Notes: a model not told the origin generated them from the letters alone. 64,000 nucleotides of DNA from Pirellulales bacterium (GCA_028289405.1 JANQPP010000036.1:28297-92296), one strand, 5' to 3'. Shown: positions 1-64,000, numbered from the stretch's first letter. Numbers and translations: made by a program.

Positions 1-1999
1 GGCCTTGGACCCAGCCCGAACGGGGGCCTTGCATGGCATTTTGCATGGCCAGGGTGTCGCCGCGGATGATCAGCGGGGGTTGTGAGGGATCCGCCGACAT
101 GGTTTGTTCTAGACTCGCCTTGCGTTCAATGGAAATATCGACGTCTTGAAAACGGCCTCCGGCGACTTCCACGTGCAGCCGAGCCAGCTCCCCCGAGACC
201 ATGTATCGGTCGCGTGGCGGGTTGCCGTTCGGGGAGCCCACGGCCGGCGGGCCGGAAGGTGGCGCGTTGCCAAAGTTCGTCTGTCCCGGCTTGGCTCCGG
301 TTGCAGCCGTCTTGGGAGCGGCATTGGTGGCGGGCGGCAGATGTTGAAACCACGCCTCCAACTGTTTGACGCGAGCATCGAATTCCGGCGAACGGATTTT
401 CACGAGAGAAGCTGGCATGCGAGGCGAGTTCGGCTGCCGCGTATGCAAAGCTTGCAAAGAACCCTCCACGCCGCTGTCGGTCTGCTTGACTACTTTGGCC
501 CGCGCCAACAGATGATCCGGAAGCAAGCGGGAACGCTCGCCGGGGTTTTGAGCAGGCAATTCTTTCATCCACATCCACAGCTCTTCCGCGGTGATCGTGG
601 TTTCGTCTTGGTGGGTCAGCCCCATGCCTCCCAGCAGCGACAGCAATTGCCACTGGCCATCCCGTTGCACGCGTAGTTGCCTCTGCCAAGTGACTTCGAG
701 GGGTTCTTGGGAATCATTCCCTACCTGGGTTTGCAGCAGACCGGGCCCCTCGGCTAGCAGTGGACCGAGTGTCCCGTCATCGGTAAGGCGATATTGGATC
801 CGTGGCGCGCGAACCAGACTTTCCCGCTGCCGGATTTCCAAATACGGGGAAGCCGAAAGGCGAATTTCCTTCGTGGCCAGGTCGTAATAAAGCTGTTGGC
901 AGCGCGTATGCACGCTGTTCCGTGGAGCACGGAACAGCACGGGATCTCCAATGGCCTCGATACTCCGAGCTAGAAGCTTCGTTCCACCGGGAAACAACGT
1001 CGAGTCGCTAGCTCGATCCGCCGTGGGAGATGCTTCCGGCTCAAATTCGATTTTCAACAGCTCACATTGCAAATGGTCCGGGTTGCCATTCGGGTGGTCT
1101 TGGAATATGTCGACCTGCTCTTCGAATGTGGCCAGTTCCTGTTCAAAATCGACGCGTAAAGGGCCACGCGATTTGATCCGCAAAGTAGATTTTTTTCTTC
1201 CGGGCGTTTGTTCCGTGGGAAGCGGCGACTCGTTCTCCATTTCCAAATGCAATGAGACCTGTCGAGATAATTCGAGCGAGTGTATTTTGCCGGCCATGCC
1301 CGAGAGCGTCGCACGGCCTTCAGCCGGATTGGTGGGAGGCTGCAACTTGACGCGCAGTTCTTTCCCCGTGCCCCGATGAGTTCCCCAGCGGAAGCGCACA
1401 TCGTGCGGCGTCCACAGTTCATCGTTCCGCATGACGATGTCTCGGGTGTTGATTTCCAAGTCCACGGCGTCTTGTCCCCGCCGGGTGTTTCCGCGAACCG
1501 AGATCGGCCCCAGCAGCTTCGCGGCCACAATGCGTCGCATGCGGGGTTGCCGCAGACTAAAGGGGGTGTCGAACGTCATGATGGCGCCTTGCGGCGCGCG
1601 GAGGACGATGGCCCGCTCCGAATCCCCGGACTGGTTCGAGGACGCATTGCCGTCCATGAATAGCACGACGGAACAGGGCACCAACTTCACACTGCCGTCG
1701 GGAAGGGTTTGATAATCTTGCAGCAGCAAGATGGCCTGTTCGCTCTCCAGGATTTTGGGGCTTTCCAGTTCCCAATCTCGCGGAGCGAACCATTTGTGCA
1801 AGCGGTGATTCCGAGGGTGGCCCATCAGTTCTGGGCCGAGATTCAGAGCCGGGGAGGGAGCGGAGGAGGCCTCAAGTTCGATCTGCGGTTCGATCCAAGG
1901 AACCACTGCGGTTCGATAAAGCAGATAGCAGACCACGACGGCGAGACCGCTGGCCGTGGTACGCAGTAAATTCGGAAATCGCGAAAAATGGCGAAACAT
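1..1999 (-). CDS. Large membrane-anchored protein in the lptC/lptA position downstream of kdsC (first 666 codons; 3' end lies beyond the window start)
   Basis: Absent from the ORF track because it has no in-window stop. My manual reverse-strand translation from ATG 1999..1997 stays open to nt 1. GGAG lies upstream, and there is no ATG/GTG/TTG between this ATG and the in-frame TGA at 2080..2078. The product begins MFRHFSRFPNLLRTTASGLAVVVCYLLYRTAVVPWIEPQ..., i.e. one N-terminal TM helix followed by a long soluble region. All other frames here hold only short ORFs. The functional idea rests only on synteny with the proteobacterial kdsD-kdsC-lptC-lptA order. Confidence 0.55.
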   Translation of the reverse strand, partial: MFRHFSRFPNLLRTTASGLAVVVCYLLYRTAVVPWIEPQIELEASSAPSPALNLGPELMGHPRNHRLHKWFAPRDWELESPKILESEQAILLLQDYQTLPDGSVKLVPCSVVLFMDGNASSNQSGDSERAIVLRAPQGAIMTFDTPFSLRQPRMRRIVAAKLLGPISVRGNTRRGQDAVDLEINTRDIVMRNDELWTPHDVRFRWGTHRGTGKELRVKLQPPTNPAEGRATLSGMAGKIHSLELSRQVSLHLEMENESPLPTEQTPGRKKSTLRIKSRGPLRVDFEQELATFEEQVDIFQDHPNGNPDHLQCELLKIEFEPEASPTADRASDSTLFPGGTKLLARSIEAIGDPVLFRAPRNSVHTRCQQLYYDLATKEIRLSASPYLEIRQRESLVRAPRIQYRLTDDGTLGPLLAEGPGLLQTQVGNDSQEPLEVTWQRQLRVQRDGQWQLLSLLGGMGLTHQDETTITAEELWMWMKELPAQNPGERSRLLPDHLLARAKVVKQTDSGVEGSLQALHTRQPNSPRMPASLVKIRSPEFDARVKQLEAWFQHLPPATNAAPKTAATGAKPGQTNFGNAPPSGPPAVGSPNGNPPRDRYMVSGELARLHVEVAGGRFQDVDISIERKASLEQTMSADPSQPPLIIRGDTLAMQNAMQGPRSGWVQG

Positions 2000-2086
2000 G
2001 GATCTCCACGGGCACCGATCATGGGCCCTGCCGCGCGGGTCTCCGGCAACGACAAGGCATTGAGCCCAAACAACGGCTCACGCCGG

Positions 2087-2608
2087 TTAAACTCCGAAAC
2101 GGCGAATCATATCTTCCCAACGGTCTTGTGCCTTGAGGATTTCCTCCACGATTTCGCGCACGGCGCCCGAACCACCGGAGGATTGGGGCACGTGATTGGC
2201 ATACTCCAGCAATTCCTGACGCGCGTTGGAGACGGCGATTCCCAGTCCCACCCAGCGGAGCACTGGCAAATCGGGGAGATCGTCGCCCAAGTAAGCCACG
2301 TTCTCCGCGAAGAGCCCACATTCTTTCGTGATCGCCTGCACGACGGGAAGTTTCTCGGCCACACCTTGCCGTACCAAATCAATCTTTAGCTCCTTGGCTC
2401 TTTGGGATACCGCGATCGACTTTCGGCTCGTGACGATGCCAAAGTTGTGGCCTGCTTCCATCCACAAACGGATGCCGAGTCCGTCGTGAATGTGGAATTG
2501 TTTGGTTTCGATTCGCTGGTCGTTGAAGTAGATGCCGCCATCGGTCATCACGCCATCCACGTCGGACAGCAAGAGCCTGATGGGTCGGCAACGCTCCGCC
2601 AAATTCAT
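2087..2608 (-). CDS. kdsC: 3-deoxy-D-manno-octulosonate 8-phosphate phosphatase (HAD superfamily)
   Basis: 173-aa ORF with HAD motif I (LLLSDVDGVMTDG) and a GDDLPDLP motif. Size and pattern are typical of KdsC. ATGA start/stop overlap with kdsD at 2605-2608. Confidence 0.85.
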   Translation of the reverse strand: MNLAERCRPIRLLLSDVDGVMTDGGIYFNDQRIETKQFHIHDGLGIRLWMEAGHNFGIVTSRKSIAVSQRAKELKIDLVRQGVAEKLPVVQAITKECGLFAENVAYLGDDLPDLPVLRWVGLGIAVSNARQELLEYANHVPQSSGGSGAVREIVEEILKAQDRWEDMIRRFGV

Positions 2609-3711
2609 GTACGTGCTCTCCCCGTGCGATGGTTCGGAAGCGGAAGCGTGACGGCCTGGTTTTCGGTGGAAACTTCGTGGCGAGTGTCGGTCGTGTCGGC
2701 GAATTCCCGAGGAAAGATTTCGATGAGATCGGTCACATCGATCAGGCCGAGTGGACGGTGCTCACCGTCGACCACGGGCAATTCGCTCAGTTTCGCTTCG
2801 ACCATGATTTGCACGGCGTCCGACAGCCGCGTGCCCGCTGTCACGAACCGAGGATTTCCCGTCATGACATCATGAATCGGTTGGTCCAGAGCTTCATCCC
2901 GCCGGCTTTCCAAAATTCTGGAAAGGTCGCTGTCGGTGAAGATGCCGGACAGTTTTCCGCTACCATCCACCAGCAGCAAGGCTCCGGACCGCCGTCCGGG
3001 CATTCGCTGGGTGACGAGCGCTTCCCGGATTGTGAGGTTGTCCGAGGCAAGGCGGCAGCTTTCCACGGGCCGCATCTGATCCTCTACCCGTTTCAAACGC
3101 ACCCCGAGGCTGCCGCCGGGATGGTATCGGGCGAAATCCTCCGCCTGAAATCCACGGGCGTGGCTTGTTACGAGCGCAAGCGCATCTCCCAAGGCCAACA
3201 TAGCCGTCGTGCTGGTGCTCGGCGCCAAACCCAAATAGCAGGCTTCTTCCAGATTCCCCAACTGTAAGGTGTAGTTTGCGGACTTGCCGAGCGTACTGGA
3301 GTTCCGAGCAGTGATCGCCGCGATGGGGACCTGCATGGACTTGAGTACCGGCAGCACCCGCACAATTTCTTCCGTTTCACCGCTGAAGGACAGAATCAGT
3401 GCCACGTCTTCGCGGTGAATCCGTCCCAAATCACCGTGAATGGCTTCGGCCGGATGGACGTAGTGGCTGCGAGTGCCGGTGGAGGCCAGCGTGGCGGCGA
3501 TTTTTTGGCCGACCAACCCGGCCTTACCCATGCCCATGACGATGACACTCCCGTCGCAGCGCAAGATGGCTTGCACAAGATCCGCGAAGGCTCCGTCTAT
3601 CCGGTCAGCCAAGCTTGCGATGGCCGAGCTTTCCAAGCGAAGAATGCGCTGGGCGGCGCCGATATGATCTGCCGGAAAAACAGAGGGCGAGATGACAGCG
3701 GCGTTCGACAT
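2605..3711 (-). CDS. kdsD: Arabinose-5-phosphate isomerase (SIS domain + CBS pair)
   Basis: SIS motifs VMGMGKAG and SFSGETEE, with C-terminal tandem CBS-like repeats. The track ORF runs to 3849, but ATG 3711 (MSNAAVIS...) has AGGAAG 6 nt upstream and gives the usual length. Confidence 0.85.
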   Translation of the reverse strand: MSNAAVISPSVFPADHIGAAQRILRLESSAIASLADRIDGAFADLVQAILRCDGSVIVMGMGKAGLVGQKIAATLASTGTRSHYVHPAEAIHGDLGRIHREDVALILSFSGETEEIVRVLPVLKSMQVPIAAITARNSSTLGKSANYTLQLGNLEEACYLGLAPSTSTTAMLALGDALALVTSHARGFQAEDFARYHPGGSLGVRLKRVEDQMRPVESCRLASDNLTIREALVTQRMPGRRSGALLLVDGSGKLSGIFTDSDLSRILESRRDEALDQPIHDVMTGNPRFVTAGTRLSDAVQIMVEAKLSELPVVDGEHRPLGLIDVTDLIEIFPREFADTTDTRHEVSTENQAVTLPLPNHRTGRART

Positions 3712-4213
3712 CGAGTCTTCCTGACAAATTGAACTATCGAATTTGGCGGATGAATACCCAGCGGATGTGCGCACGATCCGTGTGCCGCAAGGTGATATAC
3801 CATCGTCGGTCGACAGTCGGGCGAGGGATTCTATCGATTCCCTCTGCACAGAGCAACGCGAAGCGTTTCACAAAAACATGCACGTTTGATGCCAGTGATA
3901 AGCAAAAAAACGACGGTTTGGAGAAGCGGATTGGCACGAGACATGCTCCGGAGCGGTACGAGTCGAGGAACGAAGGGGAGGGCCACACGAGGCGCCTCAG
4001 CCCTCAATTCGCGAAAAATGCGGCAAAACCGCTTCGAGAGTGGTGCGGGAAATCAAATTCGGCGACAGTTCGCGGCTGACTATTTTCCCGAACCTTGAAA
4101 ACTTTACAAAACTTGCCGATCCGCGCGATCGCAGGAAGCGGTCAAGAATCGGCGATCCATGTGGTGCGGTCTTCGTGATCGAGCCATTTCGCAAGCCCGT
4201 GATCCAGGGAGGG

Positions 4214-5749
4214 ATGGGGATGTTGAATTTGCCCGTTATCTTGACTCTTTGTTCCGTGGCGAGCACGCCGCAAACCGTGCTGCTCGATTTCTACTCGGAC
4301 ACGTGTGGACCTTGCCGTGCCATGGAGCCGGTGGTCGCGAAGTTGATCGCGGATGGTTATCCGGTGCGTAAGGTGAACGTGTCCCGCAAGGCGGAACTTG
4401 CGCAGCGGTATCGCGTTACGGCGGTTCCCTGTTTCGTGGCCCTCGTGAACGGCCAAGAAATAGGCCGTCTGACCGGCGCCACGAGCCCCGATCAATTGGC
4501 CGGCATGTTGCAAAGGGCTGGCATCGCGCCATCGACGAATCGTACGGCGATCCGACGGACACAAGCGCTCGCGAACGAAAGCGCGCTCGTGGCTTTGCCC
4601 TCCGCGCGGCGAAATGCCCGGGCGTTACGGGAGACTCGGGCAACTTCCGAGGATCTGCGGCGCGGAAATCCGGGCATCGTGGGACGGGCCACGGCCAATG
4701 CGGCTATTCAGTCCGCCCAACAGACGAGCTTTGCATCATCCGGCGCATCGTTTGCCCGCTTGGTGGCCAGCACGGTCCGCCTTCGCGTCGAGGATCCCCA
4801 GGGACACTCTTTCGGTACGGGCACGATTATCGACGCGCGTGACGGTCAAGCGTTGGTGTTGACCTGCGGACATATATTCCGTGACTCGCAAGGGCAGGGA
4901 TCGATTTCGGTCGACCTGTTCGCGAGTGGTGGTCCGACTCCCTCTCAAACGGTGGCTGGCCAACTTCTACGATACGATTTGGAACGTGACGTGGCCCTGG
5001 TCATCGTTCGTACGGACGGGGCGTTGCCAGCGGCAAGACTGGTTTCGGTGGACCACCAACCGAGACCACGGGAACGTGTCGTGGTGGTCGGTTGCGACTT
5101 GGGTGAACCTCCCCGTGCCCAGCAGACCACGGTCTCCGCCGTGAACAAATATCTCGGCCCCGATAACATCGTCGTGGCGGGAGAACCTAAAGAGGGCCGC
5201 AGTGGCGGCGGTCTGTTTACGCTGGACGGCCGGTTGCTTGGCGTCTGTAATGCTGCGGATCCGCTCGAAAACGAGGGGATTTATGCCGGAATCCGCAATG
5301 CCTGGGAAGTGCTTGAGGAGGCCCAAGTGGCCCATTTGTTACGCGCTAGCCAGCCAGAGAGTTCGCTGCCGATCACGAACGCGGAAGCCCACGAAGCCTC
5401 GCCCATTGCCGCGCACGTGCCTCAAGGCAACCTCTCCGAGCCGCCACTCACTCCGACGACTCACATCGAACCGCGATTAGACGAATCGAGTTCTCCGTCA
5501 TCTTCTCACGGCGGCGTGGAGATTGTTTGCGTGACCCGCCCCTTGGACGGTACGTCTCGGAAAAGCGATGTCGTGGTCTTGGATCGTCCCTCGCAAGAAT
5601 TCCTGCGGCTTTTGGAATTGGAAACCGATCGCCAAAACGCGCGTCGATTGACCTCCTTGGAAGTGCGGAGCCATGCGCCGGCTAAGGCTCGGGGAATAGC
5701 GGGTATTCCTCGTTCAGCTCAGGGTTGGCGGACGCAGCGGCGTCGTTAG
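4214..5749 (+). CDS. Thioredoxin-domain / trypsin-like serine peptidase fusion protein
   Basis: N-terminal thioredoxin fold with CGPC (DFYSDTCGPCRAMEP...VTAVPCFV). Central chymotrypsin-like domain with candidate triad residues TCGHIF (His), DVALVIV (Asp) and GRSGGGLF (Ser). Start moved from 4040 to ATG 4214, which is preceded by GGGAGGG. Confidence 0.75.
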   Translation: MGMLNLPVILTLCSVASTPQTVLLDFYSDTCGPCRAMEPVVAKLIADGYPVRKVNVSRKAELAQRYRVTAVPCFVALVNGQEIGRLTGATSPDQLAGMLQRAGIAPSTNRTAIRRTQALANESALVALPSARRNARALRETRATSEDLRRGNPGIVGRATANAAIQSAQQTSFASSGASFARLVASTVRLRVEDPQGHSFGTGTIIDARDGQALVLTCGHIFRDSQGQGSISVDLFASGGPTPSQTVAGQLLRYDLERDVALVIVRTDGALPAARLVSVDHQPRPRERVVVVGCDLGEPPRAQQTTVSAVNKYLGPDNIVVAGEPKEGRSGGGLFTLDGRLLGVCNAADPLENEGIYAGIRNAWEVLEEAQVAHLLRASQPESSLPITNAEAHEASPIAAHVPQGNLSEPPLTPTTHIEPRLDESSSPSSSHGGVEIVCVTRPLDGTSRKSDVVVLDRPSQEFLRLLELETDRQNARRLTSLEVRSHAPAKARGIAGIPRSAQGWRTQRRR

Positions 5750-6122
5750 TTGTTGTCAGACTGGCGGGATGGTCCGCTTCCATGCGTAGCCATTTTTCCA
5801 ACATGCTGAGTACGTACTCGACTTCGGTGGGTTCTAGGGGACGCCCTTTGGGGAGGCGATGCCACTTCTCCAGGCAACTCCGGCAGCAAGTTCCCGTGGC
5901 GTGCTGGGCCACGAAGACAGGATGCCCTCGCCACGGCGTTTGGCGGCCGTCTTTTCGCGGTGTTGCCGGCGCGAGGCGAGACTGGATGAAGGTTTTCGCG
6001 TGCTCCAGAACTTTTGCCAGCCCCTGCCGATGCAGATAGAGGCGCTCATCTTCGTCCAAATGGAACCGTTGTCGGAAGCGTGAGCGACGCAGGGCTGAGA
6101 AGACTTGGTCCAGATTCCGCAT
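5682..6122 (-). CDS. DUF4186 domain protein
   Basis: 146 aa. Pattern RFRQRF.L...ER.YL...GL..., GRQTPWRGHPVFVAQHATGTCCRSCLEKWH matches my recollection of DUF4186. The 3' tail overlaps the convergent 4214..5749 gene by 68 nt. Confidence 0.7.
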   Translation of the reverse strand: MRNLDQVFSALRRSRFRQRFHLDEDERLYLHRQGLAKVLEHAKTFIQSRLAPATPRKDGRQTPWRGHPVFVAQHATGTCCRSCLEKWHRLPKGRPLEPTEVEYVLSMLEKWLRMEADHPASLTTTNDAAASANPELNEEYPLFPEP

Positions 6123-6152
6123 GCCGGTGGCGTGTCCGACAGGAAGCGAGAG

Positions 6153-6791
6153 CTACTTGAGGAATACGCGGATGTTTCCTTCGCGCGTCCCTTCGGCGGC
6201 GGGTCCCATTTCCTGCCCAAGTTGGCTTTCCGTATTGAATTTTTCTGCCAGGACTTGTTTCCCGTTCACATCCTTGGTAACCCGGACATAATAGAATCCG
6301 GCATACCTTCCGTGAATTCCTTGTTCAGCCAAATCCGCCGGCAATTGGTCGTCCGGAAGGGTGGGGACGACGGAGCCCATCTCGTTGGTCTCGCCTTGGG
6401 CGGAAGGCCATTCCTCGCCCATGATGGGATCCGGGTCGAGTTCGACCACGGCTCCTGGCAGCGGCTGTCCCCGGAACCGGACTTCGAAGGGTATCGTATA
6501 GATAGCGGTTCGTTTCTTCTTCCAAAACTCGACGCGGGCAATGATCTCATCCTGCGACATTTTACCGTCGCCATCGGTGTCGATTTGGTTGATGGCGCTC
6601 TTCAGCGGCGGAGAGGCGTCCAATTCCTCACTCGAGAGAAACCCGTCGCCATCCTTGTCGTACATCTCCATGGCGCGGGAAGCGATGCCATCCGAATCGA
6701 CGCTCGGCATGGGAACACGGGAGGGACCGCCTTGACATCCAGCGGAGACCAACATTCCACTTACGGCCAATGCGGCCAGAGCACATCGCAT
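6153..6791 (-). CDS. Lipoprotein with two EF-hand calcium-binding loops
   Basis: Signal peptide plus lipobox (LVSAGC). EF-hand loops DKDGDGFLSSEE and DTDGDGKMSQDE. C-terminal beta-rich region. Confidence 0.7.
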   Translation of the reverse strand: MRCALAALAVSGMLVSAGCQGGPSRVPMPSVDSDGIASRAMEMYDKDGDGFLSSEELDASPPLKSAINQIDTDGDGKMSQDEIIARVEFWKKKRTAIYTIPFEVRFRGQPLPGAVVELDPDPIMGEEWPSAQGETNEMGSVVPTLPDDQLPADLAEQGIHGRYAGFYYVRVTKDVNGKQVLAEKFNTESQLGQEMGPAAEGTREGNIRVFLK

Positions 6792-7016
6792 TTTCGTGAA
6801 TCCTCTTGCGGTTTACATAAGGCTTCGGTCCGAAACGCCTCCTTAAGTGTTGGAGCAAATTAACACAGCCCTCAAGAACGGTCAAATTGAGGAATTGCAT
6901 CGCCCAATCGGCAGTAGCCGGAGTGGCCGCGAATGACTTTCGGAGTGTCGAGTACTGGACGCTATATTTGCAAAACCGATTAAGAACGGCCCCAGTGAAT
7001 CACGCTCCACGCGGAA

Positions 7017-7820
7017 TTGGCAAAGATTATGAATTGGCTCCAAACCGTGATTCTCGGCATGGTGCAAGGCATCACTGAATTCCTGCCCATCAGTTCCTCC
7101 GGCCATCTGGTCGTCACGGAAGCGCTGTTTGACCAGGCGGGCCAGCCTTTGGCGGATCTGCTGGAGGTCGAAATCGCCCTTCACGCCGGCACGTTAGTCA
7201 CGATTTTGATCTACTTTCGACGGCAAATCGTGCGGCTGCTGGGGCAAGACCGACGTGCCGTGGGCTTGCTTATCGTCGGCACGATGCCCGCCGTGGTATT
7301 TGGCCTCACGGCGAAGGAGTTTGCCGAAGCGTGGCTGGAAAGTGCCTGGCTGGCCGGAGGCATGCTGCCGATGACGGGGGGCATGCTCTTGTGGTCCGCG
7401 CGCCACGAAGACACGACAGGGAAGTACAATGAGTTGAGCTATGCTGCGGCCTTGGTCGTCGGTTGTTTCCAAGCGTTCGCCATTCTGCCCGGTATTTCCC
7501 GCAGCGGATCCACGATCGTGGGGGGCTTGGCGATGGGCCTCTCTCGTCGGGACGCGGCGACGTTCTCCTTCTTGTTGGCCATCCCGGCCATTGGCGGCGC
7601 GTGCTTGCTGGAAGTCCTGGACATCTTGCAGGAAGGAGCCAGTTCCACGCCCATGCCCATGTTGGTCGCCGGGGCCGTGACGGCCTGCCTGACCGGGTTC
7701 GTCGCCTTGTACTGGCTCTTGAGTTGGCTACTCAATGGACGGCTTCACCATTTCGCCTATTGGTGTTTCGGGCTTGGGGCGTGCGTTCTGATATGGCAAG
7801 CTGTCAGGTTGGTTTCGTAG
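7017..7820 (+). CDS. uppP: Undecaprenyl-diphosphate phosphatase
   Basis: N-terminal signature GMVQGITEFLPISSSGHL and PGISRSGSTI. Multi-TM, 267 aa. Start could be ATG 7029. Confidence 0.9.
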   Translation: MAKIMNWLQTVILGMVQGITEFLPISSSGHLVVTEALFDQAGQPLADLLEVEIALHAGTLVTILIYFRRQIVRLLGQDRRAVGLLIVGTMPAVVFGLTAKEFAEAWLESAWLAGGMLPMTGGMLLWSARHEDTTGKYNELSYAAALVVGCFQAFAILPGISRSGSTIVGGLAMGLSRRDAATFSFLLAIPAIGGACLLEVLDILQEGASSTPMPMLVAGAVTACLTGFVALYWLLSWLLNGRLHHFAYWCFGLGACVLIWQAVRLVS

Positions 7821-8032
7821 TTGCCAGCCACCGCGATGCCGCAGCGATCTTGCCGCCGCAAACTCCACCACTTTTGCATAGAAATTGTGTTTTAGGCCGG
7901 CGCGACACGCGAGGTGGGGATGCGGGTCCTCGCCAAGCCGGACTCGCGCGGTACAATCGGTCGCAATTTGCCGAGCGGTGGGACCACCGCTCCGCATGCC
8001 CGCCTCCTTGTTTGATCACGAAAGCAAGAGCC

Positions 8033-9325
8033 ATGGAAACATCCGGCGTCACTCGGCCTGCCTCCGAACGGATTGTCTCGCTTGACGCTCTACGCGGCTT
8101 CGACATGTTCTGGATCATCGGAGCCGATGCGTTAGTCAACGCGCTCCATCAGCTCAAGAGCTTGTCCGACGTGCCGGCCATCCAATTCGCGGCGCGGCAC
8201 TTGGAACACGTGGAATGGGAAGGCATGGTCTTTTACGACCTGATCTTTCCGTTGTTCGTGTTCATGAGTGGTGTCTCCATTCCACTCGCCTTGGGGAAGC
8301 GTTTGCAGCGCGGAGATTCCCTGGCCAAAGTCCACGGGCATGTATTTCGCCGGGCCCTCGTGCTCTATCTGTTGGGCGTTTTTTATTACGGCGGACTGGC
8401 GAATTACGCGGAAGATATCCGTTGGGTAGGCGTGCTGCAGCGGATTGCCTTGTGTTATCTCGGTGCCAGTTTGATCTATCTCCACTTTCGAGCGTGGGGG
8501 CAGGCCGTTTGGACGGTATTGCTGCTGGCCGGATATTGGGCCGCCATGCGTTTCGTCCCGTTTCCCGCTTATGAAAGTGAGGAAACCCTCACGGGTGTAT
8601 TGACGCCGATCAATAATCTGGCCGCACACGTCGACCGCGTGGCGCTGCCGGGCCGTGCCTGGTTCACCGAGTTGGGCGGCTGGGATCCGGAGGGGATTCT
8701 GAGCACGTTTCCAGCGATCACCTCTTGCGTGCTCGGCGTCTTGGCCGGGCAATTACTCCTACGGGAAAGCATGACGCCCGCGAAGAAAGTGGCCGTCTAC
8801 CTGTTTGCCGGGATTCTGCTTGTCGTGTCCGGATACGCTTGGGCCGGAGAATTCAACGAGATGGCAATGCCCGCGACAGAGGCGAACTCAACCGAGGAAA
8901 CAGCTCCAGAGGGGGGTACAGCGGCGGAAGGCCAAGCGGAAGCGGGAAACGCCGAGGCGGAAGGTGTCGCGGCCCAGCCTCCCAAATGGCAGTTCCCCAT
9001 CATCAAAAACATCTGGACCTCGTCGTATGTGCTCGTGGCCGGCGGCTACAGCCTGGTTTTGTTGGGACTGTTTTACCTGGTCGTCGACATTTGGAAATTT
9101 CGGGCGTGGGCCTTGCCGTTCATCGTCATCGGCGTGAACCCTATTTTTATCTACATGTGTGATCAGCTCGTCCGCTGGGATACCATGGCCGAACGCCTCG
9201 CCGGCGGGCACATCGCCGACGCGCTGGGGGAGTACACCGGCATCGTGCAACTCGTGATCCGCCTCGGTCTAGAGATCGCCGTCTTGTGGTGGATGTACCG
9301 CAAGCGAATCTTTATTCGCGTGTGA
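8033..9325 (+). CDS. Multi-pass membrane acyltransferase-like protein (DUF5009 / heparan-alpha-glucosaminide N-acetyltransferase-like)
   Basis: RIVSLDALRGFDMFWIIG N-terminal motif and about 10 predicted TM segments. The track ORF (7463..) has an Arg/Gly-rich non-coding-looking extension. ATG 8033 (METSGV...) is in the same frame. Confidence 0.65.
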   Translation: METSGVTRPASERIVSLDALRGFDMFWIIGADALVNALHQLKSLSDVPAIQFAARHLEHVEWEGMVFYDLIFPLFVFMSGVSIPLALGKRLQRGDSLAKVHGHVFRRALVLYLLGVFYYGGLANYAEDIRWVGVLQRIALCYLGASLIYLHFRAWGQAVWTVLLLAGYWAAMRFVPFPAYESEETLTGVLTPINNLAAHVDRVALPGRAWFTELGGWDPEGILSTFPAITSCVLGVLAGQLLLRESMTPAKKVAVYLFAGILLVVSGYAWAGEFNEMAMPATEANSTEETAPEGGTAAEGQAEAGNAEAEGVAAQPPKWQFPIIKNIWTSSYVLVAGGYSLVLLGLFYLVVDIWKFRAWALPFIVIGVNPIFIYMCDQLVRWDTMAERLAGGHIADALGEYTGIVQLVIRLGLEIAVLWWMYRKRIFIRV

Positions 9326-9380
9326 AGTTGTGATGGCCGTCTCACTCATTCACTACCTGGCTCTTTGAGGCACGTCTTGC

Positions 9381-10448
9381 ATGCTCCTTTTCGATGCCCA
9401 TCTCGACCTGAGCATGAACGCCTTGGAGTGGAACCGCGATCTTACCCGGCCCGCGGCCGAGATTCGCCAGCGGGAAGCTGGTATGGAGGACAAACCGGAT
9501 CGTGGCCGGGGAACTGTCTCCTTGCCGGAAATGCGTCGAGGCCAAATCGGCCTCTGCGTGGCCACGCAGATTGCACGTTACGTGGAACCGGGGAGTGAAC
9601 TCCCAGGGTGGCACGCCCCGGAGATGGCTTGGGCACAAACGCAGGGCCAACTTGCCTGGTACCGCGCCATGGAAGCGGCGGGGGAAATGGTACAAATCAC
9701 CGACCGTGCCGGACTGGACCGGCATGTCGAACTGTGGCAAGCCTCGCCACCGCCAGACGCACCGATCGGTTATATCTTGAGTCTGGAAGGGGCCGATTCG
9801 CTGCTCACGCCTCGCCATGTGGAAGCGTCCTATGCCCAGGGCCTTCGCGCCTTGGGACCGGCCCATTATGGACCAGGCAGATACGCGTATGGTACCGGTG
9901 TTTCGGCTCCGCTAAGTAGTAACGGACGAGAACTCTTGGCCGAGATGGAACGCCTGGGCATCATCCTCGACGCCACGCATCTCTGCGACGCCTGTTTTTG
10001 GGACGCGCTGGAGTGTTTTTCGGGTCGGGTCTGGGCCAGCCACAACAATTGTCGCGAGCTCGTGCCCGGCGACCGGCAGTTCTCCGATGACCAAATCCGC
10101 GCCCTCATCGAACGGAGAGCCGTGATCGGCTTCGTGCTCGACGCCTGGATGCTCGTTCCTGGCTGGGAACGAGGAAAAACGACGCCCGAAGAATGCGGCG
10201 TCACGCTCAACACCGCGCTTGATCATTTGGACCATATCTGCCAAATCGCCGGAAATGCCCGGCACGTGGGCATCGGTTCCGACTTGGACGGCGGCTTTGG
10301 CCGGGAACAGGGTCCGCTCGACGTGGACACGATTGCCGACCTCGCGCGGACGTCGGAGTTGCTCGCCTCACGTGGCTACTCCGAAGAGGATATTGCTGGA
10401 ATTATGCACGGCAATTGGATTCGCTTTTTACGTGAGACTTGGGCCTGA
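9381..10448 (+). CDS. Membrane dipeptidase family (peptidase M19) protein
   Basis: Motifs DAHLDL, LEGADSL, ILDATHL, ASHNNCR and GIGSDLDGGFG follow the renal-dipeptidase metal-ligand pattern. Confidence 0.8.
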   Translation: MLLFDAHLDLSMNALEWNRDLTRPAAEIRQREAGMEDKPDRGRGTVSLPEMRRGQIGLCVATQIARYVEPGSELPGWHAPEMAWAQTQGQLAWYRAMEAAGEMVQITDRAGLDRHVELWQASPPPDAPIGYILSLEGADSLLTPRHVEASYAQGLRALGPAHYGPGRYAYGTGVSAPLSSNGRELLAEMERLGIILDATHLCDACFWDALECFSGRVWASHNNCRELVPGDRQFSDDQIRALIERRAVIGFVLDAWMLVPGWERGKTTPEECGVTLNTALDHLDHICQIAGNARHVGIGSDLDGGFGREQGPLDVDTIADLARTSELLASRGYSEEDIAGIMHGNWIRFLRETWA

Positions 10449-10519
10449 TCCATTCGAATTGGCGCCAATGGCGTGAGCTCGCCGCTGCACGGTACAGTGG
10501 AGTGCGGTGGAAATCCTCG

Positions 10520-11131
10520 CTAGGTTTGGATGATGAATTGCGTGTCGAATACTTCGAGGCGTTCGGCTAGCCCTTTTTCTTGCGCGAATTCTTGGACGGC
10601 TTGCTCCACGGGGTGATGGTCTTTTCCCTCGGCGGAATATCCCCAGGTGTAGTCATCTCCGGTGATGAAGCCGCCCGGCTTCACTTTTTGTAACGAGAGC
10701 TGTAAATCCTTCATCACGTATTCGTAGTAGTGGTTTCCATCGACGTAGATCCAGTCGAAATAATCGTCTGGGAATTCGTCTAGGACCTGATCCGAGAAGC
10801 CCCGGTGGAAGGTGACGTTGTTCCTGTCCGCGAACTTGCGCTTCACGGATTCGTAAATATCATCCATGTCTTTCTGCTCCTTGGCGACCGTCCCGCCGAA
10901 CATCCGTTCCGGGAATTCGCCTTGAAATTGCCAAGGATCAATCAGGTGCAACTCCTTGGGAGCAGCAACCTCAAGGATTTTGACGCTGAATTCACCTTTC
11001 CACACGCCGATTTCCGCGCCGATCGAAGATTTGGGAAGCCGTTTCAGCAGCTTCATTCGAGGATCTCGATCCGGAAGCACGGTCCGCGCGATTTTTCCCA
11101 GCACCTTTTGGGCGACATTTTTTTGGTTCAT
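10520..11131 (-). CDS. Class I SAM-dependent methyltransferase (Methyltransf_24-like)
   Basis: 203 aa. GAEIGVWKGEFS glycine-rich loop, DWIYVDGNHYYEYV and PGGFITGDDY. Confidence 0.75.
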   Translation of the reverse strand: MNQKNVAQKVLGKIARTVLPDRDPRMKLLKRLPKSSIGAEIGVWKGEFSVKILEVAAPKELHLIDPWQFQGEFPERMFGGTVAKEQKDMDDIYESVKRKFADRNNVTFHRGFSDQVLDEFPDDYFDWIYVDGNHYYEYVMKDLQLSLQKVKPGGFITGDDYTWGYSAEGKDHHPVEQAVQEFAQEKGLAERLEVFDTQFIIQT

Positions 11132-11207
11132 GGCTCACAATTCCTGCGTTTAAGCATGGTCTCGAACGTCGATCGTTTTTTATTGCCAACGATCATTGCG
11201 ATCTGAC

Positions 11208-11789
11208 TCATTCCAGCCCCATCCACATCATCACCGCGAAGGCGATGCCGGCGAGATACATGGCCAAAGTGGCCAACGCGGCGATGCGTATCGGTTTCCC
11301 CGGTCCCTTAATGCACACGAAGGCCGCAGCCGCGACGGCAAACAAGAACTCTAACAAGGCGGCCTGCAATCCGAAATGCCGGGGATCCCAATAAGAAACG
11401 GGGCTCGCGAACCGCCAATGCGTCAGCGGCAGGAAATGCCGATGCGCGTCATCGTGATGCAGTGGCAAATCAAACAGCATATGCAATAACGCGCTGGCCG
11501 CGCACAGCTTGCCAGCAGGGAATTTAATCCACGCGAAAAGGGCCAGGCACGCCAAGGCCAACGGAATGGAATTCATGACGTCGAAGAGCAACTGCCAATG
11601 GTCTTGGAAGTAAAGCCGGGACCATATTTCCCGTTCGCTGCTGCCCACCACGATTTTTTGGTAGCCGTAGAAGCCGAACATGGGCAGATCCGGGAGCAGC
11701 GCCCCGAGCACGACCGCCGACGCGGCCATGGTTCCCTTTTCTTTTCGCCAAACGAGCAGGCTGGCTGCCACATGGGCGGGAGTATTCAT
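11208..11789 (-). CDS. Integral membrane protein, possibly a metal-dependent hydrolase (DUF4184/YdjM-like)
   Basis: 193 aa with 5-6 hydrophobic segments. N-terminal [10 protein letters not shown] and several conserved-looking His ([18 protein letters not shown]). Family assignment is tentative. Confidence 0.5.
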
Positions 11790-11976
11790 CGGCTCACTCC
11801 CAGCGAGAGATTCTCACGGATCGCCGCCATATCGGAAGCGGTGTTTTGTTTTCCTGCAACCACGTTTGGCCAGTTTTTACGATTGTGGTATATTTCCTGC
11901 TTTGTGGGGCCCGCACCACGTTACCCGGCGCTGGTGTAAATCGCATTTCCAATTTCCTAACCGTTGCGAGGAGCGC

Positions 11977-12936
11977 ATGAGCACTGCCATATCCACGGGT
12001 ATACACGAAGACATCACGCAATGCATTGGAAATACTCCACTCGTCAAGCTCCGCCGAATCACCGGCGGGGCGGGCGCGAATCTGCTGGGAAAGCTGGAGA
12101 ATTTCAATCCGCTGTGGAGCGTGAAAGACCGGATTGGCCGGGCGATGATCGACGCGGCCGAGCGTGACGGCCTCCTCAAGGAGGGGACCACGGTCATCGA
12201 ACCGACCAGTGGCAACACGGGCATCGCGCTGGCGTATGTCTGTGCCGCGCGGGGTTACAAACTGGCCGTGACCATGCCGGAAAGCATGAGCCTGGAACGC
12301 CGAAGGTTGCTCAAGGCTTTCGGCGCGGAATTGATTCTTACGCCCGCCGCCGAAGGGATGCCCGGCGCTGTCCGTAAGGCGGAAGAGATTGTCGCTTCCA
12401 GGGACAATTACTTCATGCCGCAGCAATTCAAGAATCCCGCGAATCCGGAGATCCATCGCAAAACCACCGCCGAAGAGATCTGGCGGGATACTGAAGGGAA
12501 CGTGGATATCGTGGTCAGCGGTGTGGGTACCGGAGGCACGATCACGGGCGTGGGCGAGGTGCTCAAGAGCCGCAAGCCTTCGCTCCAAATGATCGCCGTG
12601 GAACCGGCAAACAGCCCGGTGATTACCCAAAAAAGGGCGGGACAGCCACTCCAACCCGGCAAGCATACCATTCAGGGGATCGGCGCCGGTTTCATTCCCG
12701 ACATCTTGAATCTAGACGTGATTGACGACGTGATTCAGGTACACGATGAGGATGCCATGGAGACGGCCCGGCAGATGGCCAAGCTGGAAGGATTCATGTG
12801 CGGGATCAGTTGCGGCGCCGCGGCTTGGGCCGCGATCCAAGTCGTCCAAAAGCCGGAGAACGCAAACAAGACCGTCGTGGTCATCCTGCCGGACCTCGGC
12901 GAGCGTTACCTTTCCACGAAACTGTTCCCAGAATAA
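11977..12936 (+). CDS. cysK: Cysteine synthase A (O-acetylserine sulfhydrylase)
   Basis: [20 protein letters not shown] (PLP lysine), [12 protein letters not shown] and GTGGTITG. Start trimmed to ATG 11977, with GAGGAG upstream. Confidence 0.9.
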
Positions 12937-12962
12937 ACCAAGCATTCTTCATGAAATGCAAC

Positions 12963-12990
12963 AAACGGCCACGGTGACGTGGCCGTTTTT
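12963..12990 (+). terminator. Rho-independent terminator after cysK
   Basis: AAACGGCCACG-GTGA-CGTGGCCGTTT: an 11-bp stem with a 4-nt loop, running into a T-tract (TTTTT), 27 nt after the cysK stop. Confidence 0.65.
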
Positions 12991-13043
12991 CGTGGTAGTC
13001 CGCTCATGTTTCCTTTGTCAACGTAGTCACCAAGCAATGGATC

Positions 13044-13844
13044 ATGCCCATGCCTCCCACTTCCGATGAGCTATTTTCCGTTTCGGATCAAGTGGTGCTC
13101 GTCTCTGGCGGCAGCCGGGGCATCGGGCAGGCCATCGTGGCCGGATTTGCCGCGCGGGGCGCGACCGTGATTTTCACGGGCCGACAATCGGAAACCGTGC
13201 AAGCCGCCGCCGACCAGTGGCGCGAAGAGGGTTGGCGGATCACTCCTCGGGTATGCGACGTCGCGAAGCCGGAGGAGATTTCCCGGCTCGTTCGCGACGT
13301 TCACGAAGAATTCGGGCGAATCGATACGCTGATTAACGTGGCGGGCGTGAATCGTCGCAAGCCCGCGCTGGACATCACGGACGAAGATTATGATTTTGTG
13401 CTCGACGTCAATTTGAAGGGAGCCTTTCTGCTGTCCCGGGAAGTAGGCCGCCTGATGTGCCAACGGAAAGCTGGCTGCCAAATCAACATCGCCTCGCTGA
13501 ATACCGACCGTCCACTCAAGAATGTCGCCCCCTATGCCATGAGCAAGGCGGCGCTGGGACACATGACGCGGGGTTTGGCCTTGGAGTGGGGGCCGCACGG
13601 CGTGCGGGTCAACGCGATCGCGCCCGGCTTCATTTTGACCGATTTGACACGCGGGCTCTGGTCGGATCCCATCATGCGGGATTGGGGGCAGCGGAATACC
13701 CCGCTAGGCCGCCTGGGCGAGCCGCGTGACTTGGCCGGTGCCGCGCTCTTTTTGGCTTCTCCCGCCGCTGCCTTCATGACGGGACAGATCATGTACGTGG
13801 ATGGCGGTTTCACCGCGGGTTGGAATTGGCCGATTCCCGAGTGA
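13044..13844 (+). CDS. Short-chain dehydrogenase/reductase (gluconate-5-dehydrogenase-like)
   Basis: VSGGSRGIGQAI cofactor loop, NVAG, catalytic YAMSKAA and PGFILT. Confidence 0.85.
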   Translation: MPMPPTSDELFSVSDQVVLVSGGSRGIGQAIVAGFAARGATVIFTGRQSETVQAAADQWREEGWRITPRVCDVAKPEEISRLVRDVHEEFGRIDTLINVAGVNRRKPALDITDEDYDFVLDVNLKGAFLLSREVGRLMCQRKAGCQINIASLNTDRPLKNVAPYAMSKAALGHMTRGLALEWGPHGVRVNAIAPGFILTDLTRGLWSDPIMRDWGQRNTPLGRLGEPRDLAGAALFLASPAAAFMTGQIMYVDGGFTAGWNWPIPE

Positions 13845-15309
13845 TGGGGGCCAGCGATCCGCCCACAGCTAGGCAAAGATTCACGGACAAGCCGTACAAT
13901 CCAGCGTGAATGTCATACAGCTTGCCGTACCCGGCGGCGGCTAGGGCCACCGACACGGAGACACCCGCCAGCAAGCCAAACAGCACGGCGCCGCCCCGCA
14001 GACGATGCCAATGCAGTCCCAGAAAGAAGCCGGGCACGAGCTGTACCAGCAGGTCAAACTTGCGGTCCAGCAAACCGACCAGCGTGGTTTCGTCCCGTAG
14101 GGCGATGGCCATCGCCGAGAGAATCGCGATCAGTACCCAGGAACAGATTTTGCCGAAATAGGTGAGTTCCTTTTCCGGGGCCGCGGGGCGAAAACACCGT
14201 CCGTAGATATCCTTCGTGAGCATGGAAGAGATCGAAAGCAGCACGGAATCGGCGGTGGACATGATCGCCGCGAGCACTCCCGCGAAGAGCACCGCCACGA
14301 GCCAATACCCGAACAACGATTCTTGTTGGATTTCTCTGAGGATGATCGTGAGAACGGCGTCCGTTTCTCCTCGATTGGAAAGGCCAGGCACGTTCGCCGC
14401 CGCCATGATGCCCACGATCACGGCGATCAGCGTGGTGGTCAGAGGCAAAAATGCCATCACCCGCAGACTGCGGCGGAGCACTTGGGCGGACCGGGCGGCA
14501 TAAATCCGCTGAATTCCCTGGGGATACAAGGCGCCGCCAAAGCCGACGATGAAAATATAGCTATACCATTCCCGGATGCGTCCAGCGTCGGGCGGCAAGA
14601 TTTTGGGCGGTCCATCCGGGGGGGAGGCGAGCAAATACTTCGTGGCCTCGCCGAGGGAACCGTATTTCTCGAAGATCAGATAACAAAGAATCCCGAAACC
14701 GACCAGAAGCACGCCGCCTTGCAGGGAGTCGGTCCAAGCCACGGCACGGAAGCCGCCCAAGGTCTCGTAGACCACGATGATCGTGGCGAGCGAGATCACG
14801 CCCCAGGTGTACGCTTGTGCCGCTTCTAGTCCAGTCAGGCCCTGCAAGGCGCGGCCCATGGCCATGAGCTGCCCCAAGAGGAAGTTGGAAATGGCCACCA
14901 CCATGACTCCCGCGGCCACGACCGTTAAAGCCAGGTTTCCGAATCGGTCTTGTAAAAAGTCGGCGGGGGTGATGTAGCCACGTTCGCGGCTACGAGCATA
15001 AAGTCGCGGCGCGAGCATGAGAAAGCAGACGACGATCGCCGTCATGAAGTGGATGCACATGCCCCACGAATAGCCGATGCGGTACGTCTTGCCCGTGAAA
15101 CCGAACAGCGTGTTTCCGCTGTATTGCGTGGCATACAGCGTGAGTACCAGCACGAAGAAACCGACGCCTTTGCCGGCCAAGTAGAAATCACGCAGGGAAC
15201 TGTCGCGGCGGGCCCGATACCCGAGCCAACCGATGAGGATCAGCGACAGCAGATAGCCCACGATGAACGCCTGGGCACCCGCGCCGAAGGGGAGCAGCCC
15301 TTCGTTCAT
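13810..15309 (-). CDS. Sodium:solute symporter family (SSF) transporter
   Basis: About 13 TM segments. N-terminus FYLAGKGVG and overall SSF pattern. Start trimmed to ATG 15309 (MNEGLL...). ATGA overlap with the upstream small membrane gene. Confidence 0.85.
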   Translation of the reverse strand: MNEGLLPFGAGAQAFIVGYLLSLILIGWLGYRARRDSSLRDFYLAGKGVGFFVLVLTLYATQYSGNTLFGFTGKTYRIGYSWGMCIHFMTAIVVCFLMLAPRLYARSRERGYITPADFLQDRFGNLALTVVAAGVMVVAISNFLLGQLMAMGRALQGLTGLEAAQAYTWGVISLATIIVVYETLGGFRAVAWTDSLQGGVLLVGFGILCYLIFEKYGSLGEATKYLLASPPDGPPKILPPDAGRIREWYSYIFIVGFGGALYPQGIQRIYAARSAQVLRRSLRVMAFLPLTTTLIAVIVGIMAAANVPGLSNRGETDAVLTIILREIQQESLFGYWLVAVLFAGVLAAIMSTADSVLLSISSMLTKDIYGRCFRPAAPEKELTYFGKICSWVLIAILSAMAIALRDETTLVGLLDRKFDLLVQLVPGFFLGLHWHRLRGGAVLFGLLAGVSVSVALAAAGYGKLYDIHAGLYGLSVNLCLAVGGSLAPITRESANSNPR

Positions 15310-15548
15310 GGCAAGGGCTCCGAGGGTTCCAGCTCCTCTGGCCAGGGACGCCGCAGCAGGAACGCGGTGACCGAGGAGGTTGCCGCGGAGGCCAGCACGG
15401 CCACCACGAACCAAGCCGGCGCGCCCCACCAGAGCCTGGGAGGATCTTGCCCCACGAAACCCCAATACCAGGGCACGCCGAGCAGCAGCAGCAATCCGTA
15501 AATTAGAAGACGCGTGAACAGTGACAGGGATGTGTAAGATCGCGGCAT
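15306..15548 (-). CDS. Small two-TM membrane protein coupled to the symporter (DUF3311-like)
   Basis: 80 aa from ATG 15548 (MPRSYTSLSLFTRLLIYGLLLLLGVPWYWGF...). Its stop overlaps the symporter ATG (ATGA at 15306-15309). Small accessory proteins in this position are known for SSF carriers. Confidence 0.6.
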   Translation of the reverse strand: MPRSYTSLSLFTRLLIYGLLLLLGVPWYWGFVGQDPPRLWWGAPAWFVVAVLASAATSSVTAFLLRRPWPEELEPSEPLP

Positions 15549-15606
15549 GTTCTTTTTCCCTTGGTTTGCCGCTACGGCGCGTGGGGACAAAGCCGGTGAA
15601 CGCTCG

Positions 15607-15834
15607 CTAAAGTTGGCAGCCGCCCATGCCGCACTGTGGGAGACCGCAGCCACCTGGGCTGGGAGTCTCGCAGACCGACAATTCGTTACTGGCACCGCGA
15701 TGGGCTGCCGGCACGCTCAGCTTTTTTTCGAGACGAGGGCTCGCGCACGTAGGGCATTGGACACGCTCACTTGGGCGGATCAAGATCTCGAAGTCACGGC
15801 GGCACTGCGGACAGTGATATTCGTAAATCGGCAT
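15607..15834 (-). CDS. FmdB-family zinc-ribbon protein
   Basis: MPIYEYHCPQCRRDFE...CPTCAS (CxxC...CxxC) followed by a Gly/Cys tail. Start trimmed from 16275 to ATG 15834. Confidence 0.75.
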   Translation of the reverse strand: MPIYEYHCPQCRRDFEILIRPSERVQCPTCASPRLEKKLSVPAAHRGASNELSVCETPSPGGCGLPQCGMGGCQL

Positions 15835-15903
15835 GGGCAGGTTTCTCTTTGCTTGCCTTCGATGATTGCTTGAGATAGGCTCAGCCTTGCTCGGTAGCAC
15901 GAG

Positions 15904-17046
15904 TTGCGTGGCGAATTTTACCAAGGACTTCGGCCCACGCCAATTCACAGAGGAATGACAAACTCCGCCAGTGCGCGAGGCTCTTCCTCTCCAGCCGAGG
16001 CTAGGGCCGGGTCGGCGGAAGTAAGGCACCGCTTGTTCGAGATTTTGACTCCGCTCCGCTGGTCCATAGACGGATTCGCTTTTTTTATTCCGAGGCAAGT
16101 AATAGTGGCGCAGGAATTTGATTCTCACCGGCTGCGGAACGTGCAGTTCGTTCCGCTTACAGCATTCGATCAAGAAAATCGATTGAATCTTTCCGCGATG
16201 CGCGAGCTGCTGGGCAGACTGCACGCCGCCGGCGGCAGGGTTTTCATCACTTGCGCGGGAAGCGCGGAATTCCATAGCCTGACCTCCCAGGAAATCCTGG
16301 ATTGCATTCGCCTTGCCCGGGAAGCCGTTGGAGAAGAATCGGTCGTGATGGTCCCTCTGGGGTATGATCTGCCGAGTGCCCGAGAGATGCTGAAGCAGGC
16401 CGTGGATGCGGGCGCGGATACGGGGCTCGTGATGCCGCTCGGCTTTCCTTACTTATCGAATGAGGGTGCGCGAGACTACTATCTCCGTTTGCTTGATGCG
16501 GCACCGTGTCCGCTTTTGATCTACAAGAAATCGGAGATCCCGTCCGACGACCTGCTGCTGGAACTGGCCGGGCACGAAAATTTGGTGGGCGTGAAGTATG
16601 CCGTGAACGATATCGATGCCTTCCATCGCATCGTGCAGGACGATGGCGGGCGGATTGAATGGATCTGCGGCTCGGCGGAACGGTTCGCGCCCTTCTTCAT
16701 GCTTGCCGGAGCCACCGGTTACACGAGTGGCGCGGGCAATGTCTGTCCCCATCTCACGCTGTCCATGTTTCGGGCCTGCGCGAAGGGGGACTGGGAGCGT
16801 GGATTGGCGCTCCAACGTCACATTCGTCCGATTGAAGACTACCGCGCCCGGGCTGCCAGCTCGTACAACATTTCGTTCCTCAAGCAGGCCATCCGCGCGA
16901 CCGGGCTCGATTTTGGCCCGCCGCGTCCGCCTCAACGGCAAATTACCGCCGAGGAGGCCGTGGAGATCGAGGCCATATTATCGCCGATCCTGGAAGCGGA
17001 AAAGAACGAGGCTCAAGCTAACCAGCCGGCGACGGCGACCGGCTGA
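15904..17046 (+). CDS. Dihydrodipicolinate synthase/N-acetylneuraminate lyase family protein
   Basis: DapA-family pattern from VPLTAFDQ... through VGVKYA (Schiff-base Lys) and GYTSGAGN. The true start is probably internal: GTG 16105 gives MAQEFDSHRLRNVQFVPLTAF. 15904 is only the longest TTG extension. Confidence 0.75.
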   Translation: MRGEFYQGLRPTPIHRGMTNSASARGSSSPAEARAGSAEVRHRLFEILTPLRWSIDGFAFFIPRQVIVAQEFDSHRLRNVQFVPLTAFDQENRLNLSAMRELLGRLHAAGGRVFITCAGSAEFHSLTSQEILDCIRLAREAVGEESVVMVPLGYDLPSAREMLKQAVDAGADTGLVMPLGFPYLSNEGARDYYLRLLDAAPCPLLIYKKSEIPSDDLLLELAGHENLVGVKYAVNDIDAFHRIVQDDGGRIEWICGSAERFAPFFMLAGATGYTSGAGNVCPHLTLSMFRACAKGDWERGLALQRHIRPIEDYRARAASSYNISFLKQAIRATGLDFGPPRPPQRQITAEEAVEIEAILSPILEAEKNEAQANQPATATG

Positions 17047-17091
17047 GCTGGGAAGTTCTTGTGGGCCATGTTTCAGTTTCAATAGTCCCGC

Positions 17092-18000
17092 TCAATAACC
17101 CCGCATGGCGCAAGCCATGACCTTCCAATGGCGAGGGCGCCAAGGCGCCTGTCGCAGCGCTTTCCAGGCATGTTTCCGGGCGGACGCGGGGTAGCCTCCC
17201 ATCAACGCCCACCAAGCCCAGCGCTCATGCAATGCGTGCGGATCTTCGGTCGACATCGTGATGGGCTTGGCCGGTTCTTCCCACGGCAAGCCGCGCCTCG
17301 AGTAGGCTTGCCGACGTGCCTCGCGAATCTGTTCCAATTGGCGTTGGCGTTTTGCATGCCCCGCACTAGCGGCGTGAATGCGATAGTGCAGCAGAACTTG
17401 GGGCAGGTTCGCGATCCGCCCTTTTTCCGCGAGCCGCAAGAACAGGTCGATATCTTCCGCGGGGAATGTGCCTTCGCGATAGGCTCCCAATTCCCGTACG
17501 ACCGGCAAACGAAACATCGCGGATGGATGGACGATCGCCGCGCCCGTGTTTCGTTGCAGATGGAATTCGTCGATCTCCTCATGTGAGAACCGTTCCACGC
17601 CCAAACGTAGGGGGGCATCCTCCGCATCGATCAGCAGAACTTGTGAGCCAATGAGCAGATGGTCGGAGTGCGTTTCGAGAAAATTGAACTGTACTTCGAA
17701 GCGATTTTCAAAGGCGATATCATCGGAATCCATCAATGCAACATATTCGCCCTTGGCTTCCGCGAGCAGGCGATTGCGCGCCGCGACCGCGCCGGCATTC
17801 TCGCTAGCGAAAACGCGAACGCGGGAATCTTCCCTGGCCAGATCTTCCACGATTTTTCGCGACCCGTCCGTGGAACCGTCATCCATGATGAGGAGTTCCC
17901 AATCAGAAAACGTCTGCCGCTGAATGCTCCGGACGGCCGCTTCCACGTAGCGCTCGGTGTTGTAGAGCGGCATGATCGCCGAAATAGAAATCTGGCTCAT
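17092..18000 (-). CDS. Family 2 glycosyltransferase (paralogue 1 of 3)
   Basis: ISAIMPLYNTERYV...LLIMDDGSTDGS...MDSDD. Start trimmed to ATG 18000. ATGA overlap with the upstream GT2 stop. Confidence 0.85.
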   Translation of the reverse strand: MSQISISAIMPLYNTERYVEAAVRSIQRQTFSDWELLIMDDGSTDGSRKIVEDLAREDSRVRVFASENAGAVAARNRLLAEAKGEYVALMDSDDIAFENRFEVQFNFLETHSDHLLIGSQVLLIDAEDAPLRLGVERFSHEEIDEFHLQRNTGAAIVHPSAMFRLPVVRELGAYREGTFPAEDIDLFLRLAEKGRIANLPQVLLHYRIHAASAGHAKRQRQLEQIREARRQAYSRRGLPWEEPAKPITMSTEDPHALHERWAWWALMGGYPASARKHAWKALRQAPWRPRHWKVMACAMRGY

Positions 18001-18977
18001 GGCGAAGTTTGGGTTTCGGGTGAGGTCGTCGTTTTGAAGTGAGAGCAGTAGAAAAGCTTCCAGCTTTCTCGCGAAAGCGGCTTCGTGATCACGGCGCGCC
18101 ACGCGTAAACTCGGGCGGTTGATCCTTCTCCGCTTTGAAATGCCCACCAACCGTAGCGCAACCAGAATGCATGGCGTGAGGCCATGTCCGAAGAAGGCCG
18201 CGACGGGGGAGGCGGCACGAAATGGCCAGCGAGGCCACGCCGAGCCCAGGCTCGTTCGCAAGCCGTTCGAATATTTTGGTCCTGCTGAGCGCGTCGCCTT
18301 TCGCTCAGCGACGTGGTATGCAAGCGGTACTGGATGACGGCGTCGGGAACGTTCGCCAATTCCCCTTTTTCTCCCAATCGGAGCCACAAGTCGATGTCGA
18401 TCGCGGACTCCAGGGATTCATCGTATCCGCCGGCTTGGACCAGCGGTTCACGGCGAATCATGGCGCCCGGGTGGCACATGCTACAGGATCCGGCCAGCAG
18501 CGCCTGTTGGATTTCTTCATCCTCCAGCGGCGCGTCGAGCCGAGTGAGATAACGCCCCCGGTCATCGATGACGCCATGCGCGCCGCTGACCGCCGAGACT
18601 TGGGGATGTCGGCGGAGAAACTCGATTTGAATTTCAAATCTTCGAGGTAACGAGAGATCATCAGCATCCATGACGGCGATGAATTCACCACGTGCCAGTT
18701 TCAATAATTCGTTCCTCGAGGCGGACACGCCCCGGTTTTCCCGTACCACGAGCAGTGACCGAGAGTCCCGACCGAGCCAGCCGCGGACAATCTCGGTGGA
18801 CCGGTCGGTGGAGCCGTCGTCGAGTAGCAAGAATTCAAAATCGCCCAACGATTGGTGCACGATGCTTTCAATCGCCTGGGAGAGATACCGCTCGGCATTG
18901 AAATACGGCATGATGACCGAGATCAGCGGTGAGGCATTCACGGCGTGGCCTTTGTTCTTCGCTTCAGGCTCGCGCAT
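17997..18977 (-). CDS. Family 2 glycosyltransferase (paralogue 2 of 3)
   Basis: ISVIMPYFNAERYL...LLLDDGSTDRS...MDADD. Start trimmed to ATG 18977 (MREPEAKNK...); an alternative start is possible. Confidence 0.85.
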   Translation of the reverse strand: MREPEAKNKGHAVNASPLISVIMPYFNAERYLSQAIESIVHQSLGDFEFLLLDDGSTDRSTEIVRGWLGRDSRSLLVVRENRGVSASRNELLKLARGEFIAVMDADDLSLPRRFEIQIEFLRRHPQVSAVSGAHGVIDDRGRYLTRLDAPLEDEEIQQALLAGSCSMCHPGAMIRREPLVQAGGYDESLESAIDIDLWLRLGEKGELANVPDAVIQYRLHTTSLSERRRAQQDQNIRTACERAWARRGLAGHFVPPPPSRPSSDMASRHAFWLRYGWWAFQSGEGSTARVYAWRAVITKPLSRESWKLFYCSHFKTTTSPETQTSP

Positions 18978-19897
18978 GCCAAAAGTTTCCACGCTTCCAC
19001 TCTCCAAGGAATCGTCTTGATGGCTCGCAGGGAATACGCGATCGCGCCGCCACGGCGTCCCTGCTGAAACATCCACCAACCATACTTAAGTATAAACTGC
19101 TGTAATGAACTCCGGTCGACGGGCCGCCAGGGTTGCGTCGCTTCGAAGTGGCCGGTGACTCCCCGCCGTTGCCAAGCTTTCTGGCAAGCTTCTCTTTTTT
19201 CTTCAATGAATTTCGATTGGTGGGAGCAGCTATACGAATCCAGGCGTATGCGGTAATCGAACAGGGTGTCTGGGAGATTCGCGAGTTTGCCGACTTCGCC
19301 TAAACGCAGCCACAGATCTAGGACACCGTCGGAATGCCCTCCTTCCAAATAGCCACCCACGGCCAATAAGGCTTCGCGGCGCATCATGGAGCAGGCATGG
19401 TGCAACCGGATGTCTCCTCGCAACGCCGCTTGTTGAATCTCTTCGTCGGTCAGCGGTTCCACGCAGTGGAACAGGTGTCGTCCTTGTTCGTCGATCTCCT
19501 GGTAAGCGCCCCCCACGCAAACCACTTCGGGATGCTGTTGCAGAAAGCGTACTTGTTTCTCAAGTCGATCTGGCGCGGCCACGTCATCGTTATCCATGAT
19601 GGCGAGAAATTCCCCGCGTGCTTTTCGAAGCAACTCATTCCGCGTGACCGGCGCGCCGCGGTTCTCCCGAGACCAAAACCGGATGCGTGCGTCGCGTTTT
19701 AGCCAGGATCGGATGATTTGAGGAGTCTTATCGGTGGAGCCGTCGTCAAGAATCAATAATTCAAAGTCAGTGAAGGTTTGCACGAGAATACTCTCCAACG
19801 CCGGGACCAGGAAGCGTCCCGCATTGTAAGTGGGCATCGTCACCGACACCGCGACGGGAAAATCAGGATTTCGCGGATCGGGATCACGCGTTTCCAT
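18938..19897 (-). CDS. Family 2 glycosyltransferase (paralogue 3 of 3)
   Basis: VSVTMPTYNAGRFL...LLILDDGSTDKT...MDNDD. It shares a C-terminal ...YGWW.F..G......Y..RA.....R.E.WKL motif with the other two. Confidence 0.85.
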   Translation of the reverse strand: METRDPDPRNPDFPVAVSVTMPTYNAGRFLVPALESILVQTFTDFELLILDDGSTDKTPQIIRSWLKRDARIRFWSRENRGAPVTRNELLRKARGEFLAIMDNDDVAAPDRLEKQVRFLQQHPEVVCVGGAYQEIDEQGRHLFHCVEPLTDEEIQQAALRGDIRLHHACSMMRREALLAVGGYLEGGHSDGVLDLWLRLGEVGKLANLPDTLFDYRIRLDSYSCSHQSKFIEEKREACQKAWQRRGVTGHFEATQPWRPVDRSSLQQFILKYGWWMFQQGRRGGAIAYSLRAIKTIPWRVEAWKLLACASLKRRTKATP

Positions 19898-19925
19898 GGG
19901 CGCGGCTCACAAACATCGAGAATCG

Positions 19926-21296
19926 TTACCACAAAAACTGGAAATAGCCGGCGGATACGAGCAAGGCTGCCGCCAGAACGGGAAGGTCGACTTCCGGCTG
20001 CCAAATGCCAAGCCGCTGCATGACGAATGCATTGAAGGGGAAGAGCAGCAATCCTACCACGGAGGCACCCAGCACGACGCCGAGTTCGCCGCCCCAATGC
20101 GCGCCAAGGGTCATGGCGATCAACTGCACGGCAATCCTTGTCGCCATCAACAAGGCCACGATGCGTGATTGCCCCACGGCGAGAACGGCGTTGGTATAGG
20201 TGTAGTTGACCACGCCTACCAAGCCACCCAGCGGCAGCAATTCCAGCATCCAGCCGGCGCTGGCATAGCGGGGATCATACAACAGGTCGATCACTTGTTG
20301 ACCGAAAAGGATGAAGAACAGGCTGCACATCCAGTTGGCGGCGATGAGAATCAGCCGGCATTTGCGGAGGTTGGTGTATAGACGTTCCGGCCGGTCCCGA
20401 TGTAGTTCCGCGAAAGAAGGAAACAAAACTCCCACACTGATTTTATCGATCGCTTCTCCGCAAGCCCGCGTGAGAAAGAATGCAATCGTATAGATGCCGA
20501 CGAATTCGATGCTAGTCAGTTTTCCCAGGATCAGGCGGTCTCCCTGGGTCACTAGGAACCCCAAGACGCTGGTGACGAAGATCCAGCGTCCGAAGCGAAA
20601 CATCTCATCAAAAGCCTCGCGGTCCCAGGTGAAGCGGTTGGAAATCCCTGGCAGCGCCGTATGGCTGAGCATCATTTTGGTCGAAGCTGTAACTAACCCT
20701 CCCGCCACGAGCGACCAAACGGACTGGTACTTCCAGGCGAAAGCGATCGTGGCCAGCAAGCCGACGGATTGGGACGACAGTTCAAGCAGCGTCAAACGGG
20801 CCAAGGAAAGTTTTCTTCGCGCGGAAGCCAGATTCGTAGAATTGAATCCGGCGATCACGGCGGTAAACCCGGTCACCGGCATGATGTACATCAGGATGGG
20901 CTGTTCATAGAACTTGGCCAGTGGCCAAGCGAGCAGGGAGCACACGGTCCAGAGGGCAAATCCACGCATGCATTGCGCCGTCCACGCCGTATTCAAGAAA
21001 CGAGGTTCGTTTCCCCGTTCATTTTGGATAATGCTGGGCGTAATACCGATGTCCGAAAACATCTGCAGGCCGGTCAGAAAAATCTGCACGATGGCCATCA
21101 GGCCGAAATACTCGGGGAAAAGCAGCCGCGTCAGAACCAAATTGCCTGCCAGGCGAATCGCCAGCGAGGCGAAATGGCCCGAGAATGTCCATAAGCCTCC
21201 AAGCGCCGCGCGCGACTTCAGCGACCGGACGGTGGAGCCGCCGCCGGCAGCAGTGGGGCTAGGGTGATCCGCGACAGTACTGCTCATGGCACACAA
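19926..21296 (-). CDS. Polysaccharide/oligosaccharide flippase (Wzx/PST family)
   Basis: 456 aa with about 12-14 TM segments. N-terminal pattern (GGLWTFSGHFASLAIRLAGNLVLTRLLFPEYFGLMAIV) is typical of PST-family flippases. First gene of the GT2 operon. Confidence 0.75.
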   Translation of the reverse strand: MCAMSSTVADHPSPTAAGGGSTVRSLKSRAALGGLWTFSGHFASLAIRLAGNLVLTRLLFPEYFGLMAIVQIFLTGLQMFSDIGITPSIIQNERGNEPRFLNTAWTAQCMRGFALWTVCSLLAWPLAKFYEQPILMYIMPVTGFTAVIAGFNSTNLASARRKLSLARLTLLELSSQSVGLLATIAFAWKYQSVWSLVAGGLVTASTKMMLSHTALPGISNRFTWDREAFDEMFRFGRWIFVTSVLGFLVTQGDRLILGKLTSIEFVGIYTIAFFLTRACGEAIDKISVGVLFPSFAELHRDRPERLYTNLRKCRLILIAANWMCSLFFILFGQQVIDLLYDPRYASAGWMLELLPLGGLVGVVNYTYTNAVLAVGQSRIVALLMATRIAVQLIAMTLGAHWGGELGVVLGASVVGLLLFPFNAFVMQRLGIWQPEVDLPVLAAALLVSAGYFQFLW

Positions 21297-21717
21297 TATC
21301 TCTGGTGAGGCCGGCCAACCGTCATAGACGGAGTCACAGGTGTTTTTCCGCGATCCGTCATGATCGTCGCCGAAGGCGGATCTCGCTAGATTTACCAGCG
21401 GAAACGGACGCTCGCTCTTACCTGTTCAGCCGTGACATCCGGCTGGAGACCGACGAAAGGGGCCGCAATCAGGTTTTCCAAACCTAGCATTCGCCAGTGG
21501 ATTTCGGACTGCTTCCACGATTTGGTGAGCCGCCATGCGTGTAGTGCAATCTCCCACATTTCTCCGACCATTTTCGCCATGCGCGTTACATCGTAGCGTG
21601 TCTCACCGGATTCGCAACGTGCCGCCTTCCGGGCCTGGCCCCGCCAGAATTGGCGCGACGGCATGCTAGCTTTTTTGTGGACCATTCCCGCAACCACTCG
21701 ATTTCGCCAAGTGGACC

Positions 21718-22875
21718 ATGGAGCATGTTCCCCGCACTACGCCGCGACGTTTGTCACCGGCCGCCACGGAAATCCAACGCCTGCCTCACACTCGATTAGG
21801 AGCGAGGTGGTTGTTGCTGGCCGCGTTCGTTCTGGCCAGTGCCTGCGTGGTGATCACTCTTTCGCCTTGGAAAACCGGGTTCGCGGACCAGGACCGGCGA
21901 CACGCCGGGGACATTGCCCTATACGCCGCCATCGTGGAAGGCATCCATGCCGGGGAGCCCTTCTATGCGGTCTCCGAAAGAGAAATGACGGAGCGCGGCT
22001 ATCCGACACGCAGCGTGTTCAATTGGCGGGCTCCCGTACCTTTGTGGTTATTTGGCCATCTACCGCAGCCGGACTGGGCGAAATTCGGATTTGGGTTGCT
22101 GGCCCTGGCGGCATTCGGTTTCGCCTTCGAATGCATGGCCCGCGAGGGAGGACTTTCGCCGGCGATTTTTGGCGGAGTGTTGCTCTTAGGTTCGCTGATG
22201 CTCGGTTTCCTGGGTGAAATTTACGTGATGTCCGTCGTTTGGTGCGGCGTATTGATCGCGATTTCACTTTGTCTGTATGGCCTGGGCCGGAATCGAGCCG
22301 CCGCGCTGGCCGGATTGGCCGCCCTGTTCACGCGGGAACTGGCTGCTCCCTATTGCGTGCTCTCCGTGATTTGGGCGCTCCGCTCTCCGCGGGCCAATCG
22401 CAGAGAGTTGCTCGTGTGGATGTGGGGAGCGGTCGTTTATGCCGAGTATTATGGCGGGCATGTCTGGCAAGTGCTCGCGCATCGTGACCTCGCCGCGATG
22501 TCACACCCGGAAGGCTGGGCCCAATTCTTGGGACTGCCATTCGTGCTTTCCTTGTTGCAGGTTCACGCCTTCTTGCTCCTCTTGCCGCAATGGATCACGG
22601 CGATTTTGTTTGCCGCTTCATTGGTTTGCTGCGCGACGTGGAATTCCGCTTGGGGGCAACGCGTCGTGCTCACGATCTGTCTCTACACGATCACCTTCGG
22701 CTGCGTAGGGCAGGACTTCAATCAATACTGGGGCGCCGTGCTGGTCCCCGCGTGGACGCTCGCCGCGGGGCGGATTCCGTCCACTTTTTACCGGCTATTT
22801 CAAACCGCCGAATTTTCTGGCGGGTGGCTGCCCAAGGTGTTCAAAGCACACGGCGGACACGCGCTTAAAGGTTGA
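21718..22875 (+). CDS. Polytopic membrane protein, GT-C-like (putative polyprenyl-phosphate-sugar-dependent glycosyltransferase)
   Basis: 385 aa with about 9-10 TM segments. The first loop carries an acidic/aromatic motif (GDIALYAAIVEGIHAGEPFY...FNWRAPVPLWLF) that resembles the DUF2029/GT87 style. Assignment is by architecture and context only. Confidence 0.5.
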   Translation: MEHVPRTTPRRLSPAATEIQRLPHTRLGARWLLLAAFVLASACVVITLSPWKTGFADQDRRHAGDIALYAAIVEGIHAGEPFYAVSEREMTERGYPTRSVFNWRAPVPLWLFGHLPQPDWAKFGFGLLALAAFGFAFECMAREGGLSPAIFGGVLLLGSLMLGFLGEIYVMSVVWCGVLIAISLCLYGLGRNRAAALAGLAALFTRELAAPYCVLSVIWALRSPRANRRELLVWMWGAVVYAEYYGGHVWQVLAHRDLAAMSHPEGWAQFLGLPFVLSLLQVHAFLLLLPQWITAILFAASLVCCATWNSAWGQRVVLTICLYTITFGCVGQDFNQYWGAVLVPAWTLAAGRIPSTFYRLFQTAEFSGGWLPKVFKAHGGHALKG

Positions 22876-23020
22876 CGGCGGTGAAAACCGCATCAAACAA
22901 CCGGCGCACGCGGAATATTCGGCGCATTCGAGATTGCTGGGATTCTCCGCCGGAGTCGCGATGACGTTGCGGGAACTAAGCTAGCCTTTTCTATAGCCCA
23001 AACTCGGGCTGATTTCGCTG

Positions 23021-24445
23021 GTGCACCATCGCTTCCGCCTCACTCGGCCCGAACGCATGATCTCGTCCCAAACGGCGGCCTGGTTTTTCTACGTCATGCT
23101 CGGTGCCGTGCTGCATCTCACTTATGGCACGTACCACCCGCAAGGCGTATTGATTCTGGCCGGGAGTTTTGCCGTGTTCGCGGTCGCCATGCTTTCGCGG
23201 CGTCCAACTCCGAACCAGTCCGCCGGTGATGCCTTTCCTTTCACGACGGAAAGCATATTACTCGGGGTTTGGGCCTTGGCTTGCGTGCAGTTGGCGGTCT
23301 CGCCCCGCTTAGTCACGGCCACTGGAGATATTTGGGAAGGCGCACTGCGCGCCTCCCTCGGGTTGCTGGCACTGGGCAGCACCTGGGCATTTCTCAGCTC
23401 AGTTAGGGACGAGGAGCCGGTGACGATACCCTGGTCCGCCTTGGGGCTCGCATCGGGACTCATACTGGCGGCGCGAGTGGCCACGCTGTGGGCCACACCG
23501 GAACCACAAATCGACGTGTTCGTGACCAATTCCCTGGCTTGCGACTATCTGGCGGAGGGTGTCAATCCCTACTCCGCCTGGTACCCCGATATCTACGATG
23601 GAAAGTTTGGTTACGCGCCGGGTTTCTTTTATTGGCCCGCGTATCTCATCTGGGCAGCACCTTATCGCTGGCTGCTGTTGGATATCCGCTATGCGGCCTT
23701 CACTGCCGACATCGTGACCGCGTTTTCGTTGGGATTCATCGCCCTGAAAGCAGGTGCCGCGCCCCGCATGGCTGCCTTATGCGGGCTGATATGGCTCAGC
23801 CACCCAGCGAGTTTGCTGGTTATGGAATTGGCCTGGATCGATCCCGTACTGATCGCGGCCATGGCGGTATGCCTGCTACTGTTGGTTCATGAGAAATGGC
23901 TTGGTTTGGGGCTGTTGTTGGGGACCACGGCGGCCGTGAAACAGTATGGCGGAGTCGCGGCGGCCCTGTATTTCCCTTACCTGTGGATTCGCCACCGGGA
24001 ACGGCTGCCCGGCGTCTTCCTCATCACGGGGCTGAGTTGGGCCGCGTGGCTCTCCCCGTTCGTGTTCAACGATGCAGGCAGCTTCCTGTCGCGGACGGTT
24101 GGCGTTTATCTCCATGCTCCGGCTCGCAGTGACTCCCTCTCGCTGGTTTCGTGGCTGAAACACGGCTGGGATTGGCAGGTTCCAGGCGGCCTGCTGCTCG
24201 TCCTTTACCTGGCCACATTGGCCGGCGCCGTGGCCTGGCTGACGCGCGTGCGTGAATTACGCCCTGCGGATTTGATGGGCGCTACCGCCGTGGTGTTTGG
24301 CGTGGTGTTTCTCTGTGGGCGCCTCGCCTTTTGCAACTACTACTTCGTGGTGGCGTTTCTCACGCTGGCCTATTGCGTCTTGAGTTTGCGACCGCCCAGC
24401 GCGGCGTCCGGAAACTCGCCGATCAGGAGACCCGCGACATGTTAA
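23021..24445 (+). CDS. GT-C fold membrane glycosyltransferase (DUF2029/GT87-like)
   Basis: 474 aa with 11 or more TM segments. First periplasmic loop is PEPQIDVFVTNSLACDYLAEGVNPYS...YGYAPGFFYWP. GTG start at 23021; ATG 23057 is an alternative. Confidence 0.6.
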   Translation: MHHRFRLTRPERMISSQTAAWFFYVMLGAVLHLTYGTYHPQGVLILAGSFAVFAVAMLSRRPTPNQSAGDAFPFTTESILLGVWALACVQLAVSPRLVTATGDIWEGALRASLGLLALGSTWAFLSSVRDEEPVTIPWSALGLASGLILAARVATLWATPEPQIDVFVTNSLACDYLAEGVNPYSAWYPDIYDGKFGYAPGFFYWPAYLIWAAPYRWLLLDIRYAAFTADIVTAFSLGFIALKAGAAPRMAALCGLIWLSHPASLLVMELAWIDPVLIAAMAVCLLLLVHEKWLGLGLLLGTTAAVKQYGGVAAALYFPYLWIRHRERLPGVFLITGLSWAAWLSPFVFNDAGSFLSRTVGVYLHAPARSDSLSLVSWLKHGWDWQVPGGLLLVLYLATLAGAVAWLTRVRELRPADLMGATAVVFGVVFLCGRLAFCNYYFVVAFLTLAYCVLSLRPPSAASGNSPIRRPATC

Positions 24446-25053
24446 AGATGGCTGATGTGACGGCAATACTCGACGTGCCGGCGGTGTACTCGATTTGGCA
24501 GCGGCCATTTGTCGAGGAGAAATTGGCCCCACTGTTGCGGCACAACGACCTGCGATCGGCGCGGCGCGTGCTCGATGTCGGCTGCGGTCCCGGCACGAAT
24601 GCACCGCTGTTCGAAGGGATGGACGGATATCTGGGATTGGATCTCAATCCGCGTTATGTCGCCACGGCACGTCGAAAGTACGGACCGAAATTTCGCGTGG
24701 CAGACGTCCGGCTATACACCGCGCGGGGAGGCGAGGAATTCGACTTCATCCTGATAAACAGCCTGCTGCACCACCTCGACGATGAAGAGGTCGTGCATAT
24801 TTTGACACAAATGGAACGACAGCTCACTCCGGACGGACATGTCCACATCTTGGACCTTGTCTTGCCATCCGAGCGGGGGATCTCTCGCTGGTTGGCTCTC
24901 CACGACCGTGGAGATCACGCCCGCCCTTTAGAGCGATGGCGAGAGTTGTTCCAAAGCGTGTTCGAAACCGAGGTTTTTGAACCGTATGACGTGAATGGCT
25001 GGGGCAAACCGTTGTGGCGAATGGTCTACTTCAAGGGAGGCCCAAAGTCATGA
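24439..25053 (+). CDS. Class I SAM-dependent methyltransferase
   Basis: VLDVGCGPGTN motif I and FILINSLLHHL. Start trimmed to ATG 24439 (AGGAG 9 nt upstream), which overlaps the preceding gene end by 7 nt. Confidence 0.75.
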   Translation: MLKMADVTAILDVPAVYSIWQRPFVEEKLAPLLRHNDLRSARRVLDVGCGPGTNAPLFEGMDGYLGLDLNPRYVATARRKYGPKFRVADVRLYTARGGEEFDFILINSLLHHLDDEEVVHILTQMERQLTPDGHVHILDLVLPSERGISRWLALHDRGDHARPLERWRELFQSVFETEVFEPYDVNGWGKPLWRMVYFKGGPKS

Positions 25054-26054
25054 CTTCCGCACCGAGCGTCTCGGTCGCCATTCCTGTTTTCAACGAAGAG
25101 TTGACGCTGCCGGAACTGCATCGTCGTGTGGGCGGTGTCTTGGATGACCTGCCCGGAGGTCCGCACGAGATTGTTTTCGTGGACGACGGCAGCAGCGACG
25201 GCACCTGGGAATATCTGGAAGCACTGGTGGCCATTGACCCTCGGGTTCGCGCGATTTCCTTGTCCCGCAATTTTGGCCACCAAGCGGCGTTGAGCGCGGC
25301 TTTGGATGCGGTGTCGGGGGACGTGGTGGTCGTGATGGATGGCGATTTGCAAGATCTGCCGGAATCCATTCCCCGATTCTTGGAAGAGTGGCGACGCGGA
25401 CACGACGTGGTGTACGCCATACGTGTGCAGCGCAAGGAAGGGCTTGTCCTGCGGACCTGCTATGCCCTGTTCTATCGCCTGATCGCCCGATTGTCCCAAG
25501 TTCAATTGCCGATCGGCGCGGGAGACTTTTCGCTCATGTCACGGCGCGTGGTGGAATTGCTCCGCCGCCAGCGCGAGTCGCATCGTTATATCCGCGGCCT
25601 GCGAACATGGATCGGTTTCAGGCAGATCGGGGTTCCGGTGGAGCGGGATCCTCGTTTCGCCGGCGAATCGAAATACGGCTGGTCGAAGTTGTTCCGCCTG
25701 GCATTTGATGGGATCTTTTCCTTCTCGATATTGCCGCTGCGGGCCGCTTCGGTATTCGGCGGTGTGACGGTTTTGGCTTCGCTGGCATTCTCTTGCTACG
25801 CACTGTACGCCAAATTGTTTCTCAGCCAATCTCCCCAGGGGTTCACGGCCCTCTTGTTGCTGATGGCGTTTCTCTCCGGAACGCAACTTCTTTTTTTGGG
25901 GGTCATCGGCGAGTACCTCGGGCGGGTCTACGAGGAAGTCAAACGCCGGCCCTTGTACATCGTGGACCAAGATTTGCGGAATGGCGAAACGGCCGCCCCC
26001 CTCCCGCGTGGCCAGGGGAATGTGGCAACCCGGCTGCAACCAGAACAGGTTTAA
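25050..26054 (+). CDS. Polyprenyl-phosphate glycosyltransferase (GT2; GtrB/ArnC/Dpm1-like)
   Basis: VSVAIPVFNEE...VFVDDGSSDGT...SRNFGHQAAL...DGDLQD, plus two C-terminal TM helices. ATGA overlap with the upstream methyltransferase. AAGGGAGG SD. Confidence 0.85.
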   Translation: MTSAPSVSVAIPVFNEELTLPELHRRVGGVLDDLPGGPHEIVFVDDGSSDGTWEYLEALVAIDPRVRAISLSRNFGHQAALSAALDAVSGDVVVVMDGDLQDLPESIPRFLEEWRRGHDVVYAIRVQRKEGLVLRTCYALFYRLIARLSQVQLPIGAGDFSLMSRRVVELLRRQRESHRYIRGLRTWIGFRQIGVPVERDPRFAGESKYGWSKLFRLAFDGIFSFSILPLRAASVFGGVTVLASLAFSCYALYAKLFLSQSPQGFTALLLLMAFLSGTQLLFLGVIGEYLGRVYEEVKRRPLYIVDQDLRNGETAAPLPRGQGNVATRLQPEQV

Positions 26055-26060
26055 GCGACG

Positions 26061-26888
26061 ATGGACCCGGCTTACGCTAAGGCTTACCGCGAACTGCATG
26101 AGCGCCATTGGTGGTGGCGCGTACGTCGGGAAGTCGTACTCCGAACGCTGCGCGGGGAGCTTACGCCAAGTTCCGCATCGCCTGGCCATCCAAGGCGGAT
26201 CTTGGATGTGGGCTGTGGGGAAGGCCTGTTCTTCGATGATCTCGCCAGGTTCGGCGAAGTTCATGGCGTGGAGATGGATCCGTCGCTCGCCGAGGGAAAT
26301 CCCCGCTGGTCTTCGCGAATACATTGCGGTCCCTTCGATGAGCAATTTCAGCCCGACACGCAATTCGACGCGATCTTGCTGTTGGACGTGCTGGAACACC
26401 TTCCTCATCCGCGCGCCGCATTGCAGCATGCGCGTCGTTTGCTAGCGCCGACCGGTTTTTTGTTGATTACCGTGCCGGCGTTCCGCTGGCTGTGGACCAG
26501 CCATGATGATCTGAACCATCACTTCACGCGTTACTCGTCGAAGTCGCTCCGCCAATTGCTGCGGGAGACCGGCTGGGCGGGTAGCGATTTGCGGTACTTT
26601 TTTCGCTGGACGGTTCCCGCCAAACTTGCCGTGCGTTTCAAGGAACGCCTCTTCGGCGGTGAAGGCCGGCCCCCGCGCGTGCCGCCGGAGCCGGTGAATC
26701 GGTGCCTACAGCGAGTGACTCGTTGGGAAGAGAGGCTCGGGCGTCGGCTTCCCTGGTGGCCCGGTTCGTCGCTGCTGTGCGTGGCCAGACCGCTCCCTGT
26801 GAAAGATGCACCACTTCCGCGCGAATTCCACCCTGCCCCCCTTTCGGAAGTAATCTCGCTCGATTCCCCCGCCGAAACCGTGAGCTGA
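26061..26888 (+). CDS. Class I SAM-dependent methyltransferase (Methyltransf_11/23-like)
   Basis: ILDVGCGEGLF motif I, DAILLLDVLEHLP and GFLLITVP. Confidence 0.75.
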   Translation: MDPAYAKAYRELHERHWWWRVRREVVLRTLRGELTPSSASPGHPRRILDVGCGEGLFFDDLARFGEVHGVEMDPSLAEGNPRWSSRIHCGPFDEQFQPDTQFDAILLLDVLEHLPHPRAALQHARRLLAPTGFLLITVPAFRWLWTSHDDLNHHFTRYSSKSLRQLLRETGWAGSDLRYFFRWTVPAKLAVRFKERLFGGEGRPPRVPPEPVNRCLQRVTRWEERLGRRLPWWPGSSLLCVARPLPVKDAPLPREFHPAPLSEVISLDSPAETVS

Positions 26889-27020
26889 TCCCCGCCGTGG
26901 ATGCCGTGCGGGAGGACCACCTAGAGCGTCCTGGGGAACACTGATATGCTGACGGTCCAAGATGCTGCGGCCTCAGTCAGCAAAAACCTCTCTGAAATTT
27001 CATTGCAAGGAGCAAGGAAG

Positions 27021-28409
27021 ATGAGCGTGACGGCGGAATCGATGCTCGCGTGGTGCCGCCGGTTGGTCGGTGCGGACTCCGATTCATCGCAATTGGATTT
27101 GGAAGATTATCTGAGCGCTATTCCGCGTTTGGCGTCTTTGGGTGATCTCCCTGCGGGAACTCCCGTGCTCATCCGAGGCGATGTCGATGCCAAGCCGGGC
27201 TCGCAAATTGGCGAGGGAGATATCCGTCTGCGTTCGATGCTGGAGACGTTGAAATTTGGCCGTGAATCTGGCTGGAAACAGGTCATTTTCGGGCATATCG
27301 GGCGGAAGCCGGAAGGCTCCCTGGAAAAAGTTGCCGGCCGCCTGGGCCAGCTCCTGGAATCTGACGTGCCGTTGATTACGGATTGGTTGGACGAGAAGAC
27401 GCTGTCGATCGCCGATCACGCTGCGGAGAAAATCGCCTCACTTCCGAACGGAGGAGTCGCGGTCCTGGAAAATACACGCCGCTACGACATCGAACGGGTG
27501 TTGTGGAAAGCGAAACCGGATGATCTGCCTCCGCTCGCGGAAAAGCTAGCCCAGATCGCCTCGCAATTCCGTGAACGCGTCGCGAAGGTTTACATCAACG
27601 AAGCCCTCTCCGCCGGTAGCCTGGATGCCTCCAGCACGGTGGTTCCTGCCGCGATGGATCACGCGGTGCTGGGAAGCTACGTGGCACGTGAATTCGAAGG
27701 GCCGATGAAACGTTGTCGTGAGGCGGAACTGGTCGTCTTTAGTGGACTGAAGGCGGACAAGCTGGACGATATGGAAGCCATGATTTCTCGTGGCCGTATT
27801 CGTTGGGTATTCACCGCCGGCTCGTTGGCCATGGCCCTCAAAAAGGCCGCCGCTGAACTGGACGGTTCGGAGTTCTGCATGGGCGTGGCTGAACATCCGG
27901 AGCATGCGGATAAGCCTTACTTCATTCCACGGGAACGGATTGATCAAGCCAAACGGATGATCACTTCCGGCAGAGAGCAGGGAATTCAGTTCGTGCTACC
28001 GGTGGATTTTGTGTTGCAGGACGGCCGCGTCGCCGAGTCGATGGAGCCCAATGATCAGCAGTTCGACGTGGGACCGAAGACGAGCGACCATTTCGAGGAA
28101 AAAATTGGCCAGTTCCTGGAACAGGGCGGGACGTCAGACCGGGCTGCCTTCTACAACGGTGTCTTTGGCATGTTTGAGGACGCTCGCTTCGAAGGAGGGA
28201 CCAAACGGTTTGTCTCTCAACTCAAACGGCTACATGATGCGGGCGTCGCCGTCTTCGTGGGTGGTGGAGAAGGTGGCAAGGCCCTGGACAAGTACGGCCA
28301 GCCAGATTGGGTCACGCACGTCTTCACCGCCGGCGGGACCGTGCTCAATGCATTGGGTGGGGAGCCGATACCGTATTTGGTCGCGCTCAAAATGGCCGCC
28401 GAGCAGTAG
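27021..28409 (+). CDS. Divergent phosphoglycerate-kinase-fold protein
   Basis: Colinear with PGK motifs but altered. VLIRGDVDAKP corresponds to R.D.NVP. FGHIGRKPEG corresponds to SHLGRP. VLENTRRY corresponds to LEN.RF. SGLKADKL corresponds to GGAKV.DK. YNGVFGMFE corresponds to WNGP.GVFE. VGGGEG corresponds to GGGD. FTAGGTVLNAL corresponds to STGGGA.LE.L. Start trimmed to ATG 27021 (AGGAG/AGGAAG upstream). Confidence 0.7.
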   Translation: MSVTAESMLAWCRRLVGADSDSSQLDLEDYLSAIPRLASLGDLPAGTPVLIRGDVDAKPGSQIGEGDIRLRSMLETLKFGRESGWKQVIFGHIGRKPEGSLEKVAGRLGQLLESDVPLITDWLDEKTLSIADHAAEKIASLPNGGVAVLENTRRYDIERVLWKAKPDDLPPLAEKLAQIASQFRERVAKVYINEALSAGSLDASSTVVPAAMDHAVLGSYVAREFEGPMKRCREAELVVFSGLKADKLDDMEAMISRGRIRWVFTAGSLAMALKKAAAELDGSEFCMGVAEHPEHADKPYFIPRERIDQAKRMITSGREQGIQFVLPVDFVLQDGRVAESMEPNDQQFDVGPKTSDHFEEKIGQFLEQGGTSDRAAFYNGVFGMFEDARFEGGTKRFVSQLKRLHDAGVAVFVGGGEGGKALDKYGQPDWVTHVFTAGGTVLNALGGEPIPYLVALKMAAEQ

Positions 28410-28514
28410 CCTTCCTGGCGGCGGATACGCACGCATGTTCCGCCGGTCCATGACCGTTTGATTTCAGCCATGGTGGGCAAGTATGCGAGGTGTCCGCTTC
28501 GTACGCGAGCTATT

Positions 28515-28835
28515 TCATGCGGGGGACAAACGGACCCGGCGGCAGGCGTCAAACAAGACTTCGTAGGCCGCACGGATCTCGCTTTCTGGACGATCGGATT
28601 TTATCGCGTCTTCAAGGGTGGCAGCGTACGCCGTGATCTGGCCGAATCCATAACTGCCCGCGGCCCCTTTGAGCTGATGCGCGTGTGTTTGGAGGGCTTT
28701 CCAATCCTCCGCCTCGTAATGTGCTGCCAGTGATTTGGTACGTTCCGGCATCTCATCCACGAACATTTCGACAATCTCGAGGAGTTCCGGGTCATCGGAC
28801 AATTCCGAGTAGAGATATTCAATGACTTCAGTCAT
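28515..28835 (-). CDS. Single-domain histidine phosphotransfer (HPt) protein
   Basis: 106 aa from ATG 28835. Canonical HAHQLKGAAGSYGF phospho-His motif. Confidence 0.8.
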   Translation of the reverse strand: MTEVIEYLYSELSDDPELLEIVEMFVDEMPERTKSLAAHYEAEDWKALQTHAHQLKGAAGSYGFGQITAYAATLEDAIKSDRPESEIRAAYEVLFDACRRVRLSPA

Positions 28836-29533
28836 GGAGTTATCGGTCCCTTCTTTCGACCTGTAGTTTTGAAGATCATCTCCAACCGTATCACTCACGT
28901 GTTTCTCGGTGCCCTTGGCTTGGTTCCGCCTAAACAAGCTCGAGGGTTCATGGCTAGCAGTCCGTTGAAAAATGCCCTTCTGACGTTTTTCAAAACTCGC
29001 CGCCGTGTTGGCCTTCATTGGCGCAGCAAAGCTGCTCCCGGATCGCAAAATAACGACTTACGTCGCTATTTTGAGCATCACGTCCGGTGATGCAGCAGCC
29101 AGTTGAATAACTCAACGGGCTGCTAAAGAACGCCCCAACGGTGGTTGCCATGAGATTCTGTCATTAGGCTCCGAGAAAATCATAGGTCGACGGTTTGCCG
29201 CGTTTCGGGGTAATACCCTCGGTTGGCAAGACGAATTAGTTAGTCCCGGTCCACATTTGTCGCATGTTCTAGATTTTCCGAAAATGTCCATCTTGCCGGT
29301 CATGCCGACTTATTCCGGGAAAGGGGAGAGAGGATGCATCGGCAATGGCTGTGCCCCGGGTGAGGGGTACGACGCAGCGTACGGGAACGTTAGGATATCT
29401 CGCCTGTTTCCATCGTCGCCTGCTTGGGCCGGTAGTCCAGCAGGCGAGTGGCTGTTAGGAACTGGGGAGGCTTTCCTCCGGTTCGCTTCCCATTGCCTGC
29501 CCGAGTTACCCCGAAGCGACTCACGGCAGGTTC

Positions 29534-30853
29534 TTGCCAATAACGATTGCCGCTGAATTGTCCGTGACACCAACCACTGCCCGAGAGGAAGAAGAAACAT
29601 CGGAAGCCCGTAACCTATGGGCCATGGCGGCCCAACTCGTCATTTTCCGGTTGGGTTGGATCTTCAAGATTGAAAGCATCGTCATTCCGGCATTCCTCGA
29701 TGCGATTGCCGGTTCGGCGGCACTGCGCGGCTGGCTGCCCGTGCTGAATCGTCTCTGTCAAAGCGTGCCGCCGGTCTTTTTCGCGTCGAGGCTGAGGGCA
29801 ATTCGGAAAAAGAAATACGTCGTCGTGGCCACAGTCTGCATCGAGGCTTTTTTGTTTCTGCTGCTGGCAGGGCTATGGAGAATCAGCGGACAGCAACCGC
29901 GAGCGTGGTTGCCGATCGTGTTTTTTGGCATCTACGCGCTCTTCTTCATCAGCCACGGAATCTACCAGTTAAGTTGGAATACGTTGCAAGGAGAACTCAT
30001 TCGCCCTCACCGCCGGGGCCGCCTAATGGGGATCTCCGACGTGGTCGGCACCGCGCTGGCCCTCTGTTTCGTGTTCACTTTGCTGGTGGCATGGCTGGAA
30101 GGGCCACACGTTCGTTTTGATCTTCTATTCACGTTTACGGGGATTTGTTTCCTGCTCTCGGCCTTCATGGGAGCGGCCATCAAGGAGCCCGAGGATGAGG
30201 AGGTGGATGATCCGTCGTTGTTGGAGACGGTAGGCGGCTGGCGTACCCCTTTCGCAGATGGCAAGTTTCGTCGCGTGGCGGGCGTGGCAATGTGCTTCAG
30301 CACATTCCAGATGATGCTGCCGCATTTCCAAGCGTATGGGCGGGAACGCCTGGACGTGCCGATTGGAGACTTGGCGAAGTTCGTCGCCGCGCAGATCATC
30401 GGCACGGCCACGCTAAGCTTATTGGCGGGGACCGCCGCTGACCGCCACGGCACGAGGTGGGTGTTGCGGGTACTGATGACGACGGCCACCACGGTCCCTC
30501 TGCTCGCGATGAGTTTCGCTTGGTTGCCACGCGAGATCGCCGGCCGATGGTACGGTGCTCTGTTTATGTTTGTCGGGATCACCCCTATTGGCTTCAAGAT
30601 GCTCCTCAATCACACGCTGGAAATCAGCCCTCTCTCGGAGCATCCGCGATATCTGAGTACCTTGGGCCTGTGCCTGCTCTTGCCGCTTGTTTTTTCTCCT
30701 TTGTATGGCTGGGCAATCGACGAATGGGGCTATTCATTTGGATTCATGGTTGGTGCTTTCTGTGTCGGCTGCGGCGCCGTGCAAACGATTTTCCTCGCGG
30801 AGCCCCGGAGAGACGCGGCGCCGCCATCCGTCTTTTCGGACCTGTCTTCCTAA
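29534..30853 (+). CDS. MFS-type transporter
   Basis: About 12 TM segments in two halves. 29534 is the longest TTG extension; ATG 29624 (MAAQLVIF...) is an equally plausible start. Confidence 0.65.
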   Translation: MPITIAAELSVTPTTAREEEETSEARNLWAMAAQLVIFRLGWIFKIESIVIPAFLDAIAGSAALRGWLPVLNRLCQSVPPVFFASRLRAIRKKKYVVVATVCIEAFLFLLLAGLWRISGQQPRAWLPIVFFGIYALFFISHGIYQLSWNTLQGELIRPHRRGRLMGISDVVGTALALCFVFTLLVAWLEGPHVRFDLLFTFTGICFLLSAFMGAAIKEPEDEEVDDPSLLETVGGWRTPFADGKFRRVAGVAMCFSTFQMMLPHFQAYGRERLDVPIGDLAKFVAAQIIGTATLSLLAGTAADRHGTRWVLRVLMTTATTVPLLAMSFAWLPREIAGRWYGALFMFVGITPIGFKMLLNHTLEISPLSEHPRYLSTLGLCLLLPLVFSPLYGWAIDEWGYSFGFMVGAFCVGCGAVQTIFLAEPRRDAAPPSVFSDLSS

Positions 30854-31016
30854 TCCATTCGGTGCCAATTGGTCCGTCACCTCCCGCGGCAACCTCACGA
30901 AATTCTCATACTCTCGCCGATTTCCAATGCAGGTTCGGTATGGCATGATACGCGGCAACTCCGTGCGCTTTCCCGGAGATACTCGCCGCGCCCATATATT
31001 GAGCTTGCATCATCGC

Positions 31017-32345
31017 ATGAGTGCTTCTCTTCTTCGCCGCTGGCAAACGATTACAGCCTCCACGCTTTTCGTGGGCTATGCCGGTTACTATATCTGCCGC
31101 TCCAACTATTCCGTGTCGCTCCCGTTGCTCAAGGATGAGTTTTTAGGGAGTGGCCTGGGCAAGGAAGAGTTTGGTTCGATTGCGACGGCAGGCGTTTTGG
31201 CCTACGCCTTCGGCAAGGTCGTCAATGGATTGTTGGTCGATTACCTGGGCGGACGTCGATTTTTTATTTTTGGCATGCTGGCCTCCGTGGCTTGCACGGT
31301 CTGGTTTGGCTTAGCGAGCGGGTTCACCTTGTTTGCTTTGGCCTGGGTAGCCAACCGTTTCGTGCAATCCATGGGGTGGGTGGCGCTGGTGAAAACTTCT
31401 TCCCGTTGGTTTCCCGCGAGACGCCATGCATCGATTTTGGGCGTCTTGTCGATGAGTTACCTGTTGGGGGATGCATTCGCGCGTTTCTATTTAGGGTTTT
31501 TCTTACAAGCAGGATTCGGTTGGCGTGGGGTGTTTTTCGTGAGTGCGGCCACGCTGGGAGGGATCGCGCTGGCCAGCCGCTTCTTGCTCAAAACTTCCCC
31601 TCAGGACGTGGGCGCGGAGGAACCTTCCACTAGTGTGATCAACGTCTTCGGTGAGAAGGGGGAGCAAGTCAAGCCCGCCAATTTGCGGGAGTTGCTCATG
31701 CCCCTATTAACGAGTTTTGCTTTTTGGACGGTCTGCGTGATGAACTTTGGACTGACGCTTCTCCGCGAGACGTTCAATACCTGGAATCCGCTGTTCTTGG
31801 CCGAAGCCGCCGGTGCCACCAACGAGCAAGCCGCCTTTTATAGCGGCTTTTTCCCTTTGGTGGGGGCCGTATCCGCGCTGTTGGCTGGGTATCTTTCCGA
31901 TTCTTGGGGCGCGCGGCATGGCCGAGTGGTCGTTCCCTCGCTGCTGATGCTCATCGTGACCACCTACTGGCTTAGCCGGGCGGATGTCTCCGGAAGCCCT
32001 GCCTACGCGGCATTTCTCACCAGCCTGGTCTCTTTCTTCCTCATCGCTCCGTACACCTTCCTTTCCGGAGTGATCGCGTTGGATTTAGGCGGAAAACTGG
32101 GAAGTTCCACGACCGCCGGCCTGATCGATTCCGCCGGTTACCTGGGTGGCGCGCTCGCCGGTTGGGGGATCGCCAAAATTGTCGAGGACTATGGTTGGAG
32201 CCAGGGCTTTCAAACGCTGATGATTACCGCCGTGATTACCACCGTGGTGGCCATCGCTTACTGGATTCACCAAGAGAAGATGCACCGACGTTTGGCTGGG
32301 TCGTTGGCCTCGCCGGCGAATCCGATGGAGCCAAAAGGCGTGTGA
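31017..32345 (+). CDS. MFS organophosphate:phosphate antiporter family transporter (GlpT/UhpC-like)
   Basis: FVGYAGYYICRSNYSVSLPLL, GKVVNGLLVDYLGGRR and SSRWFP match OPA-family signatures. Start trimmed to ATG 31017. Confidence 0.8.
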   Translation: MSASLLRRWQTITASTLFVGYAGYYICRSNYSVSLPLLKDEFLGSGLGKEEFGSIATAGVLAYAFGKVVNGLLVDYLGGRRFFIFGMLASVACTVWFGLASGFTLFALAWVANRFVQSMGWVALVKTSSRWFPARRHASILGVLSMSYLLGDAFARFYLGFFLQAGFGWRGVFFVSAATLGGIALASRFLLKTSPQDVGAEEPSTSVINVFGEKGEQVKPANLRELLMPLLTSFAFWTVCVMNFGLTLLRETFNTWNPLFLAEAAGATNEQAAFYSGFFPLVGAVSALLAGYLSDSWGARHGRVVVPSLLMLIVTTYWLSRADVSGSPAYAAFLTSLVSFFLIAPYTFLSGVIALDLGGKLGSSTTAGLIDSAGYLGGALAGWGIAKIVEDYGWSQGFQTLMITAVITTVVAIAYWIHQEKMHRRLAGSLASPANPMEPKGV

Positions 32346-33439
32346 TGCCCGATTGTTTGGCCGCGACTTTTGAAGGATCAAGACAACCGCTCACGCTGCG
32401 GCGTTTGCCGTTGCCTGATTTGAAGGACGGAGAGGCGCTCGTTCGCGTGGAATGTTGCACATTGTGTGGCAGCGATCTGCACACTTTGGATGGACGGCGA
32501 GAATCCCCGGTGCCAACAATTTTGGGGCATGAAGCCGTGGGGCGCATCGAGCGTTTGCCGCCTGGTGAAAAATTACTGGCCCACGACGGTTCCACGTTGC
32601 AAACTGGCGACCGGGTCACGTGGACCATCATGGCCCATTGCGGAAAATGTCGCCGCTGCCGTCGCGGCTGGCCTCAAAAATGTGAGACGCTCTTCAAGTA
32701 CGGCCATGAACCCTTGGGAAGCCGGTCAGCATTATTCGGCGGCATGGCCCAGTTCGTGCATCTGGTGGCGGGAACTTCGATTTTTCGCCTTCCCGACGAA
32801 TTGCCGGCCCGTGTGCTGTGTCCGGCGAATTGCGCCCTCGCCACGGTGATGGCGGTTTTTCGCGTACTGGGCAATGTGAGCGATGAGGTCGTGCTGATTC
32901 AGGGAGCGGGAATGCTGGGGTTGGCCGCCGTGACATTGGCCCGTCGAGGTGGGGCCAAACAAATTATCGTCACGGACCCCATTCCGGCTCGGCTACGTTG
33001 GGCGGAAAGGCTGGGAGCGACCGCCACGGTGAATGTGTCCCAAGAAGCTGGCTCCTTGCCAGAAGTGGTTCATGCTTTGAGCAATGGAGAGGGCGTGGAT
33101 GCCGCCGCCGACTTTAGCGGATCGTCCGCGGCGATTGAGCAGGCATTGCCTTTGCTGGGCATTGGAGCCCGATACGCGCTGGCGGGTGCCGTGTTGCCTG
33201 GGCCGCCGGTCTCGTTGCTAGCCGAACAGGCCGTACGGCGTTGCCTCCGCATCGAAGGCGTGCATAACTACACGCCAACAGATTTAGGGGACGCCTTGGT
33301 CTTCTTGGAAAACTCGGCGAAAGAATTTCCTTGGGACGAATTGATTTCACCCGAGTATGCACTGAACGAGTTGGACGCCGCGCTATCGATGGCACGTTCC
33401 GGGCGATTTGCCCGCGTGGCGATCGCGCCCGGCAAGTGA
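32345..33439 (+). CDS. Zinc-dependent medium-chain dehydrogenase/reductase
   Basis: CTLCGSDLH and GHEAVG catalytic-Zn motif, structural-Zn cluster CGKCRRCRRGWPQKC, and GAGMLG Rossmann loop. The ATG overlaps the transporter stop (TGATG). Confidence 0.8.
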   Translation: MPDCLAATFEGSRQPLTLRRLPLPDLKDGEALVRVECCTLCGSDLHTLDGRRESPVPTILGHEAVGRIERLPPGEKLLAHDGSTLQTGDRVTWTIMAHCGKCRRCRRGWPQKCETLFKYGHEPLGSRSALFGGMAQFVHLVAGTSIFRLPDELPARVLCPANCALATVMAVFRVLGNVSDEVVLIQGAGMLGLAAVTLARRGGAKQIIVTDPIPARLRWAERLGATATVNVSQEAGSLPEVVHALSNGEGVDAAADFSGSSAAIEQALPLLGIGARYALAGAVLPGPPVSLLAEQAVRRCLRIEGVHNYTPTDLGDALVFLENSAKEFPWDELISPEYALNELDAALSMARSGRFARVAIAPGK

Positions 33440-33451
33440 ATTGTTTGCGGA

Positions 33452-34489
33452 TCAACTGGCAAGAGGCCGATAGGAAGGCTTGCCCGCGATGGCGGTCCGC
33501 AGGCTGAGCAGCAAGGAACCGCAGGTGATGTACAGCGTGCAGAGATCCTCACCGCCGAAGGTGCAGTTGGTAATCGTATCCTCCGGCGTCTCGCGAAACG
33601 CGAGCAGTTCACCCCGGGGAGACACGACGTGGATACCTGGTCGTGTCTCCAAGGTCTCGCTCGTGTCGCGAAGGCGGTGCAAGCCGGCGGCGATGTAGAG
33701 ATTTCCCTCCTCGTCAATGCACATACCATCGCCGCTACGTCCCGGGTAAAAATCGATAAGCACACGGCCATTGCGGACGCTGCCATCGGCTTGCAGGTCA
33801 TAGGCGCGAATGTCGCGATGGCGATTCGCGTCTGGGTGGGCCTCCACCAGATAAAAAGTGGTTTCATCCGGGGAAAGCACCAAGCCGTTAGGCATGTGCA
33901 CTTCCGGCTCCGCCAGAATTTGATGCAGCGAACCATCGGGGTCCCAACGATAGACGGCGTTGGCGTTCGTGGTCTCCGGCCCCTTAAATCCGGAAGGCCG
34001 TGAAGAGAAATAGATCCGTCCTTGCTGGTCCCAACAGAGATCGTTCGGAGGCGCGAGCGGCAAGCCGGCATAACGGTTGGCAAGAACCGTGGTTTCGTCG
34101 GTCTCCACATCGATCCGCACCAATCGGCCCGACTCCCCTTCACAAGCTAGCAGCCGTCCCTCGCGGTCGAACATCAAGCCGTTGGCTTCTTGGGAGTCTT
34201 CGCGAAACGTTTCCAAGGATCGCGACTCCGGATGCCAACGGAGGATTTTGGACTGCGGAATATTCGTGAAATAGACTCGCCCTTGCCGGTCAACGGCGGG
34301 GCCTTCGGTGAAGGCGGGCTCGCTCTCCAGGCGAGTTTCGACCTGAACCGGGCCCAGATAGTCGTCGGTCCGCAGGTTTTCGTAACGGCCCCGACGTTCT
34401 TCCGCCGCCGCTGACATGGTGAATCCTCCACTCACGGCGACCACGAGGGATTGGCGCAGAAAGTCCCGTCGATGCCACGTATTTTGCAT
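33452..34489 (-). CDS. SMP-30/gluconolactonase/LRE-family beta-propeller with a twin-arginine signal
   Basis: MQNTWHRRDFLRQSL...AAAEE TAT signal. Repeated propeller blades (EGPAVD, NGLMFD, PNDL, PNGLVL, DGMCID). Start trimmed to ATG 34489. Confidence 0.8.
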   Translation of the reverse strand: MQNTWHRRDFLRQSLVVAVSGGFTMSAAAEERRGRYENLRTDDYLGPVQVETRLESEPAFTEGPAVDRQGRVYFTNIPQSKILRWHPESRSLETFREDSQEANGLMFDREGRLLACEGESGRLVRIDVETDETTVLANRYAGLPLAPPNDLCWDQQGRIYFSSRPSGFKGPETTNANAVYRWDPDGSLHQILAEPEVHMPNGLVLSPDETTFYLVEAHPDANRHRDIRAYDLQADGSVRNGRVLIDFYPGRSGDGMCIDEEGNLYIAAGLHRLRDTSETLETRPGIHVVSPRGELLAFRETPEDTITNCTFGGEDLCTLYITCGSLLLSLRTAIAGKPSYRPLAS

Positions 34490-34620
34490 GGATGTATTCC
34501 AACCTTGTTCGATGTCCCACACGGGGATAAGACGAGCGGATTATCCCCCAATTGGCCGCGCGACTCAAGCAAAGGTCTTGCGAATTTGAGTGCCTGTCCG
34601 CGGTGGGGAAATGAAATCGG

Positions 34621-35037
34621 CTAACGGCCTTCGGCCATGCCCAAATATCCCGCGCTGGACTGAAAATATCGCTGGCGGCGGGCAGTGCGCGAATCGTTCG
34701 ATTCCTGCTGGCGTTGTTGCAAGTCGGCCAAGTTGGCCTGACAGTAGCGGCAGCCGATCGTTTGCAGGTGAAATTCGAGATACTCCGCTTCTTCGTCTGG
34801 CAGTACCCCGAGCAAGTAACTGCCCAGCGTTTCACGGTTAGGGCAGCTCACGCGATGCCGCCGCCAGATGGAGCCCAAGGTATGCACGCCCGCGTCGCGG
34901 CGGGCAGCCAATTCCGCCAACCGGTGTAGCGTGTCGGGATCTTCCCGCAACACGGCTTCCAATTGAGACATCGCGCCCACCGGGAGCATCTCATCGAGAT
35001 AGGCTTCCAGTTCGGCGTCGCTGAAGTTTTTGCTCAT
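34621..35037 (-). CDS. Putative cytoplasmic anti-sigma factor (Cys/His zinc-finger type)
   Basis: 138 aa immediately downstream of the ECF sigma gene (34-nt gap). FHLQTIGCRYCQ resembles the zf-HC2 motif, although with H-x5-C-x2-C spacing. No TM segment. Confidence 0.5.
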   Translation of the reverse strand: MSKNFSDAELEAYLDEMLPVGAMSQLEAVLREDPDTLHRLAELAARRDAGVHTLGSIWRRHRVSCPNRETLGSYLLGVLPDEEAEYLEFHLQTIGCRYCQANLADLQQRQQESNDSRTARRQRYFQSSAGYLGMAEGR

Positions 35038-35071
35038 GGCGGGAAGTGGATAGTTTATGAATTACACGGCA

Positions 35072-35713
35072 TTAATTTTCATACAGTTCGGGGAAGATTT
35101 CGCCGGAAAGCCCCTGCTTGCGAATCCGCGAGCGGAGGCGGGCGATAAAATCGAACTTGAAATTCGCCACCTGTTGTTCCGTGATCTCCAGGAATTCGGC
35201 GGTGTCCTTGTTGGCCCAACCTCCCACGAACAGCAGTTCGATGCATTTGAGTTTGGTCCAATCCCCTTTGTTTCGCCAATGCTCTACCAACTCTTCCAGG
35301 CAAGCCGTGAGTGCCTGGTCTTCCATCCGCCGCCGCTCTTGGCTGCGATGGATGCTGCTGGCATGTCGGGCCGAGCCGGGCACTTCCCAGGAGCCGGTAT
35401 TGCTCGTTTCGGCATTCAAGCTGATCGCCGGACGGCGTCCTTCGCGGCGCATATGGTCGGTCAGTTTGTGGGCGGCGATGGAAAACAGATAGCTTTCCAA
35501 GGGGCGGGCCGCATCATAATTTGGCAGGCTTACCACGAAGCCAATGAAGGCTTCCTGGACAACATCCTCACTCGTGGAGCGGTTGCCGATTCGGCTTTCC
35601 ACGAACGCCAACAGCCGGCCTTCGAATCGGGAGATGAATTCGTCCCACGCCGGAGTTTCGCCCGCGCGAATCCGGGCCACCAGCAGTTGGTCGGCGTTCG
35701 AAGTAGAGGGCAT
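35072..35713 (-). CDS. ECF-type RNA polymerase sigma factor
   Basis: Sigma-70 region 2 (FEGRLLAFVESRIGNRSTSEDVVQEAFIGF...YLFSIAAHKLTDHMRR) and region 4 (DTAEFLEITEQQVANFKF). Confidence 0.85.
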   Translation of the reverse strand: MPSTSNADQLLVARIRAGETPAWDEFISRFEGRLLAFVESRIGNRSTSEDVVQEAFIGFVVSLPNYDAARPLESYLFSIAAHKLTDHMRREGRRPAISLNAETSNTGSWEVPGSARHASSIHRSQERRRMEDQALTACLEELVEHWRNKGDWTKLKCIELLFVGGWANKDTAEFLEITEQQVANFKFDFIARLRSRIRKQGLSGEIFPELYEN

Positions 35714-35793
35714 GGGTAATTATGGAGTGTGTCGAACCGCTTTCGCGTAACTCGGGCGAACGGAAGCCGGGCCTGGAGGAAACGCGGCGTAGC

Positions 35794-36897
35794 CTAAAAC
35801 CAATCCGCCAAGTTATCTAGGATCATCAACCCAGCGAATCCCAAGGCCAGTATCATTCCCGTGCCGAGAAATCGCAACCGCCACGTGTAATACCCGCCCG
35901 TGGCGGTGTCGAGTTTCAAATACGCGAAAACCACGCTCAGAATAGAGAGCACCATACCGGCGCCCCAGCCAGTGAGCGTGATGCGGCGTTTAGCCACGGC
36001 TTGCTGCCAAAGCTGCTCCATTTCCCTCCGCGCGGCGGAATCGAATTTGAGTCGCGTCCATCCGAGGAACACTTCCATCTTTTTAGACGGAACACCGACC
36101 TCGATCTCGCGGCGTTCCGCATAGTGTTCCGCATTCTGGAATTGGCGTTCCAGGAATTCCCACGGCAGGCGAATCCCATGGTGGGCATCCGAGACGAGCT
36201 GATTTAAATAGTCGTGCGTACGATTCGCCGCCGCCTGAAGAAGCTTCCGCTGAAGCTCTTGGACGCCCGAAGCGGCTTCGGCGGAGATCGCGATGACGTA
36301 GTCGTCCCCTTCCATGCGGCCGGTATGGTGTGGGCTGGCTTCGTCCAGCCAATCGGGACGTTTTCCCGATGCTTCGATCAACCGCGACTGCATGTCATCT
36401 GAAAGTATCGAAGCGGAAGCAAAGTCCGCCACGATTTCTTGCTGTACGGGCACCGGTTCAGGTTCAGATGCTTCACCCGCTTCCTCAGGGCGCTCACTGC
36501 ATTCTTTTTCGATCACGATTTCGGTCACGGAGTCCGCAACGATGTGTTCGTGCGCTACTTCTTCGAGTTGGATTTCTATGGAATGGACCTCGGGCATGGG
36601 CCGCGCATGCTGTTGGCGAATTTGTGGGAATTTATGATTCACGAACGCGGAGAGAGCGGAGCCGTGTCGGTCGGATTCTTGGACCCTCGTCGCGCGAATG
36701 AACATGACAATTCCTACCAAGGCAACCACGAACAGCCAGCCACCGCCGCCTCGGCATCTTCCGTGCGTAGCGGAAGCCGTATTGTGGCCACAGCGGCGTA
36801 TTGCTCGCACGATTGCCACGAATCCCGTCAAGAAAATGGTTGCCAGTCCGATGAGGACGAACAAACCAACGAATGAAATTCCCGCGTCAACAGCCAT
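35794..36897 (-). CDS. Membrane protein of unknown function (2 N-terminal + 3 C-terminal TM segments, acidic central region)
   Basis: 367-aa ORF whose ATG overlaps the kinase stop (TAATG at 36895-36899). Hydrophobic segments at both ends. I recognise no family. Confidence 0.55.
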   Translation of the reverse strand: MAVDAGISFVGLFVLIGLATIFLTGFVAIVRAIRRCGHNTASATHGRCRGGGGWLFVVALVGIVMFIRATRVQESDRHGSALSAFVNHKFPQIRQQHARPMPEVHSIEIQLEEVAHEHIVADSVTEIVIEKECSERPEEAGEASEPEPVPVQQEIVADFASASILSDDMQSRLIEASGKRPDWLDEASPHHTGRMEGDDYVIAISAEAASGVQELQRKLLQAAANRTHDYLNQLVSDAHHGIRLPWEFLERQFQNAEHYAERREIEVGVPSKKMEVFLGWTRLKFDSAARREMEQLWQQAVAKRRITLTGWGAGMVLSILSVVFAYLKLDTATGGYYTWRLRFLGTGMILALGFAGLMILDNLADWF

Positions 36898-38945
36898 TAT
36901 GCAATCGCCTCCTTCGCGTCGGTGACCACAAATTTTCGGTCAGCAGGATCGATCCACGGACTGCCGATTTGCACGGCGATGGAAATCGTGGCCGCTGCCA
37001 TCAATCCCCAAGGCTGTGGAAAGTGCCAAAACAGGCTCAACAGCCAGGCCCAAAACACGCTCGTGAGGGTGGCCCATACATCCAGGCGGTTTCGCCGCAA
37101 CGGATCAGAGACTTTCCACCAGCGAAGCGCCACGAACAGCAGGCCGAAATAGGTCGCGAACGCGGGCCAGCGAGGCTGGGCATCCATGGAGTAATAAAAC
37201 GGAGACATTTCCCGCAGCGAGGCGACCGAACCCGTCTGCATTTCGTGTGGCAGGTTGACGAAGAAACTTTGTGCCGTGACGTATGCCACCAATCCTACGC
37301 CGAGGCCGACGAACAGGAGCACGAAGCGGCGGAGAATAGCATCACCCCGGCTGCCTTCCCACCACTTGGAGGGAACCAAAATGGCCCAGGCACCGGCGCC
37401 GCTCACGAGCGCCAACCAAAGGTATTCATCCATGGCGAAGGGCCGCCGCCGCATGAGCATCAGCGCGAATGCGGCCACGGCGGACACGATCCCGCTTAAA
37501 ATCAAAGAGCCGACCAGTTCGGTGAAGCGTTGCGTGCGGCCTTTTTTCGGCAACATGGGCCGGCCATAGCGCGGCGCGAGTTTTCGAGCCGCAACTGCGG
37601 GTTTTGGATCAGCTACGGGAGTCGCCGGCGTGGCGACGGCCGCGGGCTGGGGAGGCTCCGGTGCTTCCGCTGGCGGATGGCTTACCGCCGGTTGAACCTT
37701 GGCAACTTGAGCGGTCTTCGCGGCAGGAGTTTCCTCTAGAGATAGCACGATGGCGCGAATGACAAAGTAGATCCCATAGATGAAGAGGATCGGGAAGAAA
37801 AACCACAAGAGTTGTCGATTGATGATCAACGACGCCAGGCAAGCCACCAAGATCGCGACCTTCGCGCCATGGGGCAAATTGGCTTTGGTCCACGCGCCCT
37901 GCAACTGGCCTCCCGCCTCGCGTACGGCCCGCAGAATCGGCTCGTCCGTCGCGACTGGCTTGGCCTCGGGAAACTTCGCCGCGTCCACGGGAGTTTCCAC
38001 TTTCTTGGTGGAAGTGGCCCAAACTTTGGGCTCCACGCGGCCCATTTTTCCCGGAGCGGTTTCGGGCAGCAAATCGAGCAATTCCTGCACCGACTTGACG
38101 CGCTCGCTCGGGTCCTTGGCCAGACATTTGCCGACGATCGTACGAAAGGGCTCCTCTAGGGCGGAGAGATCCGGTTCGGCGGTAAGGTGCTTCATCAAGA
38201 CCTCGCCGACGCTTTCGCCCTCGAACGGGACTCGACCCGTGAGCATCTCGAAGAGGATGATTCCCAGGGCGTAGACATCGATTTCCTTGCCGTACCGCCC
38301 GTTGGCCACCTCTGGTGCCATGTAATGCACCGTGCCTACACTCTCGGTTTGTCCGCTGCGGCGGCTGCACGACACGAACTTCGAAAGCCCGTAATCGCCG
38401 ACTTTAACGATCCCTTCGTCGAAGAAAATATTGCCGGGCTTGAGATCCCGATGCACGATGCCATGGTCATGCAAGCAGGCCACGCCCGCCGCGATACCAT
38501 GCATCCAGGCGACGGCCTCTTCCACGGGCAGGCCCTGGGGATGCTTGTCGAGGACATCCTCCAGCGAGTCGCCGGAGACGTATTCCATGACAACCCAGTT
38601 ATCATTCCGGTCGTCGATCTTGACGTCGTGCAGCGCCAGCAAATGGGGATGTTTCAAGTTCAGACAATGGCTGACTCCCCGCAGTTCGATGTCCAGGTTG
38701 CGGCGGATCAGCTTGAGAGCGACTTCCTTGCCACCATCGCTGGTGGCGTAGTAGACTTCGCCGAAGCCCCCGTGCCCGATCCCCCGCTTGATGGTGTAAC
38801 CGGCCAAGGGACGGGAACCGCTGGCATAGGTGAATTTGGCGTCTCCACCAATGCCGTGAGGTGAGGCGACCGGCTGGGTGGCACGCAAGTTCATGGATTC
38901 GCTCCGGTTGGATTCTTTCGCTTCGGCGGTAACCAGCGCGTGCAT
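36897..38945 (-). CDS. Ser/Thr protein kinase with a Pro-rich linker and a C-terminal polytopic membrane domain
   Basis: GHGGFGEVY, VALK, HRDLKPGN, DYGLS and APE Hanks motifs, followed by about 7 TM segments. ATG 38894 (MNLRATQ, GGAG upstream) is an alternative start. Confidence 0.9.
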   Translation of the reverse strand: MHALVTAEAKESNRSESMNLRATQPVASPHGIGGDAKFTYASGSRPLAGYTIKRGIGHGGFGEVYYATSDGGKEVALKLIRRNLDIELRGVSHCLNLKHPHLLALHDVKIDDRNDNWVVMEYVSGDSLEDVLDKHPQGLPVEEAVAWMHGIAAGVACLHDHGIVHRDLKPGNIFFDEGIVKVGDYGLSKFVSCSRRSGQTESVGTVHYMAPEVANGRYGKEIDVYALGIILFEMLTGRVPFEGESVGEVLMKHLTAEPDLSALEEPFRTIVGKCLAKDPSERVKSVQELLDLLPETAPGKMGRVEPKVWATSTKKVETPVDAAKFPEAKPVATDEPILRAVREAGGQLQGAWTKANLPHGAKVAILVACLASLIINRQLLWFFFPILFIYGIYFVIRAIVLSLEETPAAKTAQVAKVQPAVSHPPAEAPEPPQPAAVATPATPVADPKPAVAARKLAPRYGRPMLPKKGRTQRFTELVGSLILSGIVSAVAAFALMLMRRRPFAMDEYLWLALVSGAGAWAILVPSKWWEGSRGDAILRRFVLLFVGLGVGLVAYVTAQSFFVNLPHEMQTGSVASLREMSPFYYSMDAQPRWPAFATYFGLLFVALRWWKVSDPLRRNRLDVWATLTSVFWAWLLSLFWHFPQPWGLMAAATISIAVQIGSPWIDPADRKFVVTDAKEAIA

Positions 38946-39012
38946 TGTTGACTCATATTCGAATATAGACGGACGGAAAGCCGTGTTCCACGATAGAGAA
39001 CGCTGCCTGCCA

Positions 39013-40440
39013 TCAAATGGGCTCCAAACTGAACGACAAGGCTTCTCCTTGCACCCGGGATTGGTGGGTCAGCTCGGCTGAACCCTCCATCGCCCGCTGA
39101 TCGACTTCCAAGGGAAGTTTGGATCGACAGGCCAAGGTTTCCCCACGGCGAAACAGCACCACATCCTCGGGCCAACTCGGACAAACAATGTGGTCGGCGC
39201 TACGTGGGCCGAGGATGCATGTTTCGGCCATCAGCAAAATCCCATCGACCGACGGTTTGGTCCGATGCCGGCTGACGAAATCGAGCCGGGCGGACGCACT
39301 CAACATATGCGGGCGGCTGAACTTCCACACAACGCCATCTCCCATTTCGATTTGGCTGCCGTCACGCAGCAGGGATGGCCGCTGGATCACCACGCCGTCC
39401 ACGCGCACTTTTCCCAATGGCTGGATCGTATAACCCTCGCCGTCGCGGCGGATGACCGCGTGTTTGCGGGAGACATCCGCGAGCACCGGGATGTCCACGT
39501 CGTTGCCCGGTATCGGCTGGCCAATCAGGATCTCGGAACCTTGACAGACGAGAAAACCGCCTACCGCGTCTACCCACAGCAGGAATCGGGGACCTCGTTG
39601 ACCCGATGGGGCGACCTGGGCGACCGGCGTGGAGCTCATGTTCGTCATGGCCGGACTCCTGGGCTGGCGTGGCGGAGGAGCGGAGCGTCCTGCTTGGATA
39701 CCGACCGCGGACCAGGCGCGGCGGCGGGCATCCAGCGACGGGGCATGTTCGGGCGCCAACTCCAACAGCTTCTCCGCGGCGGACAATACATCGGTCCAGG
39801 ACTCCTGGGCGAGAGCGTTGTGCAGTTTCTCCAGCCATGGCCGGCTTGTCAGCAGGGCTTCACGGCAGTTTTTGCGTTGTTCGGCGAGTCGCTTGGACTC
39901 GGGCAGCAAGGCGCAAGCGGTGGCCAGTTCAATATCCGCTTGGGCGAATTCACCCTGCCGCTGATAGTTTTCCGCGGCGCGCCATCGCTGGGCGGCTTGC
40001 TTCAATGTGCGGGCACGCGGTGAATCGAGCCCTCTTTTTTCGAGCACGCGGAGGCGTGCCAGCGCGGCTTCCGCGTCCGCCGCTTCTAGGCAGCTTTCGG
40101 CTTCCTCGACCGTGCCTTCCAAGAGGGCTTGCCGCAAGGCGGGCAATTCGGTGGCATCGGGCGAGAGAATGGTGGCTTGATCCAAGTCGTGCCAGCCAGC
40201 CCTGGAATCTCCCTGCTCGACCTGTTTCCGGCCTCGTTTGGCCATTTGGCTGGCGACACGGGCGGCAAGTGCCGCTCCTGGGCGGAACCGCCGCAGGTCC
40301 TCTTCGCGGAGGAGTTGTCCCGCCTCGTCGAGGCGTCCGCCTCCCAGCGCGTCCGCCGCTTTTCTCAGTTGGAGCCGCCAAGACTGGAACATGAAACTAC
40401 TCCTGCTCTCCTCGGTCGACGCATCCACGTTACCAATCAT
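39013..40440 (-). CDS. FHA-domain protein with an N-terminal helical-repeat region
   Basis: FHA core: ILIGQPIPGNDVDIPVLADVSRKHAVIRRDGEGYTIQPLGKVRVDGVVIQRPSLLRDGSQIEMG. A second FHA-like half follows. The track start (40479) is a TTG extension. ATG 40440 (GAGGGG upstream) or ATG 40392 (AGGAG upstream) is more likely. Confidence 0.8.
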   Translation of the reverse strand: MIGNVDASTEESRSSFMFQSWRLQLRKAADALGGGRLDEAGQLLREEDLRRFRPGAALAARVASQMAKRGRKQVEQGDSRAGWHDLDQATILSPDATELPALRQALLEGTVEEAESCLEAADAEAALARLRVLEKRGLDSPRARTLKQAAQRWRAAENYQRQGEFAQADIELATACALLPESKRLAEQRKNCREALLTSRPWLEKLHNALAQESWTDVLSAAEKLLELAPEHAPSLDARRRAWSAVGIQAGRSAPPPRQPRSPAMTNMSSTPVAQVAPSGQRGPRFLLWVDAVGGFLVCQGSEILIGQPIPGNDVDIPVLADVSRKHAVIRRDGEGYTIQPLGKVRVDGVVIQRPSLLRDGSQIEMGDGVVWKFSRPHMLSASARLDFVSRHRTKPSVDGILLMAETCILGPRSADHIVCPSWPEDVVLFRRGETLACRSKLPLEVDQRAMEGSAELTHQSRVQGEALSFSLEPI

Positions 40441-40487
40441 CTCATGCCCCTCGCTCTTCGATAAGCACTGTGCCGGCAATTCCGATT

Positions 40488-40536
40488 CATGCGCCGTGGC
40501 CTGCCACGCCTCCTAGATCATGGCAGGCCGCGCATG
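40488..40536 (-). promoter_or_regulatory. Strong intercistronic stem-loop between the coiled-coil gene and the FHA gene
   Basis: CATGCGC(cgt)GGCCTGCCA - 14-nt loop - TGGCAGGCCGCGCATG. 16 bp with a 3-nt bulge. No U-tract on either strand. Confidence 0.5.
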
Positions 40537-40582
40537 TGACACAGTGGTTTCGACTGGGCACTCTCCCCAGCCAACAGTCGCC

Positions 40583-41386
40583 TTAGTGGACTTCCTCGAA
40601 GGAAACCTCGGCAACCGTATTGTCGGTCTGGAAGTAGCTCGTCACTTGATCGACGATGTCCTCGGCGACCGGCTCTTCCAAGGGGATGCCGTCGAACGGT
40701 TCGTAGGTCAGGTCGACCATCCGCTCATCCACTTCCAAGCGGGTCTCCAGGCTGTTGACCAGTTCCTTGATGCGTCCCAAGCGGCTATCGTCGAAGCAGA
40801 ACTTGGACGAAGTTTGCGCCACTTGAATCATGCGGTTCTTGGCGTCCACGTTTTCCAGAGCGACTTGCAGTTCGCGCTGCTTGCCGACCATCTCCTCGAT
40901 CTTCTGGCGCGAATTGTCCAGCTTCCGGCTCCGGGCATCGTAGACCTTCCGCAAGGTGTCCAACCGGGTGTCCTTGGACTTGTGCCGTGACAGCCGCTTG
41001 GCGAGATCCACTTTCACTTGCGTGACCGTGAAGTCCCGGCTGCCATAGCGGTAGACCTTTTGGCCGCTCCGCAGGTCTGCTTGCAGGCGTAGCATTTCAT
41101 TCTTGCTCTTGGCGAGCTGATGCTCCGCCGTTTCGATTTCGGCGGCCAGCCGCTCCAGTTCCACTTCTTCACGCACGATCTCTTGCACGCCCCGCTCGAT
41201 TTCCGGCTGCAAGCCTTCGAGCATCTTCTGGGCGCGGGCAATCTCGAATTCCACGGGCACGCTGCGGCGTACGGAATCCTTGGCCCGGCTGAAGGTCGTG
41301 GAAACATAACTGGCGGCATCACGCCCAAAGAATAGGCTGGCCAAGAGGCCGGCTCCCCCCGCGACGAGAAAAACTTTCTTCAACAT
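40583..41386 (-). CDS. Membrane-anchored coiled-coil protein (PspA/IM30-like architecture)
   Basis: 267 aa. N-terminal TM (VFLVAGGAGLLASLFF), then long heptad-rich Glu/Arg/Leu helices. The PspA-like call is by architecture only. Confidence 0.55.
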   Translation of the reverse strand: MLKKVFLVAGGAGLLASLFFGRDAASYVSTTFSRAKDSVRRSVPVEFEIARAQKMLEGLQPEIERGVQEIVREEVELERLAAEIETAEHQLAKSKNEMLRLQADLRSGQKVYRYGSRDFTVTQVKVDLAKRLSRHKSKDTRLDTLRKVYDARSRKLDNSRQKIEEMVGKQRELQVALENVDAKNRMIQVAQTSSKFCFDDSRLGRIKELVNSLETRLEVDERMVDLTYEPFDGIPLEEPVAEDIVDQVTSYFQTDNTVAEVSFEEVH

Positions 41387-41673
41387 TTTGCACTCCTTAT
41401 CACCTTGCTCGGTCGAAACAACTGGTCTTGGACGACTTTGGACACTACGGATTCAAGAGCCTTTGGGTCATCCTAAGTGCCCCGTTCACAAGAGGATTTC
41501 GCCGCGCTCGACCGAATCTTGGAGTTTCTCGCGGGATTTTTTGGAGACCTCGCTTACGCTTCTAACCCGAAGGAACCGACCTTTCACCGAAGTTTGTTTG
41601 CTTGGCATCGCTAAATTGTTTTGTATAAAAGGCTTGCAGTGATCGAAGTTGCCGATTCCTTGGCTTTTCCCCG

Positions 41674-42858
41674 TTGGAGCGCCCCTTGCCGGACCATGAC
41701 CGCGAAGAACGAGCGATAGCCACGATTCACGAGCAGGGCTTGCCCATGGTGTTGGCCGTCACGGGGGGCGGAAGCGGCCTGATCTCCGCACTGCTGCGAG
41801 TACCTGGTGCTTCCCGCACCGTCCTGGAAGCGATAGTTCCCTATTCACAGGCGTCACTCGTGGACTGGCTGGGCGCTGTTCCCGAAAATTTTTGCTCCGC
41901 TGAGACGGCTCGGGCCATGGCCATGCGGGCATACAGCTCGGCCCGAAATCTTGCAAAGCGCGAACAACAGCATGCAGAGCCGGTATTGGGGCTCGCGTGC
42001 ACCGCCGGCTTGGCAACCACGGTTCCCAAACGGGGCGACCATCGCATCCACTGGGCCTTGCAGGCGAAAGATCGCACGGTGTCCAAGTATTTGCGTTTGG
42101 AGAAGAATCGCCGCTCGCGGCAGGAAGAAGAACATCTCGCCATGCAAATGGGCCTAAACCTGTTGTTGGAGGAGTTGGAATTGCCCACTGGTGAGTCTTT
42201 GACGTTAATAAGCGAAGAGCACATCACGACCGAACGCACCCTGGCCCCCGCCGGCTGGCAACAATTGTTGGCTGGAGAGACGTCGATTTGGCAGGAATGT
42301 GGGCCGCCGGTCACGAATCCGCCGGCGGGCCGCGTGTTGTTTCCCGGCGCGTTCAACCCCTTGCACTCAGGGCATCGCCAGATGGCGGAAACTGCCCGGG
42401 AGATATTGGGCCGTCCCGTGGATTTTGAGATCTCGATCCTGAATGTGGACAAGCCGCCGCTAGATTTCACGGAAATGGCCCATCGCCGCGCGGAGTTCAC
42501 CGACGAAGAGGTGCTATGGTTCACGCGCTGCCCCACCTTCTTGGAAAAGGCTGAACGTTTTCCCGGGGCGACCTTCGTAGTGGGCGCCGACACGATGATC
42601 CGGCTCGCCGATCCGAAATATTACGGTGGAGATCGCCAGCAGGCGGAAGCGGCCTTTCGCGGGTTACGCGAACTTGGTGCGAGGTTTTTGGTTTTTGGAC
42701 GTGTGGAAGCGGACGTCTTCCACAGTCTGTCGGATTTGGACTTGCCCCAGCCGCTCCGTGAACGGTGTCAGGAAGTCCCGGAGTCCGACTTTCGCCTCGA
42801 TATTAGCTCGACGGAGATCCGACAGCGGGATGCGAGTGCTTCCGAGAGGGACGGGTAA
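41674..42858 (+). CDS. Fusion of a CinA-C-like (NMN deamidase family) domain and a cytidylyltransferase-like nucleotidyltransferase (NadD/NMNAT-like) domain
   Basis: N-terminal half: LAVTGGGSGLISALLRVPGASRTVLEAIVPYSQASLVDWLG (CinA_C pattern). C-terminal half: FPGAFNPLHSGHRQM ((H/T)xGH nucleotidyltransferase motif). TTG start at 41674 is uncertain. Confidence 0.65.
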   Translation: MERPLPDHDREERAIATIHEQGLPMVLAVTGGGSGLISALLRVPGASRTVLEAIVPYSQASLVDWLGAVPENFCSAETARAMAMRAYSSARNLAKREQQHAEPVLGLACTAGLATTVPKRGDHRIHWALQAKDRTVSKYLRLEKNRRSRQEEEHLAMQMGLNLLLEELELPTGESLTLISEEHITTERTLAPAGWQQLLAGETSIWQECGPPVTNPPAGRVLFPGAFNPLHSGHRQMAETAREILGRPVDFEISILNVDKPPLDFTEMAHRRAEFTDEEVLWFTRCPTFLEKAERFPGATFVVGADTMIRLADPKYYGGDRQQAEAAFRGLRELGARFLVFGRVEADVFHSLSDLDLPQPLRERCQEVPESDFRLDISSTEIRQRDASASERDG

Positions 42859-44056
42859 GGCGAGTCGTCGTGCGTGATCGCGGCGAGTCTTTCCCTTCCT
42901 CTGGCTCATCTTGCCATTCCCAGAGCGATTTCGAAGTTGCCATGGTAACGGGAACGAACAGCATCAGCGGTGCCCAAGCGGCAAACGAAGGGCTTAACAG
43001 CGAAGCATTGCCCAGTTGCTGGCAACCGATCACCACCAGCAGGAACATCGCCGCGATGCCGATGCAATAGCCCATCGCTAGAAAAATGTTGCGGTTGTGG
43101 CGATTGAGCATCACGGGCAGGCCCAGCAAGAGCAGGTTGATATCCAGCAGCGGCTGGACCAACCGGGCATGGACGGTCACGCGGACACCGGCGTTGAAGT
43201 CGATGCTGGGGTTGTGCAGGCCCTGGATCAGTTCTCCCGTGGATGCGAACTGTTCCCAGGCCCAGTCGGCGGCGAGTTGTTCGAAGGTGATGTCACTGAC
43301 TACGAAGATTTGGTTTTCCTTCAGCCACGGCGTGTCCATGGGCGTTAGCACGACCTTCTCTTCTCCGAGGGAAAGGGACGGGGTTTCCAGCAGTTCGCGC
43401 GGTTCCGAGACGTTTTCGAGCAAGTAGCCACTAGGTCGGCTCGCTTCCGCGGGACGAAAGTACGCGGTTTCCGCGATCAAATTGGGGCCATGCACATCCA
43501 GAGGTCGGCTGAGGCGTAAGCGTGGCTGATCGATGCGTTGTTCGCCGGCATAGGCCGCGCCGCCATCGAGCAGAATATCCGTTTTCTGGTCGTACTTGGG
43601 GGCCAAGGTCCTGGCTTGCTCTCCTTTAAGGTCTTGGGCGTTTCGCCCGAGTCCGGGCTGATCCCGCAGGACGGGGAGCACGAATTCCCTCTCGGCGGCG
43701 GTCAGGCAGCTAATGGCAATCGCCGCGACCAAAATCGGGGCCAGAATTCGCCCGCGACGAATCCCAGCCGCCATGAGGGCGGTGAGCTCGTTGAATCGTT
43801 GCAGCCAAGTGACCGTGAACACGGCGGCGACGAGAATCAAAATGCCGCTGGTGCGTTCGAAGAACATCAGGGAACGGTGGGCATAGTAGCTGGAAACGAC
43901 GCCCAGCAGATCGCCATCGGATTCCGCGAATTCCAGAAAGGAGTCGAGATTGTTGAAGAGATCCACCACGATGTAGAGGCCGGTGAAGCTCAAGAAACAG
44001 ATCATGAAGGTCTTCACGAACTGCCAGAGCACATAGCGGTCCATGATACGTGGCAT
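42803..44056 (-). CDS. LptF/LptG-family LPS export permease
   Basis: MPRIMDRYVLWQFVKTFMICFLSFTGLYIVVDLF N-terminus, large periplasmic loop and 6 TM segments. Start at ATG 44056 (GGAAGG upstream). Confidence 0.8.
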   Translation of the reverse strand: MPRIMDRYVLWQFVKTFMICFLSFTGLYIVVDLFNNLDSFLEFAESDGDLLGVVSSYYAHRSLMFFERTSGILILVAAVFTVTWLQRFNELTALMAAGIRRGRILAPILVAAIAISCLTAAEREFVLPVLRDQPGLGRNAQDLKGEQARTLAPKYDQKTDILLDGGAAYAGEQRIDQPRLRLSRPLDVHGPNLIAETAYFRPAEASRPSGYLLENVSEPRELLETPSLSLGEEKVVLTPMDTPWLKENQIFVVSDITFEQLAADWAWEQFASTGELIQGLHNPSIDFNAGVRVTVHARLVQPLLDINLLLLGLPVMLNRHNRNIFLAMGYCIGIAAMFLLVVIGCQQLGNASLLSPSFAAWAPLMLFVPVTMATSKSLWEWQDEPEEGKDSPRSRTTTRLTRPSRKHSHPAVGSPSS

Positions 44057-44103
44057 GGCGGCCTTCCATGGCAAGGTTTCGATGATGTTCTGCCAGGTTG
44101 CCG

Positions 44104-45399
44104 TTATCTGGCGCTGGCGATCTCTTCCGTGACTGCTTGCAACGCGGTGGCGAAGGCTTGGACGCCTTTCCGCAGCCGGGCGGGTTCTTGGACTCCAAAG
44201 CTTAGTCTCACACTGTTCCTACGTGCCGGAATGCCAAGTTGTGCGAAACAGTATTCGCCGGGCACGTAGAGTACCCCTTGTTCAATGCAGGCTTGCATCA
44301 GGCGGCTTTCCGGGCCCGCGTCCACCGACTCTGGCAACTCCAGCCAAACGTAGAGCCCACCTTGCGGTAAATCCCAGCGGACCCCTGCGACGTTTCCTAA
44401 ATGTTCTTCCAAGGCTACAGCCATGGCCTCCAGCTTTTCGGCGTATCGCGCGCGGAGCCGTTGCAGGTGCGGTTCGTAGTCGCCGCCGGCCAGCACTTCC
44501 GCCATTAGATGTTGGTTGAGGTTGGGAGATCCGAAGTCCAGATTACCCTTTTGCGCGAGTACTGGCTCGACCAAGTGTTCGGGCAAGCAGGCCCAACCGA
44601 TCCGCATGCCGGGGGAGAAAGATTTGGAGAAAGTGCCGATTTGGATCACGATTTCGCCCGCAGCATCAAAGCTGGCCACGCTGGGCAATTCCGGTCCTTG
44701 ATACCGCAACTCACGGTATGCAATGTCCTCCAGCAGATGGATATGGTGGCCGTTCTCGGAGTAGTGTCGCAAAATCTCCACCAATCGCTGTCGTCGTGAG
44801 ACGGGGAGCGTGGTCCCACGCGGATTGTCGAAATAGCTGGAGAGATAAACGGCTTTGACTTTCGACAATTCCCCGTTGGCGCGGAGCTCTTCCAACCGAG
44901 ATTGTAACGCCTCGGGTACGATGCCTTCCGCATCGCTTTCCACGCCCTCGGCGCGGGCACGCAGGTTGTGGGCGATACCCAGATAGACAAAGTAAGTCGG
45001 ACTCGTGCAGAGGATGATGTCCCCAGGATCGACGAGCGTATCGGTCAGCAAGAACAGCAACTGATTGCTGCCGGCGGACAACACGACTTGAGATGGAGAC
45101 CATTGCGGCCGGTCTGTCTCTTCACCATCGAGCTCTTGCATCCGGGAAATAATGGCTTCGCGCAGTGGCGCGTATCCGGCGTTGGTCCCGTATTGGAGGG
45201 CATCTTGAGTGCGCTCCGGGGACGCACGCAAACGTTCCATCGCGTCCGCGACAGGTTCCGCCGGCAGGGTGTGCGGGTCAACGAAACCGGCCGCCAGCGA
45301 GATCAAATCGGGATTCGCCAGCGCGCGGTGCATCAAGTCGGCGATGGGGGCCTTCCCGGCATGGACGGCCCGTTGGCTCAAGAATGGGGGTGCGGACAC
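44104..45399 (-). CDS. Class I/II PLP-dependent aminotransferase (2-aminoadipate/MocR-type catalytic domain)
   Basis: ISLAAGFVDP, YG...GY.PLREAI, fold-type I pattern and SFSKSFSPGMRIGW (PLP Lys). Start set to GTG 45399, which has AGGAG 6 nt upstream. The track extension to 45684 looks non-coding. Confidence 0.8.
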   Translation of the reverse strand: MSAPPFLSQRAVHAGKAPIADLMHRALANPDLISLAAGFVDPHTLPAEPVADAMERLRASPERTQDALQYGTNAGYAPLREAIISRMQELDGEETDRPQWSPSQVVLSAGSNQLLFLLTDTLVDPGDIILCTSPTYFVYLGIAHNLRARAEGVESDAEGIVPEALQSRLEELRANGELSKVKAVYLSSYFDNPRGTTLPVSRRQRLVEILRHYSENGHHIHLLEDIAYRELRYQGPELPSVASFDAAGEIVIQIGTFSKSFSPGMRIGWACLPEHLVEPVLAQKGNLDFGSPNLNQHLMAEVLAGGDYEPHLQRLRARYAEKLEAMAVALEEHLGNVAGVRWDLPQGGLYVWLELPESVDAGPESRLMQACIEQGVLYVPGEYCFAQLGIPARRNSVRLSFGVQEPARLRKGVQAFATALQAVTEEIASAR

Positions 45400-45582
45400 G
45401 GCAAACTCCTGAGTTGCCAACCGAAGCCGGCGCGTGAAAATGGATAGGGAAGATATGCCGAATAAGGATACAACGTCAAGACGAGAGGTTCGCCCCGATT
45501 TTTTTGGTTTTCTCCGGCTTCTACGGAACCAGTTGCACCCCATGGCACGCACGGATGGTTGGCTAGAGAATGAGTTCGTTCC

Positions 45583-46341
45583 ATGAATTGTCGAGCGGTT
45601 TGGAATCAAGTAATCCAGCGTGCTGCCGATGTCGTGCTGCCGCCAGTCTGCCTGGTGTGTGGCGAGGAGATGTGCCCTAGCCATGATGGCTTGATGGCCT
45701 GCCCACTCTGCCGGCGGGCCATGTCGGAATCCAGGCTCACGGCCTGTTATCGTTGTGCGTCGTTCTACGAACCAGAGCTACACCATGCCAGCGGCTGCCC
45801 TCGGTGCCAGGGAGAGGAATTCGCGTTTTCCGGAGCCACTGCGCTCGGGATTTATGAGAATGAATTGAGGGACTGCGTGCTGGGTTCCAAACAAGCATCC
45901 CATCAGGCCTTGGCACTCCTCCTTGGGAAGCTGCTCGGCGAAAGGCGGAGATCCATCCTACGTTCCTGGCAACCGGACCTTGTGGTGCCGATTCCGCTCC
46001 ATTGGTGGCGACGTGTGCGGCATGGCTACAATAATGCCGAAGTAATAGGGGAAGTGGTGAGCCGGGAGGCCGGAGCGGCGTTCGAGGCTCGGCTGCTGCA
46101 AAGAACACGGTCGACGCGGCCACAGTTCCCTCTTTCCGCGGCGGAAAGACGGCGGAACCTGCAAAATGCCTTTCGTGTCCGTAATGAGTTTGAAGTGGGT
46201 GGTAGCCGAGTGCTCTTGGTCGATGATATCCTTACCACCGGCACAACTTGCCATGAAGCGGCTCGCGCGTTGCATTCTTGCGGCGCCCGCGAAATTCGCG
46301 TTGCCGTGGTAGCACGTGCGTCCGATACTTCCCATGGTTGA
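45583..46341 (+). CDS. comF: ComF-family phosphoribosyltransferase-domain protein
   Basis: N-terminal double zinc ribbon (CLVCGEEM...CPLCRR...CYRC...CPRC) and C-terminal PRTase motif VLLVDDILTTGTT. Confidence 0.8.
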   Translation: MNCRAVWNQVIQRAADVVLPPVCLVCGEEMCPSHDGLMACPLCRRAMSESRLTACYRCASFYEPELHHASGCPRCQGEEFAFSGATALGIYENELRDCVLGSKQASHQALALLLGKLLGERRRSILRSWQPDLVVPIPLHWWRRVRHGYNNAEVIGEVVSREAGAAFEARLLQRTRSTRPQFPLSAAERRRNLQNAFRVRNEFEVGGSRVLLVDDILTTGTTCHEAARALHSCGAREIRVAVVARASDTSHG

Positions 46342-46438
46342 GGCGTTATGCAGTAATGTATGATTCCGCTGCCGTTTATTTGCCGGCAGCGGGCGACTGG
46401 CCGGCTGAATTGGTGATCCCCGTTGTCAAGGTTTATGC

Positions 46439-47407
46439 ATGGCTGAACATCCCGCGCAGACCGGATCCGCGAGCAGCAAGCGCGAAAAGAAGAAGCAGCA
46501 CCCCTTTCGCCGCGCCGTGCTGCGCGGATTGGGCGTCGTGCTTCCGCCGCTGCTCACGGTCGTGATTTTCCTGTGGGTCGGCAATACGGTCCGGGAATAC
46601 GTGCTCACCCCGATTGAGGCCGGCACGCGGTACGTGATGATGTGGATGATCGCCGATACCCGGGACAACGATGAGCTTCCAGCGGACGCGGACGAACGTG
46701 AAAACTTCGCGGAGATTGAGTCCGGCAAATACATCCCCGCCGACATCTATCATTACGTCCAGGAAGAGGATCCCCGGGCACGGCGAATTTTGGACAGTTA
46801 CGCTCCAGTCTTCAACGCCGAGAGCTACTACAAGGCCTACATCAATGCCCGGTACTTGCAGCCGCAATTCGTCATTCCCGTGTTCATCGTCACCTTCTTG
46901 GCGGCGATGTATTTGATCGGCAACTTCATTGCCGCCGGGATTGGCCACGTCAGTTGGAATATGTTCGAACGCGGCGTGTTGACGCTCCCCTTGATCCGCA
47001 ACGTGTACGGATCCGTGAAGCAGGTCACGGATTTCATGTTCACGGAGAAGGAACTCGAATTCAACCGCGTGGTGGCAATCGAGTACCCCCGCAAGGGGAT
47101 TTGGTCGGTCGGTTTCGTGACCGGAGAAAGTTTTCAAGACATTCACGCGGCTGCCAACGAGCCGGTCCTTTCGATTCTCGTGCCGACCTCTCCGGCGCCC
47201 GTCACGGGTTACACGATTAACTGCCGCAAGAGTGAAGTCCTGGATCTGGATATGACCATTGACCAGGCATTCCAGTTCACCATTAGCTGCGGCGTGGTGG
47301 TTCCTCCGCACCAACTCCCTCTGTTGACGCGCCGAGCGGCGCAAATCGACGTAGCCAACGGCAACAAATCGGACGACGGCTCTCCGGCCGCCTTGCCCAG
47401 CGAGTAA
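46439..47407 (+). CDS. DUF502 membrane protein
   Basis: LPPLLTVVIFLWV..., LPLIRNVYGSVKQV, VAIEYPRKGIWSVGFVTG and PTSPAPVTGY match the DUF502 pattern. Confidence 0.8.
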   Translation: MAEHPAQTGSASSKREKKKQHPFRRAVLRGLGVVLPPLLTVVIFLWVGNTVREYVLTPIEAGTRYVMMWMIADTRDNDELPADADERENFAEIESGKYIPADIYHYVQEEDPRARRILDSYAPVFNAESYYKAYINARYLQPQFVIPVFIVTFLAAMYLIGNFIAAGIGHVSWNMFERGVLTLPLIRNVYGSVKQVTDFMFTEKELEFNRVVAIEYPRKGIWSVGFVTGESFQDIHAAANEPVLSILVPTSPAPVTGYTINCRKSEVLDLDMTIDQAFQFTISCGVVVPPHQLPLLTRRAAQIDVANGNKSDDGSPAALPSE

Positions 47408-47434
47408 CCGCCCGGACGGAAAGTTCTTGCCGAA

Positions 47435-48367
47435 ATGCCCTCAGGCGTGCCACTACGTATTGGAACCCGTTCCAGCCCTCTCGCCCGCTGGCAAGCCGAG
47501 TTCGTGGCCAGTGAACTGAAAAAAGCCGGTGTGGCCACGGAATTGGTGCTCATTTCCACCCAAGGCGATCAGCAGCGTGAAAATCCGATTGGCAGTTTGG
47601 GAACCCAAGGGGTTTTCACGAAGGAGATCCAGCGGGCATTGCTACGAGACGAAATCGAAGTCGCCGTGCATAGCTTGAAAGACTTGCCGACGGCTCCTGT
47701 TCCCGGTATTCGTCTGGTGGTGGTACCCTGCCGTGGGCCTTTCCAGGATGTGCTGGTCACGCCAGATCACATCTCTCTCGAAGAATTGCCCAGTGGAGCA
47801 AGAATCGGCACGGGCAGTCTGCGGAGGCAGGCTCAATTGCTCCATATTCGCCCGGACCTTCAGGTTGGCGACGTTCGCGGCAACGTCGAAACCCGGCTGG
47901 CAAAGCTAGCGAGCGGTAAATTCGACGGGCTGCTGCTGGCCGAAGCGGGGCTTCGCCGGTTGGAAATGCACGATGCGGTAGGGCATGTTCTACCCGTCGA
48001 CATGATGATGCCCGCCGTGGGGCAGGGGGCCTTGGGCCTAGAAATTCGGTCGGATGACTCCGGCACGGCGGATAGGATCATGGCTCTCGATGACGCGCGT
48101 TCCCATGCCGCCGTGCTTGCGGAACGCGCGCTGCTCGCGGGACTTCGGGGAGGATGTTTGGCGCCGGTCGGTGCCCATGCGGAGATTTCCGAGGGAGGCA
48201 TGTGTAACTTGCATGCGGTGGTGCTGGACCGGTTCGGAAAGCACTCTCTGCGCGATGAACACAGCGGGCCATCGGAAAACGCTGCCGCGATCGGCAGCGA
48301 GTTGGCGGAGTCATTGCTCGGGCAGGGTGCGGCCCAACTGATCGCCGAAACTCGCGGTTCCGCCTGA
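47435..48367 (+). CDS. hemC: Hydroxymethylbilane synthase (porphobilinogen deaminase)
   Basis: LRIGTRSSPLARWQAEFV, HSLKDLP, RGNVETRL and C-terminal GGCLAPVGAHA (dipyrromethane Cys). Confidence 0.9.
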   Translation: MPSGVPLRIGTRSSPLARWQAEFVASELKKAGVATELVLISTQGDQQRENPIGSLGTQGVFTKEIQRALLRDEIEVAVHSLKDLPTAPVPGIRLVVVPCRGPFQDVLVTPDHISLEELPSGARIGTGSLRRQAQLLHIRPDLQVGDVRGNVETRLAKLASGKFDGLLLAEAGLRRLEMHDAVGHVLPVDMMMPAVGQGALGLEIRSDDSGTADRIMALDDARSHAAVLAERALLAGLRGGCLAPVGAHAEISEGGMCNLHAVVLDRFGKHSLRDEHSGPSENAAAIGSELAESLLGQGAAQLIAETRGSA

Positions 48368-48568
48368 CGCCGCATGCGGGCAGGCAGTCACGTCATGCCC
48401 GCCATATGGTCCCGCCGCGAATCGGCACGATCTGCGCTTCTTTCGGCGAAATCCGCGCCTTTTTCCGGACTCGCGGTAGAGAAACGTTGCTTTCTAAAGA
48501 TCCGCGTTCCCGCGTAAGTCCAACTCTCGAAGCCACTTCGTGAGTAAGTGCATGCTTTCGTCTCTGCC

Positions 48569-48584
48569 TGGCATGCTGCTTGCA
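48569..48584 (+). promoter_or_regulatory. Candidate sigma54 (RpoN) -24/-12 promoter for the flgF operon
   Basis: TGGCAT-GCTGC-TTGCA against the consensus TGGCAC-N5-TTGCW. GG and GC are at the correct 10-nt spacing, 51 nt upstream of the flgF ATG. Confidence 0.6.
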
Positions 48585-48634
48585 TAAGAAGCCAGGGCAG
48601 AACGACAGGGGGGCGAAAAGAACCTGTCGGAATC

Positions 48635-49387
48635 ATGCCCTACGGACTCTACATTTCCGCCGAAGGCGCGCAAGCGCAGAGCCAACGCCTGGACGTCATC
48701 GCTAATAACTTGGCGAACGTGGATACGGTCGGTTTCAAGCGGCAACTGGCCATTTTTCAGGCCCGGTTCGCAGAAGCCATTGAGCAAGGAGAGATTCAGC
48801 CAGGTACTGGGGAGATCGAGGATGTCGGCGGCGGGGTTCTGTTCCGAGAAACCAAAACCGATTTTTCTCCGGGGCAGTTAAAGCGTACCGGCCTTCCCAC
48901 GGACTTGGCCATCGACGGCGATGGTTTTTTTCTCGTGGGAAAGGGAGATGAAACCTTCCTGACCCGCGCCGGGAATTTTGTCGTCAATTCAGCCGGAGAA
49001 CTGGTCACGCCCTCCGGCTACCACCTGCTGGACGAGAATAGCGCGCCGGTGCAGTTGAATTTGAGCGGTGATGCCTGGCATGTCACTGCCGACGGCGCCT
49101 TGCAGCAAAGTGGGGCCAAACAATATCTGGCGCTGGTGCGGCCGGAAGAACTCCAGCGGTTGCGGCCAGAGGGAGAAAACCTGTTCTCCTTGGAGCAAGG
49201 CACGCCGCTGCTGCCGGCCACGCGACGCAGCGTGCAGGCGGGATTCCTTGAACAATCGGGAGTACGGCCCGTCACCGAGATGATGAATCTCATCGAGGCG
49301 TCCCGGGCCTATGAAACCAATGTCAAGCTGATTCAAAACCAAGACCACATGTTGGGCGAGCTCGTGAATCGCGTGCTGCGGCAATAG
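48635..49387 (+). CDS. flgF: Flagellar basal-body rod protein FlgF
   Basis: MPYGLYISAEGAQAQSQRLDVIANNLANVDTVGFK N-terminus and C-terminal ASRAYETNVKLIQ. Start trimmed to ATG 48635. Confidence 0.85.
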   Translation: MPYGLYISAEGAQAQSQRLDVIANNLANVDTVGFKRQLAIFQARFAEAIEQGEIQPGTGEIEDVGGGVLFRETKTDFSPGQLKRTGLPTDLAIDGDGFFLVGKGDETFLTRAGNFVVNSAGELVTPSGYHLLDENSAPVQLNLSGDAWHVTADGALQQSGAKQYLALVRPEELQRLRPEGENLFSLEQGTPLLPATRRSVQAGFLEQSGVRPVTEMMNLIEASRAYETNVKLIQNQDHMLGELVNRVLRQ

Positions 49388-49482
49388 TCGCGTGGGGTGG
49401 CGAGGCATGCGGTCACACGACACTTCCTTTCCAAATCAACATTCAAAATTCGACCGAATCCAAAGCCACGGATGGAGATCGC

Positions 49483-50292
49483 ATGAGTGTGCAAACCTTG
49501 TATACGGCGGCCACGGGCATGGAGTCCCTAGAAACCAAGTTGGACGTGATCGCCAACAACTTGGCGAACGTCAACACGATTGGCTTCAAAAAGGGGACGG
49601 CCAACTTTGAAGATCTCTTTTACCGGCATCACAAGATGCCTGGCTCCGTCAATGCACAAAACGAACTGACGCCGACGGGGATTTCCGTTGGATTGGGATC
49701 GCGAGTGTCGAGTGTCCAGACCGATTTTCGGCAAGGTGCCTTCCGCCAAACCAACGACCAATTGGACGTGGCGATTGAAGGGGATGGCTTTTTCCAAGTC
49801 CTCGATTCCAGCGGTGACCCAGTATATTCCCGGGCGGGCAACTTCTCCATTAACGCGGACGGGAATTTGGTATTGGGCTCCGCGCACAACGGACGCCTGG
49901 TCAATCCACCGATCAACATCCCACCGGAGGCCACGTTTATTGAAATCGGACCCAACGGCACCGTCTCCGTACAACAACCGGGACAGACACAGTTAGCAAA
50001 CGTGGGCCAAATTCAAATCGCCAATTTCATTAATCCCGAGGGGCTGCTCAAGCTGGGCGAGAATCTGTACGCCGAAACAGAATCCTCTGGCCCGGCGAAT
50101 ATCAGCGATCCAGGTGATCCGGGAATCGGCTTGGGCGTGTTGCGGCAAGGAACGCAAGAAGCTTCCAACGTCGAGCCGGTGCAGGAACTGGTGGACCTAA
50201 TCACCACGCAACGGTCGTTCGAGTTGAATTCCCAAGCGGTCCAAGTTGGCGATCAGATCCTCCAACTCATCGCCAATCTACGTCGATTCTAG
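49483..50292 (+). CDS. flgG: Flagellar distal rod protein FlgG
   Basis: LYTAATGMESLETKLDVIANNLANVNTIGFK and C-terminal SNVEPVQELVDLITTQRSFELNSQ. Confidence 0.9.
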   Translation: MSVQTLYTAATGMESLETKLDVIANNLANVNTIGFKKGTANFEDLFYRHHKMPGSVNAQNELTPTGISVGLGSRVSSVQTDFRQGAFRQTNDQLDVAIEGDGFFQVLDSSGDPVYSRAGNFSINADGNLVLGSAHNGRLVNPPINIPPEATFIEIGPNGTVSVQQPGQTQLANVGQIQIANFINPEGLLKLGENLYAETESSGPANISDPGDPGIGLGVLRQGTQEASNVEPVQELVDLITTQRSFELNSQAVQVGDQILQLIANLRRF

Positions 50293-50311
50293 TGATACTT
50301 TGAAAGAGTCC

Positions 50312-51439
50312 ATGAGCCACATGCAACGTATTCTGGTAGGGCTGGCCGCGTCGGTGGCCATGTTATTGCTCGGTATTTCTCCGGCGTTTGCCGAAACGCT
50401 GGCGGAAATCCGCTGGCGTGAGGAGTATGTCAGCCCGCCCGGTTTGGTCGGCCTCGCCGATCTGGCGGACATCATCACCGACGAGCCGCTCCTGCTCGCA
50501 CGGCTTTCGCAAGTAAAACTCTTCCCCGGGCCTCCGCGGGGAGTGGTGCGGCGTTACCGTTCACAGCAGCTCTTGGAGAGCCTGGTTTTAGCCGGCATGG
50601 ATCTCAGCGGAGTCCGCTTCACGGGCGCGACTTCCGTGCGGATCATCGGACAGGGTCGGCAGATACCTCGCGAATTCACAAGCTCTGGAAAGGTTCCACG
50701 TAGCCGCAAGGAAGAATCACCGGCGGACATGAAGATGCTCGTGAAAGAGTATATGCGAGCACGGGGAGTGGAACCCGAGCAATGGCGGATGGAAATCATC
50801 TCCCCACTTCCGAAACTCTTGTCGTTGGGAAGGAAAAGCGAATTCCGCCTGGAGCGTGGACCGGAGAACCTCAGCGAGGGGGAACATCGGTTCCTGTTTC
50901 AAGTAACCGACGCGGGCAGGGCGCGTGATGTGTCGGTCATCGTGGACTTGCAACGAATTCCAGGAATCGTCGTTGCCACGCGGGCCTTACCTCGGGGAAC
51001 GGTGATCACCGCACGAGACGTGAAGCTGGAATTTGTCACTTCTGGAAATTTTCCATCCGATGGCTACGGAGACTTGGACCAAGTCATCGGCCTGGAAACC
51101 ACGCGCGGCATTTCCGCGGGACAGCATCTTCGACGCGGCGCGATTCGGCGTCCCGTGCTCGTGTTCCGCAATAAAGTGGTCACGGTCCGCTCCCGAACTG
51201 CTGGCGTGCAGGTCACGACCTCCGCGAAGGCCCGTGAGGATGGCGGCCTGGGAGACGTGATTCGCGTCGAGGCGCTTGAGGATCGAAACAGCACTTACCT
51301 GGCCCGCGTAAGTGGCCCGCATGAAGTGGAGGTCCTCGCGGGCGCGCCGGTGGTCGGGCGTGCCGCGTCGCCATCAAAACCGCGCGCGACCGGTCGGCCA
51401 AACAACCAACCCTTCTTCGCAAGAGTCAACAGACCATGA
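50312..51439 (+). CDS. flgA: Flagellar P-ring assembly chaperone FlgA (long form)
   Basis: Signal peptide, SAF-like VVATRALPRGTVITARDV and C-terminal GGLGDVIRVE.....Y.ARV pattern. 375 aa, which is longer than the usual FlgA. Confidence 0.75.
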   Translation: MSHMQRILVGLAASVAMLLLGISPAFAETLAEIRWREEYVSPPGLVGLADLADIITDEPLLLARLSQVKLFPGPPRGVVRRYRSQQLLESLVLAGMDLSGVRFTGATSVRIIGQGRQIPREFTSSGKVPRSRKEESPADMKMLVKEYMRARGVEPEQWRMEIISPLPKLLSLGRKSEFRLERGPENLSEGEHRFLFQVTDAGRARDVSVIVDLQRIPGIVVATRALPRGTVITARDVKLEFVTSGNFPSDGYGDLDQVIGLETTRGISAGQHLRRGAIRRPVLVFRNKVVTVRSRTAGVQVTTSAKAREDGGLGDVIRVEALEDRNSTYLARVSGPHEVEVLAGAPVVGRAASPSKPRATGRPNNQPFFARVNRP

Positions 51440-52161
51440 AATATTTACACTTGTGTTATCAGGGCCGTGTTCGCTCATCACGGCTTACGCCCCTGGCCGC
51501 GGGATTGAGCGTGTGGCTGCTCGCCTCTTTTTTCTTGGCGGCCACGGCCAGCGCGCAATCCTCCAGCTTGTATCAGCGGTATCTGGCGGCGCGGGGACAA
51601 CGCAACCTGACCATGGAGGATACGTCCTTGATATTTCAAGCCGTCGAGCCTCCGCGAAAAATCCAACTGTATGACTTGATCACCGTGATCGTAAGTGAAC
51701 AGTCCCAAACGATCAATGAAGGCGAATTGGAGCGCCGCAAAATCTCCCTTTACAACGCGGCATTGGCCGATTGGATCTTGCTGGACGGCTTTTCCGCCCG
51801 ACCCGATCCGCAATCCGAAGGAGATTTACGGGTCAATGGGCAGCTCAACAGCCAGTACCGAGCTGAAGCGGATATGGAAACCGCCGACTCCATGCAATTC
51901 AGCATCCAGGCCCAGGTCGTGGATATCCGCCCCAACGGTCTCCTCGTCATCGAAGCTCGCAAAACGATCCAACACAACGCCGAGGTTGCCGAGCGGACGT
52001 TGATTGGACTGGTGCGGCCGGAGGATGTGCTACCCGATAACTCGGTCCTGAGCCGCAACGTCGCGGAGTTGCGAATTTACAAGAATGAAAAGGGCTCCGT
52101 GCCCAATGGCTACCGCTTGGGTTGGTTCGCCCGCTTGTTCGACACGATCCAGCCCTTTTAG
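51436..52161 (+). CDS. flgH: Flagellar L-ring protein FlgH
   Basis: SLY......L..D......YDLITVIV.E and LLVIEARKTI.....E....IGLVRPEDV pattern. ATGA overlap with flgA. The signal peptide ends ATASA-QS with no lipobox Cys. Confidence 0.85.
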   Translation: MKYLHLCYQGRVRSSRLTPLAAGLSVWLLASFFLAATASAQSSSLYQRYLAARGQRNLTMEDTSLIFQAVEPPRKIQLYDLITVIVSEQSQTINEGELERRKISLYNAALADWILLDGFSARPDPQSEGDLRVNGQLNSQYRAEADMETADSMQFSIQAQVVDIRPNGLLVIEARKTIQHNAEVAERTLIGLVRPEDVLPDNSVLSRNVAELRIYKNEKGSVPNGYRLGWFARLFDTIQPF

Positions 52162-52233
52162 CGGGTGAATGACGTCACGAGGAATCATCGAGCCATTTAC
52201 CACCTCGACCCATTCGAAAAGGACATGCACGGT

Positions 52234-53346
52234 ATGAAAACCTGGGCACGGATGATTCTGGGAATGTTCTTGCTGTTTTTTGCCTCCTCGGCGGAAGCCG
52301 TGAAGGTCAGCGATATTTGCCGCATCAAGGGGCAAGAAGAAAACACCCTGCAAGGCCTGGGATTGGTCGTGGGCTTGCGGGGCACCGGGGACAGTGCCGA
52401 ATTCGGCCCTACCGCCCGGGCTTTGGCCAATGCGATGCAGCGCTTGGGAACGCCACTACCCGGTGGGCTCCAAGAGTTCCGCAAAGCCAACAACGTGGCC
52501 ATCGTGATGGTCACGGCGACCGTGCCCGCGACGGGCGCGCGGCAAGGGGACAAGCTAGATTGCGTGGTGACTTCCGTAGGCGCGGCCAAAAGCCTGGCGG
52601 GAGGAACCTTGTTGATCACGCCCCTGCGCGGGCCGTTTTTTGAACAAACTCCGCTGCATGTGGCGGGCCAGGCCAAAGTTTATGCCTTCGCCCAGGGTGC
52701 CTTGCATTTGGAAGAGCCGCAAGTTCCCACCAAGGCGGTGATCAGCCAAGGCTGCCGTCTGGAAGAAGATTTTTTGAACAACGGCTACGTCGTGGAAGGC
52801 GGTATCACGCTAGTCCTCAAGGAGAGCCACGCCCAATTCTCGATGGCATTCGAGGTAGCCGATCGAATTAATCATTCTCCGGTTGCAATCGGTACTCAAA
52901 GTGGTCGCTTTCGTCTCTCACAGGACGCTACATCAGAAGAAAACAGTGGAGCTCTGGCCGTCGCGATAGACAGTGTGAATATTCTGGTACGTGTCCCTTC
53001 GCAATACTTGGAAGCGCCGGTCGATTTTATTGCTCAGGTGATGGACGTGGATCTGGAAGACGTCCGGCTTGCCGCGAGGGTAGACATCGACCAAGCCGCG
53101 GGAAGCATTGTCGTGGGTGAAGACGTGGAGATTGGACCTTCGGTGATTTCGCACCGCAACCTGGTGATTCAGACCGGCAACAACCTGCCGCCAGGGCAGT
53201 TCGTGCCGACCGATCCGGAAAATGTAAAGCTGAAAGCGCTGATGGAAGCCTTGAACGCGGTCAAAGTTCCCACCGAGGACATGATCGAAATCATCAAAGG
53301 GCTGGAACGCAATGGAAAGCTGCATGGGCAATTGGTGATCCAATAA
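52234..53346 (+). CDS. flgI: Flagellar P-ring protein FlgI
   Basis: Signal peptide, then RIKGQEENTLQGLGLVVGLRGTGDS. C-terminal LNAVKVPTEDMIEIIKGLERNGKLHGQLVI. Start trimmed to ATG 52234. Confidence 0.9.
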   Translation: MKTWARMILGMFLLFFASSAEAVKVSDICRIKGQEENTLQGLGLVVGLRGTGDSAEFGPTARALANAMQRLGTPLPGGLQEFRKANNVAIVMVTATVPATGARQGDKLDCVVTSVGAAKSLAGGTLLITPLRGPFFEQTPLHVAGQAKVYAFAQGALHLEEPQVPTKAVISQGCRLEEDFLNNGYVVEGGITLVLKESHAQFSMAFEVADRINHSPVAIGTQSGRFRLSQDATSEENSGALAVAIDSVNILVRVPSQYLEAPVDFIAQVMDVDLEDVRLAARVDIDQAAGSIVVGEDVEIGPSVISHRNLVIQTGNNLPPGQFVPTDPENVKLKALMEALNAVKVPTEDMIEIIKGLERNGKLHGQLVIQ

Positions 53347-53398
53347 CACCTTCCCTTACCCCGACGCTAATTCTTGCAACGTAGTGAAGGAAAGCCAC

Positions 53399-53800
53399 AT
53401 GGACCGCGTTCTCCCTACTTCGAAATCGCTCACCCCAACGAGTGCCGACGTGACGGTTCGAGGTTCACACGCGTCGCAAGCCGGTTTGAATCAAGGGCAG
53501 TTTAACTCACTGCTCCGCGAAGCAGAGGCACTTCAAGGCCAGCAACCAGGGGAGCAGCCTGAAGAAAGCGAACTGCGGTCCGCGTTCGTGGGCTTCGTGG
53601 CGGAAACCTTCTTCGGCCAGATGCTCCAGGCCATGCACCGCGCGCACGACAAGCCGGCCTATTTTCATGGAGGCCAAGCCGAGGAGATCTTTCGCCAGCA
53701 ACTTGATCAGACGATCGCCGAAAAATTGGCGGAGTCCCATGGAGATGCCTTCGCCGGAGGCATGTTCGAGCAGTTTGCCCAATTTCGAGAATCCGCATGA
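53399..53800 (+). CDS. flgJ: Rod-binding protein (FlgJ N-terminal-domain type, no muramidase domain)
   Basis: FVGFVAETFFGQMLQAMHRA......FHGGQAEEIFRQQLDQ..AEKLA matches the Rod_binding pattern. 133 aa. Confidence 0.7.
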   Translation: MDRVLPTSKSLTPTSADVTVRGSHASQAGLNQGQFNSLLREAEALQGQQPGEQPEESELRSAFVGFVAETFFGQMLQAMHRAHDKPAYFHGGQAEEIFRQQLDQTIAEKLAESHGDAFAGGMFEQFAQFRESA

Positions 53801-53934
53801 CGGCGGAACTGGCCGTCCCATGAATTAGACGAAAGGTCACATAGACCGGAGCGCGGTAAGTTCCGCTCTCTCGCTTAATGCCCCGAGATTCAACGCATAT
53901 CAAAACCGAAAGTATTGGTCGCAAGGAGCCATGG

Positions 53935-54474
53935 ATGGCAGCGCCGGATGACAATAACGCCTCTCTCGAAAGGCTTGCCACGAGAAATGGGGAGCCCGAT
54001 TGGGAGCAGGAAATCGCCAGCTTTCTCGAACGGCTATCGAGCGTGCAAGAACAGGTCTTGGCCCTGCTGGCCGAGAAGCGGCAACTCTTGGCCAAGGCGG
54101 ACCAACCCGGTTTGGTGGCGCTGCAAACTCGCGAGAGGGAGGCGATCCAAGCCCTGCAGGAATGCCATGCCTGGAGAGAAGAATTTCTGCGTCAGGCCAA
54201 GTTGAGCGGCTTGCCAGGCAATAACCTGCGTGAGCTGACAGCTAGTTTGTCCCGCGATGCGCGTCAACAACTACACCCACGCATCCAGGCCGCGACTTCC
54301 CGGGCGAGGCTTCTTCAGCACGATAGCATCACGAATTGGCTCGTGAACCAAAAGACTTTAATCCATCTCTCGCAGATCCTAGAGATCATTGCGACCGGGG
54401 GCCAGTTACAACCGACATATGGAAAGGAGAACCAAGATGGTTCTCGAGGGTCGCTTGTGGACCAGGCTGCCTAG
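53935..54474 (+). CDS. flgN: FlgN-like flagellar export chaperone
   Basis: Helical 179-aa protein immediately upstream of flgK-flgL. Heptad pattern L..L..V.E..L.LL.E...LL matches FlgN. ATG 53935 has AAGGAG 6 nt upstream. Family call is moderate. Confidence 0.55.
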   Translation: MAAPDDNNASLERLATRNGEPDWEQEIASFLERLSSVQEQVLALLAEKRQLLAKADQPGLVALQTREREAIQALQECHAWREEFLRQAKLSGLPGNNLRELTASLSRDARQQLHPRIQAATSRARLLQHDSITNWLVNQKTLIHLSQILEIIATGGQLQPTYGKENQDGSRGSLVDQAA

Positions 54475-54518
54475 AACTCCAAGTCTTCGTTAACTTTTCT
54501 ATTCGCTCGGGATAGCTG

Positions 54519-56216
54519 ATGTCGCTGTTCGGCTCGATGCAGATTGGCAATAACGCCCTCCGCGCGGCCCAAATCGGGTTGCAGGTGACGGGGCAGAATA
54601 TTGCCAATGCGAATACGCCCGGCTACATCCGGGAGGAGGTGATCTTCGCGCCTGCTCCCACTCAGCAAGTGGGTACACTTTCGCTGGGGCTGGGCGTCCA
54701 GGTCGAAGGCATCGTGCAAAAAATCGATCTTTTCCTGGAAGATCGGTTGCGGGGTGCGATCAGCGACCGCGTAAACAGTGAAACCAAGGAAGAAATCTAT
54801 CTGCAATTGGAGGCCATCGTTGGGGAACTAGGGGAACAAGACCTCAGCACCTCGATGAATCGCTTCTTCTCTAGCATCGCCGATATTCTCAATCAGCCGG
54901 AAAGCATCGCGGTCCGCAATCTGGCCACGCTGCATGGAGAGACGCTGGCGGAAGACATCAAACGCATGGCCGAACGGGCACTCACCGTGCGGAAAGACTT
55001 GAATACCCGAGTCGAAGCCTTGGCGGAGGATGCCAACCGGCTCCTAGAGGAGATCCGCACTCTCAATATCCGCATCGCCGAAACCGAAGGCGGCAGTGTC
55101 TCCAACAGCGAAGCGGTCGGGTTACGGGACCAGCGGAATACGGCCCTCAGCCGCCTGGCGGAGATCATCGACATTCGCGTGGAGGAGCAGCCCAGTGGAG
55201 GCGTGGCGGTCTTCGCCGAGGGGACATTTCTGGTGTTCGAGGGGAGTCTCCGCCATGTGGAAGTCGAGCGCGAGTCGGACCGTGGCGTGACCGTGAGCTC
55301 TCTCCGCATCGCGGAGACAGAAGCGATTCTCCCCGCTGGGTCCGGGGAACTGGCTGGCCTGATCGAAGCGCGGGACGAGATCGCGGGCGGCTTTCTCGAA
55401 CAACTGGACGACTTCGCCGCTACCCTGGCGTTCGAGTTCAATCAGGTCTTTGCCTCAGGGCAAGGATTGACCGGCTACCAGGAACTTACCAGCCAATTTC
55501 AGGCCGAGAATACCACGCTTCCTCTGGACGAAGCGGGATTCCCGTTCGAGCCCCGCAACGGTTCTTTCGAAGTGCAAATCCGCGATCGAGACACCAACGC
55601 GATCGAGACGACGGTTGTTCGAGTCGATCTAAATGGCCTCGATCAAGACACCAGCCTGGACAATTTGGTAACCCAATTGGAGGCGATCGACGGACTTTCC
55701 GCTGAGCTGGATGCCAATGGCCGGCTGCTGCTCAGCTCCGAATCCAGCAATCAAGATTTCTCCTTCGGCAGGGACAGCAGCGGTATTCTCGCGGTGCTGG
55801 GGGTCAATACCTTTTTCACCGGTTCGACCGCATTGGATTTGGGGATTAACAGCGATATCCGTGAAGATCCTAGTAAGTTCGCCGTGAGCCAAGAGGGTGT
55901 AGGGGCCAACACGCGGAACGGTGAAATCTTGGCCGCGTTCCTTGATCGGCCCTTGCAATCCAAGGACGGAGAGTCCATTGCCAGCCTCTATGACCGAATT
56001 ACAGGAGACTTGACACAATCCTCAAGCGTGGCCCGCGCGGTGGCGGACGGATTCCGGACGTTTGAGCAAACGCTGAATGAGCAGAGCTTGGCCATCAGCG
56101 GAGTCAGTCTGGATGAGGAGGCGGTAAGGATGATTGCCTTTCAACGTATGTACCAAGCCTCCGCGCGTTACATCGCCACGATTAGTGAGTTGCTGGAAAC
56201 TCTGGTCAATCTGTAG
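54519..56216 (+). CDS. flgK: Flagellar hook-associated protein 1 (FlgK)
   Basis: MSLFGSMQIGNNALRAAQIGLQVTGQNIANANTPGY N-terminus and C-terminal SGVSLDEEAVRMIAFQRMYQASARYI. Confidence 0.85.
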   Translation: MSLFGSMQIGNNALRAAQIGLQVTGQNIANANTPGYIREEVIFAPAPTQQVGTLSLGLGVQVEGIVQKIDLFLEDRLRGAISDRVNSETKEEIYLQLEAIVGELGEQDLSTSMNRFFSSIADILNQPESIAVRNLATLHGETLAEDIKRMAERALTVRKDLNTRVEALAEDANRLLEEIRTLNIRIAETEGGSVSNSEAVGLRDQRNTALSRLAEIIDIRVEEQPSGGVAVFAEGTFLVFEGSLRHVEVERESDRGVTVSSLRIAETEAILPAGSGELAGLIEARDEIAGGFLEQLDDFAATLAFEFNQVFASGQGLTGYQELTSQFQAENTTLPLDEAGFPFEPRNGSFEVQIRDRDTNAIETTVVRVDLNGLDQDTSLDNLVTQLEAIDGLSAELDANGRLLLSSESSNQDFSFGRDSSGILAVLGVNTFFTGSTALDLGINSDIREDPSKFAVSQEGVGANTRNGEILAAFLDRPLQSKDGESIASLYDRITGDLTQSSSVARAVADGFRTFEQTLNEQSLAISGVSLDEEAVRMIAFQRMYQASARYIATISELLETLVNL

Positions 56217-56315
56217 TTGGGAGCATCGCAAACTCGTGGAATTTGCCCCCATTCGGACCTCTCATCGGCCATCGTCCGGTGAGAGGCGATTTCGTTCTTT
56301 TGTTGTAAACATGCC

Positions 56316-59300
56316 ATGAGCCCGGTCAGTTCCATCCCGACGAGTCGCGTGAGCGAATTGCTGATTGGCCAACGGGTGTTGAGCCAGCTTCGGGCCGATC
56401 AGCAAGCCTTATTCCGCGTTCAAGATTCGATTTCCACCGGTTTTCGCATCCAGACGCCGAGTGACGACGCGCCGGCGGCAGTGCGGGCCATGGGCTTGCA
56501 GCAGTTGATCGAACGGAAAGAACAAGTCAAAGTCAACCTGTCAACGAATCAATCTTTTCTGACCGCGACCGATACGGCGCTGGCCGAAGTTCGTGGTCTG
56601 TTGAATTCCGTGCTTTCGACTTCCATCGCCGCGGCGAGCAGTACCACGAGTGATTCTCAACGGCTGGCCGCGGCTCAGGAAGTGCGTGGCGCGCTCGACC
56701 AGATTCTGAATACATCGAACCAGAAATTTCGAGATCGTTATCTGTTCGCCGGTTCGACGACCAACGTGCGTCCCTTCGAAGCCAACGAAAACGTTGTCCG
56801 TTACCACGGCAACGAAGAGGTGCTACGTAGCTACTCCGATCTAGACCTGCTGTTCGAAACCAATGTCCATGGAAATGATGTCTTCGGGGCCATCTCCGAT
56901 CCCGTCCGGGGAGCCGTGGACCTGAATCCGATCATCACGTTCGATACCCGGCTCTCCGATTTGCATGGCGGGGACGGAGTTAACTTGGGCTCCATTCAGA
57001 TCTCGGATGGAACGAATTCTTCCACCATCGATCTAAGTGGTGCCGAAACAATGCGCGACGTAGTGGATCTCTTGGTGGCTCAGCCTCCGCCCGGTCGGGC
57101 GCTTTCCGTGACGGTGACTCCGCAGGGGCTGAACGTGGCCCTGGATTCTGCGGGAGGAGGGGAGTTGACCGTGCGGGAAGTTGCCGGCGGGACAGTCGCC
57201 ACGGAGTTGGGGATTCTCCAGCCCAATGGCACGGGCAGCCTGGAGGTCCTCGGCGAGGACTTGCGTCCTCGATTGACCCCCACAACGCCGCTCCGCGACA
57301 TCTTGGGGACGCGTCCGTTCACCCGTTTGGCCATGAGTGGCGCCAACAATGACCTGCTGATCGAGGCCAACGAGCGGGGGCTCGATTTCAATGGTTACTC
57401 CTTCCACGTGATCGACGACAACGCGTTGCAGGCCTCGCAAGGCATCGCCGGAGGCGGCGTCGCCATACGCACCGAAACGGATCCCGTGGCCGCGAGAACT
57501 TCGCTGGCCTTCAATGGTTCGAATAACGATTTGATCCTCACGGCCAATACGCCGGGGACGGATTTCAACAACGTGCGCGTCGCGGTTGCCTCGAACATCG
57601 TGGCTCCAGCGGCGCCTCCCACGGCGGTTTTTGATCAGGCCACGAATACGTTGTCGATCAATCTCCGCACCGATGGAACCACCACGGCAAACGAAATCAT
57701 TGCCGCGATTGCCATTGAACCGTCCGGCAATTTCACCGCCAGTTTGGATGATTCCCTGGAAACCACGAATGACGGCAGCGGCACCGTGGGCGTGGTGAAT
57801 GATCCAGAATTCGCTTCAACGGGAAATTCCGGCGGGGCCGCGAATACAGTGTTCATCCATGTGCAAAATGGCGTTACCACTTCGTCGGAAATCGCCGAGG
57901 CAATCAACACCGAAGGAACTTTTTCCGCCACTTTCGACCCAAGCGACAATCCCCTCATCGCGGACGCGGGGACCGGCCTTGTCGACCTTGCCAGCACGGC
58001 CACGACGGCGGGCGGCACGGGTGTGGAATTCGATCAGGCGTCCGGGCTGCAAATACTCAACGGCGATGAAACCCACGTCATTGATATCGCGGCGGCGGAA
58101 ACCATCGAGGACGTGATCAATATTCTCAACGGTTCTCCGGCCGGAGTGGTCGCGGAAATCAATGCGGCGGGCAACGGTCTGGACATTCGTTCCCTTTTGA
58201 GCGGCACGGACTTCGCAATTGGTGAGAATGGAGGCACCACGGCGACCGAACTAGGAATCCGTTCATTTTCCACCGAGACGCGACTCGACGATCTGAATTA
58301 TGGCTTTGGTGTGCATAAGGCTGATGGTGTCGATTTCACGATCCAACGCAGAGACGGTGTTGAACTGGAAATCGAACTTGGGGATGCAAAAACTGTCGGT
58401 GAGGTGCTGGAGATCATCAACACTCATCCCGATAACCAGACCGGGATTCCTCTCACCGCCACTCTAGCCAGGTTTGGCAACGGCATTGAGCTAGTTCATG
58501 ATGATCCCGCTGGGACGGAACCCTTGGTGGTCCGTCGCGCGGTATTGGGGCAAGCGGCACAGGATCTAGGATTGGTCCCGTCATTTGAAGAGGAAAGCCT
58601 TCCGGCGATTCCTGGCACAATCGCCACCGCGCAAACCGCCTTGGCTGGCGCGGATAACGACCTAGTATGGGAATCCGCGTTGCCGGGAGCCGTATTCAAT
58701 GACGTATCGATCATCTATACGAACTTCGCCGCCGTGGGAGACCAGGCCTTCGCGAGTTATGACGCGTTGGATAAGACGCTGACGATCGATATCGATCCTG
58801 CCGCGACCACGGCCAATACGGTCATCGCGGCAGTCGCCACGGAAGGCACTTTCGTCGCCCAACTCGACGAAACTTCCGAGCCAGGCAATACCGGAGCGGG
58901 ACTGATCGCATTTACGGGAGAGGCGGGACAATTCTCGGGAGGAACCGCCGAGACACTGACGGGCCGAGATACTAATCCACAGGAAACAAAAGGGGTTTTT
59001 AATTCATTGGTCCGGCTTAGCTTAGCGCTCGAATCCGGAAATTCGCTGTTGGATATCGACCGCGCCGCGGAACTGCTGCGGGACGACCTGACCCGGCTCG
59101 ACTTTGTGCGTGCGGAAGTGGGAACACGCCAACAAAGCCTCGATGTGCTCGAAATCCGCGTGGAGGACGAGGAGATCATCCTGAAGCAGGCATTGAGTTC
59201 CGAGATTGAAGTTGACCTGGTGGAGGCGATTTCCACGCTGTCGGCCCGACAAGCTTCGTTTGAAGCTTCCTTGCAATCAACCGCCGCGATTTCGCAACTC

Positions 59301-59321
59301 TCTTTGCTCGATTTTCTATAG
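56316..59321 (+). CDS. flgL: Flagellar hook-associated protein 3 (FlgL), giant 1001-aa form
   Basis: Flagellin-family N-terminal helices (RVSELLIGQRVLSQLRADQQALFRVQDSISTGFRIQTPSDDAPAA...) and C-terminal helices (VRAEVGTRQQSLDVLEIRVEDEEIILKQALSSEIEVDLVEAISTLSARQASFEASLQ). Position after flgK. The central ~700 aa consist of repeated modules. Confidence 0.75.
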   Translation: MSPVSSIPTSRVSELLIGQRVLSQLRADQQALFRVQDSISTGFRIQTPSDDAPAAVRAMGLQQLIERKEQVKVNLSTNQSFLTATDTALAEVRGLLNSVLSTSIAAASSTTSDSQRLAAAQEVRGALDQILNTSNQKFRDRYLFAGSTTNVRPFEANENVVRYHGNEEVLRSYSDLDLLFETNVHGNDVFGAISDPVRGAVDLNPIITFDTRLSDLHGGDGVNLGSIQISDGTNSSTIDLSGAETMRDVVDLLVAQPPPGRALSVTVTPQGLNVALDSAGGGELTVREVAGGTVATELGILQPNGTGSLEVLGEDLRPRLTPTTPLRDILGTRPFTRLAMSGANNDLLIEANERGLDFNGYSFHVIDDNALQASQGIAGGGVAIRTETDPVAARTSLAFNGSNNDLILTANTPGTDFNNVRVAVASNIVAPAAPPTAVFDQATNTLSINLRTDGTTTANEIIAAIAIEPSGNFTASLDDSLETTNDGSGTVGVVNDPEFASTGNSGGAANTVFIHVQNGVTTSSEIAEAINTEGTFSATFDPSDNPLIADAGTGLVDLASTATTAGGTGVEFDQASGLQILNGDETHVIDIAAAETIEDVINILNGSPAGVVAEINAAGNGLDIRSLLSGTDFAIGENGGTTATELGIRSFSTETRLDDLNYGFGVHKADGVDFTIQRRDGVELEIELGDAKTVGEVLEIINTHPDNQTGIPLTATLARFGNGIELVHDDPAGTEPLVVRRAVLGQAAQDLGLVPSFEEESLPAIPGTIATAQTALAGADNDLVWESALPGAVFNDVSIIYTNFAAVGDQAFASYDALDKTLTIDIDPAATTANTVIAAVATEGTFVAQLDETSEPGNTGAGLIAFTGEAGQFSGGTAETLTGRDTNPQETKGVFNSLVRLSLALESGNSLLDIDRAAELLRDDLTRLDFVRAEVGTRQQSLDVLEIRVEDEEIILKQALSSEIEVDLVEAISTLSARQASFEASLQSTAAISQLSLLDFL

Positions 59322-59486
59322 AACCTGGTGGATGGCTGCACGAGTTTCCTGTCCACGTCGATGAAGAAGCGCGGCCTGATATTCGCTTCCAAAGGCAAGG
59401 CCTACCTATTGCGAAGGGCTTTCCATGATTTTTGCCGATGCCCGCTCGAGACATGAGTTTTTTGCTGATTTTGCCTCTCCTTGGGC

Positions 59487-59494
59487 GCCGATGT
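59487..59494 (+). promoter_or_regulatory. Sigma28-type -10-like box upstream of fliW
   Basis: GCCGATGT, 134 nt upstream of the fliW ATG. A second, weaker GCCGATGC lies at 59434..59441. No convincing TAAA -35. Confidence 0.3.
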
Positions 59495-59627
59495 TAAACA
59501 TGCAAGGTACGTATTTTTCGGATTCGACGTGCCATGCTGAGTGAGCATGAAATTGCGGCGCACCCCGCTCGCTTCACTCAGTTGGGCCGCTTGCCGAAAG
59601 GTCTACAACCAGGGACGGTCACGAACC

Positions 59628-60068
59628 ATGCAAATTTCAACGACTCGATTTGGACGTTTGGATATCCTGCCGGAAGACATCCTGCATTTCCCTCAAGGAG
59701 TGTATGGATTCGAGCATTGCCGGAAATGGGTAATTCTAGGCGATGCCGTGAATCCAGCTCTGGCGTGGATGCAATGCGTGAGCGATCCGGAGGTCGCCTT
59801 TGCCGTCCTAAGCCCCCGGCGATTCGTGCCAGATTACCAGGTCCGCGTGACGAGTAGCGAGCTTGCTCCATTGCAACTAGGCTCCTCGGCGGATGCGCAA
59901 GCTTTGGTCATCGTAGGCCAATACGGGAACGGGCTCACCTTAAATCTCAAAGCACCGATTGTGATTAATCTGGAGAAGCGTCTCGGCCGGCAAGTCGTGA
60001 ACAGTGTAGACGAACCTTTGCAATACGAAGTCGAGCCTTCCAGGAATTTACTGCGGCGGAGCGCTTAA
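59628..60068 (+). CDS. fliW: Flagellar assembly factor FliW
   Basis: MQISTTRFGRLDILPEDILHFPQGVYGFE......L.....P.LAWMQ and NLKAPIVIN patterns. Start trimmed to ATG 59628. Confidence 0.85.
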   Translation: MQISTTRFGRLDILPEDILHFPQGVYGFEHCRKWVILGDAVNPALAWMQCVSDPEVAFAVLSPRRFVPDYQVRVTSSELAPLQLGSSADAQALVIVGQYGNGLTLNLKAPIVINLEKRLGRQVVNSVDEPLQYEVEPSRNLLRRSA

Positions 60069-60388
60069 AACGACCTTCAGATCCATTGGGCGAATTCGTC
60101 TCGCGAAGGATCAAGGGAGGATGACATAAGAACTTGCATGCACGGATGCGTAGATCTCTGAGAGTATATAAAAGGCTGTGGCTTCCTGATTTAACTTTGT
60201 ATTTTGTCTTCTGGCGGAGTGGTCGAGTAGCGTCCCACTAGTTCGAGATTAATGCATTGTAAAGTGAATTTGGCGGAAAACTGTGTCTGCCAGAGCAATT
60301 GACCGTTCACGTTGCGATTATTCGGTCATAAAGAACTATTTGTGAAAATATGCAATCTTGGTTTGCAATGACACTGAAGCGGCAAACT

Positions 60389-60396
60389 GCCGATAA
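60389..60396 (+). promoter_or_regulatory. Sigma28-type -10 box upstream of csrA
   Basis: Perfect GCCGATAA 8-mer, 157 nt upstream of the csrA ATG, in an AT-rich spacer. No TAAA at the expected -35, but CTTGGTTTGCA lies 21 nt upstream. Confidence 0.4.
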
Positions 60397-60412
60397 CGGA
60401 ACATATTGCGAA

Positions 60413-60447
60413 GAGACGTCGTGAACGGAAGTTTTCATCGGCGTCTC
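60413..60447 (+). promoter_or_regulatory. csrA leader hairpin 1 with GGA in the loop
   Basis: GAGACGUCG / CGGCGUCUC: a 9-bp stem including one G-U pair, with a 17-nt loop UGAACGGAAGUUUUCAU carrying ACGGAAG. Confidence 0.5.
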
Positions 60448-60464
60448 TGTATAGGCGCAGCGAC

Positions 60465-60489
60465 GAACTTGCATGAAACGTGCAAGTTC
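60465..60489 (+). promoter_or_regulatory. csrA leader hairpin 2
   Basis: GAACTTGCA-tgaaacg-TGCAAGTTC: a perfect 9-bp inverted repeat. Confidence 0.5.
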
Positions 60490-60552
60490 TATGATTGTCA
60501 CTGGCCAGACCACCGCAAACTTCGGATATGGAAACCATAACAGGAGCCTGAG

Positions 60553-60801
60553 ATGCTTGTCCTGTCCCGACAACGCGACGAGAGCATCATTATCGGCGAC
60601 AATATTATTGTCACCATCGTCGATATTCGTGGTGACAAAGTCCGCCTAGGAATCAACGCGCCCACCGAGATTCCAGTGCATCGCCAAGAAGTCTATGAAG
60701 CCATTCAGCGGGAAAACATGCGGGCTACGCAAGTAGACCCCCGCGATGCCCAACGCATCGGTAAGCCCGAAGGAAAATCTTCCCATCGTTCGCATGACTA
60801 A
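60553..60801 (+). CDS. csrA: Carbon storage regulator / translational repressor CsrA
   Basis: [51 protein letters not shown] is the canonical CsrA core. AGGAG SD 7 nt upstream. Confidence 0.92.
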
Positions 60802-60965
60802 TGCGTATTGTCACGAGGTGGCACGGTTAGTCGTATTCTCCCGTCGGGTTGCACCTCGCGTTGGATTGATCGGTCTAGACCATGGGAACGATGTCAGTGA
60901 GTTTTTCGCGAGGATCAGAAAATCACGAACTAGCGGATTTTTTTCAGGCAGTCCCCTTGTTTGCC

Positions 60966-60993
60966 TAAAGTACCCAGCGCCGCTAGCCGATGT
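60966..60993 (+). promoter_or_regulatory. Candidate sigma28 (FliA/SigD-type) promoter for the flagellin gene
   Basis: TAAAGTAC-N12-GCCGATGT (equivalently TAAA-N16-GCCGATGT), against the consensus TAAAGTTT-N11-GCCGATAA or TAAA-N15-GCCGATAT. About 310 nt upstream of the flagellin ATG. Confidence 0.55.
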
Positions 60994-61304
60994 TGAGAAC
61001 GAGTCGATGGAAGCCGCGTGCCGCTGATGTTGTAGACCGTCAAAATGGTTTGCCGCGTCGGTCCAGCCCGGCCAACGTGGAAGAAGTGAGATGGTTTTCC
61101 CACCGAAAAACCGAGTTGCTCCCACGTGGAAAGAAAGGATTCCTCCAAAGTTTCATTCGTGAACTAAAACATATTCAGCCGGACGTGCAGTGACCGAGGG
61201 AGTCCCGTAGCTCCTCCGGCGGCAGGAATTGGCGGTTAAGTCGTATGACGGATTCGGCCGCCAGCCTGATCGAGCATCCTTTCATGAAAAAGGGGTAGAC
61301 AGTA

Positions 61305-64000
61305 ATGACCCGAATTAACACCAATGTGAGCTCGCTTGTCGCACGGACCCGGCTAGAACGGTCGAACGCGGACTTAAATCAGGCGCTCACTCGGTTGAGC
61401 ACCGGTTTGCGGATTAATGATGGTCGGGACGACCCGGCCGGCTTGATCGCGAGTGAATCTCTGCGAAGCGATATTGTGAGCACCCAGCGGGCGATTACCA
61501 ATAGCGAGCGGGCCAATCAGTTAATCGCTACCGCTGATAGTGGTTTGGGCCAGGTGAGTGCCCTCTTGAATGATATTCGGGGATTGGTGTCCGAAGCCGC
61601 CAATACGGGCGCGCTTAGTGATGAGCAGATCGAGGCTAACCAACTGCAAGTCGATTCTTCATTGGAAGCCATCGACCGTATCGCGCAAATCACCACATTC
61701 CAGGGCCGCCGGCTCTTGGATGGCAGCTTGGGCTTCATTACCACGGGTGTTGATTCCACGAAGATTCAAGGTTTGCAGATTGACCAAGCCAACTTTGGCA
61801 CGCTGTCGGAAATCGGCGTATCCGTGGAAGTCGTCGAGCAAGCCACGCGAGGTTCTTTGAATTTCTCGCAAGGGGCCGTTGCCGAAGACGTCAATCTGCA
61901 AGTGGCCGGTCGGCTGGGCACCGAAGCCATTTCGATCGCCGGTGGAAGTGACATCGCATCCATCGCCAAATCGGTCAATCAAGTTTCCGATGCGACCGGC
62001 GTCAGCGCGATCTTGGAGTCTGGCGCGACGAAGGGTGAAATCAGCGTTACTAGCCTGGGCTTGGACAACGATATTGTCTTGACCGCGGAGGAAGCCGGAT
62101 TTGATCCGGGCAACGTCAACGTCCGTTACAGCCTGGGCACCTCGGATGCCACGACCGTGAATTTCACGCAGGGTACCGGCAGTGCGTCTGATACGCTGGA
62201 TATCCAACTCCGTTCGCAAGATTATGTGGCCGCGACCGCTTCCGTGGATGATGGCGGAGCGGCACTGGGCGACACGGCCAAATACCACATTGACTCCGAG
62301 GGCGCCAATAACGACCTGTTCCTCACCGCCAACAATGCCGGTTCGGACGCCGCCCGCTTCACGATTACCACCGTCGATTCCGCTGCGGGTGGTTTGGCTT
62401 TCGCCTTCGACAAAAATGCCCGAACACTGCAAATCGATCTTGGTGGTGACACGAAAACGGCAATTCAAGTCCGTGATGCCATTAATGGACTCACCGGTGC
62501 GAACCAAGTCGGTGAAACGTTCACCGCCTCGATTGCCACGGTCGATGGAGACAGTGGTACCAACCTCGGCACTGGAAATTTTGCTGTCGACGCAAAGAAC
62601 AAAATCTACGAAATCGCCAATGGAACGGGCGCCGACGAGAACGCCTTGGAATTCACCGCGAAGGTCAAAGGGGCCGAATTCAATGATGTCGCCGTGCATT
62701 TCGTGGACGGCAAGGCGTTCGACGGAGCCACGGGCGCGATCACGGCGGGCAGCGAAAAAGCGTTTTACTTCCACGATGCCCGCAAAGCCCAGGCGTATGT
62801 GGACCTTTACAATGAAGTCGGCACGGATGACGATGTGGACTTCGTGATTCAGGCGGTCCAAGGCGGTTCGGCGTTCAACAACGTGGATATCGTATTCTCC
62901 ACCGCGAATATCGCCACCGGGGATACTTCCAACGCGACGTACGATGCCGACGCCAAAACCCTCACGATCGACATTGCTGCCGATGGTTCCACGACAGCGG
63001 CAACGATTAAGACGGCCGTGGAAAATACCGGCACCTTCACACTCTCCTACGTGGGCGCGACAGCGGATGGCACGACCTATGAAGGGGTCAATGCCCGTCA
63101 GGCACAGGGTGTTCGTGGCAATACCGGTTTTAGCGGTGGAGACGCGGGTACCCTCTTCATTCACATTGATAACAATGTGAGCACGGCGGCCCAAGTTGTG
63201 ACAGCGATCTCGAACACGGCGTTGGATAACGATCGAGTCAACGAACTATTTGAAGTCATCAATCGTCCCGACCAAAGTGGAACCGGGCGAGTTTCCGCCG
63301 GTGCGTATTCGAATGCTTTCACCGGAGGTATCGACGGAGGCACCTCGTTGGCCACCGCCGCGGAAGTGGTCGAGGCGATCAACAACTCCACTGACCTGGC
63401 CGGGATTCTCTCGGCACAAGTCGAGGAAGGTTCGCAGGGGCAGGGAGTCGTTGGCCAATTCGAGGAATTCGCCTATACGGGAGTCGCGGAAGCCAACAAC
63501 CGGTTGCAATTCCTGGGAGGGGGGAATAGCCGCGACATCCGCTTCGTGGCCGATGGTACGAATACGAGCCTCGGGATCGACCTGTCGACCGCGCCGCGAG
63601 TCGAGGCCGGCGCCTCGGCAATTTTCGAGGCGAAGAACGCGAATGCCAGCCTGCAATTCGAAGCCTTGAAGAAGGGGCCTGATTTCGACAACATCTCGAT
63701 CCTCTTCGAGGATACGGGAGGTGCTCCCAACCAGAACACGGTGGTCTTCAATCCGGAAGCGACCAAGTCGTTCGCGGTGCTGGATTTCACCGGCGCGAAT
63801 AACGAAATCAAGATCACGGCCAACGAAGGCGGGACGCTCGATTTCAACAACGTGACCATCAACGTCACGAAGGTCGCCGGATTGGGGAATGCGGCCGAGG
63901 TCGAATACGTTGTGACTCCAAAAACCTCGACCACTCAAGAAAAACGGGAACTGAATATCAACGTGGACAACGCGGGGGCGACCAAGCTATCCGCGGTGCT
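61305..64000 (+). CDS. fliC: Flagellin, giant form (first 898 codons; continues beyond the window end)
   Basis: Absent from the track because it has no in-window stop. From ATG 61305, my translation is MTRINTNVSSLVARTRLERSNADLNQALTRLSTGLRINDGRDDPAGLIASESLRSDIVSTQRAITNSERANQLIATADSGLGQVSALLNDIRGLV..., a canonical flagellin N-terminal domain. The frame stays open to nt 64000 through a repeat-built central region. Confidence 0.9.
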   Translation, partial: MTRINTNVSSLVARTRLERSNADLNQALTRLSTGLRINDGRDDPAGLIASESLRSDIVSTQRAITNSERANQLIATADSGLGQVSALLNDIRGLVSEAANTGALSDEQIEANQLQVDSSLEAIDRIAQITTFQGRRLLDGSLGFITTGVDSTKIQGLQIDQANFGTLSEIGVSVEVVEQATRGSLNFSQGAVAEDVNLQVAGRLGTEAISIAGGSDIASIAKSVNQVSDATGVSAILESGATKGEISVTSLGLDNDIVLTAEEAGFDPGNVNVRYSLGTSDATTVNFTQGTGSASDTLDIQLRSQDYVAATASVDDGGAALGDTAKYHIDSEGANNDLFLTANNAGSDAARFTITTVDSAAGGLAFAFDKNARTLQIDLGGDTKTAIQVRDAINGLTGANQVGETFTASIATVDGDSGTNLGTGNFAVDAKNKIYEIANGTGADENALEFTAKVKGAEFNDVAVHFVDGKAFDGATGAITAGSEKAFYFHDARKAQAYVDLYNEVGTDDDVDFVIQAVQGGSAFNNVDIVFSTANIATGDTSNATYDADAKTLTIDIAADGSTTAATIKTAVENTGTFTLSYVGATADGTTYEGVNARQAQGVRGNTGFSGGDAGTLFIHIDNNVSTAAQVVTAISNTALDNDRVNELFEVINRPDQSGTGRVSAGAYSNAFTGGIDGGTSLATAAEVVEAINNSTDLAGILSAQVEEGSQGQGVVGQFEEFAYTGVAEANNRLQFLGGGNSRDIRFVADGTNTSLGIDLSTAPRVEAGASAIFEAKNANASLQFEALKKGPDFDNISILFEDTGGAPNQNTVVFNPEATKSFAVLDFTGANNEIKITANEGGTLDFNNVTINVTKVAGLGNAAEVEYVVTPKTSTTQEKRELNINVDNAGATKLSAV

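Follow-up and report, generated by a model that had tools for sequence, protein, structure and literature searches.

A six-gene cluster in a Pirellulales genome joins a polytopic Hanks-type Ser/Thr kinase to a conserved ECF sigma factor and a small zinc-finger anti-sigma candidate, and its gene order recurs far beyond chance, in 48 of 80 species-level loci. Our best explanation is that the cluster represents a lineage-wide signaling operon of the Pirellulales, in which the anti-sigma protein would hold the sigma factor until the kinase relieves it by phosphorylation; taken as a whole, we give this explanation an even chance of being correct. In the window, as we call the 64-kb stretch of DNA analyzed here, six ORFs with short gaps are located on the minus strand at positions 34621-41386. 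Along this strand they encode a coiled-coil protein with one N-terminal hydrophobic segment (CC, 267 aa, 40583-41386), an FHA-domain protein (PF00498, 459 aa, 39013-40392), the kinase (Pkinase, 682 aa, 36897-38945), a four-TM membrane protein without a Pfam family (MP367, 367 aa, 35794-36897), the sigma factor (Sigma70_r2 and Sigma70_ECF, 213 aa, 35072-35713), and the anti-sigma candidate with a weak zf-HC2 match (ASF, 138 aa, 34621-35037). The stop codon of the kinase overlaps with the ATG of MP367 (TAATG), 80 nt separate MP367 from the sigma factor gene, and the gap between CC and the FHA gene is ~190 nt once the latter starts at ATG 40392. This start (MFQSWRLQL...) is shared by all orthologues and by the public 459-aa gene call and is thus more likely than the one at 40440 chosen in the first-pass annotation, which placed the six same-strand genes and the TAATG overlap correctly otherwise; a further alternative start is found at 40479. 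Terminator-like sites are not enriched within the cluster, which contains no PP2C phosphatase gene. A gluconolactonase-like gene located downstream (33452-34522) is outside the conserved set.

We compared 80 species-level genomes or loci, retrieved via the sigma factor. The cluster (type A) is found in 48 of them, with identical order and strand in all 48. The first-pass annotation had linked an FHA protein and a membrane Hanks kinase to an ECF sigma factor and a Cys/His anti-sigma-like protein, and had named conserved gene order in relatives as its test; the linkage is indeed conserved, in a single order. Thirty type A loci include at least 7 kb of upstream sequence, and 25 of them carry the full set of four upstream genes. 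The kinase and its MP367 partner precede the sigma factor in 37 of 39 assessable loci, spanning deep Pirellulales diversity. Of 43 type A loci that could be assessed for ASF, 40 have it downstream of the sigma factor and three lack it nearby. Several loci contain an extra gene between sigma factor and ASF, with gaps of 700-900 nt. Most cluster proteins share only 25-50% identity between loci, and the genes flanking the six are not conserved. A second arrangement (type B) defines a monophyletic, derived clade of 27 genomes, where only the gene for a canonical FHA protein (c2) precedes the same sigma factor. All three phosphothreonine-binding features are present in this protein, and its location next to the sigma factor again ties the latter to Ser/Thr-phosphate signaling. 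Neither a kinase nor an anti-sigma gene is located within 10 kb in the 27 type B loci, and the sigma factor can thus be encoded apart from both.

A promoter-like element on the minus strand (41497-41546) precedes the start codon of CC by ~115 nt. It is composed of an A-tract (CCAAAAAATCC) followed by CAAGAT (41521-41516), 14 nt, and CGAAA (41501-41497), a three-part architecture common to 20 aligned orthologous upstream regions. The strict pattern CAAGAW-N14-CGAAW yields 22 matches in 1.32 Mb versus 0-3 in shuffled sequence, and a single match across the window. For 16 of the 22, a start of CC, kinase or MP367 follows within 350 nt, with 10 before CC and 6 before the kinase; one kinase-locus has a second match, before MP367. 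Where CC and FHA genes are absent or distant, the motif is found directly upstream of the kinase, suggesting that kinase and sigma factor form a co-transcribed core. In some loci there is a second copy before the kinase, and no conserved motif is present directly upstream of the sigma factor gene.

ECF sigma factors (group IV of the sigma-70 family) are proteins of ~200 aa that contain sigma2 and sigma4 only, without region 1.1 or region 3. The sigma factor in the window matches Sigma70_r2 (E = 8e-13), Sigma70_ECF (E = 1e-5) and the TIGR02937 superfamily model (49.4 bits versus a cutoff of 42.9). Its PDB profile matches, which cover sigma2 only, are all ECF sigma factors (AlgU, RpoE, SigW); sigma4 is divergent and visible only via whole-length ECF models. 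Judged by its sequence, the 213-aa protein qualifies as an ECF sigma factor. Its sigma2 domain is RpoE/AlgU-like, with region 2.2 reading T-S-E-D-V-V-Q-E. Here, Glu-49 and Asp-50 do not vary among 15 aligned sequences, and their conservation is at least 95% across 81 orthologues, of which at least 80% have Ser-48 and some an alanine instead. The linker is long and conserved, with a near-invariant A118-S-S-I-x-R-S-x-E-R127 segment. We found 5290 homologues at E ≤ 1e-5 among 5575 scored candidates, the best 120 non-identical ones being 62-69% identical, and relatives in at least 532 species-level genomes. The named homologues and loci nearly all come from Pirellulales, Pirellulaceae or Planctomycetota metagenome-assembled genomes. 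The sole exception is a locus labeled Chromatiales (L062), which is probably mis-binned.

The coupling of ECF sigma factors to kinases, which the first-pass annotation had called established, is well supported by the literature, but its analogy to ECF43 does not hold. In ECF43 proteins the region 2.2 motif is uncharged (QTTA/STTA), and a conserved threonine in place of DxxD serves as phospho-acceptor. The window protein instead has x-S-E-D, and we rejected its membership in ECF43. When compared with published descriptions rather than group models, it appears to fit ECF61, because it is planctomycetal, has a kinase with at least five TM helices at position -2, a long sigma2-sigma4 spacing, and the x-S-E-D motif. 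The published description equates ECF61 with the group first defined under this name (Jogler et al. 2012) and, based on six proteins, presents it as exclusively planctomycetal, with a kinase of five or more TM helices conserved at -2, a "longer sigma4.1", a sigma2-sigma4.2 spacing above the usual, and a TPR-like neighbor, but no anti-sigma factor, FHA protein or conserved promoter is reported (Casas-Pastor et al. 2021). The zf-HC2 protein conserved at +1 (40 of 43 loci) deviates from this description. Either the published account missed this protein, because it is soluble and often falls below the Pfam cutoff, or the window protein belongs to a sister group. Other kinase-linked groups (ECF59, ECF62, ECF217) have the kinase at +1, and kinase-linked groups including ECF61 have been published as lacking anti-sigma factors.

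ASF is a soluble protein with an invariant C65-x24-H90-x5-C96-x2-C99 signature and an invariant C-terminal YFQSSAG motif. Of 16 family members, 14 have a zf-HC2 match (best E = 7e-6); that of the window protein stays below threshold (E = 0.005, 17.3 bits versus a cutoff of 22.2). Its family comprises 3603 homologue clusters, some of which have been named "anti-sigma factor RsiW" by JGI. An AlphaFold2 model is all-helical (pLDDT 76), and its top Foldseek matches are the ZAS anti-sigma factors RslA (3hug) and ChrR (2q1z), albeit not significant (E ~3-7); a PDB profile search returned no anti-sigma factor. ZAS proteins have a helical bundle at their N-terminus, with zinc ligands spaced as C/H ... 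H-x3-C-x2-C. ASF resembles these class I proteins (RsrA, RslA, ChrR; zf-HC2, PF13490) in its C...H...C-x2-C arrangement, its helical domain, its fold neighbors and the location of its gene directly downstream of an ECF sigma factor. It differs by a two-residue insertion between the histidine and the first cysteine (H-x5-C-x2-C), by a conserved 60-aa N-terminal extension, and by a Pfam score under the gathering cutoff and a non-significant fold match. We regard ASF as a candidate zinc-finger (ZAS-like) anti-sigma factor, whose pairing with the sigma factor is proposed from gene adjacency.

The kinase has a clear catalytic domain (residues 50-287; Pkinase, E = 2e-50) in which the glycine-rich loop (GHGGFGEVY) and the EVALK, VHRDLKPGN, GDYG and MAPE motifs are kept. 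Among 37 orthologues there is hardly any variation in this domain or in its activation loop (RRSGQTESVGT). A Pro/Ala-rich linker connects it to a polytopic membrane half, for which we found no family. Our hydropathy scan supports four strong TM segments there, and the previously annotated number of about seven is reached only by adding ~4 weaker stretches identified by eye (~7-8 in total). MP367 has four clear TM segments in the same type of scan rather than the five annotated before, and in many orthologous loci its start lies 0-16 nt from the kinase stop codon. Its C-terminal module (residues ~180-366) consists of an α/β domain, TM3, a conserved loop (YLKLDTAxxGYYxxRLR) and TM4. MP367 was earlier described as having no recognizable family, and it belongs to a large uncharacterized one (1945 representatives at E ≤ 1e-3) without a Pfam domain. 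The AlphaFold2 model has pLDDT values of 75-93 over residues 170-360, mostly 84-93, and comparison of its fold ranks KpsE and WzzB, both polysaccharide co-polymerases, highest, though without reaching significance (E 0.02-0.2, TM ~0.2).

CC contains a signal-anchor or signal peptide-like hydrophobic segment (residues 2-20), then a coiled coil, and a conserved C-terminal motif (...FDDSxLxRxKELI...). It occupies the first position in type A loci, with orthologues 31-51% identical (35-51% for 11 aligned ones). In agreement with the first-pass annotation, no Pfam or NCBIfam family is matched beyond generic coiled-coil noise, but its "PspA-like" label is unsupported, as 12 family members have no match to PspA_IM30 (PF04012; window protein at E ≤ 0.1, 12 orthologues at E ≤ 0.01). 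PspA/IM30 is a cytoplasmic, peripheral membrane coiled coil; the coiled coil of CC may face outward, given its N-terminal signal-anchor. The FHA protein passes the PF00498 threshold (E = 3e-8, 34.3 bits versus 20.7), as do six of six orthologues. Its N-terminal half is helical (TPR-like, with sub-threshold TPR matches only) and poorly conserved, and it carries a conserved C-terminal extension (PHxLSxSARL...HRT). FHA domains bind phosphothreonine by the arginine of a G-R motif, the serine of S-x-x-H, and the asparagine of an S/T-x-N-G loop. GR is replaced by GQ in the window protein, as it is in each of the 34 full-length orthologues that we aligned; SxxH is retained in most of the aligned orthologues, and the S/T-x-NG loop is absent from the aligned domains. 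The FHA assignment of the first-pass annotation is thus borne out, but the proposed role as a phosphothreonine reader appears doubtful, because both the canonical arginine and the loop are missing.

We propose that the core of the operon would be formed by the polytopic kinase, its translationally coupled four-TM partner, the ECF61-type sigma factor and the soluble ZAS-like anti-sigma protein, usually preceded by an accessory pair, membrane-anchored CC and a TPR/pseudo-FHA scaffold, with the conserved promoter-like element driving the whole. The sigma factor can probably bind RNA polymerase by itself, because part of the acidic core-binding motif is retained, and at rest would be held by the anti-sigma protein. 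The kinase and its membrane partner may sense a membrane or envelope cue, leading to autophosphorylation on the conserved activation loop. The kinase could then phosphorylate the anti-sigma protein (candidate sites are the invariant Ser-127/Ser-128, or Ser-64) and/or the serine-rich sigma linker (Ser-119, Ser-120, Ser-124), and the sigma factor would be freed or activated. The Cys/His site may provide a second input, redox or zinc, and the degenerate FHA protein most likely serves the kinase as adaptor or substrate instead of reading phosphothreonine in the canonical way. Gene content, domain identities, gene order, conserved residues and the upstream motif are observed; we infer every protein-protein and phosphorylation step in this scheme, as well as signal and regulon, and the earlier "envelope-stress or morphogenesis circuit" is conjecture. 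The scheme is supported by the uniform order and tight spacing of the genes, the upstream motif, the conserved catalytic motifs and activation loop of the kinase, the zf-HC2 signature and ZAS fold neighbors of ASF, the acidic residues of region 2.2, the near-invariant sigma linker, and the canonical FHA neighbor in type B. Against the scheme stand the sub-threshold match, non-canonical spacing and non-significant folds on which the anti-sigma assignment leans, the published kinase-linked ECF groups without an anti-sigma factor, the degenerate FHA pocket, the lack of a PP2C gene in the cluster, the three type A loci without ASF nearby, the type B loci with neither kinase nor anti-sigma gene close to the sigma factor, and the absence of a conserved motif directly upstream of the sigma factor gene. 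A bolder version, which we consider rather improbable, would place a nearly ubiquitous and exceptionally well conserved Pirellulales sigma factor under two coupled layers, a soluble zinc anti-sigma factor and the kinase with its four-TM partner and pseudo-FHA adaptor, as a core envelope or cell-cycle regulator, with type B rewired to a canonical FHA protein. If true, two control layers that ECF classification now treats as alternatives would be coupled in a core regulator of planctomycetes, rewired in a derived clade.

It is possible, though unlikely in our view, that the kinase activates the sigma factor directly as in ECF43, with phosphorylation of Ser-48 in region 2.2, standing in for the missing first aspartate of DxxD, or of the linker as the main switch, and with the Cys/His protein as an unrelated zinc protein or accessory factor rather than an anti-sigma factor. 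Such activation has been proposed for kinase-adjacent ECF groups and shown for EcfP and EcfK, an uncharged residue here occupies the place of the first DxxD aspartate, Ser-48 prevails among the orthologues, the linker serines are nearly invariant, and ECF61 has been published without an anti-sigma factor. However, the motif differs from the uncharged one of ECF43 by its invariant Glu-49 and Asp-50, Ser-48 is an alanine in some orthologues, and the +1 protein carries the zf-HC2 signature family-wide and sits in the classical anti-sigma position. Still less probable is a conventional ZAS pair, controlled by thiol oxidation or zinc like RsrA/SigR, where the four upstream genes would be part of the regulon or an independent module and the kinase would not control the sigma factor. 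The soluble protein with its invariant Cys/His site, as in RsrA and RshA, and the acidic residues kept in region 2.2 are consistent with such a pair; target genes are often found within ECF operons, and the type B sigma factor is encoded without a nearby kinase. Yet the kinase-partner-sigma order is maintained across deep Pirellulales diversity, the motif precedes the kinase in loci without CC and FHA, and in type B an FHA protein again accompanies the sigma factor. We give the least credence to inherited synteny without functional coupling of all six genes, some being separately transcribed and serving unrelated processes. The CC-FHA and MP367-sigma gaps could hold promoters, an extra gene splits sigma factor and ASF in several loci, and some loci have the second motif copy before the kinase. 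This reading is opposed by the uniform order and strand in all 48 loci despite low protein identity, by the overlapping kinase and MP367 codons, and by the lack of conservation outside the six genes.

We compared our preferred mechanism, release of the sigma factor by the kinase, to known systems. Modules such as the T6SS Fha1/PpkA pair and mycobacterial FhaA/FhaB with PknB likewise have an FHA-protein gene adjoining that of a membrane Hanks kinase, but the window FHA domain lacks the conserved arginine and the S/T-x-N loop, and there is no PP2C partner. The closest precedents are the action of Mycobacterium tuberculosis PknB on RshA/SigH and that of PknS on the EcfK linker. In the ECF43 pairs EcfP-PknT (Vibrio parahaemolyticus) and EcfK-PknS (Xanthomonas citri), a membrane Hanks kinase gene also adjoins the sigma factor gene, and phosphorylation occurs in region 2.2 and/or the sigma2-sigma4 linker; phosphorylated linker sites are known from both EcfK and SigH. 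The window sigma factor similarly has a serine in its 2.2 motif and a conserved serine-rich linker. The ECF43 motif is uncharged and its pairs lack an anti-sigma factor, whereas the window protein keeps Glu-Asp and a candidate anti-sigma factor, and its kinase, from another taxon, is polytopic without a recognizable sensor domain. PknB phosphorylates RshA, thereby releasing SigH, and also the SigH linker. Among the systems compared, this combination of a kinase with a soluble zinc anti-sigma factor comes closest in mechanism to what a locus with both a kinase and a ZAS-like protein would require; it differs in that PknB is not encoded with sigH-rshA, while the window kinase is in the same cluster, and in the H-x5-C-x2-C spacing of the window zinc motif. 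The window matches ECF61 in planctomycetal origin, -2 kinase, spacing and TPR-like neighbor, but the ZAS-like +1 protein, degenerate FHA protein, CC, -1 membrane protein and upstream motif are all conserved in addition. Kinase-linked sigma systems are of a known kind, and the extra parts found here are previously undescribed.

The six minus-strand open reading frames described in the first-pass annotation are all present, running from a 267-aa coiled-coil protein (40583-41386) through an FHA protein (39013-40392), a kinase (36897-38945), a 367-aa membrane protein (35794-36897, hereafter the membrane partner) and a sigma factor (35072-35713) to a 138-aa anti-sigma candidate (34621-35037). Pfam and NCBIfam searches confirmed the FHA (E = 3e-8) and Hanks kinase (E = 2e-50) domains and the ECF type of the sigma factor (Sigma70_r2, E = 8e-13), gave a weak zf-HC2 match for the product of the last gene (E = 0.005), and returned no family for the coiled-coil protein or the membrane partner. 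For the FHA gene, ATG 40392 is the most likely start, because all orthologues open with MFQxWR and the publicly annotated product has 459 aa. The kinase stop and the start of the membrane partner indeed overlap in a TAATG. In a hydropathy scan the coiled-coil protein shows one N-terminal hydrophobic segment, and the membrane partner shows four transmembrane segments, not the five initially proposed. For the kinase, to which roughly seven segments were ascribed, the scan finds four strong ones in the C-terminal half, and weaker stretches read by eye would bring the number to about 7-8.

Several neighboring genes were also inspected. A divergent gene at 41674-42858 (plus strand) fuses a CinA-like domain to a cytidylyltransferase/NMNAT-like domain; it recurs in only three relatives (loci L025, L049 and L079) and thus probably lies outside the system. 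An SMP-30/gluconolactonase-like protein, whose N terminus is twin-arginine-like (RRDFLRQS), is encoded at 33452-34522 (minus strand), 98 nt beyond the downstream end of the cluster, with a sigma-70-like promoter match at 34568-34540; this gene is not syntenic in relatives. Two MFS-type transporter frames occupy 29534-32345 on the plus strand (29534-30853 and 30687-32345), and their overlapping ends probably reflect over-extended starts, because public gene calls place them as adjacent genes.

We compared the cluster with its relatives, which place the window in Pirellulales (Planctomycetota). Across the six genes and those beside them, at least (about 18 kb compared), the window is an exact match to one contig of an assembly derived from a metagenome. 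Sigma homologues at E ≤ 1e-5 numbered 5290 among 5575 candidates scored, the best 120 non-identical matches being 62-69% identical over the full length, and a relative is encoded in at least 532 species-representative genomes, a level of conservation that is unusual for an ECF sigma factor. We then analyzed 80 sigma-centered loci with 10-kb flanks, using tblastn with the six window proteins followed by HMMs built from the orthologues. In 48 of them, termed type A, the kinase, the membrane partner and/or the anti-sigma candidate lie beside sigma, and gene order and strand match the window in every case; the conserved order on which the first-pass annotation had staked its proposal is thus found in 48 of 80 loci. 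Counting only loci with enough flanking sequence, all four upstream genes are present in 25 of 30, the kinase with the four-helix membrane protein in 37 of 39, and the small Cys/His protein downstream of sigma in 40 of 43. The genes flanking the six vary between loci. Identity among the non-sigma proteins is just 24-71% by tblastn (lowest in the membrane partner, highest in the kinase domain), which argues that the cluster is retained under selection rather than through recent common ancestry. The related loci L005, L007 and L008 contain only kinase, partner, sigma and anti-sigma candidate; these four genes thus define the core of the architecture, and the other two form an accessory head. Locus L062 carries two copies of the anti-sigma candidate (L062:10783-11178 and L062:13285-13680); its contig is labeled Chromatiales and is probably mis-binned, because it has the full planctomycetal cluster. 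FHA genes are broken into frame-shifted pieces in L025, L075 and L078, as are kinase genes in L025 and L075 (L025:5379-6843; L075:4239-5829 and 5879-8090; L078:4161-5617), for which assembly error is more likely than pseudogenisation.

A second arrangement, type B, accounts for 27 of the 80 loci, from Mariniblastus and relatives, which form a single clade nested within the type A sigma tree; five loci remain that fit neither type, of which one is too short to assess. In 26 of the 27 type B loci a different FHA protein alone precedes sigma, and the 27th is cut by the contig end. This protein is canonical (GR...SRRH...NGT), is about 200-400 aa by ORF length, and is encoded with sigma divergently from tig-clpP-clpP (L010:9214-10642, for example; also L022, L027, L035, L055 and L074). 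No kinase or anti-sigma candidate was found within 10 kb of sigma in type B loci. Because sigma here adjoins a canonical FHA protein, the type B arrangement independently links it to Ser/Thr-phosphate signaling. In Rhodopirellula baltica, the 243-aa FHA protein RB1789 is induced by heat, cold and salt, and the ECF sigma factor RB1790, mentioned beside it, by high salinity (PMC2754498). Going by this published description, the two may be a type B pair.

The FHA protein of the window differs from its type B counterpart. Its domain passes the Pfam threshold in all orthologues tested, in agreement with the first-pass annotation, but the proposed role as a canonical phosphothreonine reader is doubtful on sequence grounds, because Gln takes the place of the Arg that binds phosphate in the G-R motif, both in the window protein and in each of the 34 full-length orthologues in the alignment, and there is no S/T-x-N-G loop. 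A conserved extension, PHxLSxSARL...HRT, follows the domain. The PspA-like character suggested for the coiled-coil protein finds no backing, since none of 12 family members matches PspA/IM30; family searches returned coiled-coil noise alone. The protein may face the periplasm, by the positive-inside rule, because its N terminus is a signal-anchor-like segment. The membrane partner at first resembled an orphan, a word-index search giving one distant relative, and an exhaustive profile search then uncovered a large family of 1945 representatives, in which no Pfam domain was found. Its conserved C-terminal module is modeled with pLDDT 75-93 over residues 170-360, mostly 84-93, and consists of an alpha/beta domain followed by two transmembrane helices linked by a loop, YLKLDTAxxGYYxxRLR. 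This short loop (residues 326-342, YLKLDTATGGYYTWRLR), between the last two transmembrane helices, is the most conserved stretch of the family and contains two Thr residues; it could be a target of the kinase or of the FHA protein. We make no claim of kinship to polysaccharide co-polymerases, as its matches in a fold search, KpsE and WzzB, do not reach significance.

When aligned, the sequences preceding the first gene share an A-tract (GGAAAAAnCTT), then CCAAGAT, 14 nt and CGAAT, which in the window corresponds to a promoter-like element at 41497-41546 on the minus strand (A-tract, CAAGAT, N14, CGAAA). A search of both strands of 1.32 Mb for the strict form, CAAGAW-N14-CGAAW, gives 22 matches, versus 0-3 in shuffled sequence, and the 64-kb window has a single one, at 41521-41497. 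In 16 of the 22 cases a cluster gene follows no more than 350 nt downstream of the match: the coiled-coil gene in ten and the kinase gene in six. Those six come from loci that lack the head pair or have it across a larger gap, and one of these loci has an additional strict match just before the membrane partner. The CAAGAW/CGAAW pair, as a putative -35 and -10, resembles promoters of the ECF type, where the -35 is AA-rich and the -10 starts with CG. No conserved motif was found directly upstream of the sigma gene, which, together with the short gaps between the genes, favors transcription of sigma from the upstream element. The region upstream of the type B FHA-sigma pair contains no equivalent; seeming copies in type B loci lie inside a GspE-like coding gene and were rejected. 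A scan for sigma-70 promoters and terminators gave counts at or below shuffled expectation and was uninformative.

In the best-supported reading, for which we infer every interaction and phosphorylation step, the anti-sigma candidate would hold a sigma factor able to bind core polymerase. A membrane or envelope cue would be sensed by the polytopic kinase, probably jointly with the membrane partner to which it is translationally coupled, and the kinase would then relieve the inhibition by phosphorylating the anti-sigma candidate and/or the sigma linker. The Cys/His site might provide an extra redox or zinc input, and the pseudo-FHA/TPR and coiled-coil proteins would be accessory scaffold or sensor parts. 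A rival reading has sigma activated directly, as in ECF43. ECF43 factors, among them EcfP and EcfK, have uncharged QTTA/STTA motifs, to which phosphorylation supplies the negative charge. The sigma2 domain of our protein is closest to AlgU, RpoE and SigW, and the region of the core-binding DxxD (DAED) motif reads x-S-E-D, with Glu-49 and Asp-50 invariant and Ser-48 present in at least 80% of orthologues. The sigma factor thus has no uncharged motif of this type, which speaks against direct activation and against the ECF43 likeness raised in the first-pass annotation. Its sigma2-sigma4 linker is long and contains a near-invariant A-S-S-I-x-R-S-x-E-R, and phosphosites in this linker are documented for EcfK and for Mycobacterium tuberculosis SigH.

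Another rival treats sigma and the anti-sigma candidate as a purely conventional ZAS pair, for which the kinase genes are cargo, and a third sees mere synteny. Homologues of the anti-sigma candidate fall into 3603 clusters; PF13490 is present in many of them, and JGI names some "anti-sigma factor RsiW". The zf-HC2 model matches 14 of 16 orthologues (best E = 7e-6), and Cys-65, His-90, Cys-96 and Cys-99 are invariant in 41 sequences. Their spacing, C-x24-H-x5-C-x2-C, is that of the ZAS pattern lengthened by two residues between His and Cys. AF2 predicts an all-helical structure (pLDDT 76), and its best fold matches in 350,000 PDB chains are the ZAS anti-sigmas RslA (3hug) and ChrR (2q1z), but with E values of only 3-7 over 39-50 columns; a family-profile search of PDB sequences returned no anti-sigma. 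We regard the protein as a good candidate for an anti-sigma factor.

The cluster is real and conserved. Its kind is known, that of planctomycetal ECF sigma factors linked to a kinase, and the group is most probably ECF61. Such factors have been predicted since 2012, and we found no experimental study of any of them in the literature searched. We took group definitions from the Casas-Pastor supplement and two later papers. That supplement lists ECF59, ECF61, ECF62 and ECF217 as planctomycetal kinase-linked groups, of which only ECF61 combines a kinase of at least five transmembrane helices with a usual position at -2; its description also mentions a longer sigma4.1 and a TPR context. The window is in line with this, having a polytopic kinase at -2 and a long sigma2-sigma4 linker; for TPR, the N-terminal half of the FHA protein has sub-threshold matches only. 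Membership in ECF61 is probable, judged by the published description. That description was based on six proteins and reports neither an anti-sigma nor a conserved promoter. To it the locus adds a conserved, ZAS-like candidate for an anti-sigma, a likely adaptor with a degenerate FHA domain, two uncharacterized membrane proteins and a conserved promoter-like motif. The ECF61-type group thereby appears as a core, highly conserved feature of Pirellulales with a fixed six-gene architecture, and gains three uncharacterized families (those of the coiled-coil, pseudo-FHA/TPR and four-helix kinase-partner proteins). The anti-sigma candidate is previously unreported and contradicts the rule of thumb that kinase-linked ECF factors lack anti-sigmas. 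These additions overturn no general principle and will be of value to signaling specialists, for whom the locus supplies mutable residues and a candidate promoter to probe combined control by phosphorylation and an anti-sigma. The nearest documented precedent for the proposed mechanism is the PknB-RshA-SigH system of M. tuberculosis.
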